Assembly (NCBI GenBank): GCA_048885765.1
Contig: JBHLLI010000001.1
Location: 2,592 to 66,591 of the forward strand
Length of the DNA stretch: 64,000 nt
Direction of reading: 5' to 3'
Source of the DNA: Candidatus Hermodarchaeota archaeon
GTDB lineage: Archaea > Asgardarchaeota > Lokiarchaeia > Sigyniarchaeales > SOKP01
Below, in pieces: positions 1 through 64,000 of the stretch. Position 1 is the stretch's first letter. Each line of letters starts with the position of its first letter. Made by a program: the position numbers and the translations under genes. The notes below the pieces were generated by a model, which worked only from the letters and a program-made list of their open reading frames with translations, was not told where the DNA came from and did no database searches.

Positions 1-431
1 TCTCCTTACAACTATTTTAGCTGAGACTAACACTTCTCAGAGATATGAATATTATAAGAAAATTCAGTACTTAATTCATGATAAATACTATTATCATATG
101 CCCTTATTTTATGATAAACTCTCTTATGTACATGCTGAAACCTTAAAGGGATTTCCATATAACTGTATGAGAATATTATATTTATATCCAACATATCGCG
201 ATTAATATTAATTTTCAAACTATTGATATTTTTCCAACAAAACTTTATATTAGGCTATTTTTTTAATTTTATGTTAATTGAGAGACTATTGAGTTAATTT
301 AGATTAAAACATTATAAGTAAAAACGGAGAATATTTGATAGAAAATAAGAGGTCAGTTTTTACCATAATAATCATTGTATATGTTAATAATGATTTAATC
401 TGACTCAATTTTTATTAGTAATAAGGGAGAA

Positions 432-581
432 GTGATAAAATTGGTTAAAATAATAGTAAATTGTAAATCCTGTGGTAAAGAGATAAAATTAGATTTTAAC
501 GATTCAAGAGCATTATGTAAGAAGTGTAGAAAGAACACTACTACAAATGATAAAAAAACTTCGAGAAATTTCGATTTTTAA
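432..581 (+). CDS. possible small zinc-ribbon protein (~49 aa, below ORF-track cutoff)
   Basis: GTG at 432 (or in-frame TTG at 441) is preceded by 'AAGGGAGA'. Translation is VIKLVKIIVNCKSCGKEIKLDFNDSRALCKKCRKNTTTNDKKTSRNFDF, with two CxxC pairs. Stop TAA at 579-581. No family recognised. Confidence 0.3.
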   Translation: MIKLVKIIVNCKSCGKEIKLDFNDSRALCKKCRKNTTTNDKKTSRNFDF

Positions 582-634
582 TGAATATAAAAACAATCAT
601 TGAAATTTAAATTAAAAATAAAAAAAGAAAAAGT

Positions 635-1003
635 TTATTTTGCGTTTTCATCTTCTTCCATAATACCAAGCTTATTTCCTTCTGTGTCTTTAAACATGTA
701 AAAATAACCTACTCCAGGTACGGTTATTTTTGGAGTAGTTATAGTACCACCTGTGTTTTCTATTTTTTCTTTAAAATCATCTACATTGGAAACTTGAATA
801 TAATTGAAGACTTGATCATTGGGTTCTTCTCTTTTTTGTAATCCCCCATTGATTCCCTCTTCATCCTCTTTACCCGCTTCAATTATCCAATATTCCATCG
901 GACCTTCCCATTTTTCAATTTTCCAATTAAAGACTTTTTCATAAAAGTCTTTTGCTCGTAGAGGATCATCAGCATTAATCTCAAAATGTGCAATTTTAGG
1001 CAT
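635..1003 (-). CDS. VOC (glyoxalase/bleomycin-resistance/dioxygenase fold) family protein
   Basis: 122 aa. 'IAHFEINADDPLRAKDFYEKVFNW' and 'GVGYFYMFKDTEGNKLGIME' are typical of the paired beta-alpha-beta-beta-beta VOC modules. The size fits a single-domain VOC protein. Confidence 0.85.
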   Translation of the reverse strand: MPKIAHFEINADDPLRAKDFYEKVFNWKIEKWEGPMEYWIIEAGKEDEEGINGGLQKREEPNDQVFNYIQVSNVDDFKEKIENTGGTITTPKITVPGVGYFYMFKDTEGNKLGIMEEDENAK

Positions 1004-1165
1004 AGTATGACCACAATTTGTATTTCTTAGTCTAAATCATTCGCAAAAAATATAAATTTTTAGCTTGAGTTATAAAGGAATCAAAATATATTTAATATAA
1101 AAGAGTCTCATATTTTCTGAAAAAGTTTAATTTTAATCAAAAAACCTCTTGGTTTGAATAGTAAT

Positions 1166-1200
1166 CAAAAAAAAAAAGAAATTTAAAATAAAAAAACAAA
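1166..1200 (-). terminator. oligo-T tracts directly after the stop of the 644-aa gene (archaeal-type terminator candidate)
   Basis: On the minus strand the stop at 1202-1204 is followed by 'TTTGTTTTTTT' and a run of 11 T. Archaeal RNA polymerase terminates at oligo-T. Confidence 0.4.
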
Positions 1201-1201
1201 T

Positions 1202-3136
1202 TTAAAGTGCTAATTTATTTCTCCAAAAGCTAATTTTACTTCTTAATTCTTCCTTTTCAGCATTATTTAACAAATTCATATTACCTTTTAGTGAATTGAT
1301 TGCCATTCTTATTTGTCTTAAAATAGCGCTGAATCCTTTTTTTTCCAGAATATCATCCTGCAATTTTTCTAAAAGCAAAGCTAACTGCTCCCCGGGTAAT
1401 GTGTCGATTTTACTTGAAATATTATTAAATTGGTTTGAAAGATAAGCATTAGTTGATAAATCCATATCTGGTTGGATAACTGGTGTTTGCTTTATTGGCT
1501 CTACCTGAGGTTTTAAAGGTTCCTGAGCAGAGAGGGTTGGTGTTGGTTCAAGCTTAGGAGCTATTGGTTGTGAAACTTTTGGTGTGGGTGGACTAATTGG
1601 TTGTTGATACTGTGGTTGAGGCGTTATTGGTGTAGGTATTCCTTTAATGGCCTGTGTGATTTCTACCTGGTCAAATTTCTTACTTTGTATCCATACATCT
1701 TCTAATACAGCAGCAAATAATTTTACATGTTCCTCTAAAACTGAACCCATTCCCGCTATTTGTAATTCCCCGGTATCTGATTTTGACAGAACACACACTA
1801 CAACCTCTTCGAAATCTTTATTTATTGACCAGAGATTCTCTCTAGGAAAATGTCGTATAGTCAAGTTTGGATATCCTTCTGCTTGTTTAAATCTCATTTG
1901 ATCCTCTGGATTGTTTAGATCAAAATTTGTTGAAATTCTGATATTTATATGCTTTTTTAACCTTGTCAATGCAACTAAATCAACATCTTCCAACTTTGGA
2001 GCAACAATGTGAACTCGCATTTTTACTCGGGTTAACGATTCATTTATTTGAGCCTTGATTCCTTCTATACTTCTTACAAACCAAACATCTTTAAAACTTA
2101 AGAGAGATGCTTCTTTCGAACGTTCCCAAAATTCTTGCATTGTTAGTTCTGAGCTTTCTAATTGGTTTATAATGTTTAGGATGATATCATCTTGTATCGT
2201 TTCAAAGATTTCAGTACGGAATAAATCTTTCAGTTCAGCAATTCCGGTAAGAATATCATCATAGACACCTGTAACTCTTTTTTCTAAATCTTCTAATGTT
2301 GAAACCATTCCACCTTGAATATCAGTAAATACAGTCCCCAAATCAGTACTGATTTCACCAGCAGTATCAGTAATGCTACCTAATTGATTTATAACTTGGT
2401 CTAACATGTTTTGAGTAGTTTGCACGAATTTATCTTTAAATGTTTTAGTTATTTCTGTAAATTGCTCAGCAATTACTTTTGACACAATTTTTTCTGCCAT
2501 GCTGCTCAATGCTCCAACCCTAAATTGCTTTTCGAATCTGGTTGCAATTTCAGATTTTACAGAATCTAAGCGGGACCCCATTGCTTCAAAATCTCTAGTT
2601 ATATCTGCAGGAACAATTTCTTTTAAATTAAGGATAAATCTTCTTACATCTTGAAACCTCTTTACTTGCTCCATTTCTTTTTCAAAACGACCGAATTGTT
2701 CCTTTATTTGCGCGGGTAGTTTTGTTTTCATTATTTGAAGATAAGTCTTATAGTCGTCCAATTTCTTAAGTTTTGTGGATTGTTCTCCCAATGAATCAAA
2801 TTTGGCTTGTATATTTTGGGGTGTGATATTTTGAAACGTTTTTATCATCTCCTTAAACTGATGAATTTGACCCACAAGTGCAGCATAAGGTGGTAGAGCT
2901 TCATAAATTGGCATTTTTCCGGGAATTTGCTTAAGAAGTCCCTTTTCAAATAAGTTATTGGCAATTTGCGCTGCTCTTTCTTCTGTAGTATTATTCAGTA
3001 ATGCTATTTCGCCAACCATTACAGGTCCTCTTCCTGTTATTTTATAATAAGTGTCAACTTCATCGTGCGCTAATCCAATGAGTTCCAAAACATGCTTTGT
3101 TGATGAGTCATCTTCTTTTGACAAGTTAACTATCAT
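1202..3136 (-). CDS. TrmB-like winged-helix protein with long coiled-coil region, TrmB-C/PLD-like region and P/Q-rich linker
   Basis: 644 aa. N-terminus 'HVLELIGLAHDEVDTYYKITGRGPVMVGEIALLNNTTEERAAQIANNLFEKGLL' looks like a TrmB-type wHTH. It is followed by ~250 aa of heptad-like helical sequence and then 'RVKMRVHIVAPKLEDVDLVALTRLKKHINIRIS'. A P/Q-rich stretch 'PTPITPQPQYQQPISPPTPKVSQPIAPKLEPTPT' precedes a helical C-terminus. It is the last gene of a tightly packed operon. Confidence 0.5.
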   Translation of the reverse strand: MIVNLSKEDDSSTKHVLELIGLAHDEVDTYYKITGRGPVMVGEIALLNNTTEERAAQIANNLFEKGLLKQIPGKMPIYEALPPYAALVGQIHQFKEMIKTFQNITPQNIQAKFDSLGEQSTKLKKLDDYKTYLQIMKTKLPAQIKEQFGRFEKEMEQVKRFQDVRRFILNLKEIVPADITRDFEAMGSRLDSVKSEIATRFEKQFRVGALSSMAEKIVSKVIAEQFTEITKTFKDKFVQTTQNMLDQVINQLGSITDTAGEISTDLGTVFTDIQGGMVSTLEDLEKRVTGVYDDILTGIAELKDLFRTEIFETIQDDIILNIINQLESSELTMQEFWERSKEASLLSFKDVWFVRSIEGIKAQINESLTRVKMRVHIVAPKLEDVDLVALTRLKKHINIRISTNFDLNNPEDQMRFKQAEGYPNLTIRHFPRENLWSINKDFEEVVVCVLSKSDTGELQIAGMGSVLEEHVKLFAAVLEDVWIQSKKFDQVEITQAIKGIPTPITPQPQYQQPISPPTPKVSQPIAPKLEPTPTLSAQEPLKPQVEPIKQTPVIQPDMDLSTNAYLSNQFNNISSKIDTLPGEQLALLLEKLQDDILEKKGFSAILRQIRMAINSLKGNMNLLNNAEKEELRSKISFWRNKLAL

Positions 3137-3142
3137 CTCCTT

Positions 3143-4270
3143 TTATTTTTTATATGCGGCTTCAAGAAATTCTAGATGCTTTATTGCTATATTTTTATTT
3201 AATTTACCTTCCATTCTATCTTTACGAATCTTTTCTATTAAATATTCGGGATAAAAAGTATGAACAACGATATCAGTTAATAAAAATACCCATAATGTAT
3301 CTTTACTATCTCTTATGACTTTAAGAATTTGGTCATCTTCCATACCTTTTAGAAAAGTTCCGATTTGGTCTAGGCTTTCTCCAGGCCCTTTTGGAATTTT
3401 ATTTATGGGATATGCTCTCTCTCTAAATAAAGTTATGTAATCATAATTATCGGGATTCATTAATGTACGGGCAATTTTTAAGTTATCCTCAAAATTAGGT
3501 GTATATTTTGAGAAAAATTTAGCAACTTCTTCAAGGTATTTTGAGGCAACTTCAGGGGTTGGTAAGTTTTTCTTAGCGTCTTCAACTAACTTCGATACTG
3601 GTGATCTAAAAATTGTAAAATCAGTAAGAAGAAATAAAGTTATATCCGTATCACCTTCCACCCAATCTTGCATTAATAATCCAGTTTTGATAAAAGGATC
3701 CAAGACATATTCTATATTTGGGATTATTTTCTGCAATTTTTCTTCAATAATCCCTTGTAATTCCCTTCTAGATAACGATCTTTCCTGTAAAGCCTCTAAT
3801 ATTGTTCTTGCTTTTTCACTTGTATAGATTTGTGCTAATCTTTGTTCCTTTGACAAATTTTTTAATCTATCCAAGAGAATTAATGTATTTCTCAAATATA
3901 GCTTTATCGTTTTTACAATTTCATAACTTTGGGCTACATTAGTACTCATTTGTCTTAAATATTTCACTAAATCTTGATTTATTTCTTGTAATACAGCTTC
4001 ACCAAACATTTCTGGATCCTCTCCTAACTCTAACATTAAGTTTATCATTACTGGCATATCAGATTCCATACCTGTAAAAAAACTTGATACATTAGAGCGA
4101 GCTTTTTCTAATCTTACTAAAACGTTTCCAGCCGCACCTGCACCTGTTATGTGGGCATAAAAAATTCGCATCATATCATCTAAATCAATTGCAAGGTCTT
4201 CCGGATAACTAAGCTTTACAACTAGACCTTGATCTTCAGTCCATTCAGTTATAATAAAACCATGGGGCAT
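3143..4270 (-). CDS. soluble longin-like domain + tandem winged-helix-like protein; stand-alone homolog of the cytoplasmic domain of the 2084-aa surface protein
   Basis: 375 aa with no TM segment. By-eye alignment to the C-terminal 440 aa of ORF 53430-59684 gives four matched pairs. 'GFIITEWTEDQGLVVKLSYPEDL' matches 'GILFMKWDEKIGTEILAKYPEAI'. 'NVSSFFTGMESDMPVMINLMLELGEDPEMF' matches 'NILSYYTGAEKGYYLVLLLNLDDDPDFY'. 'LFLLTDFTIFRSP' matches 'IFFINDLFTLRTP'. 'WVFLLTDIVVHTFYPEYLIEKI' matches 'YYALLTDVYVDFIFPKYLLSAV'. The start codon abuts the stop of the upstream gene (4270/4271). Confidence 0.55.
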   Translation of the reverse strand: MPHGFIITEWTEDQGLVVKLSYPEDLAIDLDDMMRIFYAHITGAGAAGNVLVRLEKARSNVSSFFTGMESDMPVMINLMLELGEDPEMFGEAVLQEINQDLVKYLRQMSTNVAQSYEIVKTIKLYLRNTLILLDRLKNLSKEQRLAQIYTSEKARTILEALQERSLSRRELQGIIEEKLQKIIPNIEYVLDPFIKTGLLMQDWVEGDTDITLFLLTDFTIFRSPVSKLVEDAKKNLPTPEVASKYLEEVAKFFSKYTPNFEDNLKIARTLMNPDNYDYITLFRERAYPINKIPKGPGESLDQIGTFLKGMEDDQILKVIRDSKDTLWVFLLTDIVVHTFYPEYLIEKIRKDRMEGKLNKNIAIKHLEFLEAAYKK

Positions 4271-5938
4271 TTATTTTTCTTCCTCTTTTTTTATAATTAA
4301 TTTTTCATTATTTTGATGTTGTAATAATTCTGAACTTAAAATGGTTTTCTGATCTTCAAAATTATTTCTAATAAGTTCCTCCCTTTGATCTACTATAATA
4401 GGTTTCATCGTTTTTGATTTTTTCACTTTTTTCTTTAATTTTCTTATTTTTCTTACAGTAGGAGGATATTTAAAATGACCTTGATATAGACTTATGACTA
4501 TTACAATTCCAATAATAGCTCCTGTTAATGTATAAACCAACCAGCTCAAATCTGGTCCAGGACTCACTGGTTCATCAGGTTCTACAATAATATAAGAAAT
4601 ATCAAGCGATACGTCATCTATTGAAACTGTTATATTTTGATCTAAAATAAAATCATCTGCTAAATAGACTTGAAGTGAAATATTAACATCGTCTGTTATT
4701 AAGTTGGTCACATCGAAACCGCCAATTTTCGCATCTTGAAAGGAAGTGGTGGCAGTACTTAATTTAACAGTTTCTGTGTGTTTGTTATCATTAATCAGGA
4801 TCCTAATTTCTGAATTAGGAGATATTGAAGAATTCCATAAATTATCAATTTTATACTTAAAATTAAGAGTCGCATTTTGTACTAAAACAGGATAAGTGCT
4901 AACATTACTCATCTTCTCACAATCCTGGTTCCATGAAATTGTAGTAAATCTATCAATTTTTTTCTGATAATCGAATGTGAGATTGCAGGATTTAAAAAGC
5001 AAGGAATAGTATGTATCTCGATCTGATTGAGCATAATTATCTTCAACATCAATATCTATCCCTAGAAAGATAGTAAAGTTATGATCATCATAATCTAAGA
5101 CTTTTTCTAAATAATAGGTTAGTACATCTTCGGGTAAAGGAACTAAATATGTATCATATACATAATTTTCGATTCCATCACTAGGGGTGTCATTACTCGC
5201 AGGAAGATCTCCAATTCCTAAATCACGAGGTAAATAACTAGCTGCCAAATATCTATCCTCCTGTTCCATATCAGATAATTGTACATAGAAAGTTACATGA
5301 TCAAATTCTGCTGCTGATGGACTCGCTCCAGTTAAATTATCATTGGGGGTTTCAACATTTGTATTTGCTGTTGCATTGAATAATACTGATAAATCTACTG
5401 CTGAAATTGAATAATCACTCATATTATGCGGCATTTCAATAATTCTTCTCCATAATACACTCGGGCGATTACGTGTTTGATTACCCATGACACCGTATAT
5501 ATTTAGAGTTGAACTTTCCCAATATTCATGTTTTGCTTCACATCCATCTTGGTTAATTTCATAAACATCAGGATAAATTGAGTCTCCTGGTTTTTTTGTA
5601 GGTGTCCAATCTGATGCATTTGGTGGGCCAGATATGTTTGAAAAAGTCCACTCTTCACCAATTATTTTCCAATTTGCTTGACCCTCGCTGATAATTCCAT
5701 TTACATCAGAATTATCACCTTCAGAATCCATATACCAGTATGTTTGGGAAGAAAAATCAGAATTTTTCACCCATTGTTCTTCTCCTGGTACTTCAGCAGC
5801 AAGCTCTAGTGAATTTTCTGCCTTAGTATCTAGAGCCAATCTTGATATATTTATTGAAGTATTACCAAGAATTAATGTGAAAACAAACATAAATAATAAA
5901 ATTGAATAATTGATTTTCTTGTTATTCATCAGTATCAC
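4271..5938 (-). CDS. type I membrane surface protein (paralog A), sequon-rich ectodomain, conserved basic cytoplasmic tail
   Basis: 555 aa. N-terminal hydrophobic anchor/signal 'YSILLFMFVFTLILG' and many N-x-S/T sites. C-terminal 'SPGPDLSWLVYTLTGAIIGIVIVISLYQGHFKYPPTVRKIRKLKKKVKKSK'. Overlaps the upstream paralog by 17 nt. Confidence 0.8.
   Translation of the reverse strand: MILMNNKKINYSILLFMFVFTLILGNTSINISRLALDTKAENSLELAAEVPGEEQWVKNSDFSSQTYWYMDSEGDNSDVNGIISEGQANWKIIGEEWTFSNISGPPNASDWTPTKKPGDSIYPDVYEINQDGCEAKHEYWESSTLNIYGVMGNQTRNRPSVLWRRIIEMPHNMSDYSISAVDLSVLFNATANTNVETPNDNLTGASPSAAEFDHVTFYVQLSDMEQEDRYLAASYLPRDLGIGDLPASNDTPSDGIENYVYDTYLVPLPEDVLTYYLEKVLDYDDHNFTIFLGIDIDVEDNYAQSDRDTYYSLLFKSCNLTFDYQKKIDRFTTISWNQDCEKMSNVSTYPVLVQNATLNFKYKIDNLWNSSISPNSEIRILINDNKHTETVKLSTATTSFQDAKIGGFDVTNLITDDVNISLQVYLADDFILDQNITVSIDDVSLDISYIIVEPDEPVSPGPDLSWLVYTLTGAIIGIVIVISLYQGHFKYPPTVRKIRKLKKKVKKSKTMKPIIVDQREELIRNNFEDQKTILSSELLQHQNNEKLIIKKEEEK
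4571..4996 (-). repeat. near-identical duplicated block, copy 1 (partner 6285-6710, constant offset 1714 nt)
   Basis: Direct reading shows about 10 mismatches over ~415 nt. A stretch of ~240 nt (about 4581-4824) has no mismatch. It encodes the membrane-proximal ectodomain 'FDYQKKIDRFTTISWNQDCEK...SIDDVSLDISYIIVEPDEP'. Confidence 0.9.
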
Positions 5939-7655
5939 CCTTTTTCTGTAATTTGGTATCTATATTTATAAGCTCTTTTTTAGCAATTGTTTCACTAGTA
6001 GTATTTTTGTCTATTTCTTGTGCTTGTTTCATTTGGATCTGTTCAAAACCAAGTATTTCTAGCCTTTCCTGAATATTATTACCAATAATTCCGTTTCTTT
6101 TGTTTACCATTATAGGTTTCAATTTTTTAGATTTTTTTACTTTTTTCTTTAGTTTTCTTATTTTTCTTACCATCGGGGGATATTTGAAGTGTCCTTGATA
6201 TAATCCGAAAACAATAACGATACCACCAATAACAGCAATTAATAAGTAAACAAGCCAACCCAATTCAGGCCCTGGGCTTATTGGTTCATCAGGCTCTACA
6301 ATAATATAAGAAATATCAAGCGATACGTCATCTATTGAAACTGTTATATTTTGATCTAAAATAAAATCATCTGCTAAATAGACTTGAAGTGAAATATTAA
6401 CATCGTCTGTTATTAAGTTGGTCACATCGAAACCGCCAATTTTCGCATCTTGAAAGGAAGTGGTGGCAGTACTTAATTTAACAGTTTCTGTGTGTTTGTT
6501 ATCATTAATCAGGATCCTAATTTCTGAATTAGGAGATAATGAAGAATTCCATAAATTGTCGATTTTATACTTAAAATTAAGAGTTGCATTTTGTACTAAA
6601 ACAGGATAAGTGCTAATATTACTTATCTTCTCACAATCCTGGTTCCATGAAATTGTAGTAAATCTATCAATTTTTTTCTGATAGTCGAATGTAAGATTAC
6701 AGGTTTTAAATAGTAGATAGTACCATGTATCTAATTCCAAATTAGAATAATTATCTTCATTATAAATATCAATACCAAGTGTTACTCTAAAATTTTGATC
6801 ATCATGACTTAATACTCGGCTAAGATAAAAGATTAACTCATCTTCGTCATCGATTTTCATTAAAGTATCGTTTATTTTACTTGCAATTGCTCTACCCCCT
6901 CTCTCATCTCTATTCGCGTATCCACTTCCTAAATCAATAGTCTGATTATATAATACTTCATACATCTCTATTTTGTTTAGGTCTGAAAGATAAACTGAAA
7001 AGCGAACGTGATCATATTCAGCTGCATAACCACTTGTAGGTTCTCCCTGAATGGATTCAAAGGGAGTTTCAATATTTATATCAGCACTTGCATTAAATAT
7101 CGCTGAAAGGTCAGCTGATGTTATCGAATAATCTTCCATATTAACTGGCATTGTTACAATTCTATTCCAATGAACAATTGGGTTGTTTCGACTTTGATTC
7201 CTTGGATAACCATATATATTTAGACCGCCTGATCCTTCCCAATATTCATGAGTAGCATTTAAACCATATGGCGTGAATTCATAAACATCTGGAAGGATAG
7301 AGATTGCTGATTCTTTCCCTGGTGTCCAAGCTGTAGCGCTTGGTACACCAGTTATATTTGAAAAGGACTGATGTTCTCCAATAATTACGAAATTTCCTTG
7401 TTCTCCACTAATAATTCCATCAACGTCAGTAAGATCTCCCTCAGATTCCATATACCAGTATGCTTGGGAACTAAAATCAGTATTTTTTACCCATTGTCCT
7501 TCTCCCGGGATTTCACCAGCAACCTGGACTCCATTTAGTTGAGCAAAATTAATAATTGTGTACAAATTAAATGGAAGATTTAAAAAAATAATAGTTAAAA
7601 CAAAAACACCTAGTAAAAGATGTTTTTTTTTTCTTTCCATCATCATATCTCTCAA
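5922..7655 (-). CDS. type I membrane surface protein (paralog B), sequon-rich ectodomain, conserved basic cytoplasmic tail
   Basis: 577 aa with signal/anchor 'HLLLGVFVLTIIFLNL'. The N-terminal half resembles paralog A only moderately by eye, while the C-terminal ectodomain is nearly identical. TM plus tail is 'LYQGHFKYPPMVRKIRKLKKKVKKSKK'. Confidence 0.8.
   Translation of the reverse strand: MRDMMMERKKKHLLLGVFVLTIIFLNLPFNLYTIINFAQLNGVQVAGEIPGEGQWVKNTDFSSQAYWYMESEGDLTDVDGIISGEQGNFVIIGEHQSFSNITGVPSATAWTPGKESAISILPDVYEFTPYGLNATHEYWEGSGGLNIYGYPRNQSRNNPIVHWNRIVTMPVNMEDYSITSADLSAIFNASADINIETPFESIQGEPTSGYAAEYDHVRFSVYLSDLNKIEMYEVLYNQTIDLGSGYANRDERGGRAIASKINDTLMKIDDEDELIFYLSRVLSHDDQNFRVTLGIDIYNEDNYSNLELDTWYYLLFKTCNLTFDYQKKIDRFTTISWNQDCEKISNISTYPVLVQNATLNFKYKIDNLWNSSLSPNSEIRILINDNKHTETVKLSTATTSFQDAKIGGFDVTNLITDDVNISLQVYLADDFILDQNITVSIDDVSLDISYIIVEPDEPISPGPELGWLVYLLIAVIGGIVIVFGLYQGHFKYPPMVRKIRKLKKKVKKSKKLKPIMVNKRNGIIGNNIQERLEILGFEQIQMKQAQEIDKNTTSETIAKKELINIDTKLQKKGDTDE
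6285..6710 (-). repeat. near-identical duplicated block, copy 2 (partner 4571-4996)
   Basis: Same evidence as copy 1. Confidence 0.9.
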
Positions 7656-7741
7656 TATTTCAATAAGTCTTTATTTTTATAACTAAACTTCACTAGAAAT
7701 TTAGTAAATTTATAATAAATGAATAAGTTATTTGTCGAATT

Positions 7742-7775
7742 TAGGATAATAATAGAAATATAGTGTATAAAAATC
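7742..7775 (-). promoter_or_regulatory. conserved 34-bp upstream element (copy 1), contains a TATA-like box
   Basis: 'TAGGATAATAATAGAAATATAGTGTATAAAAATC' lies 86 nt upstream of the 577-aa gene start. It matches 29 of 34 positions of 11745-11778, upstream of the 1241-aa gene. In gene orientation it begins 'GATTTTTATACAC'. Confidence 0.5.
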
Positions 7776-7943
7776 TTTTTTTAGTCGTTGAAAATAATTC
7801 TCATTTATGAATTATATAAAAATCAAAAATATTAGCATATTATATTTATAGAGTTTTCAAACTTAAAATGGAGTTATAACAAAACCCCCATAAATGATAT
7901 TACCAATTATAGAAAGATAGTGTAAAAAAAATTTTTTTTAAAT

Positions 7944-10900
7944 TTATTCCTCTTTAAATAATAATTTGTCATCTTGTTTGACTTTTTCGGATTCAAATGA
8001 TTCTAGATTTAAGATATCAATATTATTTTGGACGGTATTTTTAATCAGTTCGTCTCGATTAGTCACTGAGATGGGTTTTGTCTTTTTCGTTTTTCGAACT
8101 TTTTTCTTTAGCTTTCTTATTTTTCTCACCATTGGAGGATATTTAAAATGTGTCTGATAGAGTGTGAAAATCAGTGCAAGTCCAATAATTCCACCAATTA
8201 ATATATATATAAGCCAACTCAAATCAGGTCCAGGACTTACCTCAGGTCTGGTCACGATTAAAGTTATATCCTTACTTGTATAAATATAATCATCTCCCGC
8301 ATCAGCATATAAAGTTATAGGATAGGAACCTTCTGGAACATTTTCCAAAAGATACTCATAAGTACCGTTATTATAAGTATCAATAAGTACGTCTTGACCA
8401 TATGCCCATTTGTATGTAACAATCGCATTTTTAATAGTGCCTCCAAAGTATGTATCAAGTAAAGTTGCTCTTAATATTACATCATCTCCAGGTATAGCCT
8501 CTATTTGAGACGATATATTAATTAACGTAGGTATTTTATTAATAGTAAGTATTAATAATTTTTCTTGAATCTCGTAATTCGTAGCAATTGCTGTAATTGA
8601 TATCCTATTAGAAATTGAAATTTCCAATCCCATTGAATGTACTAATTCCATTGTATCTAATTCAATACTATGTTGTTCTAAAGCATCATCTCTAGTTAAA
8701 TTAATTGACAGTTCATTTAGAGTTACATATGCATAAGGGATATAAGCACCAATCTCATTTGTATACTTCACTGTTATATTTAATATTTCTCCTATTGTAA
8801 GATTAAAAATAGCGGGACTTGTCTTAATAGCACCATTTAATAAAAGTTGAAAGTTTGTTGGCTTTTCGGTTACTTGAACGTAAAAGCTAATTGATTGAGG
8901 ATTATAATTATCTTTACGTGCAAACACTGTAAATGGTGTGATTCCTTGCTCTAAAGACTCTTCTCCTATAATGATAGTATACTGATTGTTTGTCTCATTT
9001 AGAAAGTCAATGCTTAATAATTCAACTGTTGCATTAGGAAGATGATTTCCATGAGAACTATCTCGATATTCAACAGTTATATTTATATCTTCGCCAAGGT
9101 CTATTTGGATTGTATCGCTAAAATTCGTTAGCTGTTGATTCACATACAATTCTAAATAACTTCCTAATTCAGTTATTTGGATCCTAATTAAAGCAAATTG
9201 TGCTTCATATTTATATGGATTAATAGATATTATTAAAGTCTGGAGAGTAAGTGAACTGTAAGCAGAAGTATTACATTCTAACTCGTATTGCCCGATAATA
9301 GGTTGAATTAGATGATATTCACCATTCCAGGATACATTAACATCATCAAAAGCATCTATCCCAAATCCACTATTCTTTTCAGTATAGTTAAATTTCACCG
9401 TAAAATTGTCATTCCATGCAACAGAAACAATATCAAGCCCATTTTCTACAGTAAGAACTGTTTGCTTTACTACTTCAACAGTAATATTTACTTCTTTATT
9501 CAAGTAAAATTCATGATCAGCATAAATTGTAACAGTATTATTGCCCGCACTAGCTTTACTCGCATTGAATTCATATAAGTAATAACCTGGACTTATTTCA
9601 CTTAAAATTTCAGGTGCCCCTGTGAAATCAGTATATACATCTGCATTTTCTATAGCTCTATTGTCTATTAAATCGTTATATGAGACTTTTATGTTTATAA
9701 TTCGATCATCAAAAACATTTTCAATGAAATCTATACCTTGATCTGGTACAAGCTTAGAATCATGGATTACTGTAAAGTTTTTATAAATAACTCCTGTTTC
9801 ATTTAAATCAAAAGAAGTATATGAATTATTCCAAGTAATAATTACTTCATATTCTCCCGCTTTATAATTAGGAACATTATTAGGTATCATAAATGGGTCA
9901 AAATAAACTATACCATTATCGTTAACTTGTTTAATTTGATTTTCTCCGGTCCATATAGTGCCATCCGGAAATCTTATATACAGGTTTGCCATAGTATTTC
10001 CGATATAACTAGATATATCAAGTTCGGGGCTCTCTATTTTTCCTGTTATATTGATATAATCTCCACTTATGAATGCATTATTAGGTACCCAAGGTCCAGT
10101 AGGAGTAGGACTGTTATAGATATTTAACTCTGAACAATAATTAGGTGATACTGCTGTTAACTTCCAAAATCCATTTGTATTACTTGTTATGGAACTTACT
10201 GGAATATTTACAATCTTCTTATTTGCATTCTCTGTTATTTTGGTTTGAGAAAGAGAATTAGGATTTTGAGAGAAGAATATTCCTGTTAAATTAACATCCA
10301 GAGGATATTCAACTGTCATATTTGTTTCCTCGTATCCTGCAGGAATTTCCATATGGGCATAAGTTGTCCAATCCACATTACTATTATTGGATACACTAAA
10401 AGCAGATCCTTGATAACTAAGATCTGGATCAGCTGTATAATAAGTTTCAGGACTAGATTTATATGTAAACAAATTCAAATTTGCATCAAGTTCTATCTTA
10501 TAACTTATCCAATTTCCTTCATCTTTAAAAGTCAAAAGCCAATTCAGATCACTACTAAAATTAGCTATTACTGATGATTGGATACTTCCATTCCAATTAC
10601 CTAAAATACCAAGATTACCTTCACCATAATTAACATTATCATTCACATCTTCACCATTTAATTGCAATTCCAGTTGACTTGGTTTTGCTTTCGATTTTAC
10701 AATTAACGAAACATTATCAAAAAGAGTAGAATAATCTGCATAACCTGAAGCAGTTCCGCTGACTCTTTTAAATTCTATGGTAATATTCATATTTTTAACT
10801 CCTTCAGGAAATATTTGATCATCATTACCATCTAAGTAAATAGGATATGGATTATACCATTGACCATTAGAATTGCCACATGCGTCTAGCATAGACTGAA

Positions 10901-11669
10901 GACCATTACCCCATATAAGTTTATCATTTACTAATACTTGCAATACCATATGATTATTGAAATTATCACCATGTTTTGGATAAACCGCAAAAGATAACCA
11001 AGCATTATCTACATCCCCTCTATCAATTTCAAAAGTGGTTTCCCACCAGCACTTATCACCAACATCATAACGACCAGATCCATCCCCATCAATGGCTAAT
11101 TCCAAGCAATCCTCTCCTCCATCAGTTAAAGGTTGACTACCATCAAAATAATTTCCACTCATAGCATTAATATATCCTTGTATATCCTGTGTTCTAAATG
11201 TCCAATTAGTAAGATATGCACTATCATCATCTCCAAATGGAGACCCTCCAAAAGAACCAGCATGAAATGTTCCATTAATCCAGTTACGTGTATCGTATAA
11301 ATTAGTTACCATAGAATTTAGTTGGTACCCATTCCATCCGTATAATTCTACTTTTGCGTGAGTATCATCATAAGAATTATTGTTAAAACTAACTGCTAAA
11401 TTTGATTTTGTGTAATTAGCATAATGAGTTACATTCCAAGGAGCTCCTGTACCAGTGAATAAATTTCCTGCTGATAATTCTGAAGTTGCTAAATTTTCAG
11501 CAAAAAAAGATTCCTCTTTATTATTATCATTTTGATGAAAATTCGGATTTATATTAAGATTACTGAAAAAAGGAATCATTAAGAGACTAATGAAAAAAAC
11601 TGATAAAACATAAATCTTTTTTTTGTTAATTTTGTTTGAGTTCAAAATCCAACCTCTTTTTATTTTCAA
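7944..11669 (-). CDS. large surface protein with jelly-roll/CBM-like N-domain, repeated Ig-like beta-sandwich modules, one TM and the conserved basic tail
   Basis: 1241 aa. TTG start with 'AGGT' 4 nt upstream and anchor 'IYVLSVFFISLLMIPFF'. There are dozens of N-x-S/T sequons and recurring modules such as 'NITVEYRDSSHGNHLPNATVELL', 'NITVKYTNEIGAYIPYAYVTL' and 'NIKVSYNDLIDNRAIENADVY'. C-terminus is 'SPGPDLSWLIYILIGGIIGLALIFTLYQTHFKYPPMVRKIRKLKKKVRKTKK'. Confidence 0.8.
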   Translation of the reverse strand: MKIKRGWILNSNKINKKKIYVLSVFFISLLMIPFFSNLNINPNFHQNDNNKEESFFAENLATSELSAGNLFTGTGAPWNVTHYANYTKSNLAVSFNNNSYDDTHAKVELYGWNGYQLNSMVTNLYDTRNWINGTFHAGSFGGSPFGDDDSAYLTNWTFRTQDIQGYINAMSGNYFDGSQPLTDGGEDCLELAIDGDGSGRYDVGDKCWWETTFEIDRGDVDNAWLSFAVYPKHGDNFNNHMVLQVLVNDKLIWGNGLQSMLDACGNSNGQWYNPYPIYLDGNDDQIFPEGVKNMNITIEFKRVSGTASGYADYSTLFDNVSLIVKSKAKPSQLELQLNGEDVNDNVNYGEGNLGILGNWNGSIQSSVIANFSSDLNWLLTFKDEGNWISYKIELDANLNLFTYKSSPETYYTADPDLSYQGSAFSVSNNSNVDWTTYAHMEIPAGYEETNMTVEYPLDVNLTGIFFSQNPNSLSQTKITENANKKIVNIPVSSITSNTNGFWKLTAVSPNYCSELNIYNSPTPTGPWVPNNAFISGDYINITGKIESPELDISSYIGNTMANLYIRFPDGTIWTGENQIKQVNDNGIVYFDPFMIPNNVPNYKAGEYEVIITWNNSYTSFDLNETGVIYKNFTVIHDSKLVPDQGIDFIENVFDDRIINIKVSYNDLIDNRAIENADVYTDFTGAPEILSEISPGYYLYEFNASKASAGNNTVTIYADHEFYLNKEVNITVEVVKQTVLTVENGLDIVSVAWNDNFTVKFNYTEKNSGFGIDAFDDVNVSWNGEYHLIQPIIGQYELECNTSAYSSLTLQTLIISINPYKYEAQFALIRIQITELGSYLELYVNQQLTNFSDTIQIDLGEDINITVEYRDSSHGNHLPNATVELLSIDFLNETNNQYTIIIGEESLEQGITPFTVFARKDNYNPQSISFYVQVTEKPTNFQLLLNGAIKTSPAIFNLTIGEILNITVKYTNEIGAYIPYAYVTLNELSINLTRDDALEQHSIELDTMELVHSMGLEISISNRISITAIATNYEIQEKLLILTINKIPTLINISSQIEAIPGDDVILRATLLDTYFGGTIKNAIVTYKWAYGQDVLIDTYNNGTYEYLLENVPEGSYPITLYADAGDDYIYTSKDITLIVTRPEVSPGPDLSWLIYILIGGIIGLALIFTLYQTHFKYPPMVRKIRKLKKKVRKTKKTKPISVTNRDELIKNTVQNNIDILNLESFESEKVKQDDKLLFKEE

Positions 11670-11744
11670 TTTTACCTATATATACAATTTTTTTTAATAT
11701 AAAAGTTACTCTATAATCATTATAAATATAATCAAAATAAAATA

Positions 11745-11778
11745 TAGGATAATAATATTAATATAGAGTATTTAAATC
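11745..11778 (-). promoter_or_regulatory. conserved 34-bp upstream element (copy 2), contains a TATA-like box
   Basis: 'TAGGATAATAATATTAATATAGAGTATTTAAATC' lies 75 nt upstream of the 1241-aa gene start. It matches 29 of 34 positions of 7742-7775. In gene orientation it begins 'GATTTAAATACTC'. Confidence 0.5.
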
Positions 11779-11861
11779 ATGTTTATTTGAAAAAAAAAAT
11801 TGCATTCTATAATTAAAACTCTACAAATTTTTAAGTGTTTTTTATGTATATTCTTAATTTT

Positions 11862-12677
11862 TTAAAATGGACTTTTTACAAACCCTCCATCAACTTGAAT
11901 GACGGTTCCAGTGATATAACTTGCTCTCTCAGATACTAAAAATATAACTAAGTTTGCTAGTTCTTCAGGTTTACCCAAACGTCCTAATGGAATAGGATCT
12001 ATCCAAGTTTTTTCAATTTCTTCATATGATTTTCCAGTATCCTCAACTGTTTTACTTATCAATTCATGCATGCGATCTGTCAAGGTTGGACCAGGGCATA
12101 CAACATTTACTAATATATTATGATGACCATACTCATTAGCAAGTGTTTTCGCAAAGCCTACAATCCCTAAACGGGTTGTATTCGATAAAACAAGGTTGTT
12201 TAAAGGGTGTTTAACTGAAACTGATGTAATCGCGATAATTCTCCCAGAACTCTGTTTCTTCATAATAGGAATTATTAAATCGATAATCCTAACAAATGAG
12301 AGAAGATTTAAATCAATAGAATTTTTCCACTCGTCCTTAGAAATTTTTTCTAATGGACCAGAAGGAGGACCTCCAGCATTATGAACTAGAATATCTATCT
12401 TCCCAAATTCATTTAATGATTTTTCTACAAGATTTTTTATCTGATCCTCATGCATTAAATCTGCTACAATAGGTAAAACTATATTATTAATATTCTTTGA
12501 TTTTATCTTTTCTATATTTTCTTTGGCGATATTCAAATTCTCTTCTGAACGGCTGCATATTATAACATTTGCTCCTTCTTCATAAAATCCTCTAGCACAT
12601 GCTAATCCCAGTCCTTTACTTGAGGCTAGTACTAAAGCAACTTTATTTTCTAATCCTAAGTTCATTCTTAATATCAT
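11862..12677 (-). CDS. SDR-family oxidoreductase (FabG-like fold) with a non-canonical active-site motif
   Basis: Rossmann motif 'VALVLASSKGLGLA', then 'NAGG' and 'VNVVCPGPTLTD'. The position of the classical YxxxK reads 'SNTTR'. The start is chosen at the ATG of 'MILRMNLG' (12677) because it forms an ATGA overlap with the stop of an upstream 59-aa ORF. The ORF track extends to 12722. Confidence 0.75.
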   Translation of the reverse strand: MILRMNLGLENKVALVLASSKGLGLACARGFYEEGANVIICSRSEENLNIAKENIEKIKSKNINNIVLPIVADLMHEDQIKNLVEKSLNEFGKIDILVHNAGGPPSGPLEKISKDEWKNSIDLNLLSFVRIIDLIIPIMKKQSSGRIIAITSVSVKHPLNNLVLSNTTRLGIVGFAKTLANEYGHHNILVNVVCPGPTLTDRMHELISKTVEDTGKSYEEIEKTWIDPIPLGRLGKPEELANLVIFLVSERASYITGTVIQVDGGFVKSPF

Positions 12678-12853
12678 CCTCTTTGTTTGGAACTTGAAAT
12701 AAAATCTGTAAATATAGCACATTTTCGGTAGAAATTATTACACCTACTACAGTTTTCAGCGCTTAAACAATCTATAGCATTTGGACAAGTAATTTCTTTT
12801 TTATCTAATTTTATCATTACTCTATGTAATCTGTTCTCAATATCATTCCTCAT
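12674..12853 (-). CDS. possible small Cys-rich protein (59 aa, below ORF-track cutoff)
   Basis: ATG at 12853. Translation is MRNDIENRLHRVMIKLDKKEITCPNAIDCLSAENCSRCNNFYRKCAIFTDFISSSKQRG, with five Cys. Its TGA stop overlaps the ATG of the SDR gene (ATGA). Confidence 0.35.
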   Translation of the reverse strand: MRNDIENRLHRVMIKLDKKEITCPNAIDCLSAENCSRCNNFYRKCAIFTDFISSSKQRG

Positions 12854-13105
12854 GACAATTAACCTTATTTCAGCAGTTCTTCTCTTTGATCTCGTTCTTA
12901 ATTATGCTATATTTTTGGTTATATAAGATAAATCTTTTTCATTAAAATTATTAGGTTTTTAATATAATTCTTCTAAAATCTACTTCATAGAAATGCTTTT
13001 TCCTAAATTTCCTATGAAAGATTTCAAAAAGATAATTTTATAAATTCAAATAATTATAATAGTTTTAAAGATTAAAGAATATATTATTAAATATAGATTT
13101 AAAAT

Positions 13106-13582
13106 TTGTATAAAAGGTGTTTGAGTATTAGTATTGACACAAAAAGTTTCGATAATATTCTCAGCAAGATTATAAAGAGTGAAAGCGGCATTAAAAAAGT
13201 AATTTTGGTTGATAGAACAGGATTAACTATTGCAAGTGTCTCGAAATTCTCCTACTTTCCAGCTGATGTAGATGGGATTGGTGCGATTGCTAGCGCTGTA
13301 TTCTGTGCATCAGAGGAACAAGGGAAGAACCTGGAGCTTGGCAATCTGGAAATAGTGACCAGCGAGTTCTCGGGTGGAAAGATTTTCGCATCTTCTTGTG
13401 GGCCTAAAGGTGTTTTAACCCTAATCTCAGATCCGGAGATAAATATTGGTTTAATTAGACTTATTTTGAAACGATCTGGAGATGAATTAAAAGAAATACT
13501 AGATGAATTCTTATCTGAAACAGTCGAAGTTATGGATAGTGGCTTAGATTTATCAGATCTTGACTCACTTACACCTGATTAA
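13106..13582 (+). CDS. Roadblock/LC7 (MglB-like) domain protein with acidic C-terminal tail
   Basis: 158 aa. 'IKKVILVDRTGLTIASVS...DVDGIGAIASAVFCASEEQGKNLELGNLEIVTSEFSGGKIFASSCGPKGVLTLISD' is a typical Roadblock alpha-beta-beta-alpha-beta-beta pattern. The start codon is uncertain (TTG at 13106 in the ORF track). Confidence 0.8.
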   Translation: MYKRCLSISIDTKSFDNILSKIIKSESGIKKVILVDRTGLTIASVSKFSYFPADVDGIGAIASAVFCASEEQGKNLELGNLEIVTSEFSGGKIFASSCGPKGVLTLISDPEINIGLIRLILKRSGDELKEILDEFLSETVEVMDSGLDLSDLDSLTPD

Positions 13583-13698
13583 TAAACACATATTTCATCA
13601 AAATTACTTTTAATTAAATAACCTAAACCTCTTTATTTATTACATTAGCTAAGAGAAGTTCAATTCTTAATAGTTTAAATAAAAATAAAAAAAATTTT

Positions 13699-15177
13699 TT
13701 AGGTTTTAGATTTTCTTTTTTTAAGGAAATAAATACCAACAATTCCTCCTAGAGCCGCTCCTTCGAGAATAACAAAGACCAGCAACACTATACTTAAGGT
13801 CACAGTATCAATTTCTGGCACTCCCGCAGTACAAATATTATTTTCAAAAATGTTTCCTGAACTTCCGCCGGTTTCATTGTAGCATACCAAATTTCCTAAC
13901 AAAATATTGTTAACTATGATATTAATATCGCTATTTTCTAAATAAGTACCATTTCTGTTATTATTAGCTGTATTAGATACAATCGAATTTGAATTACTGT
14001 CTAATAAGTGGATTCCATTCATTTCATTATTATTTGCTGTATTTCCTATTAGCCCCGCATTATTGCTTGAATCTAATAGAATTCCATGCTCTTTGTTATT
14101 ATTTGCTAAATTATTGATCAGAAGATTATTGTGGCTATTAAAATCTAAATGAATACCACTTAAGTTATTGTATTGAATAGTATTGGTTCCTAATATATTC
14201 CTTTGACTGGCATATAACCTTATTCCGTCTAAACCATTATGATGAATATTGTTATTTTCAATCTCACAATCATCTGGGCTATTCAGAAATATTCCATTAT
14301 CACTATTCTCATAAACAGTGTTTTGAAGACAGTAAAGAAAATTACCACCATCAAGGAGAATTCCATGTAATACATTACTGAAAATAATATTATTTTGAAT
14401 CAATACTTCATCACATGCATCCGTCATGATTCCATTCTGACCATTAAAGCTAGCGGTATTTCCTATAACATTATTATCATCACTATTAGAATTCAAGGAA
14501 ATCCCATTTATATTTTCATTTTGGTTTGCTAAATTATTCGAAATTGTATTAAACGTACTCTGAGTGAGAAATATACCATGGTTAGAATTATCAGAAGCAT
14601 TATTATTTGAGATGATGTTATGATGGGAATTAGATAAGCGCAATCCTTCATTATTTTGATACATATGATTACCACTTAATTCTGTATCATTCACAAATGA
14701 TAATTCAATACCTCTTAGACAATTATATGCATTACAATTGATAACATCCCCGTTAGTTATATTATTAAGATACAATCCTGCTTCTAATGAATCTGAATTT
14801 CTAAAAGTACATGTTCTAATCACAAAATACTCTCTTGAATTGAGAATTCTCAAACAATCATCAAACATCGCACCATTATCAAAAATATGATCTTGAATTA
14901 AATATGGACTTGAAGGTGTTCCTAACCCTGTACAAATTCCAATATCCTTTGCCCAGGTCCAATTGCCAGAATTGGTAGTATTAGTAGTAGCTAGCGCATC
15001 AATTTCAATATTAACAAATGTAGCAGCCATTTTAGGTAATAATATATCAAAATTGTCCTCGCTTTTAACCGTACCAGTTAATAATTGGAGATTAAAACCA
15101 ACTGAAAAACCTAAAATTGAACAAATTAAGATAATTGTTAGTAAAGTCGTATTTTTTTGGTTTTTTCTATTATACAT
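13699..15177 (-). CDS. right-handed parallel beta-helix (PbH1/NosD-like) surface protein with C-terminal membrane anchor
   Basis: 492 aa with an N-terminal anchor. It has more than 12 tandem ~22-aa repeats of the type 'N.I..N.....NGI.L..S..N.I..N'. The C-terminal TM is 'LSIVLLVFVILEGAALGGIVGIYFLKKRKSKT'. Confidence 0.75.
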   Translation of the reverse strand: MYNRKNQKNTTLLTIILICSILGFSVGFNLQLLTGTVKSEDNFDILLPKMAATFVNIEIDALATTNTTNSGNWTWAKDIGICTGLGTPSSPYLIQDHIFDNGAMFDDCLRILNSREYFVIRTCTFRNSDSLEAGLYLNNITNGDVINCNAYNCLRGIELSFVNDTELSGNHMYQNNEGLRLSNSHHNIISNNNASDNSNHGIFLTQSTFNTISNNLANQNENINGISLNSNSDDNNVIGNTASFNGQNGIMTDACDEVLIQNNIIFSNVLHGILLDGGNFLYCLQNTVYENSDNGIFLNSPDDCEIENNNIHHNGLDGIRLYASQRNILGTNTIQYNNLSGIHLDFNSHNNLLINNLANNNKEHGILLDSSNNAGLIGNTANNNEMNGIHLLDSNSNSIVSNTANNNRNGTYLENSDINIIVNNILLGNLVCYNETGGSSGNIFENNICTAGVPEIDTVTLSIVLLVFVILEGAALGGIVGIYFLKKRKSKT

Positions 15178-15313
15178 TTTTAGAACCTTTTTTTAGATAG
15201 AGTATGTAATTGAACGTGGATAAGATATAAAAAGGATTTAGGAATGATTCTTCCCATTTATCAGAAAATGCTCTGAATTTAAAACCAGAAAAAAATAAAA
15301 AAAAAAAGTGGGA

Positions 15314-17098
15314 TTAAGATTTTCTTTTTCTGATAAAATAAGTAGCAATAATTACTCCGATAACAGCACTTTCTACAATAACAATAATAAGGAGAACTAA
15401 GCTCATATCTATCGTAAAACCTGCCGCAGCAGCGCATATATTATTTTCAAAAATATTTCCAGTACTTCCTGTTTCATTAAAGCATGCACCATTACCAATA
15501 AATACATTATTAGCGACGATATTATTGTTACTCGTATCCAAAAATGTTCCATTCATATTGCCATTTGCTGTATTAGAAGTGATACTGTTTACGTCGCTAC
15601 CCAATAGATGAATTCCATTCATTCCATTATTACTAGCTGTATTACCGGTAATTGTATTGCTATCACTAGTTTCTAATAGGATTCCATGGAAAACATTATT
15701 AGTTGCAAAGTTATTTACTAGTAAATTTAAATCACATCCTGAAGCTAATACAATCCCACTCCAGTTATTATACCTTGCAGTGTTGGATTTTATTGTATTC
15801 CAAAGACTACCAGCTGTTAATCTTATTCCATCATATCCATTATGATGAGCGTAGTTACTTTCGATAATACAATTTGAAATATCCTCTAAATATATTCCAT
15901 ATAGCAAATTCTCATAGACAGTGTTCTTAGTGCATGTAATATTATCAGTATTGAAAAGATAAATTCCAAATACTGAATTATTATATGCTATACTATTATG
16001 AATAAGTGAATCTATACATCCAGTAAGGTATATACCCGCAACCAAATTATGATTCATGGTATTTTGGATATATTCATTATTAGAAGTACCTGGACCATCA
16101 CCGAAAATTCCAAACACATTATTAGTATTTACTGTATTTTTTGAAATTACATTATATTGACTTCCACTCAATAAGTAAATTCCACTAACATCATTGTCAT
16201 TAGCAGTATTGGATAACAGTGTATTTCTATCACTATCACCTAATTGGATACCACTTACAGCATTATCATTAGCTTCATTATAAGAAATATCACAATCACT
16301 ACAACTATCGATACTAATCCCACTATCACCATTACGATTTACCGTATTATGTAATATATTATTATTATTACTTAGCAAAACAAGCCAGATTCCGGGATAA
16401 TTTTGATTATCATTAAGTAGATTATATGAAATAGTGTTATGAGTACTTAGGGATACATATATCCCTATATCTATATTTGCTGAAATATTGTTGCTATAAA
16501 TAGTGTTATGATGGGAGTTATCAAGAGTCACCCCTGCAGTTGTGTCGTAAATATGGCTATCCCTTATCTCAGTATTATTTACATTATCCATCTCAATTCC
16601 TATATAATTATCATAAGAATTACAATTAATGATTCTTCCATTAGTAACATTGTACAAATAAAGACCATCATCCATGAAACCAGCGCTCATAAAAGTGCAA
16701 TCTTGAATGATAAAATAATCTCTTGAATTAAAGATCCTTAAACAATCATCCATTGCATAAGCATTATCAAAAGTATGACCTTGTATTCTGTAAGGACTAC
16801 CAGGGGTGCCAAATCCAGTACATAACCCAATACTTTTTGCCCATGTCCAATTACCATTTGTTGAAGTGTTTGTAGTCAATAGGGCATCAATTGTAATATC
16901 ACCAAAAATAGCGGCAGTTTTCAATGAATCAGCACCATAATCCGAATTAACTTCAGTAATTTGTCCAGAAGTATAGAGACTGGTACTGAGAGAGACCGCC
17001 ATGATAGAGCTTGTTAACAAAATTGCCACTAAAACTGTTTGTTTTAGGTTTTTTCTGTTTGACATTAAATTTACCCTTTTATAAAAGATTGTATGCAT
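15314..17098 (-). CDS. right-handed parallel beta-helix (PbH1/NosD-like) surface protein, paralog
   Basis: It shares 'GNWTWAK.IG.CTG.GTP.SPY.IQ.H.FDN' and the same repeat type and C-terminal anchor with 13699-15177. The likely true start is M12 'MSNRKNLKQ' (17065), which parallels 'MYNRKNQKN' of the paralog. Confidence 0.75.
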   Translation of the reverse strand: MHTIFYKRVNLMSNRKNLKQTVLVAILLTSSIMAVSLSTSLYTSGQITEVNSDYGADSLKTAAIFGDITIDALLTTNTSTNGNWTWAKSIGLCTGFGTPGSPYRIQGHTFDNAYAMDDCLRIFNSRDYFIIQDCTFMSAGFMDDGLYLYNVTNGRIINCNSYDNYIGIEMDNVNNTEIRDSHIYDTTAGVTLDNSHHNTIYSNNISANIDIGIYVSLSTHNTISYNLLNDNQNYPGIWLVLLSNNNNILHNTVNRNGDSGISIDSCSDCDISYNEANDNAVSGIQLGDSDRNTLLSNTANDNDVSGIYLLSGSQYNVISKNTVNTNNVFGIFGDGPGTSNNEYIQNTMNHNLVAGIYLTGCIDSLIHNSIAYNNSVFGIYLFNTDNITCTKNTVYENLLYGIYLEDISNCIIESNYAHHNGYDGIRLTAGSLWNTIKSNTARYNNWSGIVLASGCDLNLLVNNFATNNVFHGILLETSDSNTITGNTASNNGMNGIHLLGSDVNSITSNTANGNMNGTFLDTSNNNIVANNVFIGNGACFNETGSTGNIFENNICAAAAGFTIDMSLVLLIIVIVESAVIGVIIATYFIRKRKS

Positions 17099-17240
17099 TT
17101 TATGATTATTCGCATATATAAATCTATAATATTCTCTTTTTAATTTAATGGACTGTCATTATTAGTATTTTTAAACTATTTTATAGGGTTAATTACCAAA
17201 AATCACAAAAGTTTTTCAAGAGTATATCTTAAAAAAATTT

Positions 17241-18188
17241 ATGTCATTTGATTTTGTAAAAAAATTGGATTTTGAATCAGAATATTTTGATCTGTATAAA
17301 CTTTCCCAAAGTGCGTATGGCGCCATTGGTAAAGAAAACTCTGGAATGGGGGGAAATGCTGGCTTTATAGATATAGAGGATTACTTGATAATTGTTGATA
17401 CTACTGGGAGTGTAGATGCTGCTAAAGATTTAAAAAAAGCCGCTATCCAATTTACTGAAAAACAGCCTAATTTTATAGTTATTACTCATTATCATATGGA
17501 TCATCTTATGGGGACTTCTTTATTTGATAGAACAATTCAGATTATGACTTCAGATCGTACTCTTAAAAATATTCAAACAGAAGGCAAAAAAAGGATCGAA
17601 GAATTTAAGAATATGAATCTTGCTGAAATGGAAGAATCGCTTAAAAATGAAACGGACAAAGTGAAAAAAAAAGAGATTGAAAATGATCTCATCTTTCTTA
17701 AAACAGTTCGTTCCGATAACTTCGCTCTCCGAGAACCTAATCTTACTTTTAAGGAAGGATGCGTTATATATGGGAAAGGCGAGTCAGTCCATTTACGAAC
17801 CTTTAAAAAAGCTCATACTGATGGAGATGTAATAGTATATATTCCGGAAGAAAAAGTATTATTTGCTGGAGATCTTTTGTTTGCACGAGTGGATCCATGG
17901 TTAGGCTCTGGAAACCCTGAAGGATGGATTGCTGTAAATGAAGAAATAATGACATTTGATTTTAATGTTGTAGTTCCTGGACATGGCAAATTAGCTTCTA
18001 AGGAGCAATTTTCCCTTGAAAATAAATATATTAAAGAAATTCTTGATTTAGTTAAGAAAAAAATTGATGCGGGAGAAGATCCAACCCAAATAAAGCGAGA
18101 GGATTTTTCAGAGGAGTTACAATCCTTTGAAAGTCCCATTTTAGAATGGAATCTTAACTTTCTTGCTGAAATTTTAAAGAAATCCTAA
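17241..18188 (+). CDS. MBL-fold metallo-hydrolase (paralog 1 of 3)
   Basis: 315 aa. 'THYHMDHLMG' (HxHxDH), a later 'AHTDGD' and 'PGHG'. Confidence 0.8.
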   Translation: MSFDFVKKLDFESEYFDLYKLSQSAYGAIGKENSGMGGNAGFIDIEDYLIIVDTTGSVDAAKDLKKAAIQFTEKQPNFIVITHYHMDHLMGTSLFDRTIQIMTSDRTLKNIQTEGKKRIEEFKNMNLAEMEESLKNETDKVKKKEIENDLIFLKTVRSDNFALREPNLTFKEGCVIYGKGESVHLRTFKKAHTDGDVIVYIPEEKVLFAGDLLFARVDPWLGSGNPEGWIAVNEEIMTFDFNVVVPGHGKLASKEQFSLENKYIKEILDLVKKKIDAGEDPTQIKREDFSEELQSFESPILEWNLNFLAEILKKS

Positions 18189-18403
18189 CTTTAATTATTT
18201 TCATTGAACTTTTTAACTAAATTTGTTGTTTCAATATGAATGCACTTTAGAGTTTTAAATATTATAACTATTGAAAGAAATCCTTCGTATAGTTCATTCA
18301 TACGGTATAGTTCAGCTCAAGTTCATGAGATTAATCTATAAATAAATACTAATCTTTAACTCAATTATCTACTCCATTTTAATAAAAATAACTGAAAAAT
18401 ATT

Positions 18404-19246
18404 ATGGATTATAAAAAGACTGACTTCGAATCGGTATATTTTGATCTTTTTGAATTGACAGAAGGAATTTATGCGGCTATCTCTATAAATGATTCTGATG
18501 CTAAGACAAGTGCAGGAATCTTTGATTTAGGGAACTTTTTGATCATTTTTGATACATTATTTTATCCTGGGGCTGCAGTTGATTTATATAAAGCAGGAAA
18601 AGAATTGTGTGATAAAGAACCATCATTTATCGTTAATAGCCATTTTCATGGGGATCATGTATTTGGTAACTGCCTTTTTCCGGATAATGTTCCTATAATA
18701 AGTACTTCTCCTACTGTAAAAAAGATACAAGAAGTTGTTTTTGACCAACTCAAACGCTCTCAAGATATTGCCGAAGAGGAAATTCAAAGACGCAAGGAAA
18801 TGCTAAACTCAGATGATGCTCCATGGGGTAAGCAGGAATCATTAAATGATATTGAATTCAGTAAGATGGTAACAGAGCCAGATTTTAAAATTAAATTACC
18901 AAATTTCTTGATTAATGATAATATTACGATCAATGGTACAAAAAAAACTCTTCATTTAATCGCCTATGGTATTGGCCATACAGAATCTGATATTATAGCT
19001 TATTTTCCAGATGAAAAAATCTGTTTTATGGGGGATCTATTATTTGCTAATTTGGATGATAGTTGGGCTCCAAATGATACTGGAAGATTTAATGCGGCTG
19101 ATCCTTTAAAATTATTCGAGATTTTAAAGAATATATTAGAAATGGATATAGATATATATGTAGCAGGCCATGGAGGAGTATCAACTAAAGATGCCGTACA
19201 AATGAATATGAATTTCATAAAAAAATATTTTATTGACAAACTATAA
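18404..19246 (+). CDS. MBL-fold metallo-hydrolase (paralog 2 of 3, more diverged)
   Basis: 280 aa. 'SHFHGDHVFG', 'GHTESD' and 'AGHG'. Its N-terminus 'FESVYFDLFELTEGIYAAI' is shared with the neighbours. Confidence 0.8.
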   Translation: MDYKKTDFESVYFDLFELTEGIYAAISINDSDAKTSAGIFDLGNFLIIFDTLFYPGAAVDLYKAGKELCDKEPSFIVNSHFHGDHVFGNCLFPDNVPIISTSPTVKKIQEVVFDQLKRSQDIAEEEIQRRKEMLNSDDAPWGKQESLNDIEFSKMVTEPDFKIKLPNFLINDNITINGTKKTLHLIAYGIGHTESDIIAYFPDEKICFMGDLLFANLDDSWAPNDTGRFNAADPLKLFEILKNILEMDIDIYVAGHGGVSTKDAVQMNMNFIKKYFIDKL

Positions 19247-19345
19247 GATAACAATCAATTTCAAAATATCATGTTAAATCTCAATTTTAAATATTAAACT
19301 CATATAATCGATAAAATTTATCAAAACTAAAAAAAAAAAAAAATT

Positions 19346-20293
19346 ATGTTAGATGTAAAAAAACTTGATTTCGAATCTGATTATTTTGATCTCTATAAGG
19401 TTTCGGAATCTGCTTATGCAGCCATTTCACAAGAAGATTCACCTATGGGATCAAACGCAGGTTTTATTGATATAGAGGATTATTTAATCATTATTGATAG
19501 TACATTACATGCTGGAGCTGCAGAAGATTTAAAACGAGCAGTATTAAAATATACCCAGAAGGAACCTAATTTTATTGTGATCACGCATTATCATACAGAT
19601 CATATTGTCGGAAACTCTATCTTTGATAGAAATACACAAATAATCACTTCAGATCGAACCCTAATTAATATCAAAACAGAGAGTAAAAAGTTTTTTGAAC
19701 AATACAGGAATTTTGATATGGAAAAAATTCTTGAACTAGAGGAATCTCTTGAATTTGAAAAAGATGATGAGAAGATCCAAGACATAAAAAATGATCTTAG
19801 ATTTTTAAAAGGTATTCGGACAATAAAAGAAATTCGAGAGCCTAATCTCACATTCAAGATAGGATGTATCATACACGGTAAAGAAAAAAAAGTCCATTTA
19901 CAAACGTTCGAGAAAGCTCATACTGATGGAGATGTCATTGCATACATTCCTGATGAAAAAGTCTTATTTGCGGGGGATCTTTTATTTGCTAATCGTGACC
20001 CTTGGATTGGATCAGGAGATCCTGAAGGATGGTTGTCGGTAAATGAGGAATTGTTGGCCCGTGATTTTGATATCATTGTTCCCGGCCATGGAAATTTAGC
20101 CTCTAAAAAAGAATTTACTTTACAGAACATGTACATTAGGGAAATGATGGATCTCGTTAAAAAACATATTGATGCTGGAAAAGATCCAACCCATATAAAA
20201 CGAGAGGAGTTTTCTAAAGAACTTCATTCATGGAATAGTATAACCCTTGGATGGAATATTAATTTTCTTGCAGAATTTCTAAAAAAATCTTAA
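19346..20293 (+). CDS. MBL-fold metallo-hydrolase (paralog 3 of 3)
   Basis: 315 aa. 'THYHTDHIVG', 'AHTDGD' and 'PGHG'. It is collinear with and clearly the closest paralog of 17241-18188. Confidence 0.8.
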   Translation: MLDVKKLDFESDYFDLYKVSESAYAAISQEDSPMGSNAGFIDIEDYLIIIDSTLHAGAAEDLKRAVLKYTQKEPNFIVITHYHTDHIVGNSIFDRNTQIITSDRTLINIKTESKKFFEQYRNFDMEKILELEESLEFEKDDEKIQDIKNDLRFLKGIRTIKEIREPNLTFKIGCIIHGKEKKVHLQTFEKAHTDGDVIAYIPDEKVLFAGDLLFANRDPWIGSGDPEGWLSVNEELLARDFDIIVPGHGNLASKKEFTLQNMYIREMMDLVKKHIDAGKDPTHIKREEFSKELHSWNSITLGWNINFLAEFLKKS

Positions 20294-20318
20294 TACTTTT
20301 CTTAAAACAAAAAATAAA

Positions 20319-21344
20319 CTAAATAAGATTCTTTTCTTTTATAATTTTGTAATATTTATCTCGTTCTTGTCGTACAAGCTTAATTTCTTCCTGTAAATCT
20401 TTTAATTCTCGACTAATATTTTCCTTTTCATTTTTTATCCCTAAAACCTTATCCTTTAATTTTTTAATTTCATTTTCTAAATTCGGAACTGATTCACTCT
20501 CTCTTTGTGCTTTCAGAGTCTGAAATTTCATTTTTTTATTAATCTCAGTTAATTTTTCATTTTCCAATCTGATTTTCTTAATTTCATTAAGAAGTTGTTC
20601 TGCGCCTCTTTCAATTTCATCTGTATCCCCTAACTTTGCTTTTAGGTGATTAATTCGCTCATCTTTCTGGTCTAATGATAATTTTTGCACATTTAACAAT
20701 CTATTTAGTTCTCTGTTTTTCGCAGTTAAAGTTGCGTTATACTCATTCAATTCTGCCATTTGACTACTCCATTTTTCCAATTTCGAATACAACTCTGCAA
20801 CTTCATTTTTTAAAGCTTCAACATTCCTAAGATGTTCTGATCTATCAGAGACCAACAGAGATACTTTTTGCGCAAGATCATTAATTTTCTCCTTTTTATC
20901 CCCTAATTCTTCTTCAAATTCTTTTCTTTCCTGCCAGTAAGCATCGAGCTCACCCTTCTCCAATAACTCATATGATTTTGCTAATAGTTCCTTAAATTTT
21001 TTTTCCTTTCTTTCTGGTAATAATTCAAAAGCAATTCTGCGTACTTGACCTTCAAAATTTTTAGGGAGAATATCTTCGTCAGAAAGGAATACTGTAATTA
21101 CGTGGTCCCCTTTCCCAATAAAATGTTTAGAAGAATGACCAGTAAAAAAACTCGCCACACTAAGATCACGTTTTATTTGCATTTCTAAATAATTGGGACC
21201 TGTTCTTACTCTCTTATGCTCTTCAAAAACTGTCGAAAGCATTGAATCTGTTACGCCCAATTCTTCACAGGTTTTTTCTGGGTATTCAATATCCTTTCTT
21301 AATTCTAATTTCTTATTTAGATTTAGAATCACAATTCCTTGCAT
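20319..21344 (-). CDS. longin-like N-terminal domain fused to a ~200-aa coiled coil
   Basis: 341 aa. The N-terminal ~110 aa ('LSVASFFTGHSSKHFIGKGDHVITVFLSDEDILPKNFEGQVRRIAFELL') resemble the N-domain of 3143-4270 and the cytoplasmic domain of 53430-59684. The rest is heptad-rich and charged (E/K/L). Confidence 0.5.
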   Translation of the reverse strand: MQGIVILNLNKKLELRKDIEYPEKTCEELGVTDSMLSTVFEEHKRVRTGPNYLEMQIKRDLSVASFFTGHSSKHFIGKGDHVITVFLSDEDILPKNFEGQVRRIAFELLPERKEKKFKELLAKSYELLEKGELDAYWQERKEFEEELGDKKEKINDLAQKVSLLVSDRSEHLRNVEALKNEVAELYSKLEKWSSQMAELNEYNATLTAKNRELNRLLNVQKLSLDQKDERINHLKAKLGDTDEIERGAEQLLNEIKKIRLENEKLTEINKKMKFQTLKAQRESESVPNLENEIKKLKDKVLGIKNEKENISRELKDLQEEIKLVRQERDKYYKIIKEKNLI

Positions 21345-21459
21345 AGGAAAATCACTAATTAGGGTTTAATTATGTAGGTTCGAATGGAGAATTATAATAA
21401 TTACACTAATATTAATTACTATAATAAAATATATTAGATTTACTTAAACCATTAATAAT

Positions 21460-23007
21460 TTAAGTATATATGTGCAAAAAAGTATCTACCGTTTTTGTAA
21501 CATCTGTAGTTAAATAATTCTGCTTAAACACTGAAGCAAAAAAAGCTCGATCTTCAGGATTAAAATAATTATATCCAAATTTCTTCCAATTGAGGGTTGG
21601 ATGTATTGGAGCGAAAAGGGTTATTTTATCTTTCACTAAACTCATTAAAAGAAGGTCTCTTTCTTCCTTTGTGCTATTTGATGATATATTTAACAACACA
21701 TTCTCACTCAAAAAATCCCATGTATCTTCAAATTGTATACATAGCTTTTTAATATCAATTTTATTTTCAACAATTAATTTTGCTAAAGCCATAACAGAGG
21801 TATCATAAGCACTTATCTTATTCATATGAAATTGGGGATTTGAAACTAATATACTTGGTATAGTCTTTGTTTCTTTCTGATTCTGAGGTGTATTATACTC
21901 TGGTAAAATCTTTAATTGGTTTAAACCCAAGATATTTCGAATATCTGTAATTGTACCCCCTGTATCAAAAAATTGCTTATTGATTATATATTTCATCAAT
22001 TTCTGGGCGTGTGCATCACCAAAATATGGATAATCTGTGGCAAAAAGGAGATATTCGGACCAATCTCGATTATCTACGCTTTTTTTGTTGTGAGATTGAA
22101 ACCATTTGCGGAAACTTTCAAAAAAATTACCAGCACCTGCTCCATGCAACATTGAAAGATCTCCATATGTGTTTGGTTGAACTATTGTATTATATACTTC
22201 ATAATCGTCGATATTCCCTTGAGCAAAATGAGCAATTATCACCTTAAAATGAGGTAATAAATCTGGAAAATTTGATTGCATTATATTTCTAGCTGCTCTA
22301 ATTAATTTTCCAATTTCTAATATTGATCCTCGACCTCTTGTATCAAAAATAATAGGTAATGAATAACTTGCAGCCTCAACAAGAACATTTATGACTTTTT
22401 CTGAAGTCATCTTGTCAATATATCCTTCTGATCGTGGATGTAGTTTTAAACCACGAAGTCCTAAGGTTTCCCTAGCATATTTCACTTCATTTATCGCTTT
22501 TTGCCCCTCCATTGGATCACAGCGCCCATAACCAATTAATTTCATAGAAAATGGAAATCTCGTTGCAAAGCGTGAAACATTAACATTACTTGCTCTATAC
22601 AATGCTTCTGGCATTTTGTCTCTGAAAACATCTTGAAAAGGGAAACAAACACCCATATCGATAAATGAATAAAATTTAGATTTCTCCTTTAAATCAGAAA
22701 ATTTCTTTCCTAACTTCTCAAGCTCACTATAAAGCTTATTTGTAAATGGAAACGGTGTAAAAGACCATGAGATTTTTGTAAATTTCCCATCCATTGTAGT
22801 AGTAAAAGACTGCTCTCCAGTTTTCTCCCAATCTGCTTTTACTCTTCCTTGCACATTTCCCCAAAAATCGAATGTCCCCACTCCTGGAGCCAAAGGATTC
22901 ATCATCGTGGCTCCATCTACATCTTGGCCAAGATGAGAATGAGCATCAATTACAAGCAAATGCTCTACTCTTTTTTTTCCGTCTTGTTCAATCGTACAGG
23001 TTAGCAT
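21460..23007 (-). CDS. amidohydrolase-superfamily (amidohydrolase_2-like TIM barrel) metal-dependent hydrolase with C-terminal extension
   Basis: 515 aa. 'LVIDAHSHLGQD' (HxH), 'GLRGLKLHPRSEG' and 'FATDYPYFGD'. Confidence 0.65.
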   Translation of the reverse strand: MLTCTIEQDGKKRVEHLLVIDAHSHLGQDVDGATMMNPLAPGVGTFDFWGNVQGRVKADWEKTGEQSFTTTMDGKFTKISWSFTPFPFTNKLYSELEKLGKKFSDLKEKSKFYSFIDMGVCFPFQDVFRDKMPEALYRASNVNVSRFATRFPFSMKLIGYGRCDPMEGQKAINEVKYARETLGLRGLKLHPRSEGYIDKMTSEKVINVLVEAASYSLPIIFDTRGRGSILEIGKLIRAARNIMQSNFPDLLPHFKVIIAHFAQGNIDDYEVYNTIVQPNTYGDLSMLHGAGAGNFFESFRKWFQSHNKKSVDNRDWSEYLLFATDYPYFGDAHAQKLMKYIINKQFFDTGGTITDIRNILGLNQLKILPEYNTPQNQKETKTIPSILVSNPQFHMNKISAYDTSVMALAKLIVENKIDIKKLCIQFEDTWDFLSENVLLNISSNSTKEERDLLLMSLVKDKITLFAPIHPTLNWKKFGYNYFNPEDRAFFASVFKQNYLTTDVTKTVDTFLHIYT

Positions 23008-23159
23008 GAAAAAATCAATTAATATGTTACTTTAGAAATTAGTAATAATGACTTAATTAAAATTTAATTATTACTATATTGTCTTTTATTTTGGTCAAAA
23101 TTAATTAATTAAAGAAGAAAAAGTAAAAAAAATCTATTATAATTAGAATTGTCTTATAA

Positions 23160-23981
23160 CTATCCTGCCGTACTTGAAGGAATTATAAGAATTTCGTCCC
23201 CATTAACTAAATTGTAGTCCTTTAAGCATAAACTTTCGTCAAATGTAATGCCTCCCGAAGCTAAATGAAAATCTAATGGGTTTAAACCATACATATTTCC
23301 TATTGTTTCTTTGATCTCCCTGATTACATTATTGGTATCAATTTCTAATTTTTGCCTTTTCTCACTAGGTCCGATAGTTGACAAAAAATAGATTGTAATT
23401 TTTTTATCTTCAATGACTGGGACTTCAGCAGGAGTCTTGGCTTTTATTGATCCAGGCGTTTTAGTCCTAATAGTGAATAAAGTTTTTTTATAAGTATCTT
23501 TTTCTTCTTCTTGAACTTCTTGTTTAATCGTTTCCTCCTCTACTTCAATTAAATCTTCCAAATTATCAACATGTATCTCATTATCAGTCAAAATTTTATT
23601 TTTATCTAATCGTTTTATCTCAATTTTATTTAATAGTTCATTTAACTGAAAATTTTCTTCTTGTAAGCTTACTATCTCATCCATTAATGTTTCTGTAATT
23701 TTTCTCGTTAAATCTTCAGAAAAAATACCTATACTATCTTGTATTTCTATAACATCGACTCCACGCACTTGTAATTGTTTGTCTAAGTAGAGAATTGTAA
23801 GTAGATCGTTTAGATTACCCTCTGAAGAATGGAGATATGCATATGAAAAGGGAAAACTCGTTTTATTTTCGAATAAATCTTTCTGTAACTTTACAGTATG
23901 AGTTTTTTTACATTTTGGGCAATTATATAACCTATTCAGAAATTCTGATTCAGTGGAGTTATCTTTATTTAAATTTTCCAT
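23160..23981 (-). CDS. protein with N-terminal CxxC knuckle, central coiled coil and C-terminal ubiquitin-like beta-grasp domain ending in Gly
   Basis: 273 aa. The C-terminal 78 aa are 'KITIYFLSTIGPSEKRQKLEIDTNNVIREIKETIGNMYGLNPLDFHLASGGITFDESLCLKDYNLVNGDEILIIPSSTAG'. They align by eye along the whole of ubiquitin: '[56 protein letters not shown]'. Confidence 0.65.
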   Translation of the reverse strand: MENLNKDNSTESEFLNRLYNCPKCKKTHTVKLQKDLFENKTSFPFSYAYLHSSEGNLNDLLTILYLDKQLQVRGVDVIEIQDSIGIFSEDLTRKITETLMDEIVSLQEENFQLNELLNKIEIKRLDKNKILTDNEIHVDNLEDLIEVEEETIKQEVQEEEKDTYKKTLFTIRTKTPGSIKAKTPAEVPVIEDKKITIYFLSTIGPSEKRQKLEIDTNNVIREIKETIGNMYGLNPLDFHLASGGITFDESLCLKDYNLVNGDEILIIPSSTAG

Positions 23982-24046
23982 TAGATTTCCCTAAATTGCT
24001 AATTTATACTCTTTAGCTCTAAAGAGCCTTTTAGCATTTAATCTTA

Positions 24047-25714
24047 TTATCTCATTTCTTTTGGAAGAGTTAAAACTCCCGTAAGTGGATTATTTAAGGG
24101 ATCTTGACAATATTGAATTGTAAAATATATCAAATCATATAGGATACTTGGATTCTCTCCATTTTTCAATTTATAATCATAAAGCGAAAGTTGATATTCT
24201 GCTTCTGTTATTGGAGGCTCAGCATAAGAAACACTCCCAAATACAGATTGTAAAATAGGTTTCATAAATGGAGAGTATAAGAAACCTAATTCTTTCAATT
24301 CATCTTTCAAATAGAAAAACATTCTCTGAACTGCTTGCATCATATAACGTACTGGCTGATTTTTTGGTCCTAGATATTGTTCCGCGAATTCAGGGTCATA
24401 TTGAGCTAAGTTTTCTCGAGAAAGATCGGGTGCAGGTCTAAATAAGGAAATTAAACCACGTTCAATAGCACTTTTACGATTAGGGGCAATAGTATTACTT
24501 CCTGCATCAGGAACCCATATTCCACGCTGGAGTAATTTTCTTGCCTTATAGCACATAGCTTGTATTAAAAGGGCAATACCAATTCGACGACAAATAGAAA
24601 TTTGAGCATCACTTATACGAACCTCGATCGTTCCCCAGTCCGTGAAAGGGAAAACATCTTGAAAACGGCCATCCTCCAAACTAGCTTTCTGTACAACTTG
24701 GAGAAAGTAATTTTGCGAATTTTGATCTGAAGAAGTTAAATAAGGTATGAAATGAGTAGGATCGTTGTTACTTAACATAGTAGTATTATATTTAAGTCGT
24801 AAGGATCTTACGCAGTTTGGAGCAGTAATTCGATTATTTATAATTTTTACTACATCCGTAGGTTTATTATTCAAAATTGGTGAATTGCAAGTAAGAGCAA
24901 TAATATGTGGTATAAAATTACGGATCATACAATAAGCTTGAATCTTTTCTAATTCTGATTCAAAAGAGCCTAAGTGACTGTGATCCGCTTGTGAAACTCC
25001 CCTCATATATTCACTAGTCGCAGGATTTATAGCAGAAGCAATTATATGCAAATCTTTAGGTAATGTGGCTTTTGCTAATAAAAATAGTGTACTCGCCCAG
25101 AACGCTAATTCTTCAACATAAACACAGGGGGGTGTGACAAGCTCTAATATATATGTAATTGCTGTTACATTGCCATCTCTAGCAAATGTATCAATATCTA
25201 CGTAAGAATCTCCCAATGCGTAACGAATATCCATTGCGTATCCTTTTTCAAGGTCATCTCTTCCCCATGGTCTAGCCAATACTTTTTGCCGAATATAATC
25301 TGGGACTTGTAGAAAATCACTTCTCCCTTCATATAAGATCTCATCCATGATTTTGATAGCATCTTTAACAATTTCTTTCATCCGATAAACCATTTCTTCT
25401 CCAGGAGGATAATCACCATTATCATCCGCGATTATTAATTCCATCTCGATACCATGAGTGAATGGCAATGGAGTCCAATGTTCCGTATCAGCTAACATTT
25501 CTCCCCATGGTCTTTCAGGGATATATACTTCACGGTAATCTGACCCTAGAAATAATTTATCCCTAGATCTGTCAATACTATTTCCTAGTGAAACACTTGG
25601 TATTGCAGTTTTGCCTTTCTTAGTATATAGTTGAGAAAAGGTATCCGCCTTTTGCGCAGATTTTTGTTTCTGCTTTTTATCTTTCTTTTGTTTCTTTTTT
25701 TTGTCTTTTGCCAT
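24047..25714 (-). CDS. GCS2/YbdK-family carboxylate-amine ligase (glutamate-cysteine ligase-like) with Lys-rich N-terminus
   Basis: 555 aa. 'PFTHGIEMELIIAD', 'ILELVTPPC' and 'WGTIEVRISDAQ' resemble the GCS2 signature regions. The N-terminus is 'MAKDKKKKQKKDKKQKQK'. Confidence 0.6.
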   Translation of the reverse strand: MAKDKKKKQKKDKKQKQKSAQKADTFSQLYTKKGKTAIPSVSLGNSIDRSRDKLFLGSDYREVYIPERPWGEMLADTEHWTPLPFTHGIEMELIIADDNGDYPPGEEMVYRMKEIVKDAIKIMDEILYEGRSDFLQVPDYIRQKVLARPWGRDDLEKGYAMDIRYALGDSYVDIDTFARDGNVTAITYILELVTPPCVYVEELAFWASTLFLLAKATLPKDLHIIASAINPATSEYMRGVSQADHSHLGSFESELEKIQAYCMIRNFIPHIIALTCNSPILNNKPTDVVKIINNRITAPNCVRSLRLKYNTTMLSNNDPTHFIPYLTSSDQNSQNYFLQVVQKASLEDGRFQDVFPFTDWGTIEVRISDAQISICRRIGIALLIQAMCYKARKLLQRGIWVPDAGSNTIAPNRKSAIERGLISLFRPAPDLSRENLAQYDPEFAEQYLGPKNQPVRYMMQAVQRMFFYLKDELKELGFLYSPFMKPILQSVFGSVSYAEPPITEAEYQLSLYDYKLKNGENPSILYDLIYFTIQYCQDPLNNPLTGVLTLPKEMR

Positions 25715-25816
25715 AAAAGCTTACCCTTTTGATTACGTTGTGCTATTTTCTATTTTAAGATATCATCTGTTCTATTACAATATATATAAAAATTTGTGTT
25801 TATAATTTTTGATAAT

Positions 25817-27670
25817 TTAAAATAAAGATTGAATAAAACTTTTGAAAGTGTCATAGTCATTGATAAATTCATAAGATAAGACTAAATTGATGATTTTAGT
25901 TTTATTTGTTGGAAATATCTCTGCGAGCTCATGAGAGATTCTACCACCTTTAAAAACAGAATCATCTGTTATTAAATCTATCTTTTCTCCCATCTTTTTA
26001 ATTTTTGAATAAAATCGTTCTCCTAATTCGCTTTCTGATGATATTATTATCGTTGGTTTTCCCAAATATGGAATAAAGTCTAAATTAAATATTAATGTTT
26101 GGCCTGGAACGTTGCTGAGATTCCCAAAAAATTGTTTCAATGAAGTCTTAAGTGTATTTAACTCATTTTGATTGTAATTTTCTTTAGATGGAAAGAGATA
26201 ATATGCTATTGATTTCTTTTGGGAATATTTTAAATCGTTATATACTCGATCTAATATCGGAAAAATACTAAAATCAAAACTAAATAAAGATAAAAATGCA
26301 ATAGCAAAATTAAAATCATTCGCAAGGAGATTACTACTAACATTTCCACCAGTTAAACTAAAGTTTGTAATTTCCCTATTAACTTGGGAGACATAAGTAT
26401 TTAATAAGAAATATTGAGAAAAGACGAGGGTAGCCTCAATCTTAGTCTGTATCTCATCAACCATTTCATAAATAAGATCAAATAGATTTTTAGTTAACTT
26501 TTCTTTAAGTTCCTGAATGGTAATACTTTCGATGATAGAATGAGCAGTGTTGGGGCTGTCATATTCAGCAAGAGCATTAATTGCATCCTTTAAGTTTTCA
26601 TATGACTCTTTTCTTATTTTTTTATTTTCCTGATTTTTATGATAGGAAATGAGATTTATTTGAACAATTCTATTTAAAATATTAATTACTTCAGATTGAG
26701 CTTCCTGGCCGTAAAACTTTTTTGCTACATTAAATAAGACTGTTGTCTTTTGAAAATCATTATCAACATGGTTTATTAATTTCACAACTAAATTGGGATT
26801 GGTTTCAATAATCTTACGGAATATATAACTCATAAGATCTTCTTTAAAGGCAGGTTCTGGAATTAAAGTTGTTGTAGTAATTGCTTGTTCGGGATTAACT
26901 GCAATTCGATCTAAAGCTAATAAATTTAAAATTTTATTCTTTAGGGTCAAATCTTGCATATTTTGAGCTAATTGGACCATTTGATCAAAATTTTTAGATG
27001 CATAAGCTCGAATTAAATTTGTATATAAATCAATTTGTTCAGTACTTTTGGAGACCATTAGTGCGTACTCTAAAGCTTTTAGAGGATTATTAATTGAAAG
27101 ATAACCTTTTGCTATTTGCTCTATATATGAATCTATTTTTTCAAGCAATTGAGAAGTTGGTGATCCCATAGATTGTGCTGAACTTAATTCATTTCTTAGA
27201 CTTTCTAACTGTTTTTCTGCCTTTTTTATTACGTTTTGATCCATATGTATGAAATAGTCTTCTGAATTAAAAGTATCAACCTTATCAACAATAGAAAAAA
27301 CGTGCGTTTTTAGAATCGAGTTCATTTTACTAACAGGAACAACACCCCGAACTCTTTGCACTTTAACTTTGTATTCAGTAATCTTAAGCCAATTTACATT
27401 GATAATTAATTTTCCAACACCATCAGTAGTCGGTTCTAATTTTAAGGTTATTTCCTTGGTTTCTCCTGGACCAAATTCGATATGATCGTTAAAAGCCTCT
27501 GATCCTACTTTTATTTTTAAATTCTCCCCTTCAAAGTCAAATTTGTATGTCTCTTTTTTGCTTGAAGTGTTTACTGCATGAATTTTAACTTCATTTTCGA
27601 TACCTGAAATTAATAAGTTCTGCGGAAATTTAGAGAAATTCAAAGAGATGGCTTTGTCTGAGTTTGACAT
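25817..27670 (-). CDS. hypothetical protein: N-terminal Ig-like beta-sandwich, helical-repeat middle, alpha/beta C-domain
   Basis: 617 aa. The N-terminal ~100 aa ('VKIHAVNTSSKKETYKFDFEGENLKIKVG...PGETKEITLKLEPTTDGVGKLIINVNW') have a CARDB/Ig-like pattern. Residues ~180-420 look helical-repeat-like. No family recognised. Confidence 0.4.
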   Translation of the reverse strand: MSNSDKAISLNFSKFPQNLLISGIENEVKIHAVNTSSKKETYKFDFEGENLKIKVGSEAFNDHIEFGPGETKEITLKLEPTTDGVGKLIINVNWLKITEYKVKVQRVRGVVPVSKMNSILKTHVFSIVDKVDTFNSEDYFIHMDQNVIKKAEKQLESLRNELSSAQSMGSPTSQLLEKIDSYIEQIAKGYLSINNPLKALEYALMVSKSTEQIDLYTNLIRAYASKNFDQMVQLAQNMQDLTLKNKILNLLALDRIAVNPEQAITTTTLIPEPAFKEDLMSYIFRKIIETNPNLVVKLINHVDNDFQKTTVLFNVAKKFYGQEAQSEVINILNRIVQINLISYHKNQENKKIRKESYENLKDAINALAEYDSPNTAHSIIESITIQELKEKLTKNLFDLIYEMVDEIQTKIEATLVFSQYFLLNTYVSQVNREITNFSLTGGNVSSNLLANDFNFAIAFLSLFSFDFSIFPILDRVYNDLKYSQKKSIAYYLFPSKENYNQNELNTLKTSLKQFFGNLSNVPGQTLIFNLDFIPYLGKPTIIISSESELGERFYSKIKKMGEKIDLITDDSVFKGGRISHELAEIFPTNKTKIINLVLSYEFINDYDTFKSFIQSLF

Positions 27671-27790
27671 AATTAAAAAGTTTTTTTGGTCAGTTAATTA
27701 ATACTAGTTCAAATATCTCATTATTTTTTAGGTTTGATAATTAATAATGGATTAACTACTTTAGGTTTATATAATAAAAAGTAAAGAAGC

Positions 27791-28528
27791 TTATTTTCCC
27801 ATCCTTCGATTTCTTTTTATGTAATCTTCTAAATCTTCAATTACCATTTCCTTGTTATAATCAGGCCATAAATCCTCTCGAAATTTAAATTCTGCGTAAG
27901 AAGAATCCCATAACAAAAATCCTGAAATTCTTGCGCCATCATCCATCCCAGTTCTAATTATATAATCTAACGGAGGAAAATTTTTTGTATACAAATAATT
28001 TTTTATCAATTCTACATTAACATCCTCAACATTTACGCCATCAGTGATCATTGATTTTACGGCATCAACAATTTCTTCATGACCATCATACATTATGCAG
28101 AGATTTATAAAATTTTGATTATGATTTTTAGTGAAATCTATTAACTCTTGAATTTTTGCTCTTGCTTTAGGTGGGAGCATTGAAATTCTGCCGATAACAC
28201 CAAACCTTACTTTTTCTTCTTTTACAATCGATTCGTTAATAACAGTATCAACAGCTTTGACCATAATTTTGTATATATATTTAAGTTCTTCAGCACTTCG
28301 CTTCTTCACATTCTCAAGAGATAATATATACAAACTTAAATAATGGATCCCAGCATCAAAAAAATCAAACAATCTTTTTTTCAGGTTTTCATAGCCGATC
28401 ATATGTCCAAAATTAACGTCAAGATTTCTCTTTGAAGCCCATCTTCTGTTACCATCTACAATTAAACCTATATGTTTAGGAAGTTGTTCTTTTGCTTGAA
28501 CCTTTAATTCTTCTAATGTACGAGCCAT
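27791..28528 (-). CDS. uppS: cis-prenyltransferase (undecaprenyl/dehydrodolichyl diphosphate synthase)
   Basis: 245 aa. 'HIGLIVDGNRRWA', 'ENVKKRSAEE' and 'IRTGMDDGARISGFLLWDSSYAEF' are hallmark UPPS motifs. Confidence 0.9.
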   Translation of the reverse strand: MARTLEELKVQAKEQLPKHIGLIVDGNRRWASKRNLDVNFGHMIGYENLKKRLFDFFDAGIHYLSLYILSLENVKKRSAEELKYIYKIMVKAVDTVINESIVKEEKVRFGVIGRISMLPPKARAKIQELIDFTKNHNQNFINLCIMYDGHEEIVDAVKSMITDGVNVEDVNVELIKNYLYTKNFPPLDYIIRTGMDDGARISGFLLWDSSYAEFKFREDLWPDYNKEMVIEDLEDYIKRNRRMGK

Positions 28529-28931
28529 TTAACCTGTTACTAAATTGTATTATTTTTCAATATTAATATAAATATTAAAAATATTAATTTTATCTAAAAT
28601 TTTTCTATAAATAATTATTATCTATGTTTTAACTAAAGATATTTTACCAGTTATTGTTAATCCTCTCAGAAAATTACCTATTATGTAAATTATAGTGATA
28701 ATTTTCACGCTTTTATTGTTTTTCAATAATAAATGATATTATTCACAATATATACCACATATAAGAATTTGAACTATTGCGAATATTAAACTACTGAGAA
28801 TTTTTAAATAAGCAAATCTTCTAATAAACTTAATATTTATTTAGATAAGTTTTTGAACAAATAAATATTACATTAAATTATTTAGGTTTTCATTGGAAAA
28901 ACGAATTTTCACATTTTAAGAGACACGGTTA

Positions 28932-30611
28932 ATGCTTTCTAACGATTATCTGTTTTCAAACATTGGAATTGACTCCATTGGCTTTCATGCTCCAAGACAT
29001 TATGTAAAATTAGATGAGCTTGCCCAAAAAAGAAAAGTTGATCCAGAGAAGTATAAAAAGGGTTTATTGTCCAAAGAAATGCGAGTAGCAGATATTGATG
29101 AAGATATTATTTCTCTTGGATTAAAAGCAGGATATAATGCTCTTTTGAGAGGAGGTATCTCTCCTAAAAATATTGATGCCCTATTTGTGGGGACTGAGAC
29201 AGAAGTATATGCTGCCAAATCAGTTTCTAATATTTTTGCTGAAATGTTAGAAATTTCATCAAATTCATTAACTCAGGACATTTATAATGCATGCGCGGGT
29301 GGAACATTAGCAATACTCAATGCAATTGCCTTAATTGAAAAAGGTATTATAAACAAAGCTCTTATTATAAACACAGACATCTCCTCATATCATATTGGTT
29401 CCCCAGGTGAACCTACACAAGGATCGGGTGCTATTGCTCTTGTTATTTCAAAAAATCCTAGAATAGCTACATTTAGCAAGAAGTTTGGAAAAGTTTCTGG
29501 AAATGTAAATGACTTCTTTAGACCACATAATGATAAAAATGCTAGAGCTTTTGGTAGATACTCTCAAGATGCGTACATCAAATTTCAGCTAGCAGCTTAT
29601 GATGATTTAATTAGAAATATTGGAGATTTTCATGCAGATTTCTATACATTCCATGCACCATATGGTAAGCTTCCACTGAAATGTTTCCAACAAATAATAT
29701 TAAAGCGTTGGATTAAACATATCAATGAATTACCTAAAATAGAGAGAAAAAGTATAAGATCGTCTATAATTAAGAAACTCGATCATTTTTTGCATGATGT
29801 AACCGTATTACCAGAATGGCTTTATTTAAAAATAAAAGAAAGAGGATTTGCCTCTCCGACTCTAGAGAAATTCTCATATTGGGTAAATACTCATGTAAAA
29901 GAGAGAGTTCTTCCTCAATTGAACGTGCCCATGCATTTTGGAAATATGTATAATGCTTCTCTCTGGGCTCAAGTTCTTTATCTTCTTGAAAATCAGGTAC
30001 GAGATAATGATACACTTTATTTCGGGTCTTACGGCTCAGGAGCTACATGTATTTCAGGTCTTTTAAAAGTTCAAGAGAGTTTTAACGAAATAATCAAAAA
30101 AGGGCCACATATAAATGATTTTATAAAATTGAAAAAGAGAAAAAGTGTTAAAGAATACGAATTAATTAAAAATGGTGCTACAAAACCAAAAATATTATTG
30201 GGGCAAATAGTTGAACATGAACAAAACAATAAGAGAGGATTTACATTGCATTTTTGTGATGAGGGTTGTCTTATTCCTAATATAAAGGGATTGAATCATT
30301 GCCCTAAAGGCCATTCAGGATATCATAAAAGATTTTTCCCTCTCTTTGCAAAATTGGAAAGTGATCCAATAGTTCAAACCGATTCACATGATCTTAAGTA
30401 TCTAAAAAAAGGATTAGTAAGAATAGCTAGCGATGTGAAAAAGGGCACTTCTTTAGAATATGAAATTAGAAGAGTTGAAAATCAAAACGAGGAAAATATT
30501 AATGCTAAAGGATTGCTAAATTGGAGCCCTATATACCTACCAATACCAGAAAAATACTTGACAAAGAGAGATTATCAAATCGAAGATATCCCACTAGCTC
30601 CTATTGAATGA
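28932..30611 (+). CDS. HMG-CoA synthase with ~170-aa C-terminal Zn-knuckle/OB-like extension
   Basis: 559 aa. HMGCS motifs are 'GTETEVYAAKS', 'YNACAGGT' (catalytic Cys), 'FHAPYGKL' and 'GNMYNASL'. The extra C-terminus contains 'HFCDEGCLIPNIKGLNHCPKGH'. Confidence 0.8.
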   Translation: MLSNDYLFSNIGIDSIGFHAPRHYVKLDELAQKRKVDPEKYKKGLLSKEMRVADIDEDIISLGLKAGYNALLRGGISPKNIDALFVGTETEVYAAKSVSNIFAEMLEISSNSLTQDIYNACAGGTLAILNAIALIEKGIINKALIINTDISSYHIGSPGEPTQGSGAIALVISKNPRIATFSKKFGKVSGNVNDFFRPHNDKNARAFGRYSQDAYIKFQLAAYDDLIRNIGDFHADFYTFHAPYGKLPLKCFQQIILKRWIKHINELPKIERKSIRSSIIKKLDHFLHDVTVLPEWLYLKIKERGFASPTLEKFSYWVNTHVKERVLPQLNVPMHFGNMYNASLWAQVLYLLENQVRDNDTLYFGSYGSGATCISGLLKVQESFNEIIKKGPHINDFIKLKKRKSVKEYELIKNGATKPKILLGQIVEHEQNNKRGFTLHFCDEGCLIPNIKGLNHCPKGHSGYHKRFFPLFAKLESDPIVQTDSHDLKYLKKGLVRIASDVKKGTSLEYEIRRVENQNEENINAKGLLNWSPIYLPIPEKYLTKRDYQIEDIPLAPIE

Positions 30612-30631
30612 TATTAATCTTTTTCAATAAT

Positions 30632-31018
30632 CTAATAATTAATAATTCCTAAATTAGCATTTATACTTACTTTTACACCATTAGGAATGCTATTGATATC
30701 AACATTATCCATCATTGGGATTTCAGAAATAATAGCTCCAACTGCTACAATTGGGTCGGCTTTCTGAGTCAGAAATGCGAGGGGAGCTTTCTTATTTTTA
30801 AATAATTGATAGATCGCATATGAACCTACTGTTGATCCTTTTCCATAGGGGAATATGAATATTTTTTTATTTATATAACTCCCTTTTAATGGATGCCTTT
30901 CTGCCGTTATTTGACCAGTTTTTGGATTTATATCACCTAAAAATGAAATAGGCTCATAACTCACAATAGATTCACCAGTAGCTTCTCCTGGGACAATACA
31001 CCTTCCTTTAATTTCCAC
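30632..31018 (-). CDS. aconitase X swivel-domain protein = phosphomevalonate dehydratase small subunit
   Basis: 128 aa. 'GRCIVPGEATGESIVSYEPISFLGDINPKTGQI' is typical of the DUF126/AcnX swivel domain. It overlaps the large subunit by 11 nt. Confidence 0.8.
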   Translation of the reverse strand: MEIKGRCIVPGEATGESIVSYEPISFLGDINPKTGQITAERHPLKGSYINKKIFIFPYGKGSTVGSYAIYQLFKNKKAPLAFLTQKADPIVAVGAIISEIPMMDNVDINSIPNGVKVSINANLGIINY

Positions 31019-32150
31019 CTAGTAATTCCTCTCTTGATTTTAATATGCTTTTAATTTTAGATAAGTTTTGGGTATAATGCGCAGCCTTAGTAGAATCAGT
31101 GGCTAAACACTCTATCCCCATTTCTTCTAAAGGTGCTACAACCATACAAGTATCTGAAAAGATATTAATGTTGTTGGGTAGATTCTGGAATTGCTTTTTT
31201 ATTGGTTTTGATGTGAAAATCCATACTTTTTTTTCTGTTTTTATGTTTTGGATTATTTCATTAACTTCTTCCAATGAACAATGTGGACATCCAAATGTAA
31301 TTATTTCAGGTTCAGTACCAGTAGTTAGCTTTTCCTGTATTATTACTAAATTTTCTCTTGATACTTCAAATACTTCCGGGGTTTCAATTATCCTTGATTC
31401 AGGTGTGATACCTGGAATTATAAACATTGCCACTCCACCACTTGCAGCAGCTCCCGCCCCTAATGCCTTTAATTGTGCCCAAGACGCTTTCTTAACTCCA
31501 TTAATTACAGGAATTTTATTTTTTGACAGTTCCCCTATATGATATCCTAAGAGAGTAAAATCAAAATTAGTTAATTCAAAATTAATATTGAACTGAATTT
31601 GTCCTTCTCTATTTTCATCTAAATGTAAACCATAATTGGGTGTTTTCCCTATTAACGCAGCTGATAAAGCGCTTGGACCTCCTTCTCTATTAGTCATTGC
31701 TCCAAGAACAGAATTAGCAAAAATCACAGCTGAAGATTCTGACCATGCTATATGGGATCCCATAACCGGAATAAGACCATTATGATATGGAGTACAAGTG
31801 CAGCTTTGTTTAATCCCCATTGATGTTAAGGCCTTAATTATTCTTAACTGTTTCTTAGCAAAATCACTTGGAAATCCTAATTTATTCCACTCATCTAAAT
31901 CCATACCAGCAGGATTCATCCAACTTTCAACAATTACATTAATATTTGCATTAGCCCAATCTTCTATAAAATCTAATCCAGCGTCACCTATTGTTTTATA
32001 GGATACTCCCGCAATTTGGGTAGAATCAACTTTTATCAATTTATCTGCATTAAATATATCTCCCAGAGTTACAAGGATTCTCATTGCTTTTGCTTTTATT
32101 TCTCCAGATTCTCCATCAAGGATTTTTTCCTCCTCTTTAGTTATGAACAC
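31008..32150 (-). CDS. aconitase X catalytic-domain protein = phosphomevalonate dehydratase large subunit
   Basis: 380 aa, DUF521-like: 'ILDGESGEIKAKAMRILVTLGDIFNADKLIKVDSTQIAG', a Cys cluster 'SCTCTPY' and 'GPSALSAALIGKTPNYGLH'. Its GTG start overlaps the UbiD-like stop by 1 nt. Confidence 0.8.
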   Translation of the reverse strand: MFITKEEEKILDGESGEIKAKAMRILVTLGDIFNADKLIKVDSTQIAGVSYKTIGDAGLDFIEDWANANINVIVESWMNPAGMDLDEWNKLGFPSDFAKKQLRIIKALTSMGIKQSCTCTPYHNGLIPVMGSHIAWSESSAVIFANSVLGAMTNREGGPSALSAALIGKTPNYGLHLDENREGQIQFNINFELTNFDFTLLGYHIGELSKNKIPVINGVKKASWAQLKALGAGAAASGGVAMFIIPGITPESRIIETPEVFEVSRENLVIIQEKLTTGTEPEIITFGCPHCSLEEVNEIIQNIKTEKKVWIFTSKPIKKQFQNLPNNINIFSDTCMVVAPLEEMGIECLATDSTKAAHYTQNLSKIKSILKSREELLGGN

Positions 32151-33406
32151 TAAAATTCCACCCTATTATAACCTTCATTGTTTTCCAGAGGCTTTGTAGC
32201 ATCGATCCCCCATTTACATGTTATACTATCTTTTGATGATGGATCTAATGATGATCCTTTAGAATTTGGAATAAGTAAAATATCTTTATCTGGTTGAACT
32301 CGTGTTGCTACAGCCCATTCAACATCATCAGAGTTATAAAGATTTATATCTTCATCAACAACAATAACTCTTTTTAAACTAGGATGAGCTGCTAAAGCAG
32401 CTAAAATCGTATTTTTAGCATCTCCTTCCGTTCGTTTTTTAATTTGAACGACAGCATGAAACCATGAATTTCCTCCTGGGGTCAAGATAACATTTTTTAC
32501 TGTACTGACTGTATTAGATATAAATTTAAACATTCGGGGTTCTTGTGGTACTCCCATCAACATCTTATGTTCCTTTCCACCGGGTAATATAGTTCTGAAG
32601 ATTGGATTGTCTCTAAAATAGAGTCTTTCAATTTCGAGTACTGGTTGAGATCTAATTTTATCTGCAGTTCCAGTTAAATCAACAAATGGACCTTCATCTG
32701 CCATTTCTCTTGTGATTTTACCTTCAAACACGAATTCAGCATCAGAAGGTACAAGAAGATTATTTGAAAGCCTAATAACACTAAGATCGTCTAAAAAAGT
32801 AGCTGCTAAAGAGAGTTCATCTAATTGTGGGGCTGAAAATGAAGAACTTATTTCTATAGCAGGATGTACACCGCATACGATTGCTATTTGCAAATCTTTA
32901 TTAGTTTCTATAGCATTAAGATAAGCCTTATCAAGATGTCTCTGAGGTATAATTCTTATTGAAAATTGGTTTGAATTGATATACATTAATCTATGAAAAG
33001 ACATATTCTGTCTTTCCTCACCTGGAAATTTAACAACGATTATACTTGATGTAATATACTTTTTATCCCCATAAAAATTTATCATAGGGATATATTTTTC
33101 TAGTTCAGTATCTTTATTTACATCAACTTTATTAGCCAAAAATTCAGCATTATCGATTTCTTTAGGTTTTTTTATTTTTTCTAGTTTTTCTGTGATAAAT
33201 TGAATAATTTGGTTCTTTTTAATTCGAAGAGCAGTTGCAAAAAGTTCTCTATTACTTACTAAACCAGAAACTATAGGAAATGGGTAATTTTTTACTTTAT
33301 ATTTTGTTGGAGCTTCCTGATCTTTATTAATTTGATGGCCTAAACGATCTAAAGAAATTAAATCCTCATATTCCTTGATATGAATTTTTTCTAAATATTC
33401 TCTCAA
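32150..33406 (-). CDS. UbiD-family decarboxylase (candidate trans-anhydromevalonate-5-phosphate decarboxylase)
   Basis: 418 aa. 'EGPFVDLTGTADKIRSQPVLEIERLYFRDNPIFRTILPGGKEHKMLMGVPQEP' is UbiD-like. Its operon context with AcnX and UbiX matches the archaeal mevalonate pathway. Confidence 0.8.
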   Translation of the reverse strand: MREYLEKIHIKEYEDLISLDRLGHQINKDQEAPTKYKVKNYPFPIVSGLVSNRELFATALRIKKNQIIQFITEKLEKIKKPKEIDNAEFLANKVDVNKDTELEKYIPMINFYGDKKYITSSIIVVKFPGEERQNMSFHRLMYINSNQFSIRIIPQRHLDKAYLNAIETNKDLQIAIVCGVHPAIEISSSFSAPQLDELSLAATFLDDLSVIRLSNNLLVPSDAEFVFEGKITREMADEGPFVDLTGTADKIRSQPVLEIERLYFRDNPIFRTILPGGKEHKMLMGVPQEPRMFKFISNTVSTVKNVILTPGGNSWFHAVVQIKKRTEGDAKNTILAALAAHPSLKRVIVVDEDINLYNSDDVEWAVATRVQPDKDILLIPNSKGSSLDPSSKDSITCKWGIDATKPLENNEGYNRVEF

Positions 33407-33729
33407 TTATATCCCTCTAAAAAATTATCAATCACTTTATTTGAATTTTCGACAAGTTTTTGTATGTCATCTTGAGTGGCATCATCGATATGTAAGCCTG
33501 CTACTAAAACAACTGTTTTTTTAAGCTTCTTGGCTACTTTTTCTGCTAATGGCTTAGCTAGATCACCCTCCTTATGACCATATGAGCTAATAATACTTGT
33601 ACTTGCAGTATTTTTATAAGGAGTCGCCATTGCGACAGCACCTATATGATATTCCTCTCCTCCTTTTAATATTAATACTAAATCATCACCCATTTCATAG
33701 CTATCCACAATTACTTTCCATTTATCCAT
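33403..33729 (-). CDS. small conserved-looking protein between ubiX and the ubiD-like gene (possible accessory subunit or prFMN chaperone)
   Basis: 108 aa. It overlaps the ubiD-like start by 4 nt and the ubiX stop by 8 nt. It contains 'LILKGGEEYHIGAVAMATPY' and 'VLVAGLHIDDAT'. Function is inferred from position only. Confidence 0.4.
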   Translation of the reverse strand: MDKWKVIVDSYEMGDDLVLILKGGEEYHIGAVAMATPYKNTASTSIISSYGHKEGDLAKPLAEKVAKKLKKTVVLVAGLHIDDATQDDIQKLVENSNKVIDNFLEGYN

Positions 33730-34282
33730 CTCCCCACCTCTTTATACCACTTTCAATTCCTATTTGATCAAGAATCCTTCCAACAGTATGATTAACAAGT
33801 TCATCAACGGATTTAGGCTTAATATAATAGGAGGGAACGGGGGGTGCAATAATGACACCTAATCTTGCTAAAGTCAACATATTTTCCAAATGTATAGCGC
33901 TGAGTGGGCTTTCTCTTACAATTAAAATGAGTTTTCTATTTTCTTTTAAAGTCACATCTGCGGCTCTAGTGATTAAGTTATCTGAATAACCATTGGCTAT
34001 AGCAGCTAACGTTTTCATAGTACAAGGAACCACGATCATGGCGTCAATTTTGTGTGAACCACTTGCTGGTGGAGCTGTTAAATCATCAACATCATAATAT
34101 TTTGTCGCTAATTGTTGAATTTCTTTGAATCTACTATCGGTTTCACTTGCAATGACAACTTCAGCGGACTTTGAAATGATCAATTCAGTTTTAATGTTTT
34201 TGCTCTTTAAAACTCGTAATAATTTTTCTGCTATTACTATTCCTGAAGCTCCAGTTATCGCAATAAGAATCAAAATTCTCAC
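33722..34282 (-). CDS. ubiX: UbiX-family flavin prenyltransferase
   Basis: 186 aa. 'IAITGASGIVIAEKLL', 'MIVVPCTMKTLAAIANGYSDNLITRAADV' and 'RESPLSAIHLENM'. Confidence 0.88.
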   Translation of the reverse strand: MRILILIAITGASGIVIAEKLLRVLKSKNIKTELIISKSAEVVIASETDSRFKEIQQLATKYYDVDDLTAPPASGSHKIDAMIVVPCTMKTLAAIANGYSDNLITRAADVTLKENRKLILIVRESPLSAIHLENMLTLARLGVIIAPPVPSYYIKPKSVDELVNHTVGRILDQIGIESGIKRWGDG

Positions 34283-34409
34283 AGATATTTGATTGTAAAA
34301 TTAAATTTCTTATAAGTATTAATTAATTAGGAATAATAATTATTTTTTGTATTAATCGTAAAAAAGTATAATAATTAATTCTTTTCAATTACAAAATCAA
34401 CGTTTAAAA

Positions 34410-35684
34410 ATGAATGATTATAGTTCTGAAATTTCAGGATTCTACAAATTATCAATTAAAGAGCGTAGAGATTTATTATCTAAACTAATCGATCTTGATA
34501 ATAATGAGAAAAAAATCTTAGAAAATTTAGGATACTTTACAGAAACGCAAATTGACACTCTAGTAGAAAATGTTATTGGTTCTTATCAATTACCTCTAGG
34601 TATTGCTAGCAATTTCAAAATTAATAATAAAGACTATATTATTCCGATGGTTACCGAAGAACCCTCTGTGATTGCTGCTGCTTCAAAGGCTGCTAAAATA
34701 GCTAGAAAGCATGGCGGTTTTCAATCTGATAAAGTAAACTCTGTAATGATTTCACAGATTCAATTGACTAATTTAAAAGATATAAAATTAGCTAAAAAGA
34801 AAATAGAGGAGAACAAAAAAAAACTTTTAAAAATTGCAAATGAACAAGATCCTGTTTTAATTAAGTTAGGTGGTGGAGCTTTTGATTTTGAACTTCGAGA
34901 AATTACAACAGGAAAAGGAGATATGATAATTATTCATTTATTAGTTGATGTTTTAGATGCCATGGGAGCTAATGTGGTAAATACTATGGCTGAAAAAATT
35001 AGTCCCTATATAGAAGATATATCTGGAGGTAAAGTATACCTTAGAATAGTTTCTAATTTAGCCACTCATCGAATAGCAAAATGTAGTGCAATTTTTGACA
35101 AGGAATTATTAGGTGGAAAAGAAGTTGTAGAAGGGATTTTGAATGCCTATGAATTTGCCTTAGCAGATCCATACAGAGCAACAACCCATAATAAGGGTAT
35201 TATGAATGGGATTGTTGCATTGGCTTTAGCAACAGGAAATGATACTCGCGCTATTGAAGCAGGAGCTCATGCATATGCATCATTGAAAGGAAAATACTCT
35301 CCTTTGACTAAATTTGGCAAAGATTCTAACGGAAACCTTATAGGTGAAATAGAAATACCAATGCCATTAGGAATAATAGGTGGAATGACAAAAATACATC
35401 CAATGGCTCGACTTTCTTTAAAAATTTTGAATGTTAAAAGTGTAAGTGAACTTTGTCAAATAGCAGCTGCTTTAGGACTAGCTCAAAATGTAGCGGCATT
35501 AAGAGCTTTAGCTTCTGAAGGTATTCAAAAAGGACATATGATTCTTCATTCACATAATATTGCTAAATTAGCTGGAACACCCGATGATTTGATTGAAGAA
35601 GTTGCTAGAATACTTGTTAAGGAGAACAAAATTAGAATTGATTATGCTAAAGAAGTATTAAAAAAACTATTAAAAAGTGAATAA
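34410..35684 (+). CDS. HMG-CoA reductase, class II type
   Basis: 424 aa with no membrane domain. 'MVTEEPSVIAAASKAAK', 'DAMGANVVNTMAE' and 'ATHNKGIMNGI' resemble class II enzymes. Confidence 0.85.
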   Translation: MNDYSSEISGFYKLSIKERRDLLSKLIDLDNNEKKILENLGYFTETQIDTLVENVIGSYQLPLGIASNFKINNKDYIIPMVTEEPSVIAAASKAAKIARKHGGFQSDKVNSVMISQIQLTNLKDIKLAKKKIEENKKKLLKIANEQDPVLIKLGGGAFDFELREITTGKGDMIIIHLLVDVLDAMGANVVNTMAEKISPYIEDISGGKVYLRIVSNLATHRIAKCSAIFDKELLGGKEVVEGILNAYEFALADPYRATTHNKGIMNGIVALALATGNDTRAIEAGAHAYASLKGKYSPLTKFGKDSNGNLIGEIEIPMPLGIIGGMTKIHPMARLSLKILNVKSVSELCQIAAALGLAQNVAALRALASEGIQKGHMILHSHNIAKLAGTPDDLIEEVARILVKENKIRIDYAKEVLKKLLKSE

Positions 35685-35693
35685 ATTAATCCA

Positions 35694-36665
35694 ATGAGAA
35701 TTGTTCGTGCTAGTGCACCAGGTAAATGCATCTTATTTGGTGAACACGCAGTTGTTTATGGCTATCCTGCAATAGCGGCGGCGATATCCTTAAAATCAAC
35801 ATGTATAATTGAGGAATTAAGTGAAAGTAAGATAGAATTAATATTAAAAAATTTTAACCAGAGTTATAAGTTCGAAGATTTGAATGATCTCTTTAAAAAA
35901 ATACCTCCTCAATTGGAACAAATCAAGTATTTGTTTAAAATTATTAACCAACAGTATAATACTCAAATAGAAAAAGTAAAGATTACAATTTTTTCAAATC
36001 TTTTTCCAAGTTCTGGTTTAGGATCATCTGCATCAATAGCAGTTGCTTTAGTAATGGCTTTTAATACTTATTTAAATCTAAAATTAGAAAAAACAGAAAT
36101 CTCAAAGATTGCATTTGAGATGGAAAGAATAATCCATGGAACACCCTCAGGTATTGACAATACAATTTGCACATTTGGCAAATTAATCTTTTTTCAAGGT
36201 CATAAATTCCGTTACTTAGAAGCACCTCAGGACTTTGATATTTTGGTGACATATTCAAATATGGATCACGACACTAAATTAGCCATTGATCAATTAAGGG
36301 GGCTTAAAAATGAAGAACCATTATTTTGTGATTTTATTTTTGACAAAATACGATTCTACACTGAATTAGCGGAATTGGAAATAAATCAGGGTAATTTAAA
36401 TGAGATTGGAAAACTGATGAATATTAATCAAAAACTATTAGCATCTTTAAATTTATCTAATGATTCTATTACTGAAATTGTTAATGTAGCTAATGAGAAT
36501 GGTGCTTATGGATCAAAACTAACTGGAGCAGGATTAGGAGGGTGTGTAATTACAATTGGAAATGATGATATTTTAGAAGAAATTTCCCAAATCTTAAACA
36601 AAAAAGGATATAAAAGCTTGATAGCTAATATTGATAAAGAAGGTGCTATAATTGAAAAACATTAG
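35694..36665 (+). CDS. mvk: mevalonate kinase
   Basis: 323 aa. 'SAPGKCILFGEHAVVYG', the GHMP motif 'PSSGLGSSASIAVA' and 'KLTGAGLGGCVI'. Confidence 0.9.
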   Translation: MRIVRASAPGKCILFGEHAVVYGYPAIAAAISLKSTCIIEELSESKIELILKNFNQSYKFEDLNDLFKKIPPQLEQIKYLFKIINQQYNTQIEKVKITIFSNLFPSSGLGSSASIAVALVMAFNTYLNLKLEKTEISKIAFEMERIIHGTPSGIDNTICTFGKLIFFQGHKFRYLEAPQDFDILVTYSNMDHDTKLAIDQLRGLKNEEPLFCDFIFDKIRFYTELAELEINQGNLNEIGKLMNINQKLLASLNLSNDSITEIVNVANENGAYGSKLTGAGLGGCVITIGNDDILEEISQILNKKGYKSLIANIDKEGAIIEKH

Positions 36666-38550
36666 TGAAGTTATAATTTTAAAATTAGGTGGAAGTTTAT
36701 TAACTGACAAAGAAACACCTTTTTCCCTAAGAGAAGAAATATTACAAAGATCAATAAATCAAATTATTGAGAGTAAAAAAACTATTATTTTAGTCCATGG
36801 TGGCGGATCATTTGGTCATCCTATAGCAAAAAAATACCAAATTTCTCAAGGTATCAATGATTCTGTAAAAGATCAACTGATAGGACTTTCCAAGACACAT
36901 GAAGTTATGAATAAATTTAATTCCATAATAATAAACAAGTTTCTGGATAATAATCAACCTGCTATCCCCATACAACCCTCTAGTTTATTTATCAAGGAGT
37001 TCAATCAAATTTTTGTTAATAATATTGAGTCTATTGAACAACTATTAAATCTTGGAATCATTCCAATCCTTTATGGAGATATAATATTAAGTCGAGAAAG
37101 ATCTTTTTCAATTCTTTCAGGAGATCAGATAATTTTAAAATTATGTGAAAATCTTAGAAATTTTAAAATTTCAAAAGTGATATTTGCTATTGAAAAAGAT
37201 GGTATCTTCATTAGAGATAATGGAAATGTAAAACTTGCTTTAAATTTAACCTCCAAGAATTTAGATGGCCTAAAATTAGCTAATTTAGATCAAAAAATTG
37301 ATGTTACAGGTGGAATAAAAAATAAAATAGAAACCATTAAGGAGATAATAAAATACAATATCCCTGTCCAAATAATAAACGGCTTAAAAGATAGAAATAT
37401 CCTAAAGGCATTGCTTGATGAGTCATTAGAATGCACAACAATTAAAGACCCTTTTAATTCAAGATCTGGAAGTAGGATATACAATCGGAAGATTGAACAT
37501 TTAGAAATCCCATTAAAATATAATGTCCAGCATTCAGCGAACTATTTTGATGACATTAATTTAATCCATCATCCTCTACCTGAACATGAGTTAGAGGATA
37601 TCGATCTCTCATTAGAATTTTTTGGAAAAAATATTTCCGCTCCTATATGTATTGCAGCAATTACAGGAGGTCATGAAATTTCTAAGGCAGTTAATAATAT
37701 TTTAGCAAATGCTGCAAGTACAGAAAATATCATAATGAGTGTGGGTTCTCAACGAATTGGATTGGAAGATCCTTCCACAATTGATTCATTTAAAGTTGTA
37801 CGGGATGTGGCACCTGATATTCCTATCATTGGAAATCTTGGTGTAGGCCAAATATGTGATCCTAACTTTAATTTGGATGATTTTAATAAATGCATTGAAA
37901 TGGTTAATGCTGATGTTATGGCTATACATTTAAATGCTTTGCATGAATTGACTCAAAGCGAAGGCAATCTTTCATATAAAAATTTTGAAGAAACATTTAA
38001 AGAGTTAAGGAAAAAAACTAAAATTCCAATTATCGCAAAAGAAGTTGGGTCTGGAATTAATAAGGAATTAGCTTTAAAGCTAGATTCATTAGGAATTGAT
38101 GGATTTGACATCGGAGGAATGGGGGGTACTAGCTTTGCAGCAATTGAGTCAATACGTGATGATTCCAGCTATGAAGCATATACAAGAAAGATTGCAGATA
38201 CATTTCGAGAATGGGGTATCCCCACCCCAGTAAGTATAATCTACGTTAGAACTATTACTCAAAAACCTATAATAGCAACAGGTGGGCTAAGAAACGGGTT
38301 AGATATTGCTAAAGCAATCTCAATTGGAGCAAATATTGGTGGTTTTGCCTATAAATTTTTAAGGACTGCATGGCAAGACTACAAAAATAACACTCTGTCA
38401 ACTTCAATTAAAGAGATAAAAACATTAAAGCAAGAATTAAGATCCTCACTATGGTTAATGAATCTTAATAAAGTTGATAAACTTGTTAGTAATGAAGAAA
38501 AAAGAGTTATCTTGGGTAGGTTATATCAATGGATAAATCAAGACTATTAA
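36652..38550 (+). CDS. fusion: isopentenyl phosphate kinase (N) + type 2 FMN-dependent IPP isomerase (C)
   Basis: 632 aa. The N-terminal half has 'ILKLGGSLLTDK' and 'VHGGGSFGH' (amino-acid-kinase fold, IPK). The C-terminal half has 'RKIEHLEI', 'AITGG', 'VGSQR', 'AKEVGSG', 'GGTSFA' and 'ATGGLRNGLDIAKA' (IDI2). The TTG start has AGGTG 6 nt upstream and overlaps the mvk stop. Confidence 0.85.
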   Translation: MKNISEVIILKLGGSLLTDKETPFSLREEILQRSINQIIESKKTIILVHGGGSFGHPIAKKYQISQGINDSVKDQLIGLSKTHEVMNKFNSIIINKFLDNNQPAIPIQPSSLFIKEFNQIFVNNIESIEQLLNLGIIPILYGDIILSRERSFSILSGDQIILKLCENLRNFKISKVIFAIEKDGIFIRDNGNVKLALNLTSKNLDGLKLANLDQKIDVTGGIKNKIETIKEIIKYNIPVQIINGLKDRNILKALLDESLECTTIKDPFNSRSGSRIYNRKIEHLEIPLKYNVQHSANYFDDINLIHHPLPEHELEDIDLSLEFFGKNISAPICIAAITGGHEISKAVNNILANAASTENIIMSVGSQRIGLEDPSTIDSFKVVRDVAPDIPIIGNLGVGQICDPNFNLDDFNKCIEMVNADVMAIHLNALHELTQSEGNLSYKNFEETFKELRKKTKIPIIAKEVGSGINKELALKLDSLGIDGFDIGGMGGTSFAAIESIRDDSSYEAYTRKIADTFREWGIPTPVSIIYVRTITQKPIIATGGLRNGLDIAKAISIGANIGGFAYKFLRTAWQDYKNNTLSTSIKEIKTLKQELRSSLWLMNLNKVDKLVSNEEKRVILGRLYQWINQDY

Positions 38551-39912
38551 AATGAATGACCTACTACTCATTTTATTTCAAATAATAATATCAACGATAT
38601 TATTTTGAATTATTTGTGGCATTAGTCCGAATACCTCTATCCCATCCACCGATATGGCATTTGGGAATACTTTTTTCATGATATTATATGCTCCATTTAC
38701 ATCAGCGTTGAATAGAACTCCTTTAGAGGTTTGGAACAAACCTCTAGAAATCCTTTTTCCTACATAATTTTGATGTTTCTTGATTGGTTCATTATCCAAA
38801 AAAGAGCACTTAGAAGTATAACTTTCATTAACAGTTAAGACATAAATTCCTTTTAATTTTGCTTTATATTCGATTTGTTGTACTAATTTCAAAAATGGGA
38901 TTTGTACAAACTTCTGATTATTTCTTTTTCCTATATTGATCTTTTGCTTCCACCCGTTATTATATCCTATTACTATTGTACCAATGTTATGTAAAGTGCA
39001 GTATTCAATTATAATCTTAGAGATCCGATGAAATAAGGTAATAAGTTTATTGTTTCGCGTTAAATGGAGTCTTTGAATTCGTCTAGTTTCCATGAAATTA
39101 CCTTTCTTATTCTCAATGCTTCTATAATATGCTAATTGCTTGTTATAATATTGATTTATAGATTTTATCATCCCACCTTTAATAATAAATGGTTTGCATC
39201 CATTATTATTTACTGCAGTTATGAGATTATTTAATCCTAAATCAATACTTAAAATATGATCTTTATCTAATCCTAAGTCTTCCTCTTCTTTCTCATATAT
39301 AAGCTCAACTTTATATCTTGTCCCTAAAGGGATTATTCTAACTTCTTTTAATCTTTCTGTAACTCTTGTTTTAATAGGATCAATATTTACTCTTTTAGGA
39401 AAATATAGATATCCATTCTTAATTTTACATTGCTGATTGGTAAAAATTACTATAAACTCCCCGTTTTTCTTTTTATAACTTGGAATTTTTGGTTTTTTCT
39501 TAAATTTCTTAAAATTTTTTATATATTCCCTAAGAGTTTTAAAATAAGATTTCCAATTTCGAGTTAGATATTTGAGAATTTGTTGAGATGTTTGAGAAGG
39601 AAGATTCCTATAAGCTTGTGTATATTTTAAAATGAAATCTAGATCATAATAGGTTAAAAGATTATTGAGCTTAAAAAAATCTTGTCTCACATACCAATTG
39701 GCCAAATTATAGAGATTCTTAGCTAAGTAGCATAACTTTGATAATTCTAATGAATATTTTACTTGGACAACTTCAGTTAATTTCACACTAATATTATTAA
39801 AAAACGATTATTATTTAATAAGGTACAGTGTTCAAAATAACTAATCTTTCCAATAATAATATCAAACGAATAAAAAGATACATTTTATAAGAAAGTTATA
39901 TACTACAATCAA
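38551..39912 (-). mobile_element. IS200/IS605-family element remnant carrying only tnpB (boundaries approximate)
   Basis: A TnpB ORF without tnpA lies between the isoprenoid genes. Only 27 nt separate its stop from the convergent IPK-IDI2 stop. Confidence 0.4.
38578..39786 (-). CDS. tnpB: TnpB (IS605 OrfB-type RNA-guided nuclease family)
   Basis: 402 aa. The RuvC triad context is 'SIDLGLNNLITAV', 'VNESYTSKCS' and 'FNADVNGAYNIMKK'. The C-terminal layout is typical of OrfB. Confidence 0.85.
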   Translation of the reverse strand: MKLTEVVQVKYSLELSKLCYLAKNLYNLANWYVRQDFFKLNNLLTYYDLDFILKYTQAYRNLPSQTSQQILKYLTRNWKSYFKTLREYIKNFKKFKKKPKIPSYKKKNGEFIVIFTNQQCKIKNGYLYFPKRVNIDPIKTRVTERLKEVRIIPLGTRYKVELIYEKEEEDLGLDKDHILSIDLGLNNLITAVNNNGCKPFIIKGGMIKSINQYYNKQLAYYRSIENKKGNFMETRRIQRLHLTRNNKLITLFHRISKIIIEYCTLHNIGTIVIGYNNGWKQKINIGKRNNQKFVQIPFLKLVQQIEYKAKLKGIYVLTVNESYTSKCSFLDNEPIKKHQNYVGKRISRGLFQTSKGVLFNADVNGAYNIMKKVFPNAISVDGIEVFGLMPQIIQNNIVDIII

Positions 39913-40305
39913 TTAATATGAATTGCTTTTTCCTTCTATTGAATTTCCTATTTCGTTAATAAAATCAGAAAAAGCCCCGATTTTTCCTTGATATTTTTCT
40001 AGATTATCTTTATAGAGAGTCAGGAATTTATCTGATATTTTTTCTAATTCCTTATTTATTTTTTTCTGATTGTATTTTTTGGATGAAGTTGCGACAAAAA
40101 TAAGATCCCTTTTCTTTATTATTGTAAATCTCTTATCTTTTAGGTCAAAATTTGATAAGCCTCCTTCAGTTAACTGTTCAGCAAACATATTGAGTGCACT
40201 CATCATTGCCCCAAAAAGTTGAGGAGAGACAATACTATCAAATTCTCTGTGAAAAATTGTTATTCCTGAATGCTCCAAAATCCAAATATCTTGTAATACT
40301 TTCAA
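39913..40305 (-). CDS. stand-alone longin-like small protein
   Basis: 130 aa. The pattern is beta-beta ('IWILEHSGITIFHREF'), alpha ('PQLFGAMMSALNMFAEQL'), beta-beta-beta ('LSNFDLKDKRFTIIKKRDLIFVATS'), then alpha. It resembles the open frame upstream of the GTPase gene at 52931-53191. Confidence 0.5.
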   Translation of the reverse strand: MKVLQDIWILEHSGITIFHREFDSIVSPQLFGAMMSALNMFAEQLTEGGLSNFDLKDKRFTIIKKRDLIFVATSSKKYNQKKINKELEKISDKFLTLYKDNLEKYQGKIGAFSDFINEIGNSIEGKSNSY

Positions 40306-40471
40306 TTGGACTCACAGTTAAATCTCTATTAATTATTAGAAGTTATAAAACTATAATGCATTATGGAACTACTTTGAATTTAAATTTACACTTCTTATGC
40401 ACTAGTTATGTTTTTAATCTATTTTTAAGTTTTTGTAGCATTGAACTATGAGAATTAATTTTTGAACAAAA

Positions 40472-40858
40472 TTAAGCAATACTATATTGCTTTATTTGGT
40501 CAAATATGTCATTAAAATCAGATAAATCAAAAGGCTTTTTTAAATATCCATCTGCGTTCGTTTCAAGTGCTTTTACAGCAATTTCTGTTTCAGTTACTCC
40601 AGTAAAATAATATACAAGTATTTTATTGAACTTTTTTGATGACTTTAACATTTTACAAAAATCATATCCATTAGAATCTGGCAGATTTACATCTAAAAGT
40701 ATTAATTTTGGAATGTGAGCTTCTAATTCTTTCATTGCTGAATAAGTACTTTCAACAGCTTTACAGCTATAGCCCTTTGATTTTATAATTATTGTTAATA
40801 ATTTTTCTATATATTTGCTATCATCAATTATTAAAATGTCGTATTTAGAATCCTCCAC
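40472..40858 (-). CDS. single-domain response regulator (CheY-like receiver)
   Basis: 128 aa. 'ILIIDDS', phospho-acceptor context 'LILLDVNLPDSNGYDF' and 'YLKKPF'. Confidence 0.85.
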   Translation of the reverse strand: MEDSKYDILIIDDSKYIEKLLTIIIKSKGYSCKAVESTYSAMKELEAHIPKLILLDVNLPDSNGYDFCKMLKSSKKFNKILVYYFTGVTETEIAVKALETNADGYLKKPFDLSDFNDIFDQIKQYSIA

Positions 40859-41020
40859 ACCCTATCAACCGTAATAATTCTGTCTTTTTTATTTGAATAA
40901 AAAATTTTCTTTACATATTTTTTACAAAAGAATTTTTATTTAAGGTTGGGTTTTTACATAGATTTATGTAACGATATCATAAAATTACCAAAATGGGAGA
41001 ATTTACACACAAATTTTAAT

Positions 41021-42088
41021 TTAGAATTTCCTCGATTTTACAAATTCTAATAAATCTAAATAGAATTCCATTTCAGAATAATTAATCTCATTTTTTAATT
41101 TACTTAGAGATGATTTTGCTTCTTGAAAATACGAATTTGCTAAATCTTTACATGATTGACTAACATTAGCTTTAATAAACAAATCCTTAACACTTTGAAT
41201 ATCACTACTTGTCATATCTGGCTTCTCTATTAATTCTTCAAGTCTCTCTTTATCATCAAATCCTAATTTGTTCAATGCATCAATTAGTAAACATGTTTTT
41301 TTACCCTCTCGAATATCTCCATCAGTAGGCTTACCTGTAACTTTCTCATTTCCAAAAGTTCCTAAAATATCATCAATTATCTGAAAAATAATGCCAAGAT
41401 TTATACCATAAATTGAAAGTTCCTTCATTATGTTTTCTTCAACTTTTGCATAATTTGCACCAATTAAAATTGATTTTTCCAATAACGCTCCAGTTTTTAG
41501 AGAAATCATATTAATATAATCTGTGATTGTCAGATCTTTTCGATTAACCATATCAGTTTCAATTAATACCCCATTAGCTATATCAATAAAACCTTGTTCA
41601 TATAACTTAATAGCTTTAAAATTCAAATCATCATCAAAATTATTCAAAAAAAATGATTCCATTCCTAGAAAAAAAGCTGTATCTCCTCCAATAATACCAA
41701 TAGAATTACCGTAATCGATATCATTCATTCTCTTTAAACTATAATCTTTATAGTAATTTCTATATCTATAATGAAATGAAGGTTTTCCCCGTCTATAATC
41801 ATCTTTATCAATGATATCATCATGGATTAAAGAAGCATTATGAAGAAATTCTACACTTATGCTTGGTAAAACGATCTGATCATCTGGATGTTCTTTAAAA
41901 GCATTATATGTTGCTATACAAAGCAACGGTCTGATTCTTTTACCACCTGAAAGGAAATAATCTTTTAACTCAGAATAATAATGTTTTAAGAAGGAATTTT
42001 CTACCGTTTTTAATTTTCGTTCATAGATTTTTTTGATTGCATCATTAATCTTTGGGATATATTCTTTAGTATATGCTGCAAATTTCAT
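41021..42088 (-). CDS. idsA: trans-polyprenyl (geranylgeranyl) diphosphate synthase
   Basis: 355 aa. FARM 'LIHDDIIDKDDYRRGKPS' and SARM 'FQIIDDILG'. Confidence 0.88.
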   Translation of the reverse strand: MKFAAYTKEYIPKINDAIKKIYERKLKTVENSFLKHYYSELKDYFLSGGKRIRPLLCIATYNAFKEHPDDQIVLPSISVEFLHNASLIHDDIIDKDDYRRGKPSFHYRYRNYYKDYSLKRMNDIDYGNSIGIIGGDTAFFLGMESFFLNNFDDDLNFKAIKLYEQGFIDIANGVLIETDMVNRKDLTITDYINMISLKTGALLEKSILIGANYAKVEENIMKELSIYGINLGIIFQIIDDILGTFGNEKVTGKPTDGDIREGKKTCLLIDALNKLGFDDKERLEELIEKPDMTSSDIQSVKDLFIKANVSQSCKDLANSYFQEAKSSLSKLKNEINYSEMEFYLDLLEFVKSRKF

Positions 42089-42253
42089 TCTATTTCACTT
42101 TTATTGCCAGAAATGTTGTTATATTATAATTATACTAAATTTAATTTGATTCAATAAAAGGAATTTCAGATTTTCAATACTCTTAACTAGAAGAGAAAAT
42201 AATAATTACATTATATATCATAAATTTATAGACTCTTTATCAACTGGATTTTC

Positions 42254-42712
42254 ATGAATGAAATAATAAGAGAAGTTAGAAAAACAGATAGGAAGAAATG
42301 TATTGAAATCATATTAACTAATCTACGTGAAGTGAATAGTAAGAATTATTCTTCAAAATTTATAAAATACTTAGTAAAAAGCTACTCTAAAAATTTTATG
42401 AAACGATCGGGTATTTACACAATAATCATTGAAAAAGAAGGTGAGATAATCGGTACTGGCAGTTTGTCTGATTTAGGTCAAATTCGCGATGTCTTTATTA
42501 TGGTTTCCAATCATCGAAAAGGATTTGGGACTAAATTGATGAAAAACCTTGAAATTGAAGCTAAAAGAAAAAAAATGGATAAATTATTCCTTTACTCAGC
42601 CATTTCCGCTGAAATTTTTTATCAGAATCTTGGATATATAAATATTGATCAGTTGGATCATGGTGAAGGTAATATTGAAATTAGAATGGAAAAAAGCATC
42701 GGATTAGAGTGA
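42254..42712 (+). CDS. GNAT-family N-acetyltransferase
   Basis: 152 aa. The acetyl-CoA site is 'VFIMVSNHRKGFGTKLMKNLE', followed by 'FYQNLGY'. Confidence 0.8.
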   Translation: MNEIIREVRKTDRKKCIEIILTNLREVNSKNYSSKFIKYLVKSYSKNFMKRSGIYTIIIEKEGEIIGTGSLSDLGQIRDVFIMVSNHRKGFGTKLMKNLEIEAKRKKMDKLFLYSAISAEIFYQNLGYINIDQLDHGEGNIEIRMEKSIGLE

Positions 42713-43294
42713 TTTAAATTGATTTGTTTGATTTTTTAGTTTTTTTAAAAAATCTTCCATTTCTTCCTTTCTAATAAGCCCAATCTCTTTTCCTTTCTTG
42801 GTTACTAATGAGTGAACCAATTCATTACTGAATTTTTCGATAAGTTTAACAGCGCTCTTAAGATCTGGAGTCCAATCGTCTATTCCAACTATTGAAAGGA
42901 TTCGACTTATTCCCATTGCTCCCATAAAATCAAGGGTGTCTGCGTCATGAAAAATTTTTGACTCAATATTATTTTCTGGTTTAACATAAAACATATGACT
43001 CTTAATTATGTCTTTAACCAATGAAATTTTTACTGAAGGATAATTTATAGAAGCAAGTATGGCATCACAATTCTCAATAGCAACGACTGAGTGGTCCTTC
43101 CCCTTTTGTTTATATGGTTCAAATGCACCAATGTCATGTAAATAGGCTGCAGCAAATATTGCATCCTCATCCAAATCAATTCCTTCTGCTTGTGCTAATT
43201 CAAAAGATAACTCAAAAACACGAGTAAAATGATTGAATCCCCAAGCTGGATGTTGGAAGTCTTTCACCATTTCTAATAATTTATTCTTCCACAA
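42704..43294 (-). CDS. HD-domain phosphohydrolase
   Basis: 196 aa. 'HFTRV...AAYLHDIGA' and 'FHDADTLDFMGAMG'. Confidence 0.75.
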   Translation of the reverse strand: MWKNKLLEMVKDFQHPAWGFNHFTRVFELSFELAQAEGIDLDEDAIFAAAYLHDIGAFEPYKQKGKDHSVVAIENCDAILASINYPSVKISLVKDIIKSHMFYVKPENNIESKIFHDADTLDFMGAMGISRILSIVGIDDWTPDLKSAVKLIEKFSNELVHSLVTKKGKEIGLIRKEEMEDFLKKLKNQTNQFKSL

Positions 43295-43301
43295 ATATAC
43301 T

Positions 43302-46091
43302 CTACTCCACGAAAGATATATCTATTTTAAAGGTGGCAATCACATGAGGTTCTAAATTTACTTCAATTACATTGTTTTTAAAATTATCAATATAGGCTTT
43401 AATTTCATTCTTGGGGACTTCTTCTAAGAAATTCACTTTTTCCGCATTCTTTACAATTAGTTTGTCGTAAAAAGTTAATTTTCCATTCTGACGTGATGAT
43501 GACACATTAAATAGCCTAATTATTAAATGCTCTCCAACTTCTGCTTTTTTTATGCAACTTAAGACTATGTATTCATTATCAATCTCTAGAAAACTCAAGG
43601 TAGGAGGAAGATATGATTCTAACAGCTCTGTTTTAGATTTATAAAATATTGAAACTATACCGAAAGGTCGTAAAACTACTTTATCTGAGGTTCTTATTGG
43701 GCTTTCCACCATTGCAGGAAAAACCGGTTTAAAAGGATTGTTAAACTCTTTACCCCTTCTATGAATTTTTGAATCTATCCAATTTTCTTTATTACTCGTA
43801 ATGATTGACAATTCAAAACTATGAGTTCCAAGACATTGAGCCTCAGGTGTTTTAAAAGCAGGTCCTGCAGGAACATATCTTGATTGAAAATCATCACGAG
43901 ATAACCATTCAATGCACCTAAGAAGAGTGATAGCAAAAATAATTGAATTATCTTTATTTCTTATAGCTTCATATTCAGGTAACCCCTTATTTAAAACGGC
44001 AAAAGTCCCATTTTGACTGCTTACAGAAATAAAATCTTTTTGATGATTTGTAGGCATAGGTTTTTGCTCCCAATTATCTCCATTGGGCAAATCAACATTT
44101 CTAGGGACAACATAAAAATGCCCATCAGCATGAACTTTATCAGCTTTGATCTTTGTAGGAAATAAAACACGGATTCTATGATCTCTACTATTATTTTCCA
44201 TTTCTATCTTGAAATCAATTCTTTTTATGTTTTTATATAATGAAATATATAGAGTTATTTTATTATCTATAAGCCATTCTTCTCGATTATAACGATCTTC
44301 TGTTAATGAATGAGGAAGTTTTAAATTTAATCTTAATTTAAAGGTCTTTTGGGTTGGGCCATTGATATAAACAGATCTTTCAAAAATTGCTGCATCTTCG
44401 GTTGTAAACCTCAAATCGGTTTGATTGCTTTTAGGGCCTGAGAAGTCGTACGAGTCACCCCAATCGCCCACATCTTCAAAATTACATATTTTATCATATA
44501 CAATACCTGATTCTTTGTCAGTAACATTTATAAATCCTTCTGATGTAATGTCAACTCTATAATATTCATTTTCCAAGAAATCTCTTGTAATTTCAAAATT
44601 ATCAGGTGAAAATAAATTATTAATTTCAGATTTTGAGGGCATTACATAAAAAACATTATACCCATATGCGGGAATTTCTGCTAGAAAACTAATTTTATGG
44701 CTTATACTAGTTTGTCGTATAAATCTTGGAATTTCTTCTACACTAGAATCTTGCCAGTGAATTTCTTTATCATCCGAATCAACTATCTTTATGTTAAAAG
44801 GTAATTTTGCTCCCTTGGTGTCCTTCGAGATAAGATTAAATTCAACAATATCTCGCCGTTTCCAAGGAAGGGGATTAAAAACTAGTAAAACATTTCGATA
44901 TTTGTAAGCAGAGTTAATTTTTATTAGGTTTGATAAATAGAGAATTGAATCTTTATATATTTCATTAGCAATCTGTTCTGCCCAATCAAATCTTGTTTTC
45001 ATTTCATTATGTACCTCATCAATTGAACAACCGCAAATACTATCGTGGGGTGCATTCTTTTGTAACCATTTCAATCCTGTCAAGATGTAGTTTTTTGGAT
45101 AAACAAATTTATGATATTTATCAAGAACCCATGTAAATGTTGATGCAGGTTCTGTATACTTCTCATAGAGATATTCAATAGCGGTATTCCTTTGCTTTAT
45201 CCACATTCTTGCGGAGAATACCCCTGATAATATATTTGCATATCGACCTCCCCTTAATTCTCCTTGAAATTCTTTCAAATTCGGATTCGAACCTAATACC
45301 TTATTAATATAATATTCAAAGTCAGATTGGATCATTTTTATTTCAGGATGCAAATCATTCCATTGGTTTACAATTTCAGGGATTTCTCCCAGAGCTTCAT
45401 GATGATCATCACCGCTATTAAGAAGTACAATAGGAGTGCAAGTATATTTTTCAAAATTTTTAATCATAGACTCAATTTTTGTGAATGCTTTTTTGTATAT
45501 CTCCTTGTATTTCTTAGTATTTAGAGCACTCAATGATCCATAGCCAAAAATTAAGTGGATGGCTAATATTGATGCTGAATTTCCAGGTGCATTCCATTTG
45601 AATTCCAAGTTTAAGCTTTTTTCTTCAAATTCGTTTCCAAATCCTCTTTGAAATAAAATAGAAGGAATCTCAAATCCTTTTAAAATTTGAGGAAGTTGAG
45701 CGATATGACCAAACGGATCGGGGATATATCCCGCTTTCATGATGTTTCCAAATTTTTGTGCTATCTGATGACCAATCAAAAGATTTCTTATTAAGGATTC
45801 TCCGCTAACTAAAAACTCATCAGGAAGGACATACATAGGTCCAACAGAGAGTCTTCCTTCTTCTACATATTTTTTAATTTCTTCTTCCCTTTCGGGTCTA
45901 ACTTCTAGATAATCCTCTAAAGGGATTACTTGACCGTCAAAGGTAAAATTATTATATTCAGGATTAGTTTTTAAAATATGTAATAGTTTATCCATCATTA
46001 CTACTAATCTAGCACGGAATTCTTGAAACGTAATATACCATTCCCTATCCCAGTGAGTATGTGGTACAATTATAATTTCGTTAGCTTTCAT
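43302..46091 (-). CDS. glycoside hydrolase family 38 (alpha-mannosidase / mannosylglycerate hydrolase-like)
   Basis: 929 aa with no signal peptide. 'IIVPHTHWDREWY', 'GYIPDPFGH' and a length of ~900 aa are typical of prokaryotic GH38. Confidence 0.8.
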   Translation of the reverse strand: MKANEIIIVPHTHWDREWYITFQEFRARLVVMMDKLLHILKTNPEYNNFTFDGQVIPLEDYLEVRPEREEEIKKYVEEGRLSVGPMYVLPDEFLVSGESLIRNLLIGHQIAQKFGNIMKAGYIPDPFGHIAQLPQILKGFEIPSILFQRGFGNEFEEKSLNLEFKWNAPGNSASILAIHLIFGYGSLSALNTKKYKEIYKKAFTKIESMIKNFEKYTCTPIVLLNSGDDHHEALGEIPEIVNQWNDLHPEIKMIQSDFEYYINKVLGSNPNLKEFQGELRGGRYANILSGVFSARMWIKQRNTAIEYLYEKYTEPASTFTWVLDKYHKFVYPKNYILTGLKWLQKNAPHDSICGCSIDEVHNEMKTRFDWAEQIANEIYKDSILYLSNLIKINSAYKYRNVLLVFNPLPWKRRDIVEFNLISKDTKGAKLPFNIKIVDSDDKEIHWQDSSVEEIPRFIRQTSISHKISFLAEIPAYGYNVFYVMPSKSEINNLFSPDNFEITRDFLENEYYRVDITSEGFINVTDKESGIVYDKICNFEDVGDWGDSYDFSGPKSNQTDLRFTTEDAAIFERSVYINGPTQKTFKLRLNLKLPHSLTEDRYNREEWLIDNKITLYISLYKNIKRIDFKIEMENNSRDHRIRVLFPTKIKADKVHADGHFYVVPRNVDLPNGDNWEQKPMPTNHQKDFISVSSQNGTFAVLNKGLPEYEAIRNKDNSIIFAITLLRCIEWLSRDDFQSRYVPAGPAFKTPEAQCLGTHSFELSIITSNKENWIDSKIHRRGKEFNNPFKPVFPAMVESPIRTSDKVVLRPFGIVSIFYKSKTELLESYLPPTLSFLEIDNEYIVLSCIKKAEVGEHLIIRLFNVSSSRQNGKLTFYDKLIVKNAEKVNFLEEVPKNEIKAYIDNFKNNVIEVNLEPHVIATFKIDISFVE

Positions 46092-46180
46092 CTCAGATAC
46101 CTTATAACAAAATCCTAATTGAGTTTGAAAAAGATTTGTTTTATATAAATTAACTGAATATTATCATTACACAAAAATAA

Positions 46181-48343
46181 TTAATATTCGACCCATATTG
46201 GCCCGGCATAGGACATTCTGCCATTCTCTCCAACAATACGAATCAAATAGTAATCATAACCCTTTGTGTTCAACGTGCTCGGAACTATGGGATTGTCGCT
46301 ATATTGATTTATATAATAATTATTCCCTCTCTTCGAACAACTTTTTTCATAACTCGTTCCTATTATTGGTTCAGTATCAATTATTGTGAAATTAATTATT
46401 GGTGAAGAAATTGGTTCAGTATGCCATAAATTGCCATTTTTAATAATTTCAATATTCGCATTCCAGTTTGGCACCCAATTTGGAGTTACTGATGCTGCTT
46501 TAGATTTTAGGGCAACTGGTGCTCCGTCTTGGGCAAGAAAGATGTTGATTTCTCTGTGATCAGTCGAATTACTTGCTATGAAAGTTGAGCCATCTCCTAC
46601 ATTTGTTCCATTGATATTAAAACTAAGAATTGGTCGACCATGATCCGAATTTGAATAAATTCTCTGATTATCTAAACCACTAAAAACGCCTTCTCTTGTA
46701 AGATTATCTATGTAAACAGCAGTTAATCCTCCAGGATATGGATGTTCGTTTCGAGTATGCCATAAACTAAAAGGACGTTGATGACCAATATATGCCCGAG
46801 TATGACTTAGACTATGACCCGGATGACCATCATGTTCATCACTAGCTACATACATAGTCATTCTATATCCCATTGTATAAGCATCTACAATTGAAGAACC
46901 ATTAGTGTAAGTTGGTGGTTTATCGATAGCTCCTACGTAATTTAATTCATGTCTTTGCTCAAACAGAAACTCTCCATGAACAGAGGAGACTTCCGCGAGT
47001 TTAACATATTTTGGATTATTATATGTCCAATCTTGGATATAAGCTTCTTTAGTTGTATGATGAGGGAGTGCTAGTGCCTTTACACCATACTTAGATGTAA
47101 AGTCATCTAGGACATTCCATAAGACTTGAGGTGACCTAACCGTAAAATAAGAATCAAGTATCGGTGATTTTAATAATCTATCTCCACTAAAAATACAAAC
47201 ATAATGACCAGTTCTGACACATGTCCACTCTATTCCATGGAATGTAACAAAATTATCAGGTTCATACCATTTATTTGTACTACTTTCAAGTATATTAAGT
47301 GACCAGGGAGAAAATAACATGATTTCGCCATGATCTGTTAAGGCATTAAAATCAAGACATGCAATATTCTTAGCAAAGTAAAACGAGTGATCAGGCGAAC
47401 CAGTTCCATCAGAAAGTTCAGAATGAGAATGAATATCTCCCCATGCGATAAATGGATCAGTAGAGGTGAAATTTCTTACTATAATTGGATTACTATAGTA
47501 GATATTTTTAGTGATACTGTCATTTACCAAAATATAATGATAACCTGGAGTTTTAATACTTGCTTGAAATACATGTCTTCCGTTATCTTTTCCGTCTCTA
47601 ATTTCATAAGCAATATCCGATCCAAATAATTGACCAGTAAAAGTGTACGGATCTGGCAAATTTGCCTGAGTATTTGTTATTAATTCATAATTACTAAGAT
47701 TATATGATTCAATGGAAAATTCCACAGTTCCTTTATACACAGCACTCAGGCGCTCAAAAGGATCCCACGCTTCTACTGTAATTTCAAAAATTTCATCTGA
47801 ATTAGCCATTGTAGGAGCATTTATCCATAAAAGCTTCGGATTATTATCAAACATTACGCCTAAGTCAATACTCACCGAAGTCCATAAAGTGATAGGAATT
47901 ACAATAGCTATAAACCCAATAGCTTTACGTTTTTTATTTGATAATCTCTCATAACTCTGTGACCATTGAGCTATTTTCTTGATGTTAATGTTTTTTCTCT
48001 TTAAAATTTCTAAAATCAATATGAAAAATAAATAGGACAAAATGAAGGTTACTGAAGACCAGATTACTATAGATAAAGGTGCAATTTCGTGGTAAAAATG
48101 CACAAAGACAGTAATTGAACCAATATAGAATACTAGAACAATTCCGTTTCGTTTCCATGCTTTATCTTTTATGAAAATAAAATACATAACACCGATAATT
48201 AAACCAATTAAAGACCAAAAATACCAAAAAAGAGTGACTATACTAAATCCATAGAGCATTAATCTAGGCATTCGCTTTAAACGAGACAGGTCTCTTTTTA
48301 GTGTTGTTGTTTCATTACTTTCTTGCCTTTTTGTTTTTCTCAT
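46181..48343 (-). CDS. membrane-anchored protein with Ig-like domain and PHP/DUF3604-like metal-dependent phosphoesterase domain
   Basis: 720 aa with about 5 N-terminal TM helices. It then has 'AWGDIHSHSELSDGTGSPDH' and 'NALTDHGE', with later His-rich motifs 'LPHHTT' and 'SDEHDGHPGHS'. Confidence 0.5.
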   Translation of the reverse strand: MRKTKRQESNETTTLKRDLSRLKRMPRLMLYGFSIVTLFWYFWSLIGLIIGVMYFIFIKDKAWKRNGIVLVFYIGSITVFVHFYHEIAPLSIVIWSSVTFILSYLFFILILEILKRKNINIKKIAQWSQSYERLSNKKRKAIGFIAIVIPITLWTSVSIDLGVMFDNNPKLLWINAPTMANSDEIFEITVEAWDPFERLSAVYKGTVEFSIESYNLSNYELITNTQANLPDPYTFTGQLFGSDIAYEIRDGKDNGRHVFQASIKTPGYHYILVNDSITKNIYYSNPIIVRNFTSTDPFIAWGDIHSHSELSDGTGSPDHSFYFAKNIACLDFNALTDHGEIMLFSPWSLNILESSTNKWYEPDNFVTFHGIEWTCVRTGHYVCIFSGDRLLKSPILDSYFTVRSPQVLWNVLDDFTSKYGVKALALPHHTTKEAYIQDWTYNNPKYVKLAEVSSVHGEFLFEQRHELNYVGAIDKPPTYTNGSSIVDAYTMGYRMTMYVASDEHDGHPGHSLSHTRAYIGHQRPFSLWHTRNEHPYPGGLTAVYIDNLTREGVFSGLDNQRIYSNSDHGRPILSFNINGTNVGDGSTFIASNSTDHREINIFLAQDGAPVALKSKAASVTPNWVPNWNANIEIIKNGNLWHTEPISSPIINFTIIDTEPIIGTSYEKSCSKRGNNYYINQYSDNPIVPSTLNTKGYDYYLIRIVGENGRMSYAGPIWVEY

Positions 48344-48427
48344 GTTACAATATTGAACTTATTTGATTATAAATATTAAAACTAACAAAAATGTCGACTA
48401 TACATCAAATTGTCCTTCTAGTTTTAA

Positions 48428-49945
48428 TCAGATTATAGATTTGCCTATAACACTTGAATGTGGGGTGACTCCTAATAATTTTAATAAGGAAGGAACCATA
48501 TCTGTAGTTTTACAATATGATACTTCAATTTGTGGAATTTCAGGTGAACCGCCAATTAAAAATGGTACAATCATAGAGTTTCTAATTCCACAATCATGAG
48601 AAAATGGTGAATCTCCAACTGTTCGTCCATGTTCATAATTGAAGTAATACTCCCCTAGAGTGGAAACAACAATATCGCAAGATCTAGGATTTTTAAAATA
48701 CCTTGGTATTTGATCGATAATCATGGGAAAGTTTATAGAGTTTGTAGCTTCTAACCATTCTTCTAAAGTATGGAACTTATTGTCAAGTATTTTTGCAGCT
48801 GTTTCATTTTTACTATATTGATAAAAGTCATTGCCATCAAAAGTATATTTTGTTTGCTGTTCTTTTCCAAAACCGCGATATTCAATCAATCCATGATACC
48901 TTTGCTTAGAATTTTTGTCAAAATATTCAATGTGAATAGTTCCCTTTTCTGGTGTATTATAATCTCCTCTATAATACATGTATTTAACTCCCGGAATCTC
49001 CCACATAGTATCAAAAAGATTGATTTCTTGTTTTCCGCTTCCACTTACCCTAAACTTTTGCATTTTTTGAATGGAAGGATGATGATGCCATGTCTCCCCC
49101 GGAAAATTAAAGAAACCAACTGAGCCGAAATTACAGTCAAAATCTCCAGTTCCTTTTTCTGGAACGTATGGTATTAATCCTTTTTGTTGAAAAAATGGTT
49201 GAAGATCAAACAGATTTTTTGCTTGATAATTCCCGTGGTCTGAAATGATTCCTATTGCTGTAGAATCATAATACCCTGTCTTTTTTAGAGTTTTGATTAA
49301 AGTTCCGAGATATTTATCACATTCAATTATTAATTTGATATAATCATTATCATCGAAACCTTTTCTATGCATAAGATCATCTGTTTGGAAAATATAACCC
49401 ACACTTATTAATGGAACATCTTTGTTTGGAAAATAATGTTGGGGAGATTCAAACGCAATCTCAATATTTTTAAAGATTCCTCCTACATCAAAAACACTTT
49501 TTCCAGTAACAAAATGTGCTCCTCGAAATAGGAAACAACTAGAACTCAACTTATTTCCTTCGGGCACTTGTTCAAAGATAGTTTTCACTTTATTACCAAC
49601 ATCTTTATTAGCTTTTAATAGCTGTGATCTATCTCCATAATTTCTTATAAATGGAGTTTTTTTACTTAGTAATGGAGGATCTGAGCGATTTACCCAATGA
49701 TACATTGGAATTGCATTGCCCTCCTTGGGAAAATATCCTGAATAAGTTCCTGTGATGATATTACCATAACATGGAAAAGTAACAGAAGGATATGAGGTAA
49801 TACAATTTGAACATTTAATCCCATTATCAGCAAGTTTTGCCATATTAGGAAGTCGATCTTCCTTCATTAATTTGAATAAATGTTCTGCACGAACATCATC
49901 AATAATGAACAATATTACTTGACTAATTGTATTTATTCGACTCAC
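48428..49945 (-). CDS. alkaline-phosphatase-superfamily enzyme (nucleotide pyrophosphatase/phosphodiesterase-like)
   Basis: 505 aa. 'ILFIIDDVRAEHL', the nucleophile context 'YPSVTFPCYGNIITG' and 'IISDHGN'. Confidence 0.7.
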   Translation of the reverse strand: MSRINTISQVILFIIDDVRAEHLFKLMKEDRLPNMAKLADNGIKCSNCITSYPSVTFPCYGNIITGTYSGYFPKEGNAIPMYHWVNRSDPPLLSKKTPFIRNYGDRSQLLKANKDVGNKVKTIFEQVPEGNKLSSSCFLFRGAHFVTGKSVFDVGGIFKNIEIAFESPQHYFPNKDVPLISVGYIFQTDDLMHRKGFDDNDYIKLIIECDKYLGTLIKTLKKTGYYDSTAIGIISDHGNYQAKNLFDLQPFFQQKGLIPYVPEKGTGDFDCNFGSVGFFNFPGETWHHHPSIQKMQKFRVSGSGKQEINLFDTMWEIPGVKYMYYRGDYNTPEKGTIHIEYFDKNSKQRYHGLIEYRGFGKEQQTKYTFDGNDFYQYSKNETAAKILDNKFHTLEEWLEATNSINFPMIIDQIPRYFKNPRSCDIVVSTLGEYYFNYEHGRTVGDSPFSHDCGIRNSMIVPFLIGGSPEIPQIEVSYCKTTDMVPSLLKLLGVTPHSSVIGKSII

Positions 49946-50042
49946 CTTTATCCTAAATCTAATAACAATTTATTTAAATCTTAAATAAAATATTGTTGTA
50001 TAGAATTTGAATTTTGAATATTAATTATACTAATAAATAATA

Positions 50043-51113
50043 ATGGAAACCACTCATAAAGTATATTTCAAAAACGCTTCAGATATGTCTGAAATTAAGT
50101 CAAATTCCATAGATTTAATCATAACTTCACCTCCATACCCTATGATTGAGATCTGGGATCCATTATTTTTATCTTTAAATAGTGAGATTAAGCAAGCACT
50201 TGAAGAAGGGAAAGGAAAGAGTGCTTTTGATCTAATGCATCAAGAATTGGATAAGGTATGGATAGAAGTAACACGAGTTTTAAAGGATGGAGGAATGGTA
50301 TGTGTTAATGTTGGAGATGCAACAAGAAAAATCGGGAATAGTTTTCAATTATTTCCTAACCATATTAAAATTGCAAATTCATTTCTAAATAAAGAATTCA
50401 TTGAATTACCTAGTATATTATGGAGAAAACCTACAAATAGTCCTAATAAGTTCATGGGATCAGGTATGCTCCCACCTCATGCCTATATTACTCTTGAGCA
50501 TGAATACATCTTAATATTCAGGAAAGGCAATGCTAAAAGAGAGATTCCTTCTAAATCAGAAACTAGATATAATAGTGCGTATTTTTGGGAGGAGAGGAAT
50601 TCATGGTTTTCAGATATATGGATGGATATTATAGGAGCTTCCCAAGAGATTAATAATAATAAGAAAGACAGTGATGTGAGAAAAAGATCAGCAGCTTTTC
50701 CTTTAGAACTTCCATATCGATTAATTAATATGTTTTCGCTTTATGGAGATACAATATTGGATCCGTTTTGGGGTACAGGAACAACATCATTAGCAGCAAT
50801 GATATCTAGCAGAAATTCAATTGGATATGAGATTAGCTCGGAATTTAGTAAAATATTTAAGAAAAACATAAAAAACCTCAAGCAATTAAATCTTGACATT
50901 AATAAAAATAGAATTAATCAACACGTCGATTTTATTAAGAAGTACAATAAAAAAGGTAAACAGATTAAGTATAATTCAGTTTATTATAAGTTACCTGTCG
51001 TAACTAAACAAGAAATCGATATTTTGTTATATTCAATAAAAGATGTCAGTGAAAATAGGAATGAATTTAAGCTTACATATGAAAAATTCAAACTTGACAA
51101 TAAACCTTACTAA
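50043..51113 (+). CDS. beta-class N4-cytosine/N6-adenine DNA methyltransferase (SPPY type)
   Basis: 356 aa. Motif IV 'DLIITSPPYP' is near the N-terminus and motif I 'ILDPFWGTGTT' is near residue 240, which is the PF01555-like order. Confidence 0.8.
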   Translation: METTHKVYFKNASDMSEIKSNSIDLIITSPPYPMIEIWDPLFLSLNSEIKQALEEGKGKSAFDLMHQELDKVWIEVTRVLKDGGMVCVNVGDATRKIGNSFQLFPNHIKIANSFLNKEFIELPSILWRKPTNSPNKFMGSGMLPPHAYITLEHEYILIFRKGNAKREIPSKSETRYNSAYFWEERNSWFSDIWMDIIGASQEINNNKKDSDVRKRSAAFPLELPYRLINMFSLYGDTILDPFWGTGTTSLAAMISSRNSIGYEISSEFSKIFKKNIKNLKQLNLDINKNRINQHVDFIKKYNKKGKQIKYNSVYYKLPVVTKQEIDILLYSIKDVSENRNEFKLTYEKFKLDNKPY

Positions 51114-52930
51114 ATATGTGATTCTAGAAACTTATAAGCAATAGATAAAAATGCATCTTCGACGTTTTCACCAGTTTTGGCAGAAGTCATGATATAATGA
51201 ATATTGTACTTGTCAGCTATTCTTTTCAAATCTGATTCTGTAATTTGAATTTGTTCAGTTAAATCTGATTTATTCCCAATTAAAATTATTTTAGTATATG
51301 GTTCAGTAAATTTATAAATTTCCTCATACCATGTATTAACATTCTTTAAAGTGTCTGAACGGGTCCTATCAACAGTAATAAAAGCGAAATTGGCACCCTC
51401 ATAAAACTTTTTTCTGTAAGGCGCCATTTTAGGCATCTGACCTCCAATATCCCAAATTACGAATCTTATTTTTGTATCCTCGCCTAATTTTACTAATTTT
51501 TGTGAAATATCTACTCCTATTGTTGAATGATAAACTTCTCTAAAGATATTTTGCACATATCTGTTAATTAATGATGTTTTTCCCACGGCAAAATCTCCAG
51601 TTAGAATTAATTTTAAATGGTATTCTCCAGTTGGTATTTTACCATCTTTAGTTTTAGATAAAATCTTTATAATCTCCGGAATTTCGAGAGAAACTTCTTT
51701 ATTCTCTCCTAACATTAATTCAACCTTTGAAGCTACATGTTCAGAAAAAACTCTCAATTCTGTATCTGTAGTAAAAAGGTTAGAAATTGTTAATAATATC
51801 GACCTCGGACCCATAGAACAATATGCAAATTTTTTTTCCTCTATAGTAGTTATATTAAAAAAATTACTAACATCACTAAATTCCTTTTTAATTCTCTCTA
51901 TAAATGAATCAACTGTTACAGCAATTGCTCCTAATATCTCTTCATCTCCAGCATCTTTTTTACTTTCAGATGTTATCACAAAACCTTCCGGGTCGCTAAT
52001 AATTACCCCTATAATCCCTTCCACATTATTAATATAATTCAATAATAACGTTCTTAAGCGTTGTTCTAAAGAACTTATTCTTGTGGTTGGTTTTTCTGGT
52101 TCTTTTGTATGAATTTGAGGAAGTAGTTCCTCTTTTAAATTCTCAACATCTTTTAACTTATTTTTTATATCATGATATTTCTTATAAAATTCCATTCCAA
52201 TAGGGTCTTCTCCGAGTTCTCTACATATTTCCACAATTTTCTTATAGAAAAAGTCTAATTTTTCAAAATTAATTGTAACAATAGCTTCTTCAAACTGATT
52301 AAGCAATAACTGTTTATTTTTTAAAGTTTTTAATATTGGAGACATCTCATCAGACATTTCCAAATTATTAATAATAATTCGAATTATTTCGTCTCTATTA
52401 TTGGAATTAAGAGCACTTAGAGAATAGGCCTTGATACCTAAGATATCTTCTATTTGCTTAGAATTTATGGAATTTTCTAATTCCCATTTATTCCCAATAG
52501 CAATTTTATTAGCGTATGGAGTTTCTTCTTCTATTTTCTTGACAAAAGATTTACTTTTTTCTACATTTTCTGTAGTAGAATCTGTAATTATAAGAACAAG
52601 ATCACTTCCTTTCATGAAATTATTCCATAAGAAACCAATCTCTGATTGACCAGTAAAATCGCGTATCAGAAAATTTACGCTTCCAATTTTTAATTTAGAA
52701 ATATCCGCATTAATAGTTGGATCATGGTCTAAAGGTATATTTTTAGTTCTTATAAGGTCAATAATTGTTGTCTTTCCAACAGAATCGTATCCAACTAAGG
52801 ATATTATTGGGGATAAATTATCTTGTATTGAAGCAATTACCTCATCAAATTTTTTAAAATTATTAGGTTCAGTTGATAATGGTAAAATCTCTTTAAAATA
52901 TTTCAGAAATTTCTCCTTACACTTACTCAA
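51110..52930 (-). CDS. multidomain small-GTPase protein: GTPase 1, helical linker, Roadblock/LC7, Rab/Arf-like GTPase 2; the frame stays open 87 codons further upstream
   Basis: GTPase 1 has 'GYDSVGKT', 'DFTGQ' and 'GNKWE'. Roadblock is 'VEGIIGVIISDPEGFVITSES...GAIAVTVDSF'. GTPase 2 has 'GDFAVGKT', 'WDIGGQ', 'GNKSDL' and 'SAKTG'. The ORF track starts at TTG 52930, but the same frame has no stop up to 53191. Confidence 0.8.
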   Translation of the reverse strand: MSKCKEKFLKYFKEILPLSTEPNNFKKFDEVIASIQDNLSPIISLVGYDSVGKTTIIDLIRTKNIPLDHDPTINADISKLKIGSVNFLIRDFTGQSEIGFLWNNFMKGSDLVLIITDSTTENVEKSKSFVKKIEEETPYANKIAIGNKWELENSINSKQIEDILGIKAYSLSALNSNNRDEIIRIIINNLEMSDEMSPILKTLKNKQLLLNQFEEAIVTINFEKLDFFYKKIVEICRELGEDPIGMEFYKKYHDIKNKLKDVENLKEELLPQIHTKEPEKPTTRISSLEQRLRTLLLNYINNVEGIIGVIISDPEGFVITSESKKDAGDEEILGAIAVTVDSFIERIKKEFSDVSNFFNITTIEEKKFAYCSMGPRSILLTISNLFTTDTELRVFSEHVASKVELMLGENKEVSLEIPEIIKILSKTKDGKIPTGEYHLKLILTGDFAVGKTSLINRYVQNIFREVYHSTIGVDISQKLVKLGEDTKIRFVIWDIGGQMPKMAPYRKKFYEGANFAFITVDRTRSDTLKNVNTWYEEIYKFTEPYTKIILIGNKSDLTEQIQITESDLKRIADKYNIHYIMTSAKTGENVEDAFLSIAYKFLESHI

Positions 52931-53429
52931 TTCTTTTTTAATGGCAATAAAATCATCTTTTGCATCATTAATAAATAAAAAGAGTAATTTGAAGTCTTTT
53001 TCAATAAAATAACTAATTCTGTATGTCTTATAATCTTGAAATTGGATTGTTTCAATTTCATCAGAAAAAAATTCCTTTATTAGAGTCTCATAAGCCTCTT
53101 CTTCTAATACTTTACTAAATTGTCTTTCATAGATAAGTAAGGTCTCCTTGTAAATGCAAACACGCCTTAAAATTATATAGCACCTTATTTTTTATTTTTT
53201 CTCTGAAAATAAAAAGAAAATCACATCTCAACTTAATTAATGGTAAAAGTATCATATAAAATTTTATTTAATAAATCAAAAAAAATACCTAAAAATAAAA
53301 AACAGTATTTTTATTAATTACAAAATTAATTTCATAGATTAATTAAAAAGTTATTAATCTAAGAATACACAGGGTTTAGTAGTGTATCATACTATTTTTA
53401 CAACAAGAGAATAAAAAAGTCGATTTAAA

Positions 53430-56400
53430 ATGCGAAATAAAAGAACAAATCTAAAATATAAAACAAAATTCCTTGGAATTCTATTATTCACAATAATTCT
53501 ACCAACAATTCTTAGTACACCATTATTTACCGATTTTAGTGGAAAGATAAACAATGATAACACGGAAAAAGATCCTATGGAAAAATTATCTCTCTCTAAT
53601 CCTTCAAGTAATCTTCCTCACGCAGATTATTTTCTTTATTATAAAATTATAACTATTGATCATACAAAAGTTAATGGTTCAGTTGATCATCAAGACTTTC
53701 CTGTTTTAATTTCAATTATTGATGCGGATTTGGATGACAAGGCTCAGTTCGATGGTGATGATATAGCATTTGCTAATGGTACTGCCTGGTTAGATTTTGA
53801 AATAGAATTATATAATCCAAGTTATAGTGCTACTGAAGCTCAACTTATAGCGTGGGTTCGGGTTCCTTTATTATCTACTTCTATTGATACTAAATTATTC
53901 ATGTTTTATGGAAATTCGACTATGAGTAATCAAGAAAATCCTACAGGAGTCTGGGATACTAATTATAAAGGTGTCTGGCATCTAAAGGAAGATCCAGGTA
54001 TTGGAAATCCGGGAGATATTAAAGATTCGACGATTAACAGCAACCATGGAACTGCTATTATGATGGGTTCAGCAGATCAAGAACTAGGACAAATAGATGG
54101 AAGTATGGGTTTTGATGGAAACAGTGATCCTGATTATATCAGTATAGGAAATGTTGGTCCTGAAATAAAAACAATTGAGTTTTGGATGAAAGCGACTACT
54201 CTAGGAAGTTCGAACTCTTATAATACGGGGTACCATAGCCCAACAGCAACAGGAGACGATTATAATCAATGGAATAATCCTACTGGTGGTTATACTAATG
54301 ATGGTAATAGAGCATCAGAGTGGACTAATTATGAGGATCAAGATTGGTACAATTTTGGTTTTACCATACCATCTGGGGCTAGTATTGATGGTATTGAGGT
54401 TTCCATTGATGCAAGTACTTCAGTCCAATTCGAATCAACAGGTTGTAGAGTTAGACTTTCCTGGAATGGGGGATCTGGTTATTATACAAACTATAAAACT
54501 CAAAGTTGGTCGAGCACTTACGATTCATATAGAACAGTTGGCGGTGCATGGGATACATGGGGGAGGTCTTGGTCTTCATCTGATTTTTCAAATACCAATT
54601 TCAGAGTGAGATTAGAAAAAACAGGTTCTTACTCGGCAAGCTTAAGAGTTGATCACATAAGAGTTATTGTTTATTATTCAATAGAGTCAGACACAGCCAT
54701 AATGGATTTAGATGGTACAGATCAAATATCAATTGATGCTATTAGTGGGGATATAAAACCAATTAGTTTCCCAGGCAGTACAGCAATATATGTTGATGGA
54801 ATAATCGGTTCAACAATAACAACAGGAAGCTGGTATCATGTAGCTATTACTGATACGACTGGATTAAGTGTTTCAGCTTTAAATCTCGCTAGAAATTCAA
54901 CAGAATATTTTAACGGTGGAATTGATGAATTTCGTCTCTCAAATATAGTTCGTTCAGCGGATTGGATAGCTACTGAATACAATAATCAAAAAGATCCTAG
55001 CAATTTCTATTCTGTTGGGACAGAAAGTAACCCATTTACTGACGTTCAGATCGATGCTATCGATTTATATGGTAATCCAGTACCAAATGTGAACATTTCT
55101 ATATACAAACATAATGATTTAATAAGAAGTGATATAGCAAACGAAAATGGTACTGTTTTATTTGAAAATATTTTGTCAATAGAATATAGTTATAATTTTA
55201 CAGTTTCTATGACATCAAATATCGAACCGTATAATACAATAATAATTAATAGAACATCAGAATCAATCCTAATTTCTGGAACATCTCAAATTATTAATTT
55301 AATTTGTAACATAAGTAGAAATATCTTTAATGTAGTCGATATAGATGGAGTTCCCGTCGATTCTGGATGGGTAGTAGTTGGTAATAGTTCAAATCAAATT
55401 CAAAATTGTACAATTGATAATAGTGGACAAGCTACCTTTCGATGGTTAGAAACTATTCCTTATGATTATAATTATACAATATGGTACCGTGATTCTATTT
55501 ATAATCCGAAAAAAATCATAGTAGGATCAGGAGATATAGTGACACCAAATTCTGAAGTAAATGTCTCAGTTATTTTAACGACTATTAATTTTACGGTATT
55601 AACTTATGAAGCTCCTTTTACGCCAATTGATGGAGTAAAAATAATATTAGATAATCTTAACTCGGGTGAAAATATAGTCAATTTAACTTCCGATTTAAAC
55701 GGAAACGCAGTACTTAGATGGTTGGATTCTTCCATCTTAGGTATTAACTCCAATTATTCTTTAAGACTTAGTTTCTATGGACAATACTGGGATTTTGAAA
55801 TACCAGAACTTTTGACAGGAAGGGTTGGAAACACCAATTTTACCGTAACTGGTAAAGCTGCTTATACTTTAAATATTCATTTTGCTCCTGCGGAATTAGA
55901 AAATTTGGAAACCAATTTAATATCATTGAATCCCACTAATACTATTTTAGTTGAATGGGGCTTAAAAATAAGTTTAAGAGCTTTATTCAATGTTACAAAT
56001 GTACCATCGGGATCAGGAGTTCCTATTGGACCTACTTATGCAGATTCAATGTCATATCATATATTTGAAGGAACAACGTTAATTCTTTCTAATATAATGC
56101 CTAAACAAAATGACTATATTGGAAGACATAAGGGTGAAATTGATACTACTGAGTTAGAAAGTGAAACACCTTATATACTTAAATTAACTGCTCAAAAATC
56201 CGGATATGTCTTACCTCCAGAAGTAATAATGTCATTATACCTTAATGAAAATGATTTAATATTAAACCAATCACAAAATGATGATTCAACCCAATCAATA
56301 TATTGGGAAGAGAGTGTTGAAATGTCAGTAAATCCTTATGGACAAATAACTGAATATTCTTCTTTAGAATATAATATCTACAACATCATTTATGAAACAC

Positions 56401-59400
56401 CATTCAGATTTTCAATTCCAGATATCTCAAATGATTGGAATTTATCGCAGATTACTTTTAATATATATAATATTTCATGGAATGCTTTACCAGATGACAT
56501 AAACATTAGTATAGCTTTGAATGATTATGGAATCTTTGAAGTTTTTAATACTGGTAATCATAATGGTCACGATTATGCCCAAGGTACATGGACAGGTATA
56601 AAGCTTAATATAGATAAAAGAAGTCCCTCTAATGATAATAATTTTGAGTTCACCATTGGAGGAACTTTTGATAGTACAATTGATGTTATAGTTGATGCTA
56701 TTTTTATCAGGGACAAAATTAATGTTCAATATACAAGATTTAACATAACCGAGACTTTGTCTCTTTTAAATGCAGCTGAAGGATGGGTAATAAAAAATAT
56801 CACTTTTGAACTCTTTAATTGTTATAATACTTCCAATTGGCATTTAATAAATCCATTATCTGATGTTAATTTAAATATTTCCACTAATGAAGGGATTAAA
56901 TATTCATTAGATTCAGGAAGTTCTGGATTTGGCAAATTAAATATCGATGACCGAATTATTTATCCTTTAGATAATCAATTCCTATTCACTGTTGAGGCAA
57001 ATCCTGAAATTATGTTTGATGTAGTAATTAAAGTTGAGTATATTCAAGAATTTTACCAAAATTATTATCTGGAGACATTGAATATATCAAAAACCGAACG
57101 TAATATTGCAGGTATTTTTCAAATCAATGCTAATGAGAATGATTGGATTGAAGATTCAGCTCTGCTATTAATTAATGAAATTTCTGATGGGATTGATTAC
57201 TTTCTTCCATCAGAATTGTCAATGACTATTACAATTGGAGGAACCACTTATAACATAGTTGATATTGTTTCAGGGCAAGGATTATTTTCATTACAAGGTT
57301 TAAATAAAGAGACGATATACCAAGCCGTTATAAATACAAATCAACCTACCATTTTTAATCTTCAATTTAAGATAGACTATTCAAGGACCAATATTTATGA
57401 GACTAGAGGTTCAGTCAGTTATACTATTTTAGAAAATCCTGCTATATTTGGAACAGTTCAATATAATGAGGATTTGGAATGTTATTCACAACTCATAAAT
57501 ACAACAATACTCAATACTGATGATTATACTATAAGATTCACTATTCTTAAAGAGAACTATGCCTCCACAATAAAAGATTTAGAATTGTCAGTGTTGGCTC
57601 GTTTAACGTTACTAAATGGAACATCAGGTTTCTTTAGAAAAATTGAAAATATATATTTTGGAGATGCGGTTAATTTTACATTTTTATATACGGATTCAGT
57701 GAAAGGAACTAAAATTACTGATTTGACAGCAGGTTATTATGTATGGGAGAAATACGATGAAGAGGGAGAAATAATTGCAGATGGACAGGGAACTTTAATC
57801 ACTAATGTTGATCAATTATATACTTTAGACTTTAATACAGAAAATTTAACAATTGGGGAGTATTTTCTAATTGTTTCTATAGGCAAAAAAAATTATGAAT
57901 ATAAAACTGCCTTGATTTCATTGACTATCAAGAAAAGAATAATTGGGTATCTTCTCAACGAGGGAAATAACCAAATAAATGTTAAAAAAGGAGAGATAGC
58001 AGTTTTACAATTAGAATTAACAGATCCTTCAAGAGGTGGCATTCCATTACAAAATACTACAGTTCTAATAAATATAAGGGGTACTGAATATGAATTTGAA
58101 GTAGGCGGACCTGGTATTTATATTTTTAATTTTCATACTGGCAATATAGATACATTCTTTAGTCCAAAAACATTTACGGGAAGAATTAATATTACAAAAG
58201 AAAATTATGTCTCTGAGGAATTTAGTGTTACTATTGTTGTCGCAATGGACGAGATTTTTCCAGGTATACCAACTTTTTATTTCTTATTAATACTCTCTGT
58301 AGCTCTTGGGATAGCAGTTAGTATTGTTTCATATCGAGCATATAAACGCGCTAAGATTCCAACATTTGTGAAAAAAGTAAGAGATATGAAAAAAACTATT
58401 GATGGAGGTAAATCAATTCCGGATACGCTTTTATATCGCGATAAAGAAGCATTCATTGGCGAAATTATTAATAATAAATGGCGAAAACTTGGTTTATCAT
58501 TAGAAGAGATATTTGGAATTACTATCGAAAAGGATAAAAAAGAACAAAAAGTCAAAAAAAAGATCTCTGGGACGATAAGATCTCAAGACAAAAAACCTCT
58601 CGGAATATTATTCATGAAATGGGATGAAAAAATTGGTACTGAAATTCTGGCTAAATATCCCGAAGCTATTAATATCACACCAAAAAGTTTGATGCAAGTA
58701 TATAGTACACATGAATATAGTGGTGAGAAAGGGGTTATTACCCTAATTACAGAATCGCTAAATATCTTATCATATTATACTGGAGCCGAGAAAGGATATT
58801 ATCTCGTACTACTTTTGAATTTAGATGACGATCCTGATTTTTATGAAGCGGGAATAGTTGAAATTGCTCGTGTAATTTTAGAGAATTTAAAAGATGAGTC
58901 TTATTTACGACTATTACCTTCACTATTTCAGCGTTTATCAGTATATCCCTCACTTAGTGGAGAAGAAATCCTAATTTACCATTATCAGAATGGTGTTAAA
59001 CGTGCAATAATTAACGCTTTAAGAGATGATGGGATAATATCTAAATCTGAATTGATGATTTGGCTTAAAGATAGATATACTGAAAGTTTTTTTGATATAG
59101 ACGCAATCTTGATGGATCTTATTAAAATGGAGATTATTAAAGTTGGTTCAATTAAAGGGGTACCTTCTGAGCTCATCTTTTTTATAAATGACCTTTTTAC
59201 GCTTCGAACACCTCCCACTATTTTATTAGATGATCCGATGAACCGCGGTTTACCTTCCCAATTTGTAAAAGAATATCAGGAAAAAGTTAGAGCTTTTTTC
59301 CAAGATTACAAGCCAACTGAAGAAGATAATATTAAATTAGTTGATATCTTAATCGATCCTCAGGTATATGAGACTTTAAAATTACTACGGATAGCGATTG

Positions 59401-59684
59401 TTACAAAACAAGACCTTGAAAAGCTTCGAAAGAAAGGAGTTCATGATATCAACAGAGTCTTAAAATTACTTTGGGATAATAAGATGATTATAGTTTTCAA
59501 TGATAAAATGAACAATGAATATTACGCATTACTCACTGACGTATATGTTGATTTTATCTTTCCAAAATATCTTTTAAGTGCTGTTAAAACTGCCTATGAG
59601 CAAAAATCAAGAGTTAAGAAAGTCCTGTTTGAATACCTACAAATTCTTGAAGATGCTTATTTTGAGTTAAAAAAATCGGAATAA
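53430..59684 (+). CDS. giant single-pass surface protein: DUF2341-like + LamG-like lectin N-terminus, many Ig/CarboxypepD_reg-like repeats, TM, cytoplasmic longin-like + winged-helix module
   Basis: 2084 aa with signal/anchor 'FLGILLFTIILPTIL'. 'YYKIITIDHTKVNGSVDHQDFPVLISI' is DUF2341-like. 'GVWHLKED...DSTINSNHGT...GSMGFDGNSD' plus 'GGIDEFRLSNIVRSADWIATEYNNQ' is LamG-like. There are 'DLYGNPVPNVNISIY'-type repeats. The TM 'FYFLLILSVALGIAVSIVSY' lies near nt 58275-58335. The tail is 'KRAKIPTFVKKVRDMKKTI', followed by a ~440-aa cytoplasmic region homologous to ORF 3143-4270. Confidence 0.8.
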   Translation: MRNKRTNLKYKTKFLGILLFTIILPTILSTPLFTDFSGKINNDNTEKDPMEKLSLSNPSSNLPHADYFLYYKIITIDHTKVNGSVDHQDFPVLISIIDADLDDKAQFDGDDIAFANGTAWLDFEIELYNPSYSATEAQLIAWVRVPLLSTSIDTKLFMFYGNSTMSNQENPTGVWDTNYKGVWHLKEDPGIGNPGDIKDSTINSNHGTAIMMGSADQELGQIDGSMGFDGNSDPDYISIGNVGPEIKTIEFWMKATTLGSSNSYNTGYHSPTATGDDYNQWNNPTGGYTNDGNRASEWTNYEDQDWYNFGFTIPSGASIDGIEVSIDASTSVQFESTGCRVRLSWNGGSGYYTNYKTQSWSSTYDSYRTVGGAWDTWGRSWSSSDFSNTNFRVRLEKTGSYSASLRVDHIRVIVYYSIESDTAIMDLDGTDQISIDAISGDIKPISFPGSTAIYVDGIIGSTITTGSWYHVAITDTTGLSVSALNLARNSTEYFNGGIDEFRLSNIVRSADWIATEYNNQKDPSNFYSVGTESNPFTDVQIDAIDLYGNPVPNVNISIYKHNDLIRSDIANENGTVLFENILSIEYSYNFTVSMTSNIEPYNTIIINRTSESILISGTSQIINLICNISRNIFNVVDIDGVPVDSGWVVVGNSSNQIQNCTIDNSGQATFRWLETIPYDYNYTIWYRDSIYNPKKIIVGSGDIVTPNSEVNVSVILTTINFTVLTYEAPFTPIDGVKIILDNLNSGENIVNLTSDLNGNAVLRWLDSSILGINSNYSLRLSFYGQYWDFEIPELLTGRVGNTNFTVTGKAAYTLNIHFAPAELENLETNLISLNPTNTILVEWGLKISLRALFNVTNVPSGSGVPIGPTYADSMSYHIFEGTTLILSNIMPKQNDYIGRHKGEIDTTELESETPYILKLTAQKSGYVLPPEVIMSLYLNENDLILNQSQNDDSTQSIYWEESVEMSVNPYGQITEYSSLEYNIYNIIYETPFRFSIPDISNDWNLSQITFNIYNISWNALPDDINISIALNDYGIFEVFNTGNHNGHDYAQGTWTGIKLNIDKRSPSNDNNFEFTIGGTFDSTIDVIVDAIFIRDKINVQYTRFNITETLSLLNAAEGWVIKNITFELFNCYNTSNWHLINPLSDVNLNISTNEGIKYSLDSGSSGFGKLNIDDRIIYPLDNQFLFTVEANPEIMFDVVIKVEYIQEFYQNYYLETLNISKTERNIAGIFQINANENDWIEDSALLLINEISDGIDYFLPSELSMTITIGGTTYNIVDIVSGQGLFSLQGLNKETIYQAVINTNQPTIFNLQFKIDYSRTNIYETRGSVSYTILENPAIFGTVQYNEDLECYSQLINTTILNTDDYTIRFTILKENYASTIKDLELSVLARLTLLNGTSGFFRKIENIYFGDAVNFTFLYTDSVKGTKITDLTAGYYVWEKYDEEGEIIADGQGTLITNVDQLYTLDFNTENLTIGEYFLIVSIGKKNYEYKTALISLTIKKRIIGYLLNEGNNQINVKKGEIAVLQLELTDPSRGGIPLQNTTVLINIRGTEYEFEVGGPGIYIFNFHTGNIDTFFSPKTFTGRINITKENYVSEEFSVTIVVAMDEIFPGIPTFYFLLILSVALGIAVSIVSYRAYKRAKIPTFVKKVRDMKKTIDGGKSIPDTLLYRDKEAFIGEIINNKWRKLGLSLEEIFGITIEKDKKEQKVKKKISGTIRSQDKKPLGILFMKWDEKIGTEILAKYPEAINITPKSLMQVYSTHEYSGEKGVITLITESLNILSYYTGAEKGYYLVLLLNLDDDPDFYEAGIVEIARVILENLKDESYLRLLPSLFQRLSVYPSLSGEEILIYHYQNGVKRAIINALRDDGIISKSELMIWLKDRYTESFFDIDAILMDLIKMEIIKVGSIKGVPSELIFFINDLFTLRTPPTILLDDPMNRGLPSQFVKEYQEKVRAFFQDYKPTEEDNIKLVDILIDPQVYETLKLLRIAIVTKQDLEKLRKKGVHDINRVLKLLWDNKMIIVFNDKMNNEYYALLTDVYVDFIFPKYLLSAVKTAYEQKSRVKKVLFEYLQILEDAYFELKKSE

Positions 59685-59694
59685 CATCTTCCTC

Positions 59695-59712
59695 TTTTTT
59701 TTTATATTTTTT
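59695..59712 (+). terminator. oligo-T terminator candidate after the 2084-aa gene
   Basis: A T9 run and then a T6 run lie within 30 nt of the TAA stop at 59682-59684. Confidence 0.45.
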
Positions 59713-59793
59713 GAAATATCCAAACTCGAGCAGAGTTTTCATTAAATAACTTTCCATACAGGTTTTTTTATTTAAGTCATTATTTAGGATTTT

Positions 59794-60654
59794 TCATTTA
59801 CAATCTTCGGCTTGCTGGAGATTAATTTTGACAAAAGCCTCTTCCTGAAGATTCCGTTGTTCTGATTTTACAGACCTATTTACTTGGTGAAGATGTCTCA
59901 TTGCATTTTTTTTTCCTTCTTTAATATTTTCGATTAATTCTTCTTTACTTTCTCCACCAGAGATAACAAGAGCTGTTTGAAAAGTGTGTTCAGGTTCTAT
60001 CGTCATAAATTCAATTTGTAATGCAGATAAAATCTCTCCCGGTTTTTGGTATAGCTTATTAGAAAGATTCATTTTGTCCTGATCAACGATAAAATCTTTG
60101 GTTAGACATGATTCATAGTTGGTGGATTTAGAAATGGGTGAAAATCCTCCATACAGACCAGTAGAATCATATTGATAAATTACATCATTTTTTTCATCGT
60201 ACCCAGATAGATCATTATCATAACCCACAAGACCATTGATATCAAAGTCAAATACAAAATACATTGAGAAGTCTTTCAACGCATAATCTGAAATATTTTT
60301 TAAAGTGAAAAATGTACTTACATATGGAACTTTTGGTGGGTTGAAAATATCCTTGTAAACACGAACAAATTCTTTCTTTTCGAACGGAACTGGCGGGATT
60401 TTTTTTTCTTTTACCATCTTTTTTAAGTACTCTGTAATATTGAAATCTAAAGTGATTCTACTAATCTGTGTCCCTGTTCTGGTATTAACCATATTATATA
60501 TTGGTGTGGGTTCTATATTTTTGAGAATTACGGGGATTGTACCAATCTTTTTACCTTCTAGTTTAAAACTAAACCAAGGACCAGTTAAATCTTGTTCGCT
60601 AAGATATATGAGATATCTTCCTTTATAAGTGAGTTCTTTTATTGAAAATCCCAT
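59794..60654 (-). CDS. hypothetical protein
   Basis: 286-aa ORF with non-repetitive, globular-looking composition. No motif recognised. Confidence 0.5.
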   Translation of the reverse strand: MGFSIKELTYKGRYLIYLSEQDLTGPWFSFKLEGKKIGTIPVILKNIEPTPIYNMVNTRTGTQISRITLDFNITEYLKKMVKEKKIPPVPFEKKEFVRVYKDIFNPPKVPYVSTFFTLKNISDYALKDFSMYFVFDFDINGLVGYDNDLSGYDEKNDVIYQYDSTGLYGGFSPISKSTNYESCLTKDFIVDQDKMNLSNKLYQKPGEILSALQIEFMTIEPEHTFQTALVISGGESKEELIENIKEGKKNAMRHLHQVNRSVKSEQRNLQEEAFVKINLQQAEDCK

Positions 60655-60818
60655 AACATATCCACGAGTATTTCAGGTCGCCAGCACATCATGCCAGATA
60701 ATTTTTATTACTATCTTTTTTAAACCTCCTTTCTTTCTATTGTATTTATTCTGTTAATGATAATGACAATTAAAAAAAAAAATTAATGTAAATAAAAAAA
60801 TTAAAATTTTATATATTC

Positions 60819-62564
60819 TTATTCATTTTCTTTTGCTTCTTTCCTTAATGCTCTTTTCAGAACTTTTCCGACTGTAGTTAAGGGTAGCGAATCTCTAAAT
60901 TCCCAAATTCTTGGATTCTCATATTTTGAGAGATGTTCAGAAGCATATTTTTTTAAGTCTTCTTTTATTTCTTCACTTTGTTGGACACCTTCTTTAAGTT
61001 GGACAACTGCTTTTACAATCTCGCTACCTGGGCGTTCTGGATCTTTAAGACCTATTATAGCAACCATTTCAACATTAGGATGCTTAGTTAAGATATCCTC
61101 AACATGAACACTATAAACTTTATATCCACTGACAATTAACATGTCCTTTGTTCGATCAACAATTGTAATAAATCCCTCCTCATCCATTACACCTACATCA
61201 CCAGTATGAAACCATCCATCAATAATTGTTTTCACATTTGCTTCTGGCTTGTTATAATATCCTTTTGTAACCTGAGGCCCTTTACAAATAATCTCCCCAG
61301 GTTTACCAAGTTCAACTTGTTCTCCTGTTTCAATATCTACAAGTCTTATCTCAGTATCTGGAACAGGTAACCCGACTGTACCCACCCTTTTCTTACCATA
61401 GTATGGATTCATTGTGAGTATGGGGCTTGTTTCGGTCATACCATATACTTCAAGCACTTTACTTTTTGCTTGCATATTATCCTCAAAATCATTGATAGCT
61501 TCTGCTGGAAACGGGGCTGCTCCTGAAATATAAACTTCAATATCCTTTAAAGTCTCTTTAGGAATCTTTTTCGCTTTTGGATTATTTTTAATTGCTAAAT
61601 ACAGTGTTGGCACATTAACCATTATTTGAGGTTTTTTATCTATCATTTCCTCAATTAAATGGTTAGTATCTCTTGGATTTGCTATTAAAACTTGAGTAGC
61701 TGAGAGATATAAAGTAACCATACTCATTGCTAATCCTGCCAGATGGAAAAGGGGGAATGCGGATAGATTATTAGCTTCTTCCTGTTCTTCAGATGTCCTA
61801 TCTATCCATGTGGAGATTTGAACAATATTACTAATAATATTTGCATGCGTGAGTTCTGTTCCCTTAGGTAATCCTGTTGTACCTCCAGTATATTGAAGAA
61901 GAGCTAAATCTTTATCATTATCTATAACAACAGGTTTTAATTCAATTTCAGTTTTAATAACTTCATTAAAATCTAAAACTCTTTTTCCTTCGTAAGGGAC
62001 AACTTTACCTTTTGGAACCTTGCCAATCATTTTCCCTAACGCTACTTTCAATTTTGATAAACCCATATAATCAGCAATATTGGTTGTAATTACACATTCT
62101 AATTTGGGCACATCATCAAGAACTTGCATTAGAACTTTTTCATAAAAAGCATCTAGAGTGACAAAAAATTTTGCATCACTATCATTAATTTGATAGGCAA
62201 TCTCAGTTGGACTCATCAATGGAGAACATCCTGAAGCAACACCTCCAGCTAATAATGTTCCCAGATGGGCTACCAAATACTGAGGACAATTAGCTAAATT
62301 AATTGCAACACGATCCCCTTTCTTAAGACCATTCATTTGTAGAAAAGTTGCGAAGCGATGTACATAATCTCTAAGTTCACTAAAGGTTATTGCACACTCC
62401 ATGAAATAACAAGCCACGCGATCAGGATATTTTGCCAATGATTTATCAAATAGTTCTCCAAGACTCTCTGTAGGGTACGTTAAAGTTTTCTTTACATGAT
62501 CATCATACGATTTTAACCAAATTTTTGAATCATAAGGAGATTGTTCTGTTTGTATTTTAAACAC
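60819..62564 (-). CDS. AMP-forming acyl-CoA ligase (long-chain fatty acid-CoA ligase-like)
   Basis: 581 aa. The AMP-binding motif is 'LQYTGGTTGLPKG', followed by 'YGMTETS', 'GWFHTGDVG' and 'GKVLKRALR'. Confidence 0.88.
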   Translation of the reverse strand: MFKIQTEQSPYDSKIWLKSYDDHVKKTLTYPTESLGELFDKSLAKYPDRVACYFMECAITFSELRDYVHRFATFLQMNGLKKGDRVAINLANCPQYLVAHLGTLLAGGVASGCSPLMSPTEIAYQINDSDAKFFVTLDAFYEKVLMQVLDDVPKLECVITTNIADYMGLSKLKVALGKMIGKVPKGKVVPYEGKRVLDFNEVIKTEIELKPVVIDNDKDLALLQYTGGTTGLPKGTELTHANIISNIVQISTWIDRTSEEQEEANNLSAFPLFHLAGLAMSMVTLYLSATQVLIANPRDTNHLIEEMIDKKPQIMVNVPTLYLAIKNNPKAKKIPKETLKDIEVYISGAAPFPAEAINDFEDNMQAKSKVLEVYGMTETSPILTMNPYYGKKRVGTVGLPVPDTEIRLVDIETGEQVELGKPGEIICKGPQVTKGYYNKPEANVKTIIDGWFHTGDVGVMDEEGFITIVDRTKDMLIVSGYKVYSVHVEDILTKHPNVEMVAIIGLKDPERPGSEIVKAVVQLKEGVQQSEEIKEDLKKYASEHLSKYENPRIWEFRDSLPLTTVGKVLKRALRKEAKENE

Positions 62565-62716
62565 CTTTTTTTTACAATTAAGTAAAATTTAAGCATTACT
62601 AAAATCGTAAATATCATAAATATTTATTTCTGAATTTAAAAAACTTTTCTAGAGTCTTGAGAAGAAATAGTAATTTTATGATAAAAAATTAATAAATTCC
62701 TTCAAATATTAGATTT

Positions 62717-63697
62717 TTATAGGTTTTCTACAACTCTATAGGCAATGTATAAGAACGCATCATTAACATTTTCACCGGTTAAGGCCGATGTCATAATGTA
62801 ATGAAAACCAAATTGTTTTGCCATTTCCTTTATTTCTTCTTCGCTTATTACAATCTCATCTTTTAAATCTGATTTGTTTCCAACAATTACTACAGGAATA
62901 TTTCTTTTTACTGATTTTTGAAGGTCATTATACCATTTTTCAACACTTTTCAAGTTATTTCGCCGAGTTCGATCAATTACTATAAAAGCAGCATTAGCTC
63001 CGTTATAAAATTTTACTCTATTCAAATCAAATTGACGTTGCCCTCCAATATCCCAAATTATAAAATTTATCTTTGTTTTTTCACTTAAAAGTACTGTTTT
63101 TTTGCTTAATTGGACCCCAATAGTACTAATATAATCTTCCTCAAATCTATTTTCTACAAATCTTCTAATTAAAGATGTCTTACCCACAGAAAAATCCCCA
63201 TTCAGGATAATTTTGTTTGAATACTCACCTACTAAATCGGGAAGTCTACCTCCTCGAGATTTTGACAACGCTTTTATTATTTCTGGAATTTTTGGTGAGA
63301 CAAATTGATTTCCTGTTAAGATCAATTCTATCTTAGAAGCTAAATGTTCAGAGTATACTTTCAATTCAATTTCAGTGGCATTTTTATCTGCTACTGTAGA
63401 TAATATTGAATTTGGGCCCATTGAACAAAATACAAACATTTTATCTCCTGTTTCTGTTATATTAAAGAAACTGTCAGTTTTTCCAAATTCAACTTTAATT
63501 CTATCTATATATGTATCAAGCATAGCAGAAAGAGCCCCAATTATCGCATCAGATTCTTCTTCATTTTCTTCTTTTGACTCGGAGGCGATGATAAATCCGT
63601 TTCTATCGCAAATAGCTACTCCTAAAAGACCATCTACTTCATTAAAATAATTTTTTAAAAGTTCTTTTAGTAACTCCGTACTTGGAAGGCGTTCCAT
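62717..63697 (-). CDS. Roadblock/LC7 domain fused to Rab/Arf-like small GTPase
   Basis: 326 aa. N-terminal Roadblock is 'VDGLLGVAICDRNGFIIASES...GALSAMLDTY'. The C-terminal GTPase has 'GDFSVGKT', 'WDIGGQ', 'GNKSDL' and 'SALTG'. It is collinear with the C-terminal two-thirds of 51110-52930. Confidence 0.85.
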   Translation of the reverse strand: MERLPSTELLKELLKNYFNEVDGLLGVAICDRNGFIIASESKEENEEESDAIIGALSAMLDTYIDRIKVEFGKTDSFFNITETGDKMFVFCSMGPNSILSTVADKNATEIELKVYSEHLASKIELILTGNQFVSPKIPEIIKALSKSRGGRLPDLVGEYSNKIILNGDFSVGKTSLIRRFVENRFEEDYISTIGVQLSKKTVLLSEKTKINFIIWDIGGQRQFDLNRVKFYNGANAAFIVIDRTRRNNLKSVEKWYNDLQKSVKRNIPVVIVGNKSDLKDEIVISEEEIKEMAKQFGFHYIMTSALTGENVNDAFLYIAYRVVENL

Positions 63698-63843
63698 TAG
63701 TATTCAACTTTTTTTAAATTTCTATATTCATAGATAATATAAAAATAATATAAACCTAAGTATTTAGGTAATATTAAAGTCATATCTAAGTTAAGTTCTA
63801 CATACCATTCTATTTTAAATTGATTTATCATCTTTTTTCAATC

Positions 63844-64000
63844 ATGATAGAGACTTCATCTACTGATCCAGACATTTTAAGAATGGAAGAAAATATTGCA
63901 CAAATCTTAGATCGAGCAGTTAAACTCTTTAGAAGAACCAACCTTGAGGAACTCGCGGATAAGTGGGATAGGATTTTAAAAACCTACAATTCAAAGAAAA
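63844..64000 (+). CDS. 5' part of an ORF running off the window (unknown function)
   Basis: An ATG at 63844 is followed by 52 open codons (MIETSSTDPDILRMEENIAQILDRAVKLFRRTNLEELADKWDRILKTYNSKK) to the window edge. Confidence 0.35.
   Translation, partial: MIETSSTDPDILRMEENIAQILDRAVKLFRRTNLEELADKWDRILKTYNSKK

Follow-up and report, generated by a model that had tools for sequence, protein, structure and literature searches.

A conserved Asgard archaeal gene cassette joins variable single-pass surface proteins to a longin/winged-helix protein, a probable cytoplasmic adaptor

We identified in Asgard archaea a conserved gene cassette by which variable surface proteins with a single membrane pass are probably coupled to a cytoplasmic adaptor of the longin/winged-helix type. 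The window examined (that is, the whole 64,000-nucleotide stretch of DNA) carries one such locus. An earlier note on this DNA had described three surface proteins that share one cytoplasmic tail, encoded beside a soluble longin-like/winged-helix protein and a TrmB-like coiled-coil protein, and had read them as a receptor/adhesin-plus-adaptor arrangement. Its observation was confirmed in part: the core is real and extends well beyond the window, and every computationally testable part of the interpretation passed, which supports it. Its five ORFs map to the minus strand at the claimed coordinates, with the following features:

7944..11669, minus strand: 1241-aa type-I surface protein with a signal-like N-terminus, TM helix and box tail
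5922..7655, minus strand: 577-aa type-I surface protein with box tail, first gene of a tight four-gene operon
4271..5938, minus strand: 555-aa type-I surface protein with box tail, tandem paralogue of the 577-aa protein
3143..4270, minus strand: 375-aa cytoplasmic longin/winged-helix module
1202..3136, minus strand: 644-aa TrmB/TrmBL2-like protein
4268..4273, minus strand: TAAATG junction, the 555-aa stop abutting the 375-aa start, with a GAGGA motif 13 nt upstream
8103..8144, minus strand: juxtamembrane box of the 1241-aa protein, KYPPMVRKIRKLKK
6144..6185, minus strand: juxtamembrane box of the 577-aa protein
4430..4471, minus strand: juxtamembrane box of the 555-aa protein, KYPPTVRKIRKLKK

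Each of the three surface proteins has a signal peptide and a single TM pass, and the 1241-aa protein has a 1145-aa ectodomain with 32 NxS/T sequons. The packing of the operon was as previously described, with a 17-nt overlap at 5922-5938, abutting stop and start at 4271/4270 (the junction reads ...GAGGAAGAAAAATAAATG) and a 6-nt gap at 3137-3142; a TTG at 3124 is a possible alternative start of the 644-aa ORF. The TAAATG junction of the 555- and 375-aa genes is a translational-coupling signature common to 34 related loci. The 1241-aa gene is followed by a 288-nt AT-rich spacer with an oligo-T run at its beginning and is probably a transcript of its own, which fits the earlier assignment of the four downstream genes to the operon. 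The three ectodomains had been called very different. This holds for the 1241-aa protein, which is unrelated to the other two, but full-length alignment of the 555- and 577-aa proteins gives 63% identity, and their genes have in common a 360-nt tract with 96-100% nucleotide identity.

The box common to these proteins reads HFKYPPxVRKIRKLKKKV[KR]K. A six-frame search of the window with the strict motif KYPP.VRK[IV]RK gave exactly three matches (4439-4471, 6153-6185 and 8112-8144), all falling within the previously reported tails and each preceded, as also reported, by SPGP[DE]L[SG]W and a hydrophobic helix. The 50-90 further residues said to follow '...KPI' are actually 41, 62 and 41. Across 91 proteins, median pairwise identity was 0.64 in the 28-aa box but fell to 0.42 in the TM helix, 0.23 in the distal tail and 0.18 in the ectodomain, so the tail is indeed better conserved than the ectodomain. 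Among the three window paralogues, the box shows 8-11 synonymous-only codons versus 4-7 amino-acid changes; such mostly synonymous differences indicate protein-level conservation rather than recent DNA copying. The family consensus is [YI]-P-x-x-V-[RK]-K-[IV]-R-x-[LM]-[KR]-K, in which the non-basic positions (Y/I-P-x-x-V) are conserved to the same degree as the basic ones.

The earlier note had considered that the tail might prove to be a generic topology or sorting signal. This was not the case: the box was absent from all 290 other TM-containing ORFs of the same loci (1.88 Mb), and two anchored surface proteins of the beta-helix type in the window end simply in short basic stretches, ...KKRKSKT and ...RKRKS. 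A generic positive-inside/stop-transfer tail was rejected because unrelated membrane proteins of the same genomes' loci do not carry the box. A PGF-CTERM/archaeosortase sorting signal, whose signature motif, TM helix and short basic cluster lie at the very C-terminus, was also rejected, since 66-87 residues, or a linker plus a ~365-aa module, follow the TM helix; a P-G motif does stand before this helix, and the NCBIfam sorting-signal models gave no match to box proteins.

The longin-like/winged-helix assignment of the 375-aa protein was borne out by its AlphaFold model (pLDDT 81) and by Foldseek. The model contains an acidic longin domain (residues 1-138), two winged helices (141-223 and ~285-340) separated by a helical linker, and C-terminal helices. 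A longin fold was defined as a beta-beta-alpha-beta-beta-beta core followed by helices and superimposable on solved longin domains; residues 1-138 comprise strands 4-11 and 15-22, helix 30-43, strands 48-54, 59-65 and 74-80, and then helices. This domain matched the longins of K. lactis Lst4 (4zy8, probability 1.0, TM 0.58-0.65) and of a Lokiarchaeon (8yqg, probability 0.91-0.93), and DENND1A and FLCN were likewise matched by the model. The best full-length matches were NPRL2/Npr2 structures (8fw5, 9v0j, 9o5a/d, 7t3a/b and 8adl_S), all of them weak (E 6.6e-4 to 0.09, TM 0.2-0.25). Sequence membership of the NPRL2/NPR2 family was rejected: Pfam NPR2 matched 0 of 66 module family members, hhalign of the family profile with human NPRL2 gave a probability of 0.18%, and a family-profile search of the PDB did not find NPRL2. 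In GAP-type longins (NPRL2, FLCN and SMCR8/C9orf72), strand 2 is preceded by a GP motif and an arginine finger is conserved (PMC12290439). The module is not of this type: G15 is conserved before strand 2 but followed by L, T, A or V instead of P, and no near-invariant arginine was present in the longin domain of 66 diverse members, whose conserved positions are P23, H40 and S63.

A homologous module had been claimed to sit in cis behind a related tail in a 2084-aa protein elsewhere in the window, and this proved correct. The relevant features are:

53430..59684, plus strand: 2084-aa fused paralogous system (giant ectodomain, TM helix, type-2 box, ~70-aa linker, longin/winged-helix module)
58356-58394, plus strand: type-2 box of the 2084-aa protein, AKIPTFVKKVRDMKK
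58587-59681, plus strand: longin/winged-helix module of the 2084-aa protein
51110..52930, minus strand: 606-aa Arf-like + Roadblock + Ras-like tandem GTPase, divergent from the 2084-aa gene
13106..13582, plus strand: Roadblock/LC7 protein

Residues 1723-2077 of the 2084-aa protein aligned with the entire 375-aa protein (25% identity, E 1e-25); in the 2084-aa protein the module is preceded by the TM helix and box. Split surface proteins of the 2084 type end in the same ~70-aa linker that, in fused forms, lies between TM helix and module, and fused and split forms interconvert within one subfamily. The 606-aa tandem GTPase is a possible client or partner of the system; it should be noted that many GTPase-adjacent loci are related by descent and that GTPase adjacency is absent in the subfamily of the operon described above. 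The Roadblock/LC7 protein, 90-100% identical across loci and kept two genes upstream in this subfamily, is possibly an accessory.

To place the locus in a wider context, 159 related loci plus the window (1.88 Mb) were compared. All 188 box proteins were tied to a module (17 fused, 132 directly upstream and 39 further up a tandem array), which was always on the same strand, either fused or downstream; since the loci were retrieved through the module, this absence of orphan boxes is not an unbiased genome-wide census. Conversely, 149 of the 158 judgeable modules had a box protein fused or within 100 nt, at a gap of -1 or 0 nt in 78 of those, and the remaining nine lacked an adjacent box gene, which counts against the adaptor reading. 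The earlier note's case against itself, that tails and module never co-occur in other genomes, fails decisively on these counts. Junctions between surface gene and module read TAAATG or TAATG, with a stop that is nearly always TAA and an SD-like GGAGG/GGTGA within the last codons of the upstream gene, and each cassette has one module per one to three surface proteins. Pairing was type-specific: all 105 T1 boxes stood with M1 modules, and all 67 T2 boxes with M2 modules. Tail likeness was 0.54 within a locus versus 0.50 between loci; this lack of a locus-specific co-evolution signal in the tails counts against tail-module docking. The cassette was found here only in Asgard archaea, mostly Lokiarchaeia, and in several Asgard classes. 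Odinarchaeum, an 'Asgardarchaeia' MAG and two further subfamilies have distant relatives of the module that adjoin surface proteins; in three of these contexts the boxes have diverged (KKPIQVKKI, FSIPPLVRKI and LKYPKPVRKIHKFKK), and 644-aa homologues (domain E-values 1e-7 to 1e-51) and small GTPases occur in three contexts as well.

The 644-aa protein is TrmB/TrmBL2-like with a coiled coil of ~260 residues, much as its first description suggested. Residues 12-80 form a wHTH and residues 83-348 the coiled coil; an alpha/beta domain (351-498) comes next and is connected by a disordered, Pro-rich linker (499-560) to a helical bundle (562-641). The window protein scored 20.7 bits with PF01978 (TrmB wHTH), below the 25.6 cut-off; PF01978 is recorded for most of its 120 listed homologues, and the family profile matched TrmB 3qph (E 3.6e-4). 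TrmBL2 5bpd was the best structural match of the model (up to 494 columns, Foldseek probability 0.99, over the wHTH and later parts), although the match to the TrmBL2 effector domain is weakened by model quality (alpha/beta region pLDDT 36-66, overall pTM 0.29). A homologue was linked in 68 of 79 loci of this operon's subfamily and in three distant subfamilies. Its absence from the 2084-type subfamily (0/80 loci) is a further point against the adaptor reading.

The mechanism that we propose starts from the anatomy of the surface proteins: behind a signal peptide and a sequon-rich ectodomain come a single TM helix and the cytoplasmic tail; the ectodomain varies, and the polybasic juxtamembrane box stays invariant and is followed by a short, less conserved segment. 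Termination-reinitiation at TAAATG or TAATG would let the following cistron be translated into the adaptor, which would therefore arise at the membrane concurrently with the surface protein; paralogous systems, the 2084-aa protein among them, have the adaptor fused outright. We infer that the box docks directly on the adaptor, most likely on the acidic longin domain, and that the complex would relay ectodomain events inward, or position or sort the surface proteins. The charge contrast between the longin domain (family median charge -7, pI 4.5) and the box (+13) counts for such docking. The TrmB-like wHTH/coiled-coil protein would be a third component in most subfamilies, and the small GTPases and Roadblock proteins that are frequent neighbours are candidate clients of the longin domain. 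Since the box is retained in the covalently fused form, it may serve something other than module recruitment, for example lipid or third-partner binding. A tentative extension is an archaeal pathway from receptor via longin to small GTPase, in which the tail box might recruit the adaptor and the adaptor engage Arf/Ras-like GTPases or Roadblock dimers together with the coiled-coil TrmB-like scaffold.

Other explanations of the same loci should be weighed. By sequence, the module's winged helices look like DNA-binding domains of prokaryotes (the family profile matched the ArsR-like regulator PH1932 with E 4e-4, and some members matched HTH_20, HTH_5, TFIIE_alpha and TrmB), and the conserved 644-aa partner has a TrmB-like wHTH and its best match in the chromatin protein TrmBL2. 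The module might then be a membrane-tethered or sequestered transcription regulator that binds DNA, with the surface protein as sensor, its tail keeping the regulator membrane-bound (for good where the two are fused), and the TrmB-like protein as co-regulator; ToxR/CadC and the sequestration of Mlc by PtsG are parallels. We consider this unlikely: instead of being basic, the winged helices have almost no net charge (family median -0.5 and -1), the module as a whole is acidic (pI 5.2) and the longin domain would be left without a role. Moreover, winged helices act as protein-protein modules in NPRL2 and ESCRT-II, and a regulator dedicated to each surface cassette and duplicated up to three times per locus would be unusual.

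The complex could instead be a dedicated biogenesis or sorting factor without signalling, the box being a sorting or retention signal and the longin/winged-helix protein a cargo adaptor or chaperone that delivers, clusters or stabilizes large glycoproteins, for example on protrusions and perhaps via a small GTPase. Such a factor would agree with translational coupling, through which it would be made at the membrane together with its surface protein, with one to three surface proteins served by a single module per cassette, with GTPases adjoining the module in several subfamilies and with the longin-fold subunits of eukaryotic cargo adaptors and the SRP receptor. We nevertheless regard it as rather improbable: the neighbourhood contains no coat or large adaptor subunits, and a permanent fusion of factor and cargo, as in the 2084-aa protein, is unexpected for a recycling adaptor. 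The many complex surface proteins and lack of an ordered S-layer seen in a cultured Lokiarchaeon by cryo-tomography (PMC9834061) favor a sorting role, but cultured Asgard archaea have few or no internal membranes (cited in PMC12290439). It is very improbable that box and module make no direct contact, the box being a lipid-binding polybasic stop-transfer or anchor element and the downstream genes merely co-expressed or acting elsewhere. Polybasic juxtamembrane stretches do conform to the positive-inside rule and interact with anionic lipids, fused proteins keep the box although they need no module recruitment, and locus-specific co-evolution is absent. However, the box positions Y/I-P-x-x-V are as conserved as the basic ones, other anchored surface proteins of the same genome have a plain KKRK end, and repeated fusion/fission and T1-M1/T2-M2 exclusivity are hard to explain without a functional tie.

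Cultured Lokiarchaea have no ordered S-layer and display numerous unidentified 'complex surface proteins', for which a mediating role in eukaryogenesis-relevant cell-cell contacts has been proposed (PMC9834061). Through the cassette, the cytoplasmic tails of just such proteins are genetically linked to a eukaryote-like longin adaptor, on the evidence of fusion/fission and translational coupling, and this arrangement recurs across several Asgard classes. The cassette points to an undescribed surface-cytoplasm link in the closest archaeal relatives of eukaryotes. The adaptor hypothesis is testable with one short peptide and one soluble 375-aa protein, and such a test could show the ligand of an Asgard longin and how Asgard cells connect surface to cytoplasm. 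If true, the receptor-longin-GTPase pathway would be a prokaryotic forerunner of the eukaryotic scheme in which longin-fold adaptors recognize membrane proteins by their cytosolic tails, and through it Asgard cells could link contacts at their surface to the organization of their interior.

A limited literature search found no published description of such a surface-tail/longin cassette, which agrees with the earlier note's remark that no archaeal system of this architecture was described. Among known systems, the small and medium subunits of AP/COPI, the SRX domain of SRalpha with SRbeta, and the DENN/FLCN/Lst4 GEF-GAP longins similarly place a longin fold at the membrane with short cytosolic determinants or small GTPases. 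They offer an analogy only, as the box here is juxtamembrane rather than C-terminal, catalytic signatures are absent and a GTPase or coat partner is only putative. Like TrmB/TrmBL2, the 644-aa protein probably has a TrmB-type N-terminal wHTH, but it adds the ~260-residue coiled coil, Pro-rich linker and C-terminal helical bundle and is genomically tied to a membrane cassette. With ToxR/CadC and Mlc-PtsG, the cassette shares the predicted presence of a winged-helix protein at the membrane with, or as part of, a transmembrane sensor. A ToxR/CadC-type regulator, in which a cytoplasmic N-terminal wHTH of OmpR type precedes the TM helix and an external C-terminal sensor, was rejected because the order is reversed (signal peptide, ectodomain, TM helix, cytoplasmic module); in addition, the winged helices are not OmpR-type (ArsR, HTH_20 and TrmB matches), a longin is present and DNA binding is hypothetical. 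NPRL2/Npr2 of eukaryotic GATOR1/SEACIT has an N-terminal longin followed by winged helices within ~375-380 aa, a layout that the module appears to share. Unlike NPRL2/Npr2, the module has no detectable sequence similarity to it, no conserved arginine or GP motif and no DEPDC5 or NPRL3 partners; its winged helices appear to be of archaeal ArsR/TrmB type, and it is coupled to surface-protein tails. Families of 'NPRL2-like longin' proteins with varied C-terminal parts have been catalogued in Asgard genomes (Liu et al., bioRxiv 10.1101/2020.10.19.343400) and are listed for L. ossiferum (PMC9834061). The accessible text describes fusions to two-component domains and gives no link to TM surface proteins, tail box or TrmB-like partner; the present module family may already be within one of these asCOGs.

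The five ORFs that the earlier note had placed at 1202-11669 were all found on the minus strand of the window, whose G+C content is about 30% and whose closest relatives at the protein level are proteins of Promethearchaeota (Lokiarchaeia) MAGs:

7944-11669, minus strand: ORF, surface protein of 1241 aa
5922-7655, minus strand: ORF, surface protein of 577 aa
4271-5938, minus strand: ORF, surface protein of 555 aa
3143-4270, minus strand: ORF, module protein of 375 aa
1202-3136, minus strand: ORF, TrmB-like protein of 644 aa

The last four genes are packed as tightly as claimed: the 577- and 555-aa genes overlap by 17 nt (5922-5938), the 555- and 375-aa genes meet in a TAAATG junction (4268-4273), and the 644-aa gene is preceded by a 6-nt gap with AAGGAG inside. 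Because the 1241-aa gene is followed by a 288-nt AT-rich spacer that starts with an oligo-T run, it is probably transcribed separately.

All three large proteins have N-terminal signal-like segments and 2.8-3.7 NxS/T sequons per 100 residues, and each has a single hydrophobic helix towards the C-terminus, with HFKYPP[MT]VRKIRKLKKKV[KR]K (the box) directly behind it. The shared tail was verified by a six-frame motif scan, in which the strict motif occurred only three times in the window. Two details of the earlier description needed correction. The ectodomains had been called very different, which holds for the 1241-aa protein (unrelated to the other two) but not for the 555- and 577-aa proteins, which are tandem paralogues with 63% identity overall; and the residues beyond '...KPI' number 41, 62 and 41 rather than 50-90. 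Among 91 complete proteins of the 1241/577/555 type, median pairwise identity was 0.64 in the 28-aa box, 0.42 in the TM helix, 0.23 in the distal tail and 0.18 in the ectodomain, in line with the proposal that the tail is better conserved than the ectodomain. On these comparative grounds, selection is judged to act on the box tail at the level of the protein.

Over 360 nt (4605-4964 and about 6320-6680), the 555- and 577-aa genes share 96-100% DNA identity, with flanks at 48-79%; the stretch resembles a product of gene conversion, is limited to the membrane-proximal part of the ectodomain and leaves out the tail. Recent gene conversion or copying was rejected as the source of tail identity, because this near-identical DNA lies elsewhere and the box itself has 8-11 synonymous-only codon differences among the window paralogues versus 4-7 amino-acid changes. 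An archaeosortase-type PGF-CTERM signal was also rejected, the tail not being recognized as a member of that family. The box had further been checked as a possible generic signal on unrelated membrane proteins; since it was absent from the 290 other TM-containing ORFs in the compared loci (1.88 Mb), it is not, as far as these loci indicate, a generic membrane signal. Two paralogous right-handed beta-helix (NosD-like) surface proteins with signal peptide (13699-15177 and 15314-17098, minus strand) served as negative controls in the window and carry plain short basic C-terminal anchors. Searches of the ectodomains against Pfam and NCBIfam gave only a weak DUF2341 match, on the 2084-aa protein (53430-59684, plus strand), and the 99-aa tail as query of a protein database returned 7 short fragments only, which were uninformative.

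The 375-aa protein had no sequence match in Pfam, NCBIfam or the PDB. It has 397 database homologues, the best 120 of which are at least 70% identical, and an exhaustive profile search gave 406 clusters at 50% identity. An AlphaFold model built from a 16-sequence alignment (pLDDT 81, pTM 0.74), together with Foldseek, bore out its description as a longin-like/winged-helix protein, with the following parts in the model:

Residues 1-138: longin core, beta-beta-alpha-beta-beta-beta with long helices
Residues 141-223: winged helix 1, followed by a helical linker
Residues about 285-340: winged helix 2, followed by C-terminal helices

The top full-length Foldseek PDB matches were NPRL2/Npr2 chains of GATOR1/SEA (E from 6.6e-4, TM 0.2-0.25), whose identity was checked by sequence. 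The longin domain alone matched that of Lst4 (probability 1.0, TM 0.58-0.65), and also a solved Lokiarchaeal longin domain, DENND1A and FLCN. Sequence homology of the module to NPRL2 was rejected (hhalign probability 0.18%). A second longin relative may lie near the cassette: a 341-aa protein with an SMC-like coiled coil (20319-21344, minus strand) is syntenic in 19 loci, and the N-terminus of two 348-aa orthologues matches positions 3-117 of the module profile, its longin part. In Helarchaeota, the same longin/wH module is fused N-terminal to SIR2_2 and TPR domains (P0175 and P0206), so its use is not limited to membrane cassettes.

To compare loci, we collected 79 from species-representative genomes via the 375-aa subfamily (52-93% identity) and 80 from metagenomes via the C-terminal module part of the 2084-aa protein (54-84% identity); retrieval used narrow alignments, and the loci are thus biased towards these two subfamilies. 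Profile HMMs of box and module were run over all 1591 ORFs in the 1.88 Mb. Among the 188 box-positive ORFs, 17 were themselves fused to the module, 132 had a module gene at most 100 nt downstream, and 39 lay further upstream in tandem box-gene arrays ending in a module. The earlier note had named tails that never co-occur with the module as a refutation; all 188 had one and no orphan was seen, in a set that was retrieved entirely via the module and is not a genome-wide census. Seen from the module, 149 of 158 judgeable cases had a box protein fused or directly upstream, with a gap of -1 or 0 nt in 78 of the 149. Four related loci (L096, L108, L109 and L117), in which the place of the box gene before a standalone module is taken by a 210-aa methyltransferase-like gene, are unexplained exceptions to this adjacency. 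Box and module types also corresponded: T1 boxes were found only with M1 modules (105/105) and T2 boxes only with M2 modules (67/67), and the window holds one system of each pairing. Cassettes vary, with one to three surface proteins of about 500 to 1700 aa, and in some loci the whole cassette is duplicated (for example, L045, L046 and L136). In locus L080 (6669-9983), two tandem 555-type surface proteins form one 1104-aa ORF with two boxes.

Surface-protein and module genes are joined by TAAATG at 34 loci of the 375-type subfamily and by TAATG at 36 loci of the 2084-type, almost always with TAA as the stop codon, and an SD-like GGAGG/GGTGA lies inside the final codons of the gene upstream of the module. 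This pattern indicates termination-reinitiation coupling, not readthrough, as the predicted mode of expression. Readthrough at the in-frame TAAATG, giving a fusion, was rejected as the main reading because of the nearly constant TAA and the out-of-frame TAATG overlap in the 2084-type subfamily. Split 2084-type surface proteins end in '...RIPTFVKKxRxMKKxIKGxKSISESLLYPSKEEYIVKKLGDKWExLGLSLEEILG...EGGxx', a segment that in the fused proteins is the linker from TM helix to module; by this correspondence, the subfamily is a Rosetta-stone case of fusion/fission. The terminal '...EGGxx' (L086-L160) coincides with the SD-like signal for the module gene, and its conservation as a peptide may in reality be that of an RNA signal.

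The 644-aa protein had been described as TrmB-like with a coiled coil, which was upheld. Its TrmB-type wHTH scores under the Pfam cut-off, most homologues among the matches listed are annotated with PF01978, and the family profile matches TrmB (3qph, E 3.6e-4). The model reached only pLDDT 61 and pTM 0.29, a low confidence that leaves just the wHTH, coiled coil and C-terminal bundle usable; it contains a wHTH, helices 83-348, an alpha/beta domain, a disordered Pro-rich linker and a well-predicted C-terminal helical bundle, and its best structural match, from this low-confidence model, was TrmBL2. In the 375-type subfamily, 68 of 79 loci have a homologue behind the module; none was found in the 80 loci of the 2084-type. 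In L080, a Helarchaeota-labelled MAG, it lies upstream of the cassette, not downstream.

Beyond Lokiarchaeia, the module family occurs in Odinarchaeum yellowstonii, Sigynarchaeota, Helarchaeota and an 'Asgardarchaeia' MAG. Four distant contexts, whose modules are 22-31% identical to the 375-aa protein, are organized as follows:

L161 (Odinarchaeum): 1552-aa surface protein in the cluster, '...KKPIQVKKI...' behind the TM helix; Roadblock gene two genes on
L162: no surface protein or box found; Arf/Ras GTPase and 921-aa homologue of the 644-aa protein
L163: 1780-aa surface protein, '...FSIPPLVRKI...'; then 311-aa small GTPase, module and convergent TrmB-like protein in turn
L164: divergent 1890-aa surface protein, '...LKYPKPVRKIHKFKK...'; GTPase and 735-aa full-length homologue of the 644-aa protein

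The partners in L162-L164 were matched by domain HMMs of the 644-aa protein (E 1e-7 to 1e-51). In L163 (1639-10440, the 'Asgardarchaeia' MAG), the GTPase gene stands between the surface-protein and module genes, and the TrmB-like protein has a longin-like-looking N-terminal extension and no coiled coil. Of all genes in the loci, 2.7% are small-GTPase-like; such genes adjoin 19 of 95 modules of the 2084-type, and none was seen beside a 375-type module in the compared loci. The 2084-aa gene of the window is itself flanked by them: a divergent 606-aa tandem Arf-like/Roadblock/Ras-like GTPase (51110-52930, minus strand) and, downstream, a 326-aa Ras-like GTPase with an N-terminal extension (62717-63697, minus strand); among 80 related loci, about 25 have related GTPases oriented convergently to the module. 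A Roadblock gene keeps its position two genes upstream of the cassette in the 375-type subfamily. The window copy (13106-13582, plus strand; Roadblock/LC7, MAPKK1_Int-like) is 90-100% identical across loci versus 55-93% for the module, and the one near the Odinarchaeum cassette lies at L161 15176-15817. Because many loci are related by descent, the association of GTPases and Roadblock with the cassette is only suggestive. The window also contains three tandem metallo-beta-lactamase-fold paralogues of 315, 280 and 315 aa (17241-20293, plus strand) and an IS605 OrfB/TnpB-like gene with a Cas12f1-like TNB domain (38578-39786, minus strand).

Taken together, the compared loci show a cassette in which type-I surface proteins vary but keep an invariant juxtamembrane box, and in which a longin/2xwH protein is either fused to them or tied to them by translational coupling; in most subfamilies a TrmB-like coiled-coil protein belongs to it too. 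The core observation of the earlier note is confirmed with the two corrections, and its interpretation of the tail and module as a receptor-adaptor pair, with predicted binding, is supported by strong comparative evidence. The box, possibly with a short segment behind it, would dock on the module, most plausibly on the acidic longin domain, whose median charge across the family is -7 as opposed to +13 for the box, and the complex would connect the cell surface with cytoplasmic partners. Two observations count against simple recruitment of the module by the tail: the box is kept in fused forms, and the tails gave no clear signal of locus-specific co-evolution (0.54 vs 0.50).

Other readings of the same cassette were weighed against docking. 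The winged helices of the module resemble ArsR, HTH_20 and TrmB by sequence, which would suit a membrane-held transcription regulator; the cassette does not group with ToxR-type regulators, and we regard this reading as unlikely. A role as sorting or biogenesis adaptor for the surface proteins is a further rival, whose prospects seem slim. That the box makes no direct contact with the module and binds lipid instead would fit its strong positive charge, sits less easily with the strict pairing of box and module types, and is considered highly improbable. Docking of the box on the module is kept as the preferred, tentative reading.

Asgard 'NPRL2-like longin' families have already been catalogued (bioRxiv 10.1101/2020.10.19.343400; also PMC9834061), and GAP-like Asgard longins, with a GP motif plus arginine finger as signature, have been discussed (PMC12290439). 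The 375-aa protein is like NPRL2 in architecture only and falls outside that family. The module family likewise falls outside the GAP longins, and a GAP-type catalytic signature was rejected: the glycine of the GP site is kept but the next residue is not proline, and no conserved arginine was found in the longin domain across the family. Within the searched portions of the literature, Asgard NPRL2-like longins were linked neither to transmembrane surface proteins nor to a conserved tail box, and no TrmB-like partner was described for them; four of the five operon proteins had no curated-family match in Pfam or NCBIfam. From these literature gaps, unmatched proteins and failed memberships, we rate the cassette as a new kind of system, of putative function, made of known folds. 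Its interest is high, in that Asgard longin proteins gain a concrete and testable candidate membrane partner.

Follow-up and report, generated by a model that had tools for sequence, protein, structure and literature searches.

Which enzymes, if any, act on a ubiquitin-like (Ubl) protein whose gene lies between those of a carboxylate-amine ligase and an amidohydrolase in an Asgard archaeon? The question is raised by a 64,000-nt stretch of DNA, hereafter the window, from a Candidatus Hermodarchaeota archaeon (GTDB lineage Archaea; Asgardarchaeota; Lokiarchaeia; Sigyniarchaeales; SOKP01; assembly GCA_048885765.1, contig JBHLLI010000001.1, positions 2,592 to 66,591, forward strand); the contig that holds it is contig C1 of the genome. 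The stretch is present in four DNA runs, all from one study. A reading of the letters alone (the sequence-only reading) had proposed that the ligase could conjugate the Ubl without an E1, with two fallbacks: that the Ubl is an adaptor domain and that the ligase acts on a small molecule. The protein has 273 aa and is a fusion that comprises, in order, a Zn-binding beta domain with a presumed zinc site, a presumed coiled coil, a linker and a ubiquitin-like domain that ends at Gly273. Its gene and domains, in window coordinates, are as follows.

23160-23981, minus strand: fusion gene (open reading frame and translation, 77 homologs, AlphaFold2 model)
23742-23948, minus strand: N-terminal beta domain, residues 12-80 (invariant columns, models)
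23595-23717, minus strand: long helix, residues 89-129 (models, invariant columns)
23415-23594, minus strand: acidic linker, residues 130-189 (pLDDT, motif positions)
23163-23414, minus strand: ubiquitin-like beta-grasp domain, residues 190-273, ending ...IPSSTAG (Pfam, profile, model, Foldseek)

The C-terminal domain claimed by the sequence-only reading is, as judged by models and profiles, a genuine ubiquitin-like beta-grasp that takes up the last ~84 residues. The Pfam ubiquitin family matches residues 209-264 at E 0.0041, which is under its cut-off, and a profile built from 62 homologs matches ubiquitin chains of the PDB (single-domain chain 2mlb, E 9e-5). In the AlphaFold2 model, residues 190-270 have beta-grasp secondary structure at a pLDDT of about 74-91, and the top Foldseek match is the ubiquitin of Caldiarchaeum subterraneum (6fno_D; E 7.5e-7, TM (target) 0.78, rmsd 1.4 over 77 columns), followed by ubiquitin, ISG15 and NEDD8. 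Model, Foldseek and PDB profile all give the ubiquitin fold, which conjugatable type-1 Ubls have. We take PDB entries 6fno, 6fnn and 6fj7 to be structures of the Caldiarchaeum system of ubiquitin, E1, E2, small RING and Rpn11 (JAB).

The single Gly that was said to be exposed at the C terminus is indeed there: the protein stops exactly at ...ILIIPSSTAG, with the stop codon (23160-23162) directly after the codon of Gly273. Conservation of this end is high, as the motif IP[SA][SR]x[AVS]G is kept by 69 of the 77 homologs; 20 of these stop at the Gly and 49 have an extra tail of 1-19 residues, mostly 2-3, that is variable and without conservation. The remaining homologs comprise one that lacks the Gly and seven, fragments or proteins whose ends diverge in other ways, in which the motif is missing; of the 70 homologs that extend to the C terminus, 69 are conserved precisely up to the Gly and no further. 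A conserved Gly that is free, or would be freed by removal of a short, variable tail, is what processed, conjugatable modifiers show, and it points to conjugation of the fusion protein. The tail pattern resembles that of Caldiarchaeum pro-ubiquitin, for which an excerpt of one report describes Rpn11 cleavage before use by E1 and E2 (PMC5654768).

The same pattern bears on the possibility, which we consider unlikely, that the Ubl is never conjugated and that the protein is an adaptor. In such an adaptor the C-terminal Ubl would serve as a non-covalent dock for UEV/ESCRT-I, the proteasome or E1/E2, and the N-terminal module would bind something else. Eukaryotic adaptors commonly contain integral Ubl domains, and two relatives (P0074 and a 365-aa protein of locus L025) have lost the Gly, which indicates that a conjugatable end is not needed for the family to persist. 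Likewise, a 264-aa membrane protein encoded in the E1/E2 operon described below has a related Ubl domain that ends without Gly, and part of a published account describes binding of ubiquitin by Asgard UEV proteins in the yeast two-hybrid system (PMC9192718). However, conservation that halts at the Gly, followed by a stop codon or short unconserved tails, would be difficult to account for if that residue were neither a cleavage site nor used. The Ubl is also always at the extreme C terminus of the fusion proteins, and its last residues equal those of free, operon-encoded Ubls.

If the Gly is used, the nearest candidates are the products of the neighbouring genes, which are listed here with two signals that flank the fusion gene.

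24047-25714, minus strand: ligase gene, 555 aa, divergent GCS2/YbdK-type (profile matches, synteny)
24003-24008, minus strand: TATAAA hexamer, possible archaeal promoter
23125-23132, minus strand: run of eight T, possible archaeal terminator signal
21460-23007, minus strand: amidohydrolase gene, 515 aa, Amidohydro_2-like (Pfam, orthologs, invariant residues)

Both neighbours had been assigned to enzyme families from their sequences, and profile searches agree with the assignments. The upstream protein, on the same strand, matches NCBIfam TIGR02050 (E 5.1e-10, under its cut-off) and Pfam GCS2 (E 0.01); among 18 sampled relatives, 13 match GCS2 at E up to 0.001 and 11 score over the cut-off. A profile of 24 family members matches the YbdK structures 1r8g (E 3.6e-22) and 1tt4 (E 1.5e-22), the sole PDB sequence matches at E up to 0.01, and the window's ligase aligns with this family across the shared motifs PFT.GIE.E and GT.EVR..D. 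It differs from YbdK/GCS2 ligases of about 370 aa by a Lys-rich N-terminal extension (~75 residues, probably disordered) and by about 130 additional residues at the C terminus. Several acidic, His and Arg positions are conserved (E90, E92, E191, H247, R366 and others), which is compatible with an active enzyme. The family is small: a set of 1.84 billion proteins contains 143 representatives of it at 50% identity; homologs are often domains of giant proteins (48 of the 143 have at least 850 aa), and a comparison of their extra regions with the window's neighbours found no similarity. The downstream protein matches Amidohydro_2 (PF04909) weakly (E 6.5e-4, under the cut-off), and 10 of 12 orthologs match it too, at E-values down to 1.6e-7. 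Its invariant residues D21, H23, H25, H190, H260 and D325 include an HxH...H...H...D arrangement, which we take to be a metal-ligand pattern; against PDB sequences there was no match at E up to 0.1.

Could the ligase join the Gly of the Ubl to target amines without E1 or E2, as PafA does with Pup, and the amidohydrolase remove the tag? The superfamily of carboxylate-amine ligases includes PafA and Dop, and the many giant-protein homologs of the ligase make a macromolecular substrate conceivable. The three genes lie on the same strand with spacers of 65 and 152 bp, in an order that recurs in four related genomes (L013-L016), and given the 65-bp spacing in this clade, co-transcription of the Ubl gene with the ligase is conceivable. 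Against this stands the distribution of the genes. Among 41 related genomes, 36 have the ligase and 37 the amidohydrolase, including all 36 with the ligase, whereas only 3 have the full-length fusion; its absence from the other 38 indicates that the fusion is dispensable. Of the 36 ligase-bearing genomes, 33 have the ligase-amidohydrolase pair with no Ubl. In 17 of the 36 the two genes are directly adjacent (within 65 bp) with no Ubl gene between them, in 13 they are separated by inserts of 1.0-5.4 kb, and in 6 they are on different contigs or 61 kb apart. The window's genome and four close relatives are the only ones with a Ubl gene between them, and the trio does not extend past a single narrow clade (identity 76% or higher); elsewhere the ligase and the Ubl gene are not syntenic. 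More distant fusion orthologs adjoin E1-E2-JAB genes instead, and 9 of 13 fusion loci in other species have neither ligase nor amidohydrolase within the fetched flanks.

The junction itself accepts genes. It holds CitMHS permease and corrinoid methyltransferase genes elsewhere, and in genomes G009 and G014 a permease gene and other opposite-strand genes split the Ubl gene from the amidohydrolase gene. In G014 a broken duplicate of the ligase 3' end follows the Ubl gene and looks like an insertion scar; no such duplicate was found beside the window's Ubl gene. The window's Ubl gene may moreover be a transcription unit of its own: the TATAAA hexamer lies 22-27 nt 5' of its ATG, within the 65-bp spacer that follows the ligase stop codon, and the eight-T run lies 28-35 nt past its own stop codon. 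These two signals, like the heptad pattern given below, were read from the sequence.

The enzyme and the modifier also fit such a scheme poorly. PafA structures are present in the PDB, and the ligase profile matches YbdK-type entries only (at E up to 0.01); Pfam and NCBIfam likewise name GCS2/YbdK families, not PafA/Dop. The modifier is a folded beta-grasp with the C-terminal motif of E1-operon Ubls and not a Pup-like peptide. On synteny and phyletic pattern we therefore rejected the ligase as the conjugating enzyme of the Ubl, a role that now seems extremely improbable, and the data do not support a PafA-like ligation of ubiquitin without an E1 in Asgard archaea. Ligase and amidohydrolase make up a separate, conserved two-gene pair that probably makes and hydrolyses a small-molecule amide; the fallback of a small-molecule ligase fits the data better than the conjugation proposal that it accompanied.

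The window was correctly said to lack E1, E2, RING and JAB genes: a Pfam search of the whole genome gave 5 ThiF, 5 UQ_con, 7 JAB and 4 zf-RING_2 matches, all on contigs other than C1. Taken alone the statement is misleading, since contig C77 of the same genome carries a complete operon whose Ubls have matching C termini.

Contig C77 (locus L088), 6650-9754: Ubl-E1-E2-JAB operon (Pfam E-values 4e-7 to 3e-59)

Encoded together here are two free Ubls (145 aa, ending ...SVAG, and 110 aa, ending ...STAG), a ThiF-type E1 (E 3.3e-59), a UBC-type E2 (UQ_con, E 1.5e-24) with an HPN...C motif, and a JAB protein (E 5.4e-18) in which the motif HxH...S..D is present. They are followed by the gene of a membrane protein of 401 aa, which has a C terminus rich in Cys and His and no Pfam match; we found no small RING E3 in the operon, the zf-RING_2 matches being on other contigs. 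The Ubl of the fusion shares 55-56% identity with the 110-aa Ubl over residues 178-273. In other species the fusion gene is close to such an operon: at L019, L020, L022, L023 and L024, which are all the loci outside the window's clade with more than 6 kb of upstream sequence, the fusion gene (45-49% identity) lies 0.9-2.3 kb downstream of a C77-type operon. These five make up the E1-E2-JAB class among the 13 fusion loci in genomes of other species, with four more in the ligase context and four that are too short or in another context.

The genome offers other enzymes as well, since its five matches to the ThiF family belong to no fewer than three E1/E2 neighbourhoods, and the fusion might be conjugated by the pair on contig C41 or contig C9. 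A quick tree, of 88 columns only, places the Ubl domains of the fusions in lineages of their own, outside the well-supported clade of free Ubls (SH-aLRT 98). This counts against activation by the C77 E1 and suggests that they are a separate paralog of old standing, for which a different E1 might be used. We nevertheless regard conjugation by either of these pairs as very unlikely, given that C9 encodes a Ubl of its own (85 aa, ending ...GG plus one residue), that in other genomes the fusion is syntenic with no operon but the C77 type, and that only the C77 Ubls end ...IP[AS]S[TV]AG, as the fusion does.

We hypothesize, with moderate confidence, that the 273-aa protein is a paralog of Lokiarchaeal ubiquitin with an N-terminal Zn/coiled-coil module that is activated by canonical E1 and E2 enzymes. 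We favour this reading because the protein has a ubiquitin fold and a conserved Gly, because the genome has the C77 operon and the fusion is syntenic with such operons in other species, and because the ligase and the amidohydrolase are a separate pair with a gene-accepting junction; other Ubl fusions of the same type and the bacterial Bil/Bub Ubls, both described below, also argue for it. Further observations count against it: the terminal dipeptide is Ala-Gly and not Gly-Gly, and in the window's own clade the fusion gene lies away from the E1/E2 operon. The dispensability of the fusion, the loss of the Gly in two relatives and the failure to find an E3 in the C77 operon weigh in the same direction.

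For canonical activation we infer the following course. The ...STAG end would already be mature in the window's genome, and in most orthologs the operon's JAB/Rpn11-type peptidase would presumably trim off the short tail beforehand. The C77 E1 would then adenylate and thioesterify the terminal Gly and pass the fusion to the adjacent E2, and the whole protein, including a probably dimerising N-terminal module, would be joined to target lysines as a tag with a payload. A recent, lineage-confined insertion would have placed the Ubl gene at the junction of an unrelated, conserved two-gene pair.

A CxxC knuckle and a coiled coil had been read in the N-terminal region; the former stands (C21 and C24), and the latter is presumed, from a 40-residue helix that follows. 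C21, C24, H28 and H51 are invariant among 62 homologs and presumably form the zinc site of a five-stranded beta domain, as which residues 12-80 are modelled. Residues 89-129 are modelled as a single long helix with a heptad pattern (I103, L106, N110, L113, L117, I120), in which E109 and N110 are invariant among the fusions, and the module as a whole probably self-associates. The acidic linker is predicted by AlphaFold2 to be disordered (pLDDT <50, residues 125-189) and has two [KR]xKTP motifs at its end, at residues 172 and 180, directly before the Ubl.

Searches with the N-terminal domain gave no convincing solved fold for the beta domain (Foldseek against the PDB, best E 0.35), nothing meaningful in Pfam or NCBIfam, and coiled-coil noise only in a profile search of the PDB. 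A wide VIA-align search matched the helix only (residues 85-130, Z up to 5.8), and on the top 988 chains from Foldseek, VIA-align rows that span the beta part reached Z 3.3 at most. The VIA-align rows for SAS-6 and XRCC4/XLF cover essentially the helix only. In the ESM Atlas, three unnamed Promethearchaeota clusters match (scores 0.79-0.90), with no usable named cluster. At six loci with stand-alone genes for the N-terminal domain we found no common neighbourhood; one of these loci adjoins small GTPases. No fused forms of at least 479 aa were found, an absence to which we give little weight. One candidate relative that we considered is the Asgard family Znr_PH_CC_SB, which an excerpt of PMC10936438 describes as ESCRT-I-like.

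The fusion has counterparts, namely a Roadblock-like-Ubl protein that ends ...STAG and a triple Roadblock-like/Zn-coiled-coil/Ubl protein. These suggest, tentatively and with more doubt than conviction, that Lokiarchaeia attach whole folded modules through the canonical E1/E2 cascade. Such a family of 'payload ubiquitins' with a ...STAG end would hold the Zn/coiled-coil-Ubl, the Roadblock-like-Ubl and the triple protein. If so, ubiquitylation would covalently install dimerising or GTPase-regulatory adaptors on targets, and the archaea most closely related to eukaryotes would have a link between their ubiquitin system and the network of Roadblock proteins and small GTPases. Research treats Asgard ubiquitin systems as forerunners of ubiquitylation in eukaryotes and has so far regarded their modifier as a small, free protein; a reactive Ubl with a folded, probably self-associating N-terminal module would make adaptor modules covalently attachable to targets. 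We found no description of a Zn/coiled-coil-Ubl fusion in the literature examined, and prior publication is still possible.

Among known systems, Pup with PafA and Dop shares with this locus only the idea of E1/E2-free tagging by a carboxylate-amine/GS-like ligase. Pup is a small disordered modifier of actinobacteria that is attached by a C-terminal Glu/Gln, with the linkage through the Glu side chain, whereas the fusion is a folded beta-grasp that ends in Gly; unlike PafA, the window's ligase is YbdK/GCS2-like and its gene is unlinked to the Ubl outside one narrow clade. Adaptors of the Rad23 and Dsk2 type also differ: in Rad23, for example, the UBL is N-terminal, and there is no reactive C-terminal Gly, whereas the Ubl of the fusion is C-terminal with a Gly. 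Closer are ISG15 and FAT10, multi-domain modifiers that are larger than one beta-grasp and are conjugated through a C-terminal Gly, as we propose for the fusion; their extra domain is a second Ubl, and that of the fusion is an unrelated Zn/coiled-coil module.

The Caldiarchaeum subterraneum system resembles the fusion in its beta-grasp modifier, the best structural match, in precursor tails past the reactive Gly, which most fusion orthologs have (Caldiarchaeum as described in part of PMC5654768), and in the gene set of Ubl, E1, E2 and JAB, found on C77 and beside the fusion in five other genomes. Unlike Caldiarchaeum ubiquitin, the fusion is extended at its N terminus by about 190 residues (Zn-binding beta domain, coiled coil and linker), ends in Ala-Gly and not Gly-Gly, and in the window's genome is encoded away from an operon that has no identified small RING. 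In the papers examined, the bacterial Bil/Bub Ubls were the sole precedents for such multi-domain modifiers, to which ISG15 and FAT10 can be added; an excerpt of one account notes that they carry 'a variety of N-terminal domains' (PMC11601596). For the fusion we would expect a Cys-type E1 and a UBC-type E2, in contrast to the oxyester chemistry of Bub, and it has another N-terminal domain, an archaeal host and no sign of a defence context. In both, a conjugatable C-terminal beta-grasp ending in Gly is preceded by folded, possibly self-associating domains, and the modifier is the whole multi-domain protein, as we propose for the fusion.

The gene for the 273-amino-acid (aa) fusion protein is one of five minus-strand genes arranged head to tail, in a window with a G+C content of about 30%.

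Genes in the row around the fusion (ORFs of the window)
27670..25817, minus strand: 617-aa protein, function not assigned
25714..24047, minus strand: 555-aa ligase
23981..23160, minus strand: 273-aa fusion
23007..21460, minus strand: 515-aa hydrolase
21344..20319, minus strand: 341-aa coiled-coil protein

A TATAAA box lies 22–27 nt 5′ of the fusion ATG and a run of eight Ts follows its stop codon, which suggests that the fusion gene may be its own transcription unit. Just before the cluster, the plus strand carries three tandem metallo-β-lactamase-fold paralogues (315, 280 and 315 aa; window 17241–20293).

The Pfam ubiquitin model matches the fusion weakly (residues 209–264, E = 0.0041), and a profile of 62 fusion homologues matches ubiquitin chains in the PDB. 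AlphaFold2, built on these 62 sequences, places a β-grasp at residues 190–270 with a pLDDT of 74–91 in ten-residue blocks; the mean for the full model is 67.8 because residues 125–189 are disordered. In a Foldseek search the top-ranked match was the archaeal ubiquitin of Caldiarchaeum subterraneum (6fno_D; E = 7.5e-7, target-normalized TM 0.78, rmsd 1.4 over 77 columns), followed by ubiquitin variants, ISG15 and NEDD8. The ubiquitin-like (Ubl) C-terminal domain proposed in the sequence-only reading is therefore real, and the translated ORF does stop exactly at an exposed Gly (...IPSSTAG, then stop). The nearest Lys or Arg is some 20 residues short of this end.

This Gly is conserved in orthologues, as that reading required. 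Among 77 fusion homologues, retrieved from 5.8 billion cluster representatives, 69 keep the motif IP[SA][SR]x[AVS]G. The stop codon directly follows the Gly in 20 of the 69; the other 49 have 1–19 further residues, mostly 2–3, of which the first is Phe or Leu in 30 proteins and the remainder are unconserved. The motif is absent from seven homologues, mostly fragments that end too early, and one homologue (P0074) lacks the Gly. Conservation that halts at the Gly, before a stop or a variable tail, reads as the pattern of a ubiquitin-type precursor, and the terminal Gly of the fusion appears to behave like a reactive end. According to PMC5654768, one archaeal ubiquitin has a nine-residue tail that is cut off by the Rpn11/JAB homologue before any use by E1 and E2. 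Among the small free Ubls (73 proteins), the Gly is the last residue in 63, and a tail of 1–2 residues follows it in 7.

The CxxC motif noted ahead of the Ubl is also borne out, and a coiled coil is predicted. C21, C24, H28 and H51 are invariant across the 62 fusion homologues and are kept in six stand-alone relatives of the N-terminal domain (116–133 aa) from other Lokiarchaeal families. In the models, the N-terminal half is predicted to form five strands (residues 14–79) and then one 40-residue helix (89–129); the helix sequence follows a heptad pattern from I103 onwards, in which the invariant Asn110 would occupy a core position. Another genome of the genus (G005:C64, locus L094, 4734–7826) encodes the Zn/coiled-coil domain as a separate 116-aa protein, between a paralogue of the 341-aa coiled-coil protein and genes for Ras-like and RagA/Gtr1-like GTPases; in the window, that coiled-coil gene (20319–21344) is two genes from the fusion.

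The neighbouring enzymes had been described correctly. The ligase matches NCBIfam TIGR02050 (E = 5.1e-10), and a profile of 24 relatives matches YbdK in the PDB (1r8g, E = 3.6e-22; 1tt4, E = 1.5e-22) and nothing else there at E up to 0.01; by these matches it is assigned to the GCS2/YbdK superfamily. Amidohydro_2 is matched by 10 of 12 hydrolase orthologues (best E = 1.6e-7), and D21, H23, H25, H190, H260 and D325 are invariant in the hydrolase family, for which no sequence relatives were found in the PDB at E up to 0.1. The ligase family is small: at E up to 0.001, a search of 1.84 billion representatives gave 143, of which 48 are giant (850–3804 aa). These carry the ligase domain at either end; Pfam matches little of the rest (one protein has HhH motifs, one a VWA domain and one zinc ribbons), and the rest has no resemblance to anything in the window.

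What is not supported is the proposal that the ligase attaches the Ubl without E1 or E2, in the manner of Pup and PafA. Across 41 genomes (the 40 nearest species genomes and the window's own), the ligase was found in 36, whereas a full-length fusion match was found in 3 (the window's genome, G014 and G009). The hydrolase occurs in 37, including all 36 with the ligase; the gap between the two is at most 65 bp in 17 genomes from three families and 1.0–5.4 kb in 13, and in 6 they are on separate contigs or 61 kb from each other. That every genome with the ligase has the hydrolase, and that the two genes so often abut, suggests a single pathway, in which ATP-dependent amide synthesis is predicted to be paired with hydrolysis. 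With the ligase this widespread beside so rare a fusion, and 17 pairs abutting, E1-independent ligation is very unlikely.

The junction between ligase and hydrolase is a recurrent insertion site. Several genomes of the genus have a 431-aa CitMHS/ArsB-type permease gene there on the opposite strand (L014 8842–10137; L013 11365–12660), and the junction in G014 also contains corrinoid methyltransferase-like genes. Directly after the fusion gene, G014 has a frameshifted copy of the ligase 3′ end, about 55 codons long (L013 8886–9052; G014:C60 46616–46788), which looks like the scar of an insertion that put the Ubl gene at the junction. No such duplicate of the ligase 3′ end was found in the window.

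Synteny in other species suggests a different partner. One genome per species was scanned (185,579 species), and 276 stretches encode a relative; among the best 80 of these, 13 loci (L013–L025) cover both the N-terminal domain and the Ubl. The order ligase, Ubl, hydrolase is kept in four (L013–L016, 76–88% identity), and both neighbours are absent from the fetched flanks of the other nine. In five of these nine (L019, L020, L022, L023 and L024; 45–49% identity), the fusion lies 0.9–2.3 kb downstream of an operon that encodes a divergent coiled-coil protein, a ~116-aa Ubl, a ThiF-type E1, a UBC-type E2, a JAB peptidase and a ~400-aa membrane protein. L018 and L021 are uninformative on this linkage because they have fewer than 650 bases of upstream sequence, and L017 (73% identity) shows a third context.

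The genome of the window totals 4.29 Mb over 249 contigs, at 87% completeness, with the window on contig C1. It has the same operon on another contig, C77 (locus L088).

Genes of the C77 operon region, in order
145-aa acidic Ubl, ends ...SVAG
4828–5622, minus strand: 264-aa membrane protein, divergent, with a Ubl domain ending ...IPSRKEKN (no Gly)
HTH protein
110-aa Ubl, ends ...STAG
438-aa E1 (ThiF, E = 3.3e-59)
175-aa E2 (UQ_con, E = 1.5e-24; HPN...C)
JAB peptidase (E = 5.4e-18; HxH...S..D)
401-aa membrane protein with a Cys/His-rich tail, no Pfam match

Contig C10 encodes the 110-aa Ubl once more, and the fusion Ubl shares 55–56% identity with both copies over residues 178–273. Further E1/E2 neighbourhoods are on C41 and C9; that on C9 (39542–41787) is a compact second Ubl system with a JAB-like protein (164 aa), an E1 (297 aa), an E2-like protein (188 aa) and a convergently transcribed 85-aa Ubl in which a single residue follows the ...GG. 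The 264-aa protein is a conserved divergent neighbour of the acidic Ubl in many genomes, and would be a non-conjugatable, membrane-anchored Ubl domain within the ubiquitin locus.

The motif K[ST]KTP occurs six times in the 6730 ORFs of at least 60 aa in this genome. Five instances are in ubiquitin-operon proteins: three lie at the C terminus of a 385-aa coiled-coil protein encoded upstream of the operon, and each 110-aa Ubl is preceded by one. The shuffled expectation is 1.2. With the looser [KR][STA]KTP, 7 of 10 instances are in ubiquitin-operon proteins and the window fusion (shuffled expectation 4.0). The sites (window 23415–23480, residues 172 and 180; C77 3021–4178 and 6650–6982; C10 11178–11519) may mark a shared docking or modification site.

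The best-supported reading, which we consider probable, is that the canonical Lokiarchaeal E1/E2/JAB system would use the whole fusion as a modifier, its Zn-binding and probably dimerizing module included. Under this mechanism the chemistry is ordinary and the attached cargo unusual. A serious rival, although a distinctly less likely one, is that the fusion acts as a non-covalent adaptor. The locus L025 (2289–3386) encodes a 365-aa triple fusion in which a Zn/coiled-coil domain and a Ubl lacking the terminal Gly follow an N-terminal segment like that of L027; this segment has no Roadblock match in Pfam.

A quick maximum-likelihood tree was made from 134 ORFs, leaving out those that lacked the C-terminal motif, had fewer than 80 residues ahead of it or were duplicates; it compares 103 distinct Ubl domains over 88 columns. 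The free Ubls, small and acidic, group in a single clade (88 rows, SH-aLRT 98), and the Zn/coiled-coil fusions branch elsewhere as two or three groups; the fusion Ubl is therefore an old paralogue and not a recent copy of a free Ubl, which makes a different E1 conceivable. The clade of the window (L013–L017) clusters with an SH-aLRT of 80 beside two Roadblock-like–Ubl fusions. Among other proteins at these loci with such a C-terminal Ubl, two are Roadblock-like and end ...STAG: one of 307 aa (L027 7545–8468; Robl_LC7 E = 0.0041, under the cut-off) and one of 277 aa (L045, around 8001), which is Roadblock-like solely by N-terminal similarity to the first.

We found no description of the archaeal Zn/coiled-coil–Ubl family in the literature searched. 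In bacterial Bil/Bub systems, as set out in PMC11601596, Ubls have extra N-terminal domains, through which BubA forms filaments; the fusion, too, is a Ubl with an added N-terminal domain.

Follow-up and report, generated by a model that had tools for sequence, protein, structure and literature searches.

[quoted passage not shown] NPRL2-like longin proteins have been described from Asgard archaea; some of these also have a C-terminal domain of the NPRL2 type, and fusion to signalling domains is frequent (bioRxiv 10.1101/2020.10.19.343400). The full NPRL2-like organisation was reported from most Thor and a few Loki MAGs, with fusions to two-component domains (Liu et al., bioRxiv 10.1101/2020.10.19.343400 / Nature 2021). 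Small GTPases number 74 in MK-D1 (PMC10933270). The papers searched mention neither giant surface proteins fused or coupled to such domains, nor the juxtamembrane tail described below, nor the GTPase synteny. Here we analyse 64,000 nt of a Lokiarchaeia genome—the window, corresponding to positions 2,592-66,591 of the forward strand of contig JBHLLI010000001.1 (GCA_048885765.1)—and propose that one of its genes encodes a receptor-tethered longin platform for neighbouring small GTPases, a reading to which we assign a probability of about 0.5.

The gene (53430..59684, + strand, as are all its parts) is present as a 2084-aa ORF, as the first-pass annotation had it, and many other MAGs encode full-length fused homologs (2087-3009 aa). 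In this Lokiarchaeial (Promethearchaeota) archaeon it specifies a cell-surface glycoprotein of type I, with a lectin-like, acidic ectodomain and a fused cytoplasmic NPRL-like module. The protein begins with a hydrophobic signal/anchor segment (aa ~14-32; 53469..53525), the first TM-like window of a hydrophobicity scan lying at aa 14. DUF2341-like and LamG-like modules had been claimed for the ectodomain; both are clear in homologs and lie below Pfam cut-offs in the window protein itself. Specifically, the DUF2341-like segment (aa 108-175; 53751..53954) scores E=1e-4 and 22.5-23.1 bits against PF10102, slightly under the cut-off of 23.4, compared with 5e-21 in homolog L008, and the ConA/LamG-like lectin region (approximate bounds 53967..54989) yields a partial match to Laminin_G_3 at aa 488-514 (E=0.0076), compared with 1.8e-55, 4.9e-15, and 7.5e-12 in homologs. 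The remainder (54990..58265), acidic and rich in N-glycosylation sequons, probably consists of beta-sandwich repeats, with weak matches to Big_1, CarboxypepD_reg, and SpaA here and in homologs. The ectodomain has a pI of 4.3 and carries 33 NxS/T sequons against one in the cytoplasmic part; this concentration, together with a positive-inside tail, indicates type I topology. A conserved PGxPxFYF motif precedes the single C-proximal TM helix (aa 1613-1635; 58266..58334), read from the sequence and recovered as helix 15-42 of AF2 model 2, in close agreement with the earlier placement at 58275-58335.

Past the membrane, conserved tails, AF2, and charge delimit a basic juxtamembrane segment of ~85-87 aa (aa 1636-1722; 58335..58595; pI 10.1, net +13), modelled with pLDDT 87-96 over aa 1641-1700. 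Its motif, [KR]IPxFVKKxRxMKK...LLY...KW..LGLSL, is conserved across 88 tails, both fused and split. A post-TM motif had been noticed in common between the giant protein and tails of the window's first locus, and the corresponding pattern, [KRHQ][IYLV]Px[FMHTV][VI][KR][KRND][VIAST][RK], proved exclusive in the window to four ORFs, the giant and three surface proteins of the first locus, each of them module-linked and each carrying it a few residues past the TM helix.

The rest of the cytoplasmic part had been described as a ~440-aa region aligning with the whole of ORF 3143-4270; the alignment stands, while the cytoplasmic part as a whole resolves into an 87-aa juxtamembrane segment and a ~362-aa module that forms the C-terminal end of the protein. 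AF2 predicts a longin domain and then two winged helices—the reading first made by eye—with pLDDT 88.5 and pTM 0.78 for the module alone and 87.3 and 0.81 with TM helix and linker included. The longin/roadblock-type domain (aa 1725-1818; 58602..58883) runs beta-beta-alpha-beta-beta-beta-alpha by DSSP, is recognised as such by Foldseek, and has conserved residues P13, G15, W21, D22, G26, P34, H51, G58, S71, Y72, and G75. Winged helix 1 (aa 1844-1927; 58959..59210; alpha-beta-alpha-alpha-beta-beta by DSSP) and winged helix 2 (aa 1964-2043; 59319..59558) are followed by C-terminal helices reaching 59681; weak HTH matches of family members in Pfam agree with the winged-helix reading. In two independent Foldseek searches, the top PDB matches were Npr2/NPRL2/NPRL3 chains of SEACIT/GATOR1, led by 8adl_S (9.6e-5 and 4e-5) and followed by 9o5d_D, 9v0j_A, 7t3a_C, and 6ces_N; lower matches were longin/roadblock proteins that serve as GTPase platforms (Fuzzy-Inturned, DENND1A, Mon1-Ccz1, MglB/C, Ragulator). 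Given low TM-scores (0.18-0.27) and modest E-values, we take the NPRL match to concern fold and domain order, and not to be a rigid superposition; in these two respects the modelled module appears to be built like NPRL2/NPRL3. This specific longin plus tandem-wHTH relative had gone unnamed in the first-pass annotation.

Might the module then be a true GATOR1-type GAP, an NPRL2 ortholog that uses an arginine finger to stimulate GTP hydrolysis by a Rag-like neighbour? The order of domains agrees with NPRL2, as do the top fold matches, the neighbouring GTPases have G plus roadblock (Rag-like) designs, and longins of NPRL2-like and FLCN/SMCR8-like type, bearing a GP motif and an Arg finger, have been reported in other Asgard proteins (PMC12290439; bioRxiv 10.1101/2020.10.19.343400). 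We nevertheless regard this as highly improbable: profile similarity to NPRL2 is absent (hhalign probability <1% against NPRL2/3, no match in an hmmsearch of PDB, no NPR2/NPR3 Pfam match), no DEPDC5-like partner was seen, and among 68 diverse members no Arg or Lys of the longin domain is conserved, hence no NPRL2/FLCN-type finger. The beta4-beta5 loop, which we take to hold the position of NPRL2 R78 as placed from the human protein, reads TG-x-E/G in the module family. Lacking a conserved arginine finger, the module would more probably serve as scaffold or GEF-like/co-regulatory platform than as an NPRL2-type GAP.

The winged helices also bear on whether the module could be a membrane-sequestered transcription regulator, its wHTH domains binding DNA and the surface protein holding it at the membrane until a signal frees it by proteolysis (fused form) or dissociation (split form). 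Family members show weak Pfam matches to ArsR/HTH_5, HTH_20, HTH_24, TrmB, MarR, and TFIIE_alpha, one homolog is labelled an ArsR-family regulator by JGI, and the 375-aa paralog discussed below is followed by a protein whose N-terminus is TrmB-like. We consider such a role improbable, however: both winged helices (pI 5.0 and 5.3) and the whole module (pI 5.2, net -9) are acidic, unlike DNA-binding wHTH domains, the module's fold is best matched over its full length by NPRL2/3, where the winged helices make protein contacts, and the neighbourhood holds no conserved protease gene.

A relative of the module stands alone in the first locus. BLASTP aligns aa 1723-2077 of the giant protein with the whole 375-aa ORF (3143..4270, - strand) at E=5e-32 and 26% identity over 377 columns, so that the similarity suspected earlier is significant and marks the two as true paralogs. 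The 375-aa gene is, however, not the module's nearest stand-alone relative, as had been supposed; nearer are 367-371-aa genes with ~60% identity. It has ~397 homologs, the best 120 of which are 341-378 aa long and 70-100% identical, and its start immediately follows the stop of a 555-aa surface-protein gene, one of three tandem surface TM proteins in the same array (555, 577, and 1241 aa; 4271..11669, -) with the tail motif HFKYPP[MT]VRKIRKLKKKV. Directly downstream lies a 644-aa protein (1202..3136, -) with a TrmB-like wHTH N-terminus (Pfam TrmB 3.7e-4) and a long helical region, the latter read from the sequence by eye and not a prediction. The array recurs in loci L084 and L085, with 646- and 636-aa orthologs of the 644-aa protein likewise placed; a nearby Roadblock/LC7 gene (13106..13582, +; Robl_LC7 4.8e-10) is also found in both and adjoins an Arf/Gtr1_RagA GTPase in L085.

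Across 79 related loci from Lokiarchaeia, we surveyed 101 units for fusion and fission. The module is fused to a 1300-3000-aa surface protein in 36 units and forms a separate 364-378-aa gene in the other 65, and the break point invariably follows the conserved ~85-aa basic juxtamembrane tail. At 41/53 split junctions the gap is -1 or 0 nt (TAATG), with an SD-like GGTGG just upstream; judged by these junctions, the split module gene is translationally coupled to the surface-protein gene upstream. The Rosetta-stone link drawn in the first-pass annotation thus emerges stronger than proposed—one module family, fused or translationally coupled, with a single precise boundary—and, computationally, the module is a dedicated partner of such surface-protein tails.

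Divergent from the giant gene, across a common intergenic region (53192..53429), lies gtpA (51110..53191, -), which, as first described, encodes several domains: a longin-like N-domain, an Arf/Rag-like G domain (Pfam Arf 2.2e-27), a Roadblock domain (Robl_LC7 9.7e-4), and a Ras/Rab-like G domain (Ras 2.5e-48). Its canonical-start ORF spans 51110-52930 and the frame stays open to 53191; the start lies further upstream in orthologs (597-684 aa, 49-64% identity), of which divergent ones accompany 11 fused loci. Convergent with the giant gene is a conserved 286-aa ORF (59794..60654, -) without a match in Pfam, NCBIfam, or PDB sequences, whose orthologs (65-87% identical) hold the same position in 13 loci. 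In relatives it is directly followed by gtpB, here a 326-aa Roadblock-like plus Ras-like GTPase (62717..63697, -; Pfam Ras 1.1e-41, MAPKK1_Int 3.8e-3), whose orthologs (67-84% identity) lie downstream of the fused gene at a distance of ~1.15 kb; all three neighbours hold their positions in up to 13 loci. The adjacency to a GTPase gene noted earlier is conserved in many relatives: a small-GTPase gene lies within 1.5 kb of 25/43 fully assessable units, although these loci share descent and the counts are not independent. Upstream GTPase genes are divergent in 22/22 cases, and the arrangements vary (divergent, 600-684 aa; divergent or convergent, 345 aa; convergent, 327 aa). The 74 small GTPases of MK-D1 make up about 2% of its genes, and gene order points to strong enrichment of GTPase genes beside module units.

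This enrichment, across several different arrangements, weighs against a purely structural or sorting adaptor, in which the module would cap surface-glycoprotein tails and link them to the cytoskeleton, to ESCRT-like sorting machinery, or to each other, organising the cell-surface coat, with nearby GTPase genes reflecting loose co-regulation or inherited gene order only. So do the longin/roadblock domains built into the neighbouring GTPases, which typically pair with such domains, and the GTPase regulators at the top of the fold matches. Yet there is resemblance between the tandem winged helices and ESCRT-II subunits as well (2zme_A, 4e-3; 1u5t_A), no GTPase gene lies within 10 kb in the largest and most abundant split subfamily (367-aa module plus ~1430-aa surface protein), and the direct coupling partner of the 375-aa family is a ~640-aa protein whose N-terminus is TrmB-like, not a GTPase. 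Longin domains also serve GTPase-unrelated roles, for example in SNAREs (PMC10933270). In other members of the family, TPR or SIR2-like domains take the place of the membrane protein, so that the module may serve as an adaptor more generally. On balance, we hold a role with no GTPase regulation to be rather unlikely.

Under the receptor-tethered platform that we favour, the split-form module would bind the juxtamembrane tail, and the membrane-tethered longin domain would offer a docking surface through beta-sheet-edge pairing, as in NPRL2-NPRL3, MglB, and Ragulator, its clients being the neighbouring GTPases with their own longin/roadblock domains. A ligand or the surface of a partner cell, for instance, might engage or cluster the ectodomain, and this event could thereby be coupled to GTPase location or nucleotide state, though the coupling could equally run in reverse. 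The locus is thus a candidate, open to experimental test, for a link between receptor and GTPase in the archaea most closely related to eukaryotes.

Among known systems, the actinobacterial conservons, or G protein systems (CvnA-D; PMC13343842, PMC13621833), differ in that Pfam finds neither a histidine-kinase-like sensor nor a DUF742 protein here; the sensor role would instead fall to a giant, lectin-like glycoprotein, and the genes diverge rather than forming one operon. NPRL2/NPRL3 (Npr2/Npr3 of GATOR1/SEACIT, GAP for RagA/Gtr1) are, like the module, tied to roadblock-bearing GTPases and are its best full-length fold matches, with two to three winged helices compared with two; they act in a soluble DEPDC5 complex on lysosomes, whereas the module, with no detectable sequence similarity to them and no arginine finger, is fused or coupled to a plasma-membrane type I glycoprotein. 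The longin/Roadblock platforms (MglB-MglA, Ragulator-Rag, Mon1-Ccz1, Fuzzy-Inturned, DENN) share the core fold and the small-GTPase gene association of the module. In parallel with the role proposed here, Ragulator tethers roadblock-bearing Rag GTPases to a membrane, although its anchor is the lipidated LAMTOR1 and that of the module a single-pass surface glycoprotein.

The open reading frame at 53430-59684 (+), in an AT-rich window (GC ~0.30), encodes a giant surface protein of 2084 aa. An N-terminal hydrophobic segment (aa ~14-32) and an acidic ectodomain (1580 aa, pI 4.3) are followed by a single transmembrane (TM) helix (aa 1613-1635; nt 58266-58334, +), a strongly basic juxtamembrane segment of 87 aa (pI 10.1, net +13), and an acidic C-terminal region of ~362 aa, hereafter the module. 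NxS/T sequons number 33 in the ectodomain and one in the cytoplasmic part, and the topology is type I and positive-inside. The first-pass annotation had matched the cytoplasmic end by eye to a stand-alone 375-aa protein encoded at 3143-4270 (-), and the relationship is real: in a BLASTP comparison with the last 484 aa of the giant protein, residues 123-477 aligned with residues 2-373 (26% identity, E=5e-32), and since the alignment covers the whole stand-alone protein at this significance, the two are paralogs end to end. Equally genuine is the motif noticed after the TM helix. Just behind the TM helix, the pattern [KRHQ][IYLV]Px[FMHTV][VI][KR][KRND][VIAST][RK] is present in four of the window's ORFs and in no others, namely the giant protein and the three surface proteins (555, 577, and 1241 aa) encoded together with the 375-aa protein in a first locus (4271-11669, -).

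Within that locus, the C-terminal halves of the 555-aa and 577-aa proteins (4271-7655, -) differ very little, being identical over long stretches between CNLTFDYQKKIDRFTTISWNQDCEK and the TM helix, which indicates that a tandem duplication or gene conversion took place recently. Directly behind the 375-aa gene lies a gene for a ~640-aa protein with a TrmB-like winged helix-turn-helix (wHTH) N-terminus (1202-3136, -), found likewise in two related loci (L084, 11145-13085; L085, 11148-13058); as read from the window sequence, the protein further contains an extended helical region and a stretch rich in Pro and Gln. A Robl_LC7 (Roadblock) gene is located 1-2 kb from members of the 375-aa family (13106-13582 in the window) and in one relative is adjoined by an Arf/Gtr1_RagA GTPase. 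The window copy has as neighbours two proteins of the NosD/beta-helix type (13699-17098, -) and three paralogs with a metallo-beta-lactamase fold (17241-20293, +).

The giant protein had also been described as lectin-like. Its own ectodomain scores below the Pfam cut-offs (DUF2341, 22.5-23.1 bits against 23.4; Laminin_G_3, 16.8 bits against 27.6), whereas homologous ectodomains pass them—that of related locus L008 matches Laminin_G_3 at 1.8e-55 and DUF2341 at 5e-21 (187.7 and 75.3 bits), and those of L012 (56.4 bits) and L001 (46.1 bits) are also above cut-off, with weak Big_1, CarboxypepD_reg, and SpaA beta-sandwich matches alongside. Because these homologs are clearly positive, 'lectin-like surface protein' is a reasonable label. 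Just before the TM helix, a PG[FIM]PxFYF motif (58245-58290 in the window, and in homologs) resembles the PGF-CTERM sorting signal. We rejected a PGF-CTERM/archaeosortase signal for both the giant and the first-locus proteins, given that NCBIfam yielded no match and that a conserved tail of at least 85 aa follows the TM helix.

The two module copies of the window belong to different branches of one family. The 375-aa protein is highly conserved in Lokiarchaeia, with 397 matches, the best 120 of which are 70-100% identical and 341-378 aa long (nearly all 374-378). The tail of the giant protein instead shares 55-88% identity with the C-terminal ends of numerous large proteins, most of them fragmentary, and ~60% with a stand-alone family of 367-371 aa. 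An exhaustive profile search returned 415 module representatives at 50% clustering, mostly stand-alone proteins of 355-385 aa; in some the module is C-terminal in proteins of 1330-2548 aa, and in others it is N-terminal with extensions of SIR2-like plus TPR domains, or TPR alone, and is thus also used outside the membrane-receptor context. Among proteins of this last kind are P0281 and P0317, from adjacent genes in Helarchaeota, and P0294. Family members with a named source belong to Lokiarchaeia, Helarchaeota, and Sigynarchaeota.

Scanning species-representative genomes turned up 309 relatives. We retrieved 79 loci, and analysis of their ORFs revealed two designs. Fused genes (36 units) encode proteins no longer than 3009 aa in which the TM helix is ~100 aa upstream of the module. 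In the split design (65 units), a 364-378-aa module gene stands behind a same-strand gene for a ~1200-1900-aa ectodomain homolog, the TM helix of which is 103-110 aa away from that homolog's C-terminal end. Of the junctions between the two genes (n = 53), 29 are TAATG overlaps, 12 have a stop codon directly followed by ATG, and the others have gaps of a few nt, with one of 20 nt; the conserved C-terminal Glu-Gly-Gly codons of the upstream protein (GGTGG/GGAGG) form a Shine-Dalgarno (SD)-like site 7-9 nt before the module ATG (loci L001-L083). The split surface and module genes are thus a case of classic translational coupling. The first locus of the window follows the same design, the stop of its 555-aa gene (4271) abutting the 375-aa module gene, which starts at 4270. 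Fused and split forms alike keep the TM helix and an 85-aa juxtamembrane segment, with the consensus PGxPxFYFLLI...YR...[KR]IPxFVKKxRxMKKxIKGxKSISxSLLYPxK...KWxxLGLSLxxILG.

We considered whether either design might be spurious. An assembly or frameshift artefact is contradicted by more than 20 complete fused homologs in other MAGs and by the proper start codons and SD-like sites of the split forms; stop-codon read-through is an unlikely source of the latter, as most junctions are out of frame (TAATG, 29 of 53) and spacings vary. In a quick NJ tree, the split 364-378-aa forms make up one clade nested among fused lineages, with the split 375-aa paralog as outgroup, which calls for two or more events of fusion or fission. 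Pairing of tail and module is obligatory, through fusion or translational coupling, and we conclude that surface-protein tails of this class have the module as their dedicated cytoplasmic partner. As separate observations, four loci (L008, L011, L021, and L026) carry two ~2650-aa fused receptor genes in tandem (~3100-19300), of which only the first adjoins a divergent multi-GTPase gene, and the contigs of L022 and L066, on which the receptor/module genes are typically Lokiarchaeial, bear the labels of bacterial MAGs (Nanopelagicaceae, Hyphomicrobiales) and are probably mis-binned.

An AlphaFold2 (AF2) model of the module, built with a 69-sequence alignment, was confident (pLDDT 88.5, pTM 0.78). 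It comprises an N-terminal beta-beta-alpha-beta-beta-beta-alpha longin/roadblock domain, a helical linker, and two canonical winged helices (alpha-beta-alpha-alpha-beta-beta) with helices between them and a C-terminal helical pair. Adding the TM helix and tail to the input (110 residues) gave juxtamembrane helices at pLDDT 87-96 and raised the pTM from 0.78 to 0.81, which suggests packing of the tail against the module; the charges of the two are complementary (basic tail, +13; acidic module, -9). The longin-like fold proposed for the giant protein's tail is borne out by the predicted topology and by Foldseek matches to longin and roadblock proteins. The best PDB matches were SEACIT/GATOR1 chains, including yeast Npr2 (8adl_S, E=9.6e-5) and human NPRL2 (6ces_N), in alignments that span the whole module; from entries and lengths, we assign 9o5d_D, 9v0j_A, and 7t3b_B to NPRL2, and 7t3a_C with 8fw5_C to NPRL3. 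Fuzzy-Inturned, DENND1A, Mon1-Ccz1, MglB/MglC, and Ragulator subunits came next, together with ESCRT-II Vps22, and a second, independent model that included the TM helix and linker left the ranking unchanged.

NPRL2 and NPRL3, for which C-terminal tandem wHTH domains have been defined (PMC3747258, PMC3521125), share with the module a longin domain at the N-terminus and, behind it, tandem winged helices in identical order. Foldseek TM-scores were only 0.18-0.27, and the relative orientation of the domains therefore differs. The likeness is one of fold only, as no sequence or profile similarity was detected: human NPRL2, its sequence checked against 6ces_N, gave an hhalign probability of 0.3% against the 69- and 68-sequence module alignments; hmmsearch with the module profile and phmmer returned zero matches in the PDB; the giant protein's tail had no Pfam match at E<=10; and the 375-aa protein had none to NPR2 (PF06218) or NPR3 (PF03666). 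The latter two families were also absent among the 25 listed of the 52 Pfam families matched by 68 members, and neither module copy matched a Pfam or NCBIfam family or a PDB sequence.

The winged helices are confirmed by weak Pfam matches of some family members to HTH models of ArsR, TrmB, MarR, and TFIIE type, and these would also speak for a wHTH regulator sequestered at the membrane. The matches are sub-threshold and confined to a few of 68 members, and the winged helices are acidic (pI 5.0 and 5.3), which argues against DNA binding; we disfavour a DNA-binding regulator of the ArsR/TrmB/MarR kind and regard membrane sequestration of such a protein as improbable. A true GATOR1-type GAP, the reading to which the NPRL2-like domain order would lend itself, fares worse. 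Conservation within the longin domain, across 68 diverse family members, falls on P13, G15, W21, D22, G26, P34, H51, G58, S71, Y72, and G75, and no column of this domain reaches 60% R+K; with the position of NPRL2 R78 judged by secondary-structure correspondence, an arginine finger of the NPRL2-R78/FLCN type is therefore absent. NPRL3 is also without an arginine finger, and the absence thus excludes NPRL2-type catalysis, not the fold class. We consider GAP activity of this type very improbable; because the longin domain has no conserved arginine, a scaffold, GEF-like, or co-regulatory role would be more likely.

Divergent from the giant gene, a gene at 51110-52930 (-) encodes Arf-like G, Roadblock, and Ras-like G domains. 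Its frame is open to 53191, where an additional longin-like N-domain is encoded, as in orthologs of 645-684 aa; the 52931-53191 stretch (-) contains no ATG, GTG, or TTG, and an AGGTG followed by ATA (53176) or ATT suggests either that the start is non-canonical or that a point change has occurred. The C-terminal halves of multi-domain orthologs in relatives match the window's 326-aa roadblock-Ras GTPase (62717-63697, -) at 51-60% identity; going by these orthologs, the large gene (51110-52930) resembles a longin-Arf-like unit to which a copy of the small gene has been joined.

Adjacency to a GTPase gene, known at first from the window alone, is kept in relatives. With distances measured from unit ends (the fused gene, or the surface gene plus module gene), a small-GTPase gene lay within 1.5 kb in 25 of the 43 units assessable on both sides (fused, 15/20; split, 10/23), and all 22 upstream cases were divergent. 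These counts are lower bounds, since detection relied on BLAST with the window's two GTPases, and are not independent, since the loci share ancestry. Small GTPases account for about 2% of MK-D1 genes, and chance adjacency would thus be a few percent. The underlying count is 74 small-GTPase genes in MK-D1 (PMC10933270). Longin/roadblock-bearing small-GTPase genes are enriched beside the units.

Three arrangements recur among these neighbours. In the first, a divergent multi-domain GTPase of 597-684 aa, 49-64% identical to that of the window, stands beside fused genes of 2084-2673 aa. In the second, two split units flank an Arf-like GTPase of 344-355 aa that is extended at both termini; its gene converges with one unit and diverges from the other. 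In the third, downstream of the fused gene, a convergent 286-aa ORF (65-87% identity, 13 loci) is directly followed in 11 of the 13 by a full-length roadblock-Ras GTPase of 324-330 aa (67-84% identity). The 286-aa ORF itself (59794-60654, - in the window) has no detectable family match, is always convergent right behind the fused receptor gene, and is better conserved than the receptor. An AMP-binding (acyl-CoA synthetase-like) gene (60819-62564, -) separates it from the roadblock-Ras GTPase in the window; in relatives the two are adjacent. In the largest split subfamily (367 aa plus ~1430 aa), no GTPase gene was seen up to a distance of 10 kb. Such GTPase-free units would suit a module that serves purely as an anchoring or sorting adaptor for the surface protein, a reading against which the enrichment of GTPase genes beside other units speaks; we regard it as possible, if rather doubtful.

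Longin and roadblock domains pair with each other in NPRL2-NPRL3, MglB, Rag-Ragulator, and Mon1-Ccz1. By analogy, and on what we consider the likeliest reading, the module—which in split forms would bind the juxtamembrane tail—would pair through its longin domain with the longin or roadblock domains that neighbouring GTPases carry, and so tether these GTPases to the receptor. Ectodomain state would then be coupled to the localisation or nucleotide state of the GTPases, outside-in or inside-out alike. The similarity to the 375-aa protein, the longin fold, and the GTPase adjacency from which the first-pass annotation had proposed a GTPase-linked surface protein have all been upheld, and its interpretation is partly supported. 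To the most far-reaching reading, an archaeal receptor-to-small-GTPase pathway leading from a lectin/adhesin-like glycoprotein through an NPRL2/3-like module to roadblock-bearing Rag/Arf-like and Rab/Ras-like GTPases, we assign a tentative probability of about one in four. If it is true, the logic of GATOR1-Ragulator (a membrane-anchored longin/roadblock platform with a Rag-type GTPase) would already exist in Lokiarchaeia, acting at the cell surface, e.g., in sensing contact with a syntrophic partner or controlling protrusions, and the NPRL architecture would be older than eukaryotes.

Asgard archaea have dozens of small GTPases and longin/roadblock proteins, and several related observations have been published. 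An NPRL2-like organisation was described in longin proteins of most Thor and a few Loki MAGs, as were fusions of NPRL2-like proteins to two-component domains (bioRxiv 10.1101/2020.10.19.343400); also known are Asgard longins of FLCN/SMCR8-like type that carry GP and Arg motifs (PMC12290439). According to a structural survey of MK-D1, GTPase genes generally lie outside the operons of longin or roadblock genes, which makes partner matching difficult (PMC10933270). The locus family studied here repeatedly conserves the combination of a specific longin module, a membrane receptor tail, and neighbouring GTPases, and is experimentally tractable. Our full-text literature search found no account of the pairing of a surface protein with an NPRL-like module or its coupling to giant surface proteins, nor of the juxtamembrane tail, the fusion/fission pattern, or the GTPase synteny of the module family. 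By its parts, the closest prokaryotic analogy is the actinobacterial conservon (CvnA-D), comprising a membrane sensor, a roadblock protein, a DUF742 protein, and a Ras-like GTPase (PMC13343842, PMC13621833). The components that define a conservon, a histidine-kinase-like sensor and a DUF742 protein, are absent from the giant locus, with no HATPase/HisKA or DUF742 matches in the giant protein, the module, or their neighbours. We classify the giant protein and its module as a receptor-tethered form of a longin-platform protein with NPRL2/3-like architecture, not as something categorically new, and the locus family as a possible prokaryotic context for the architecture of NPRL2/3 (GATOR1).
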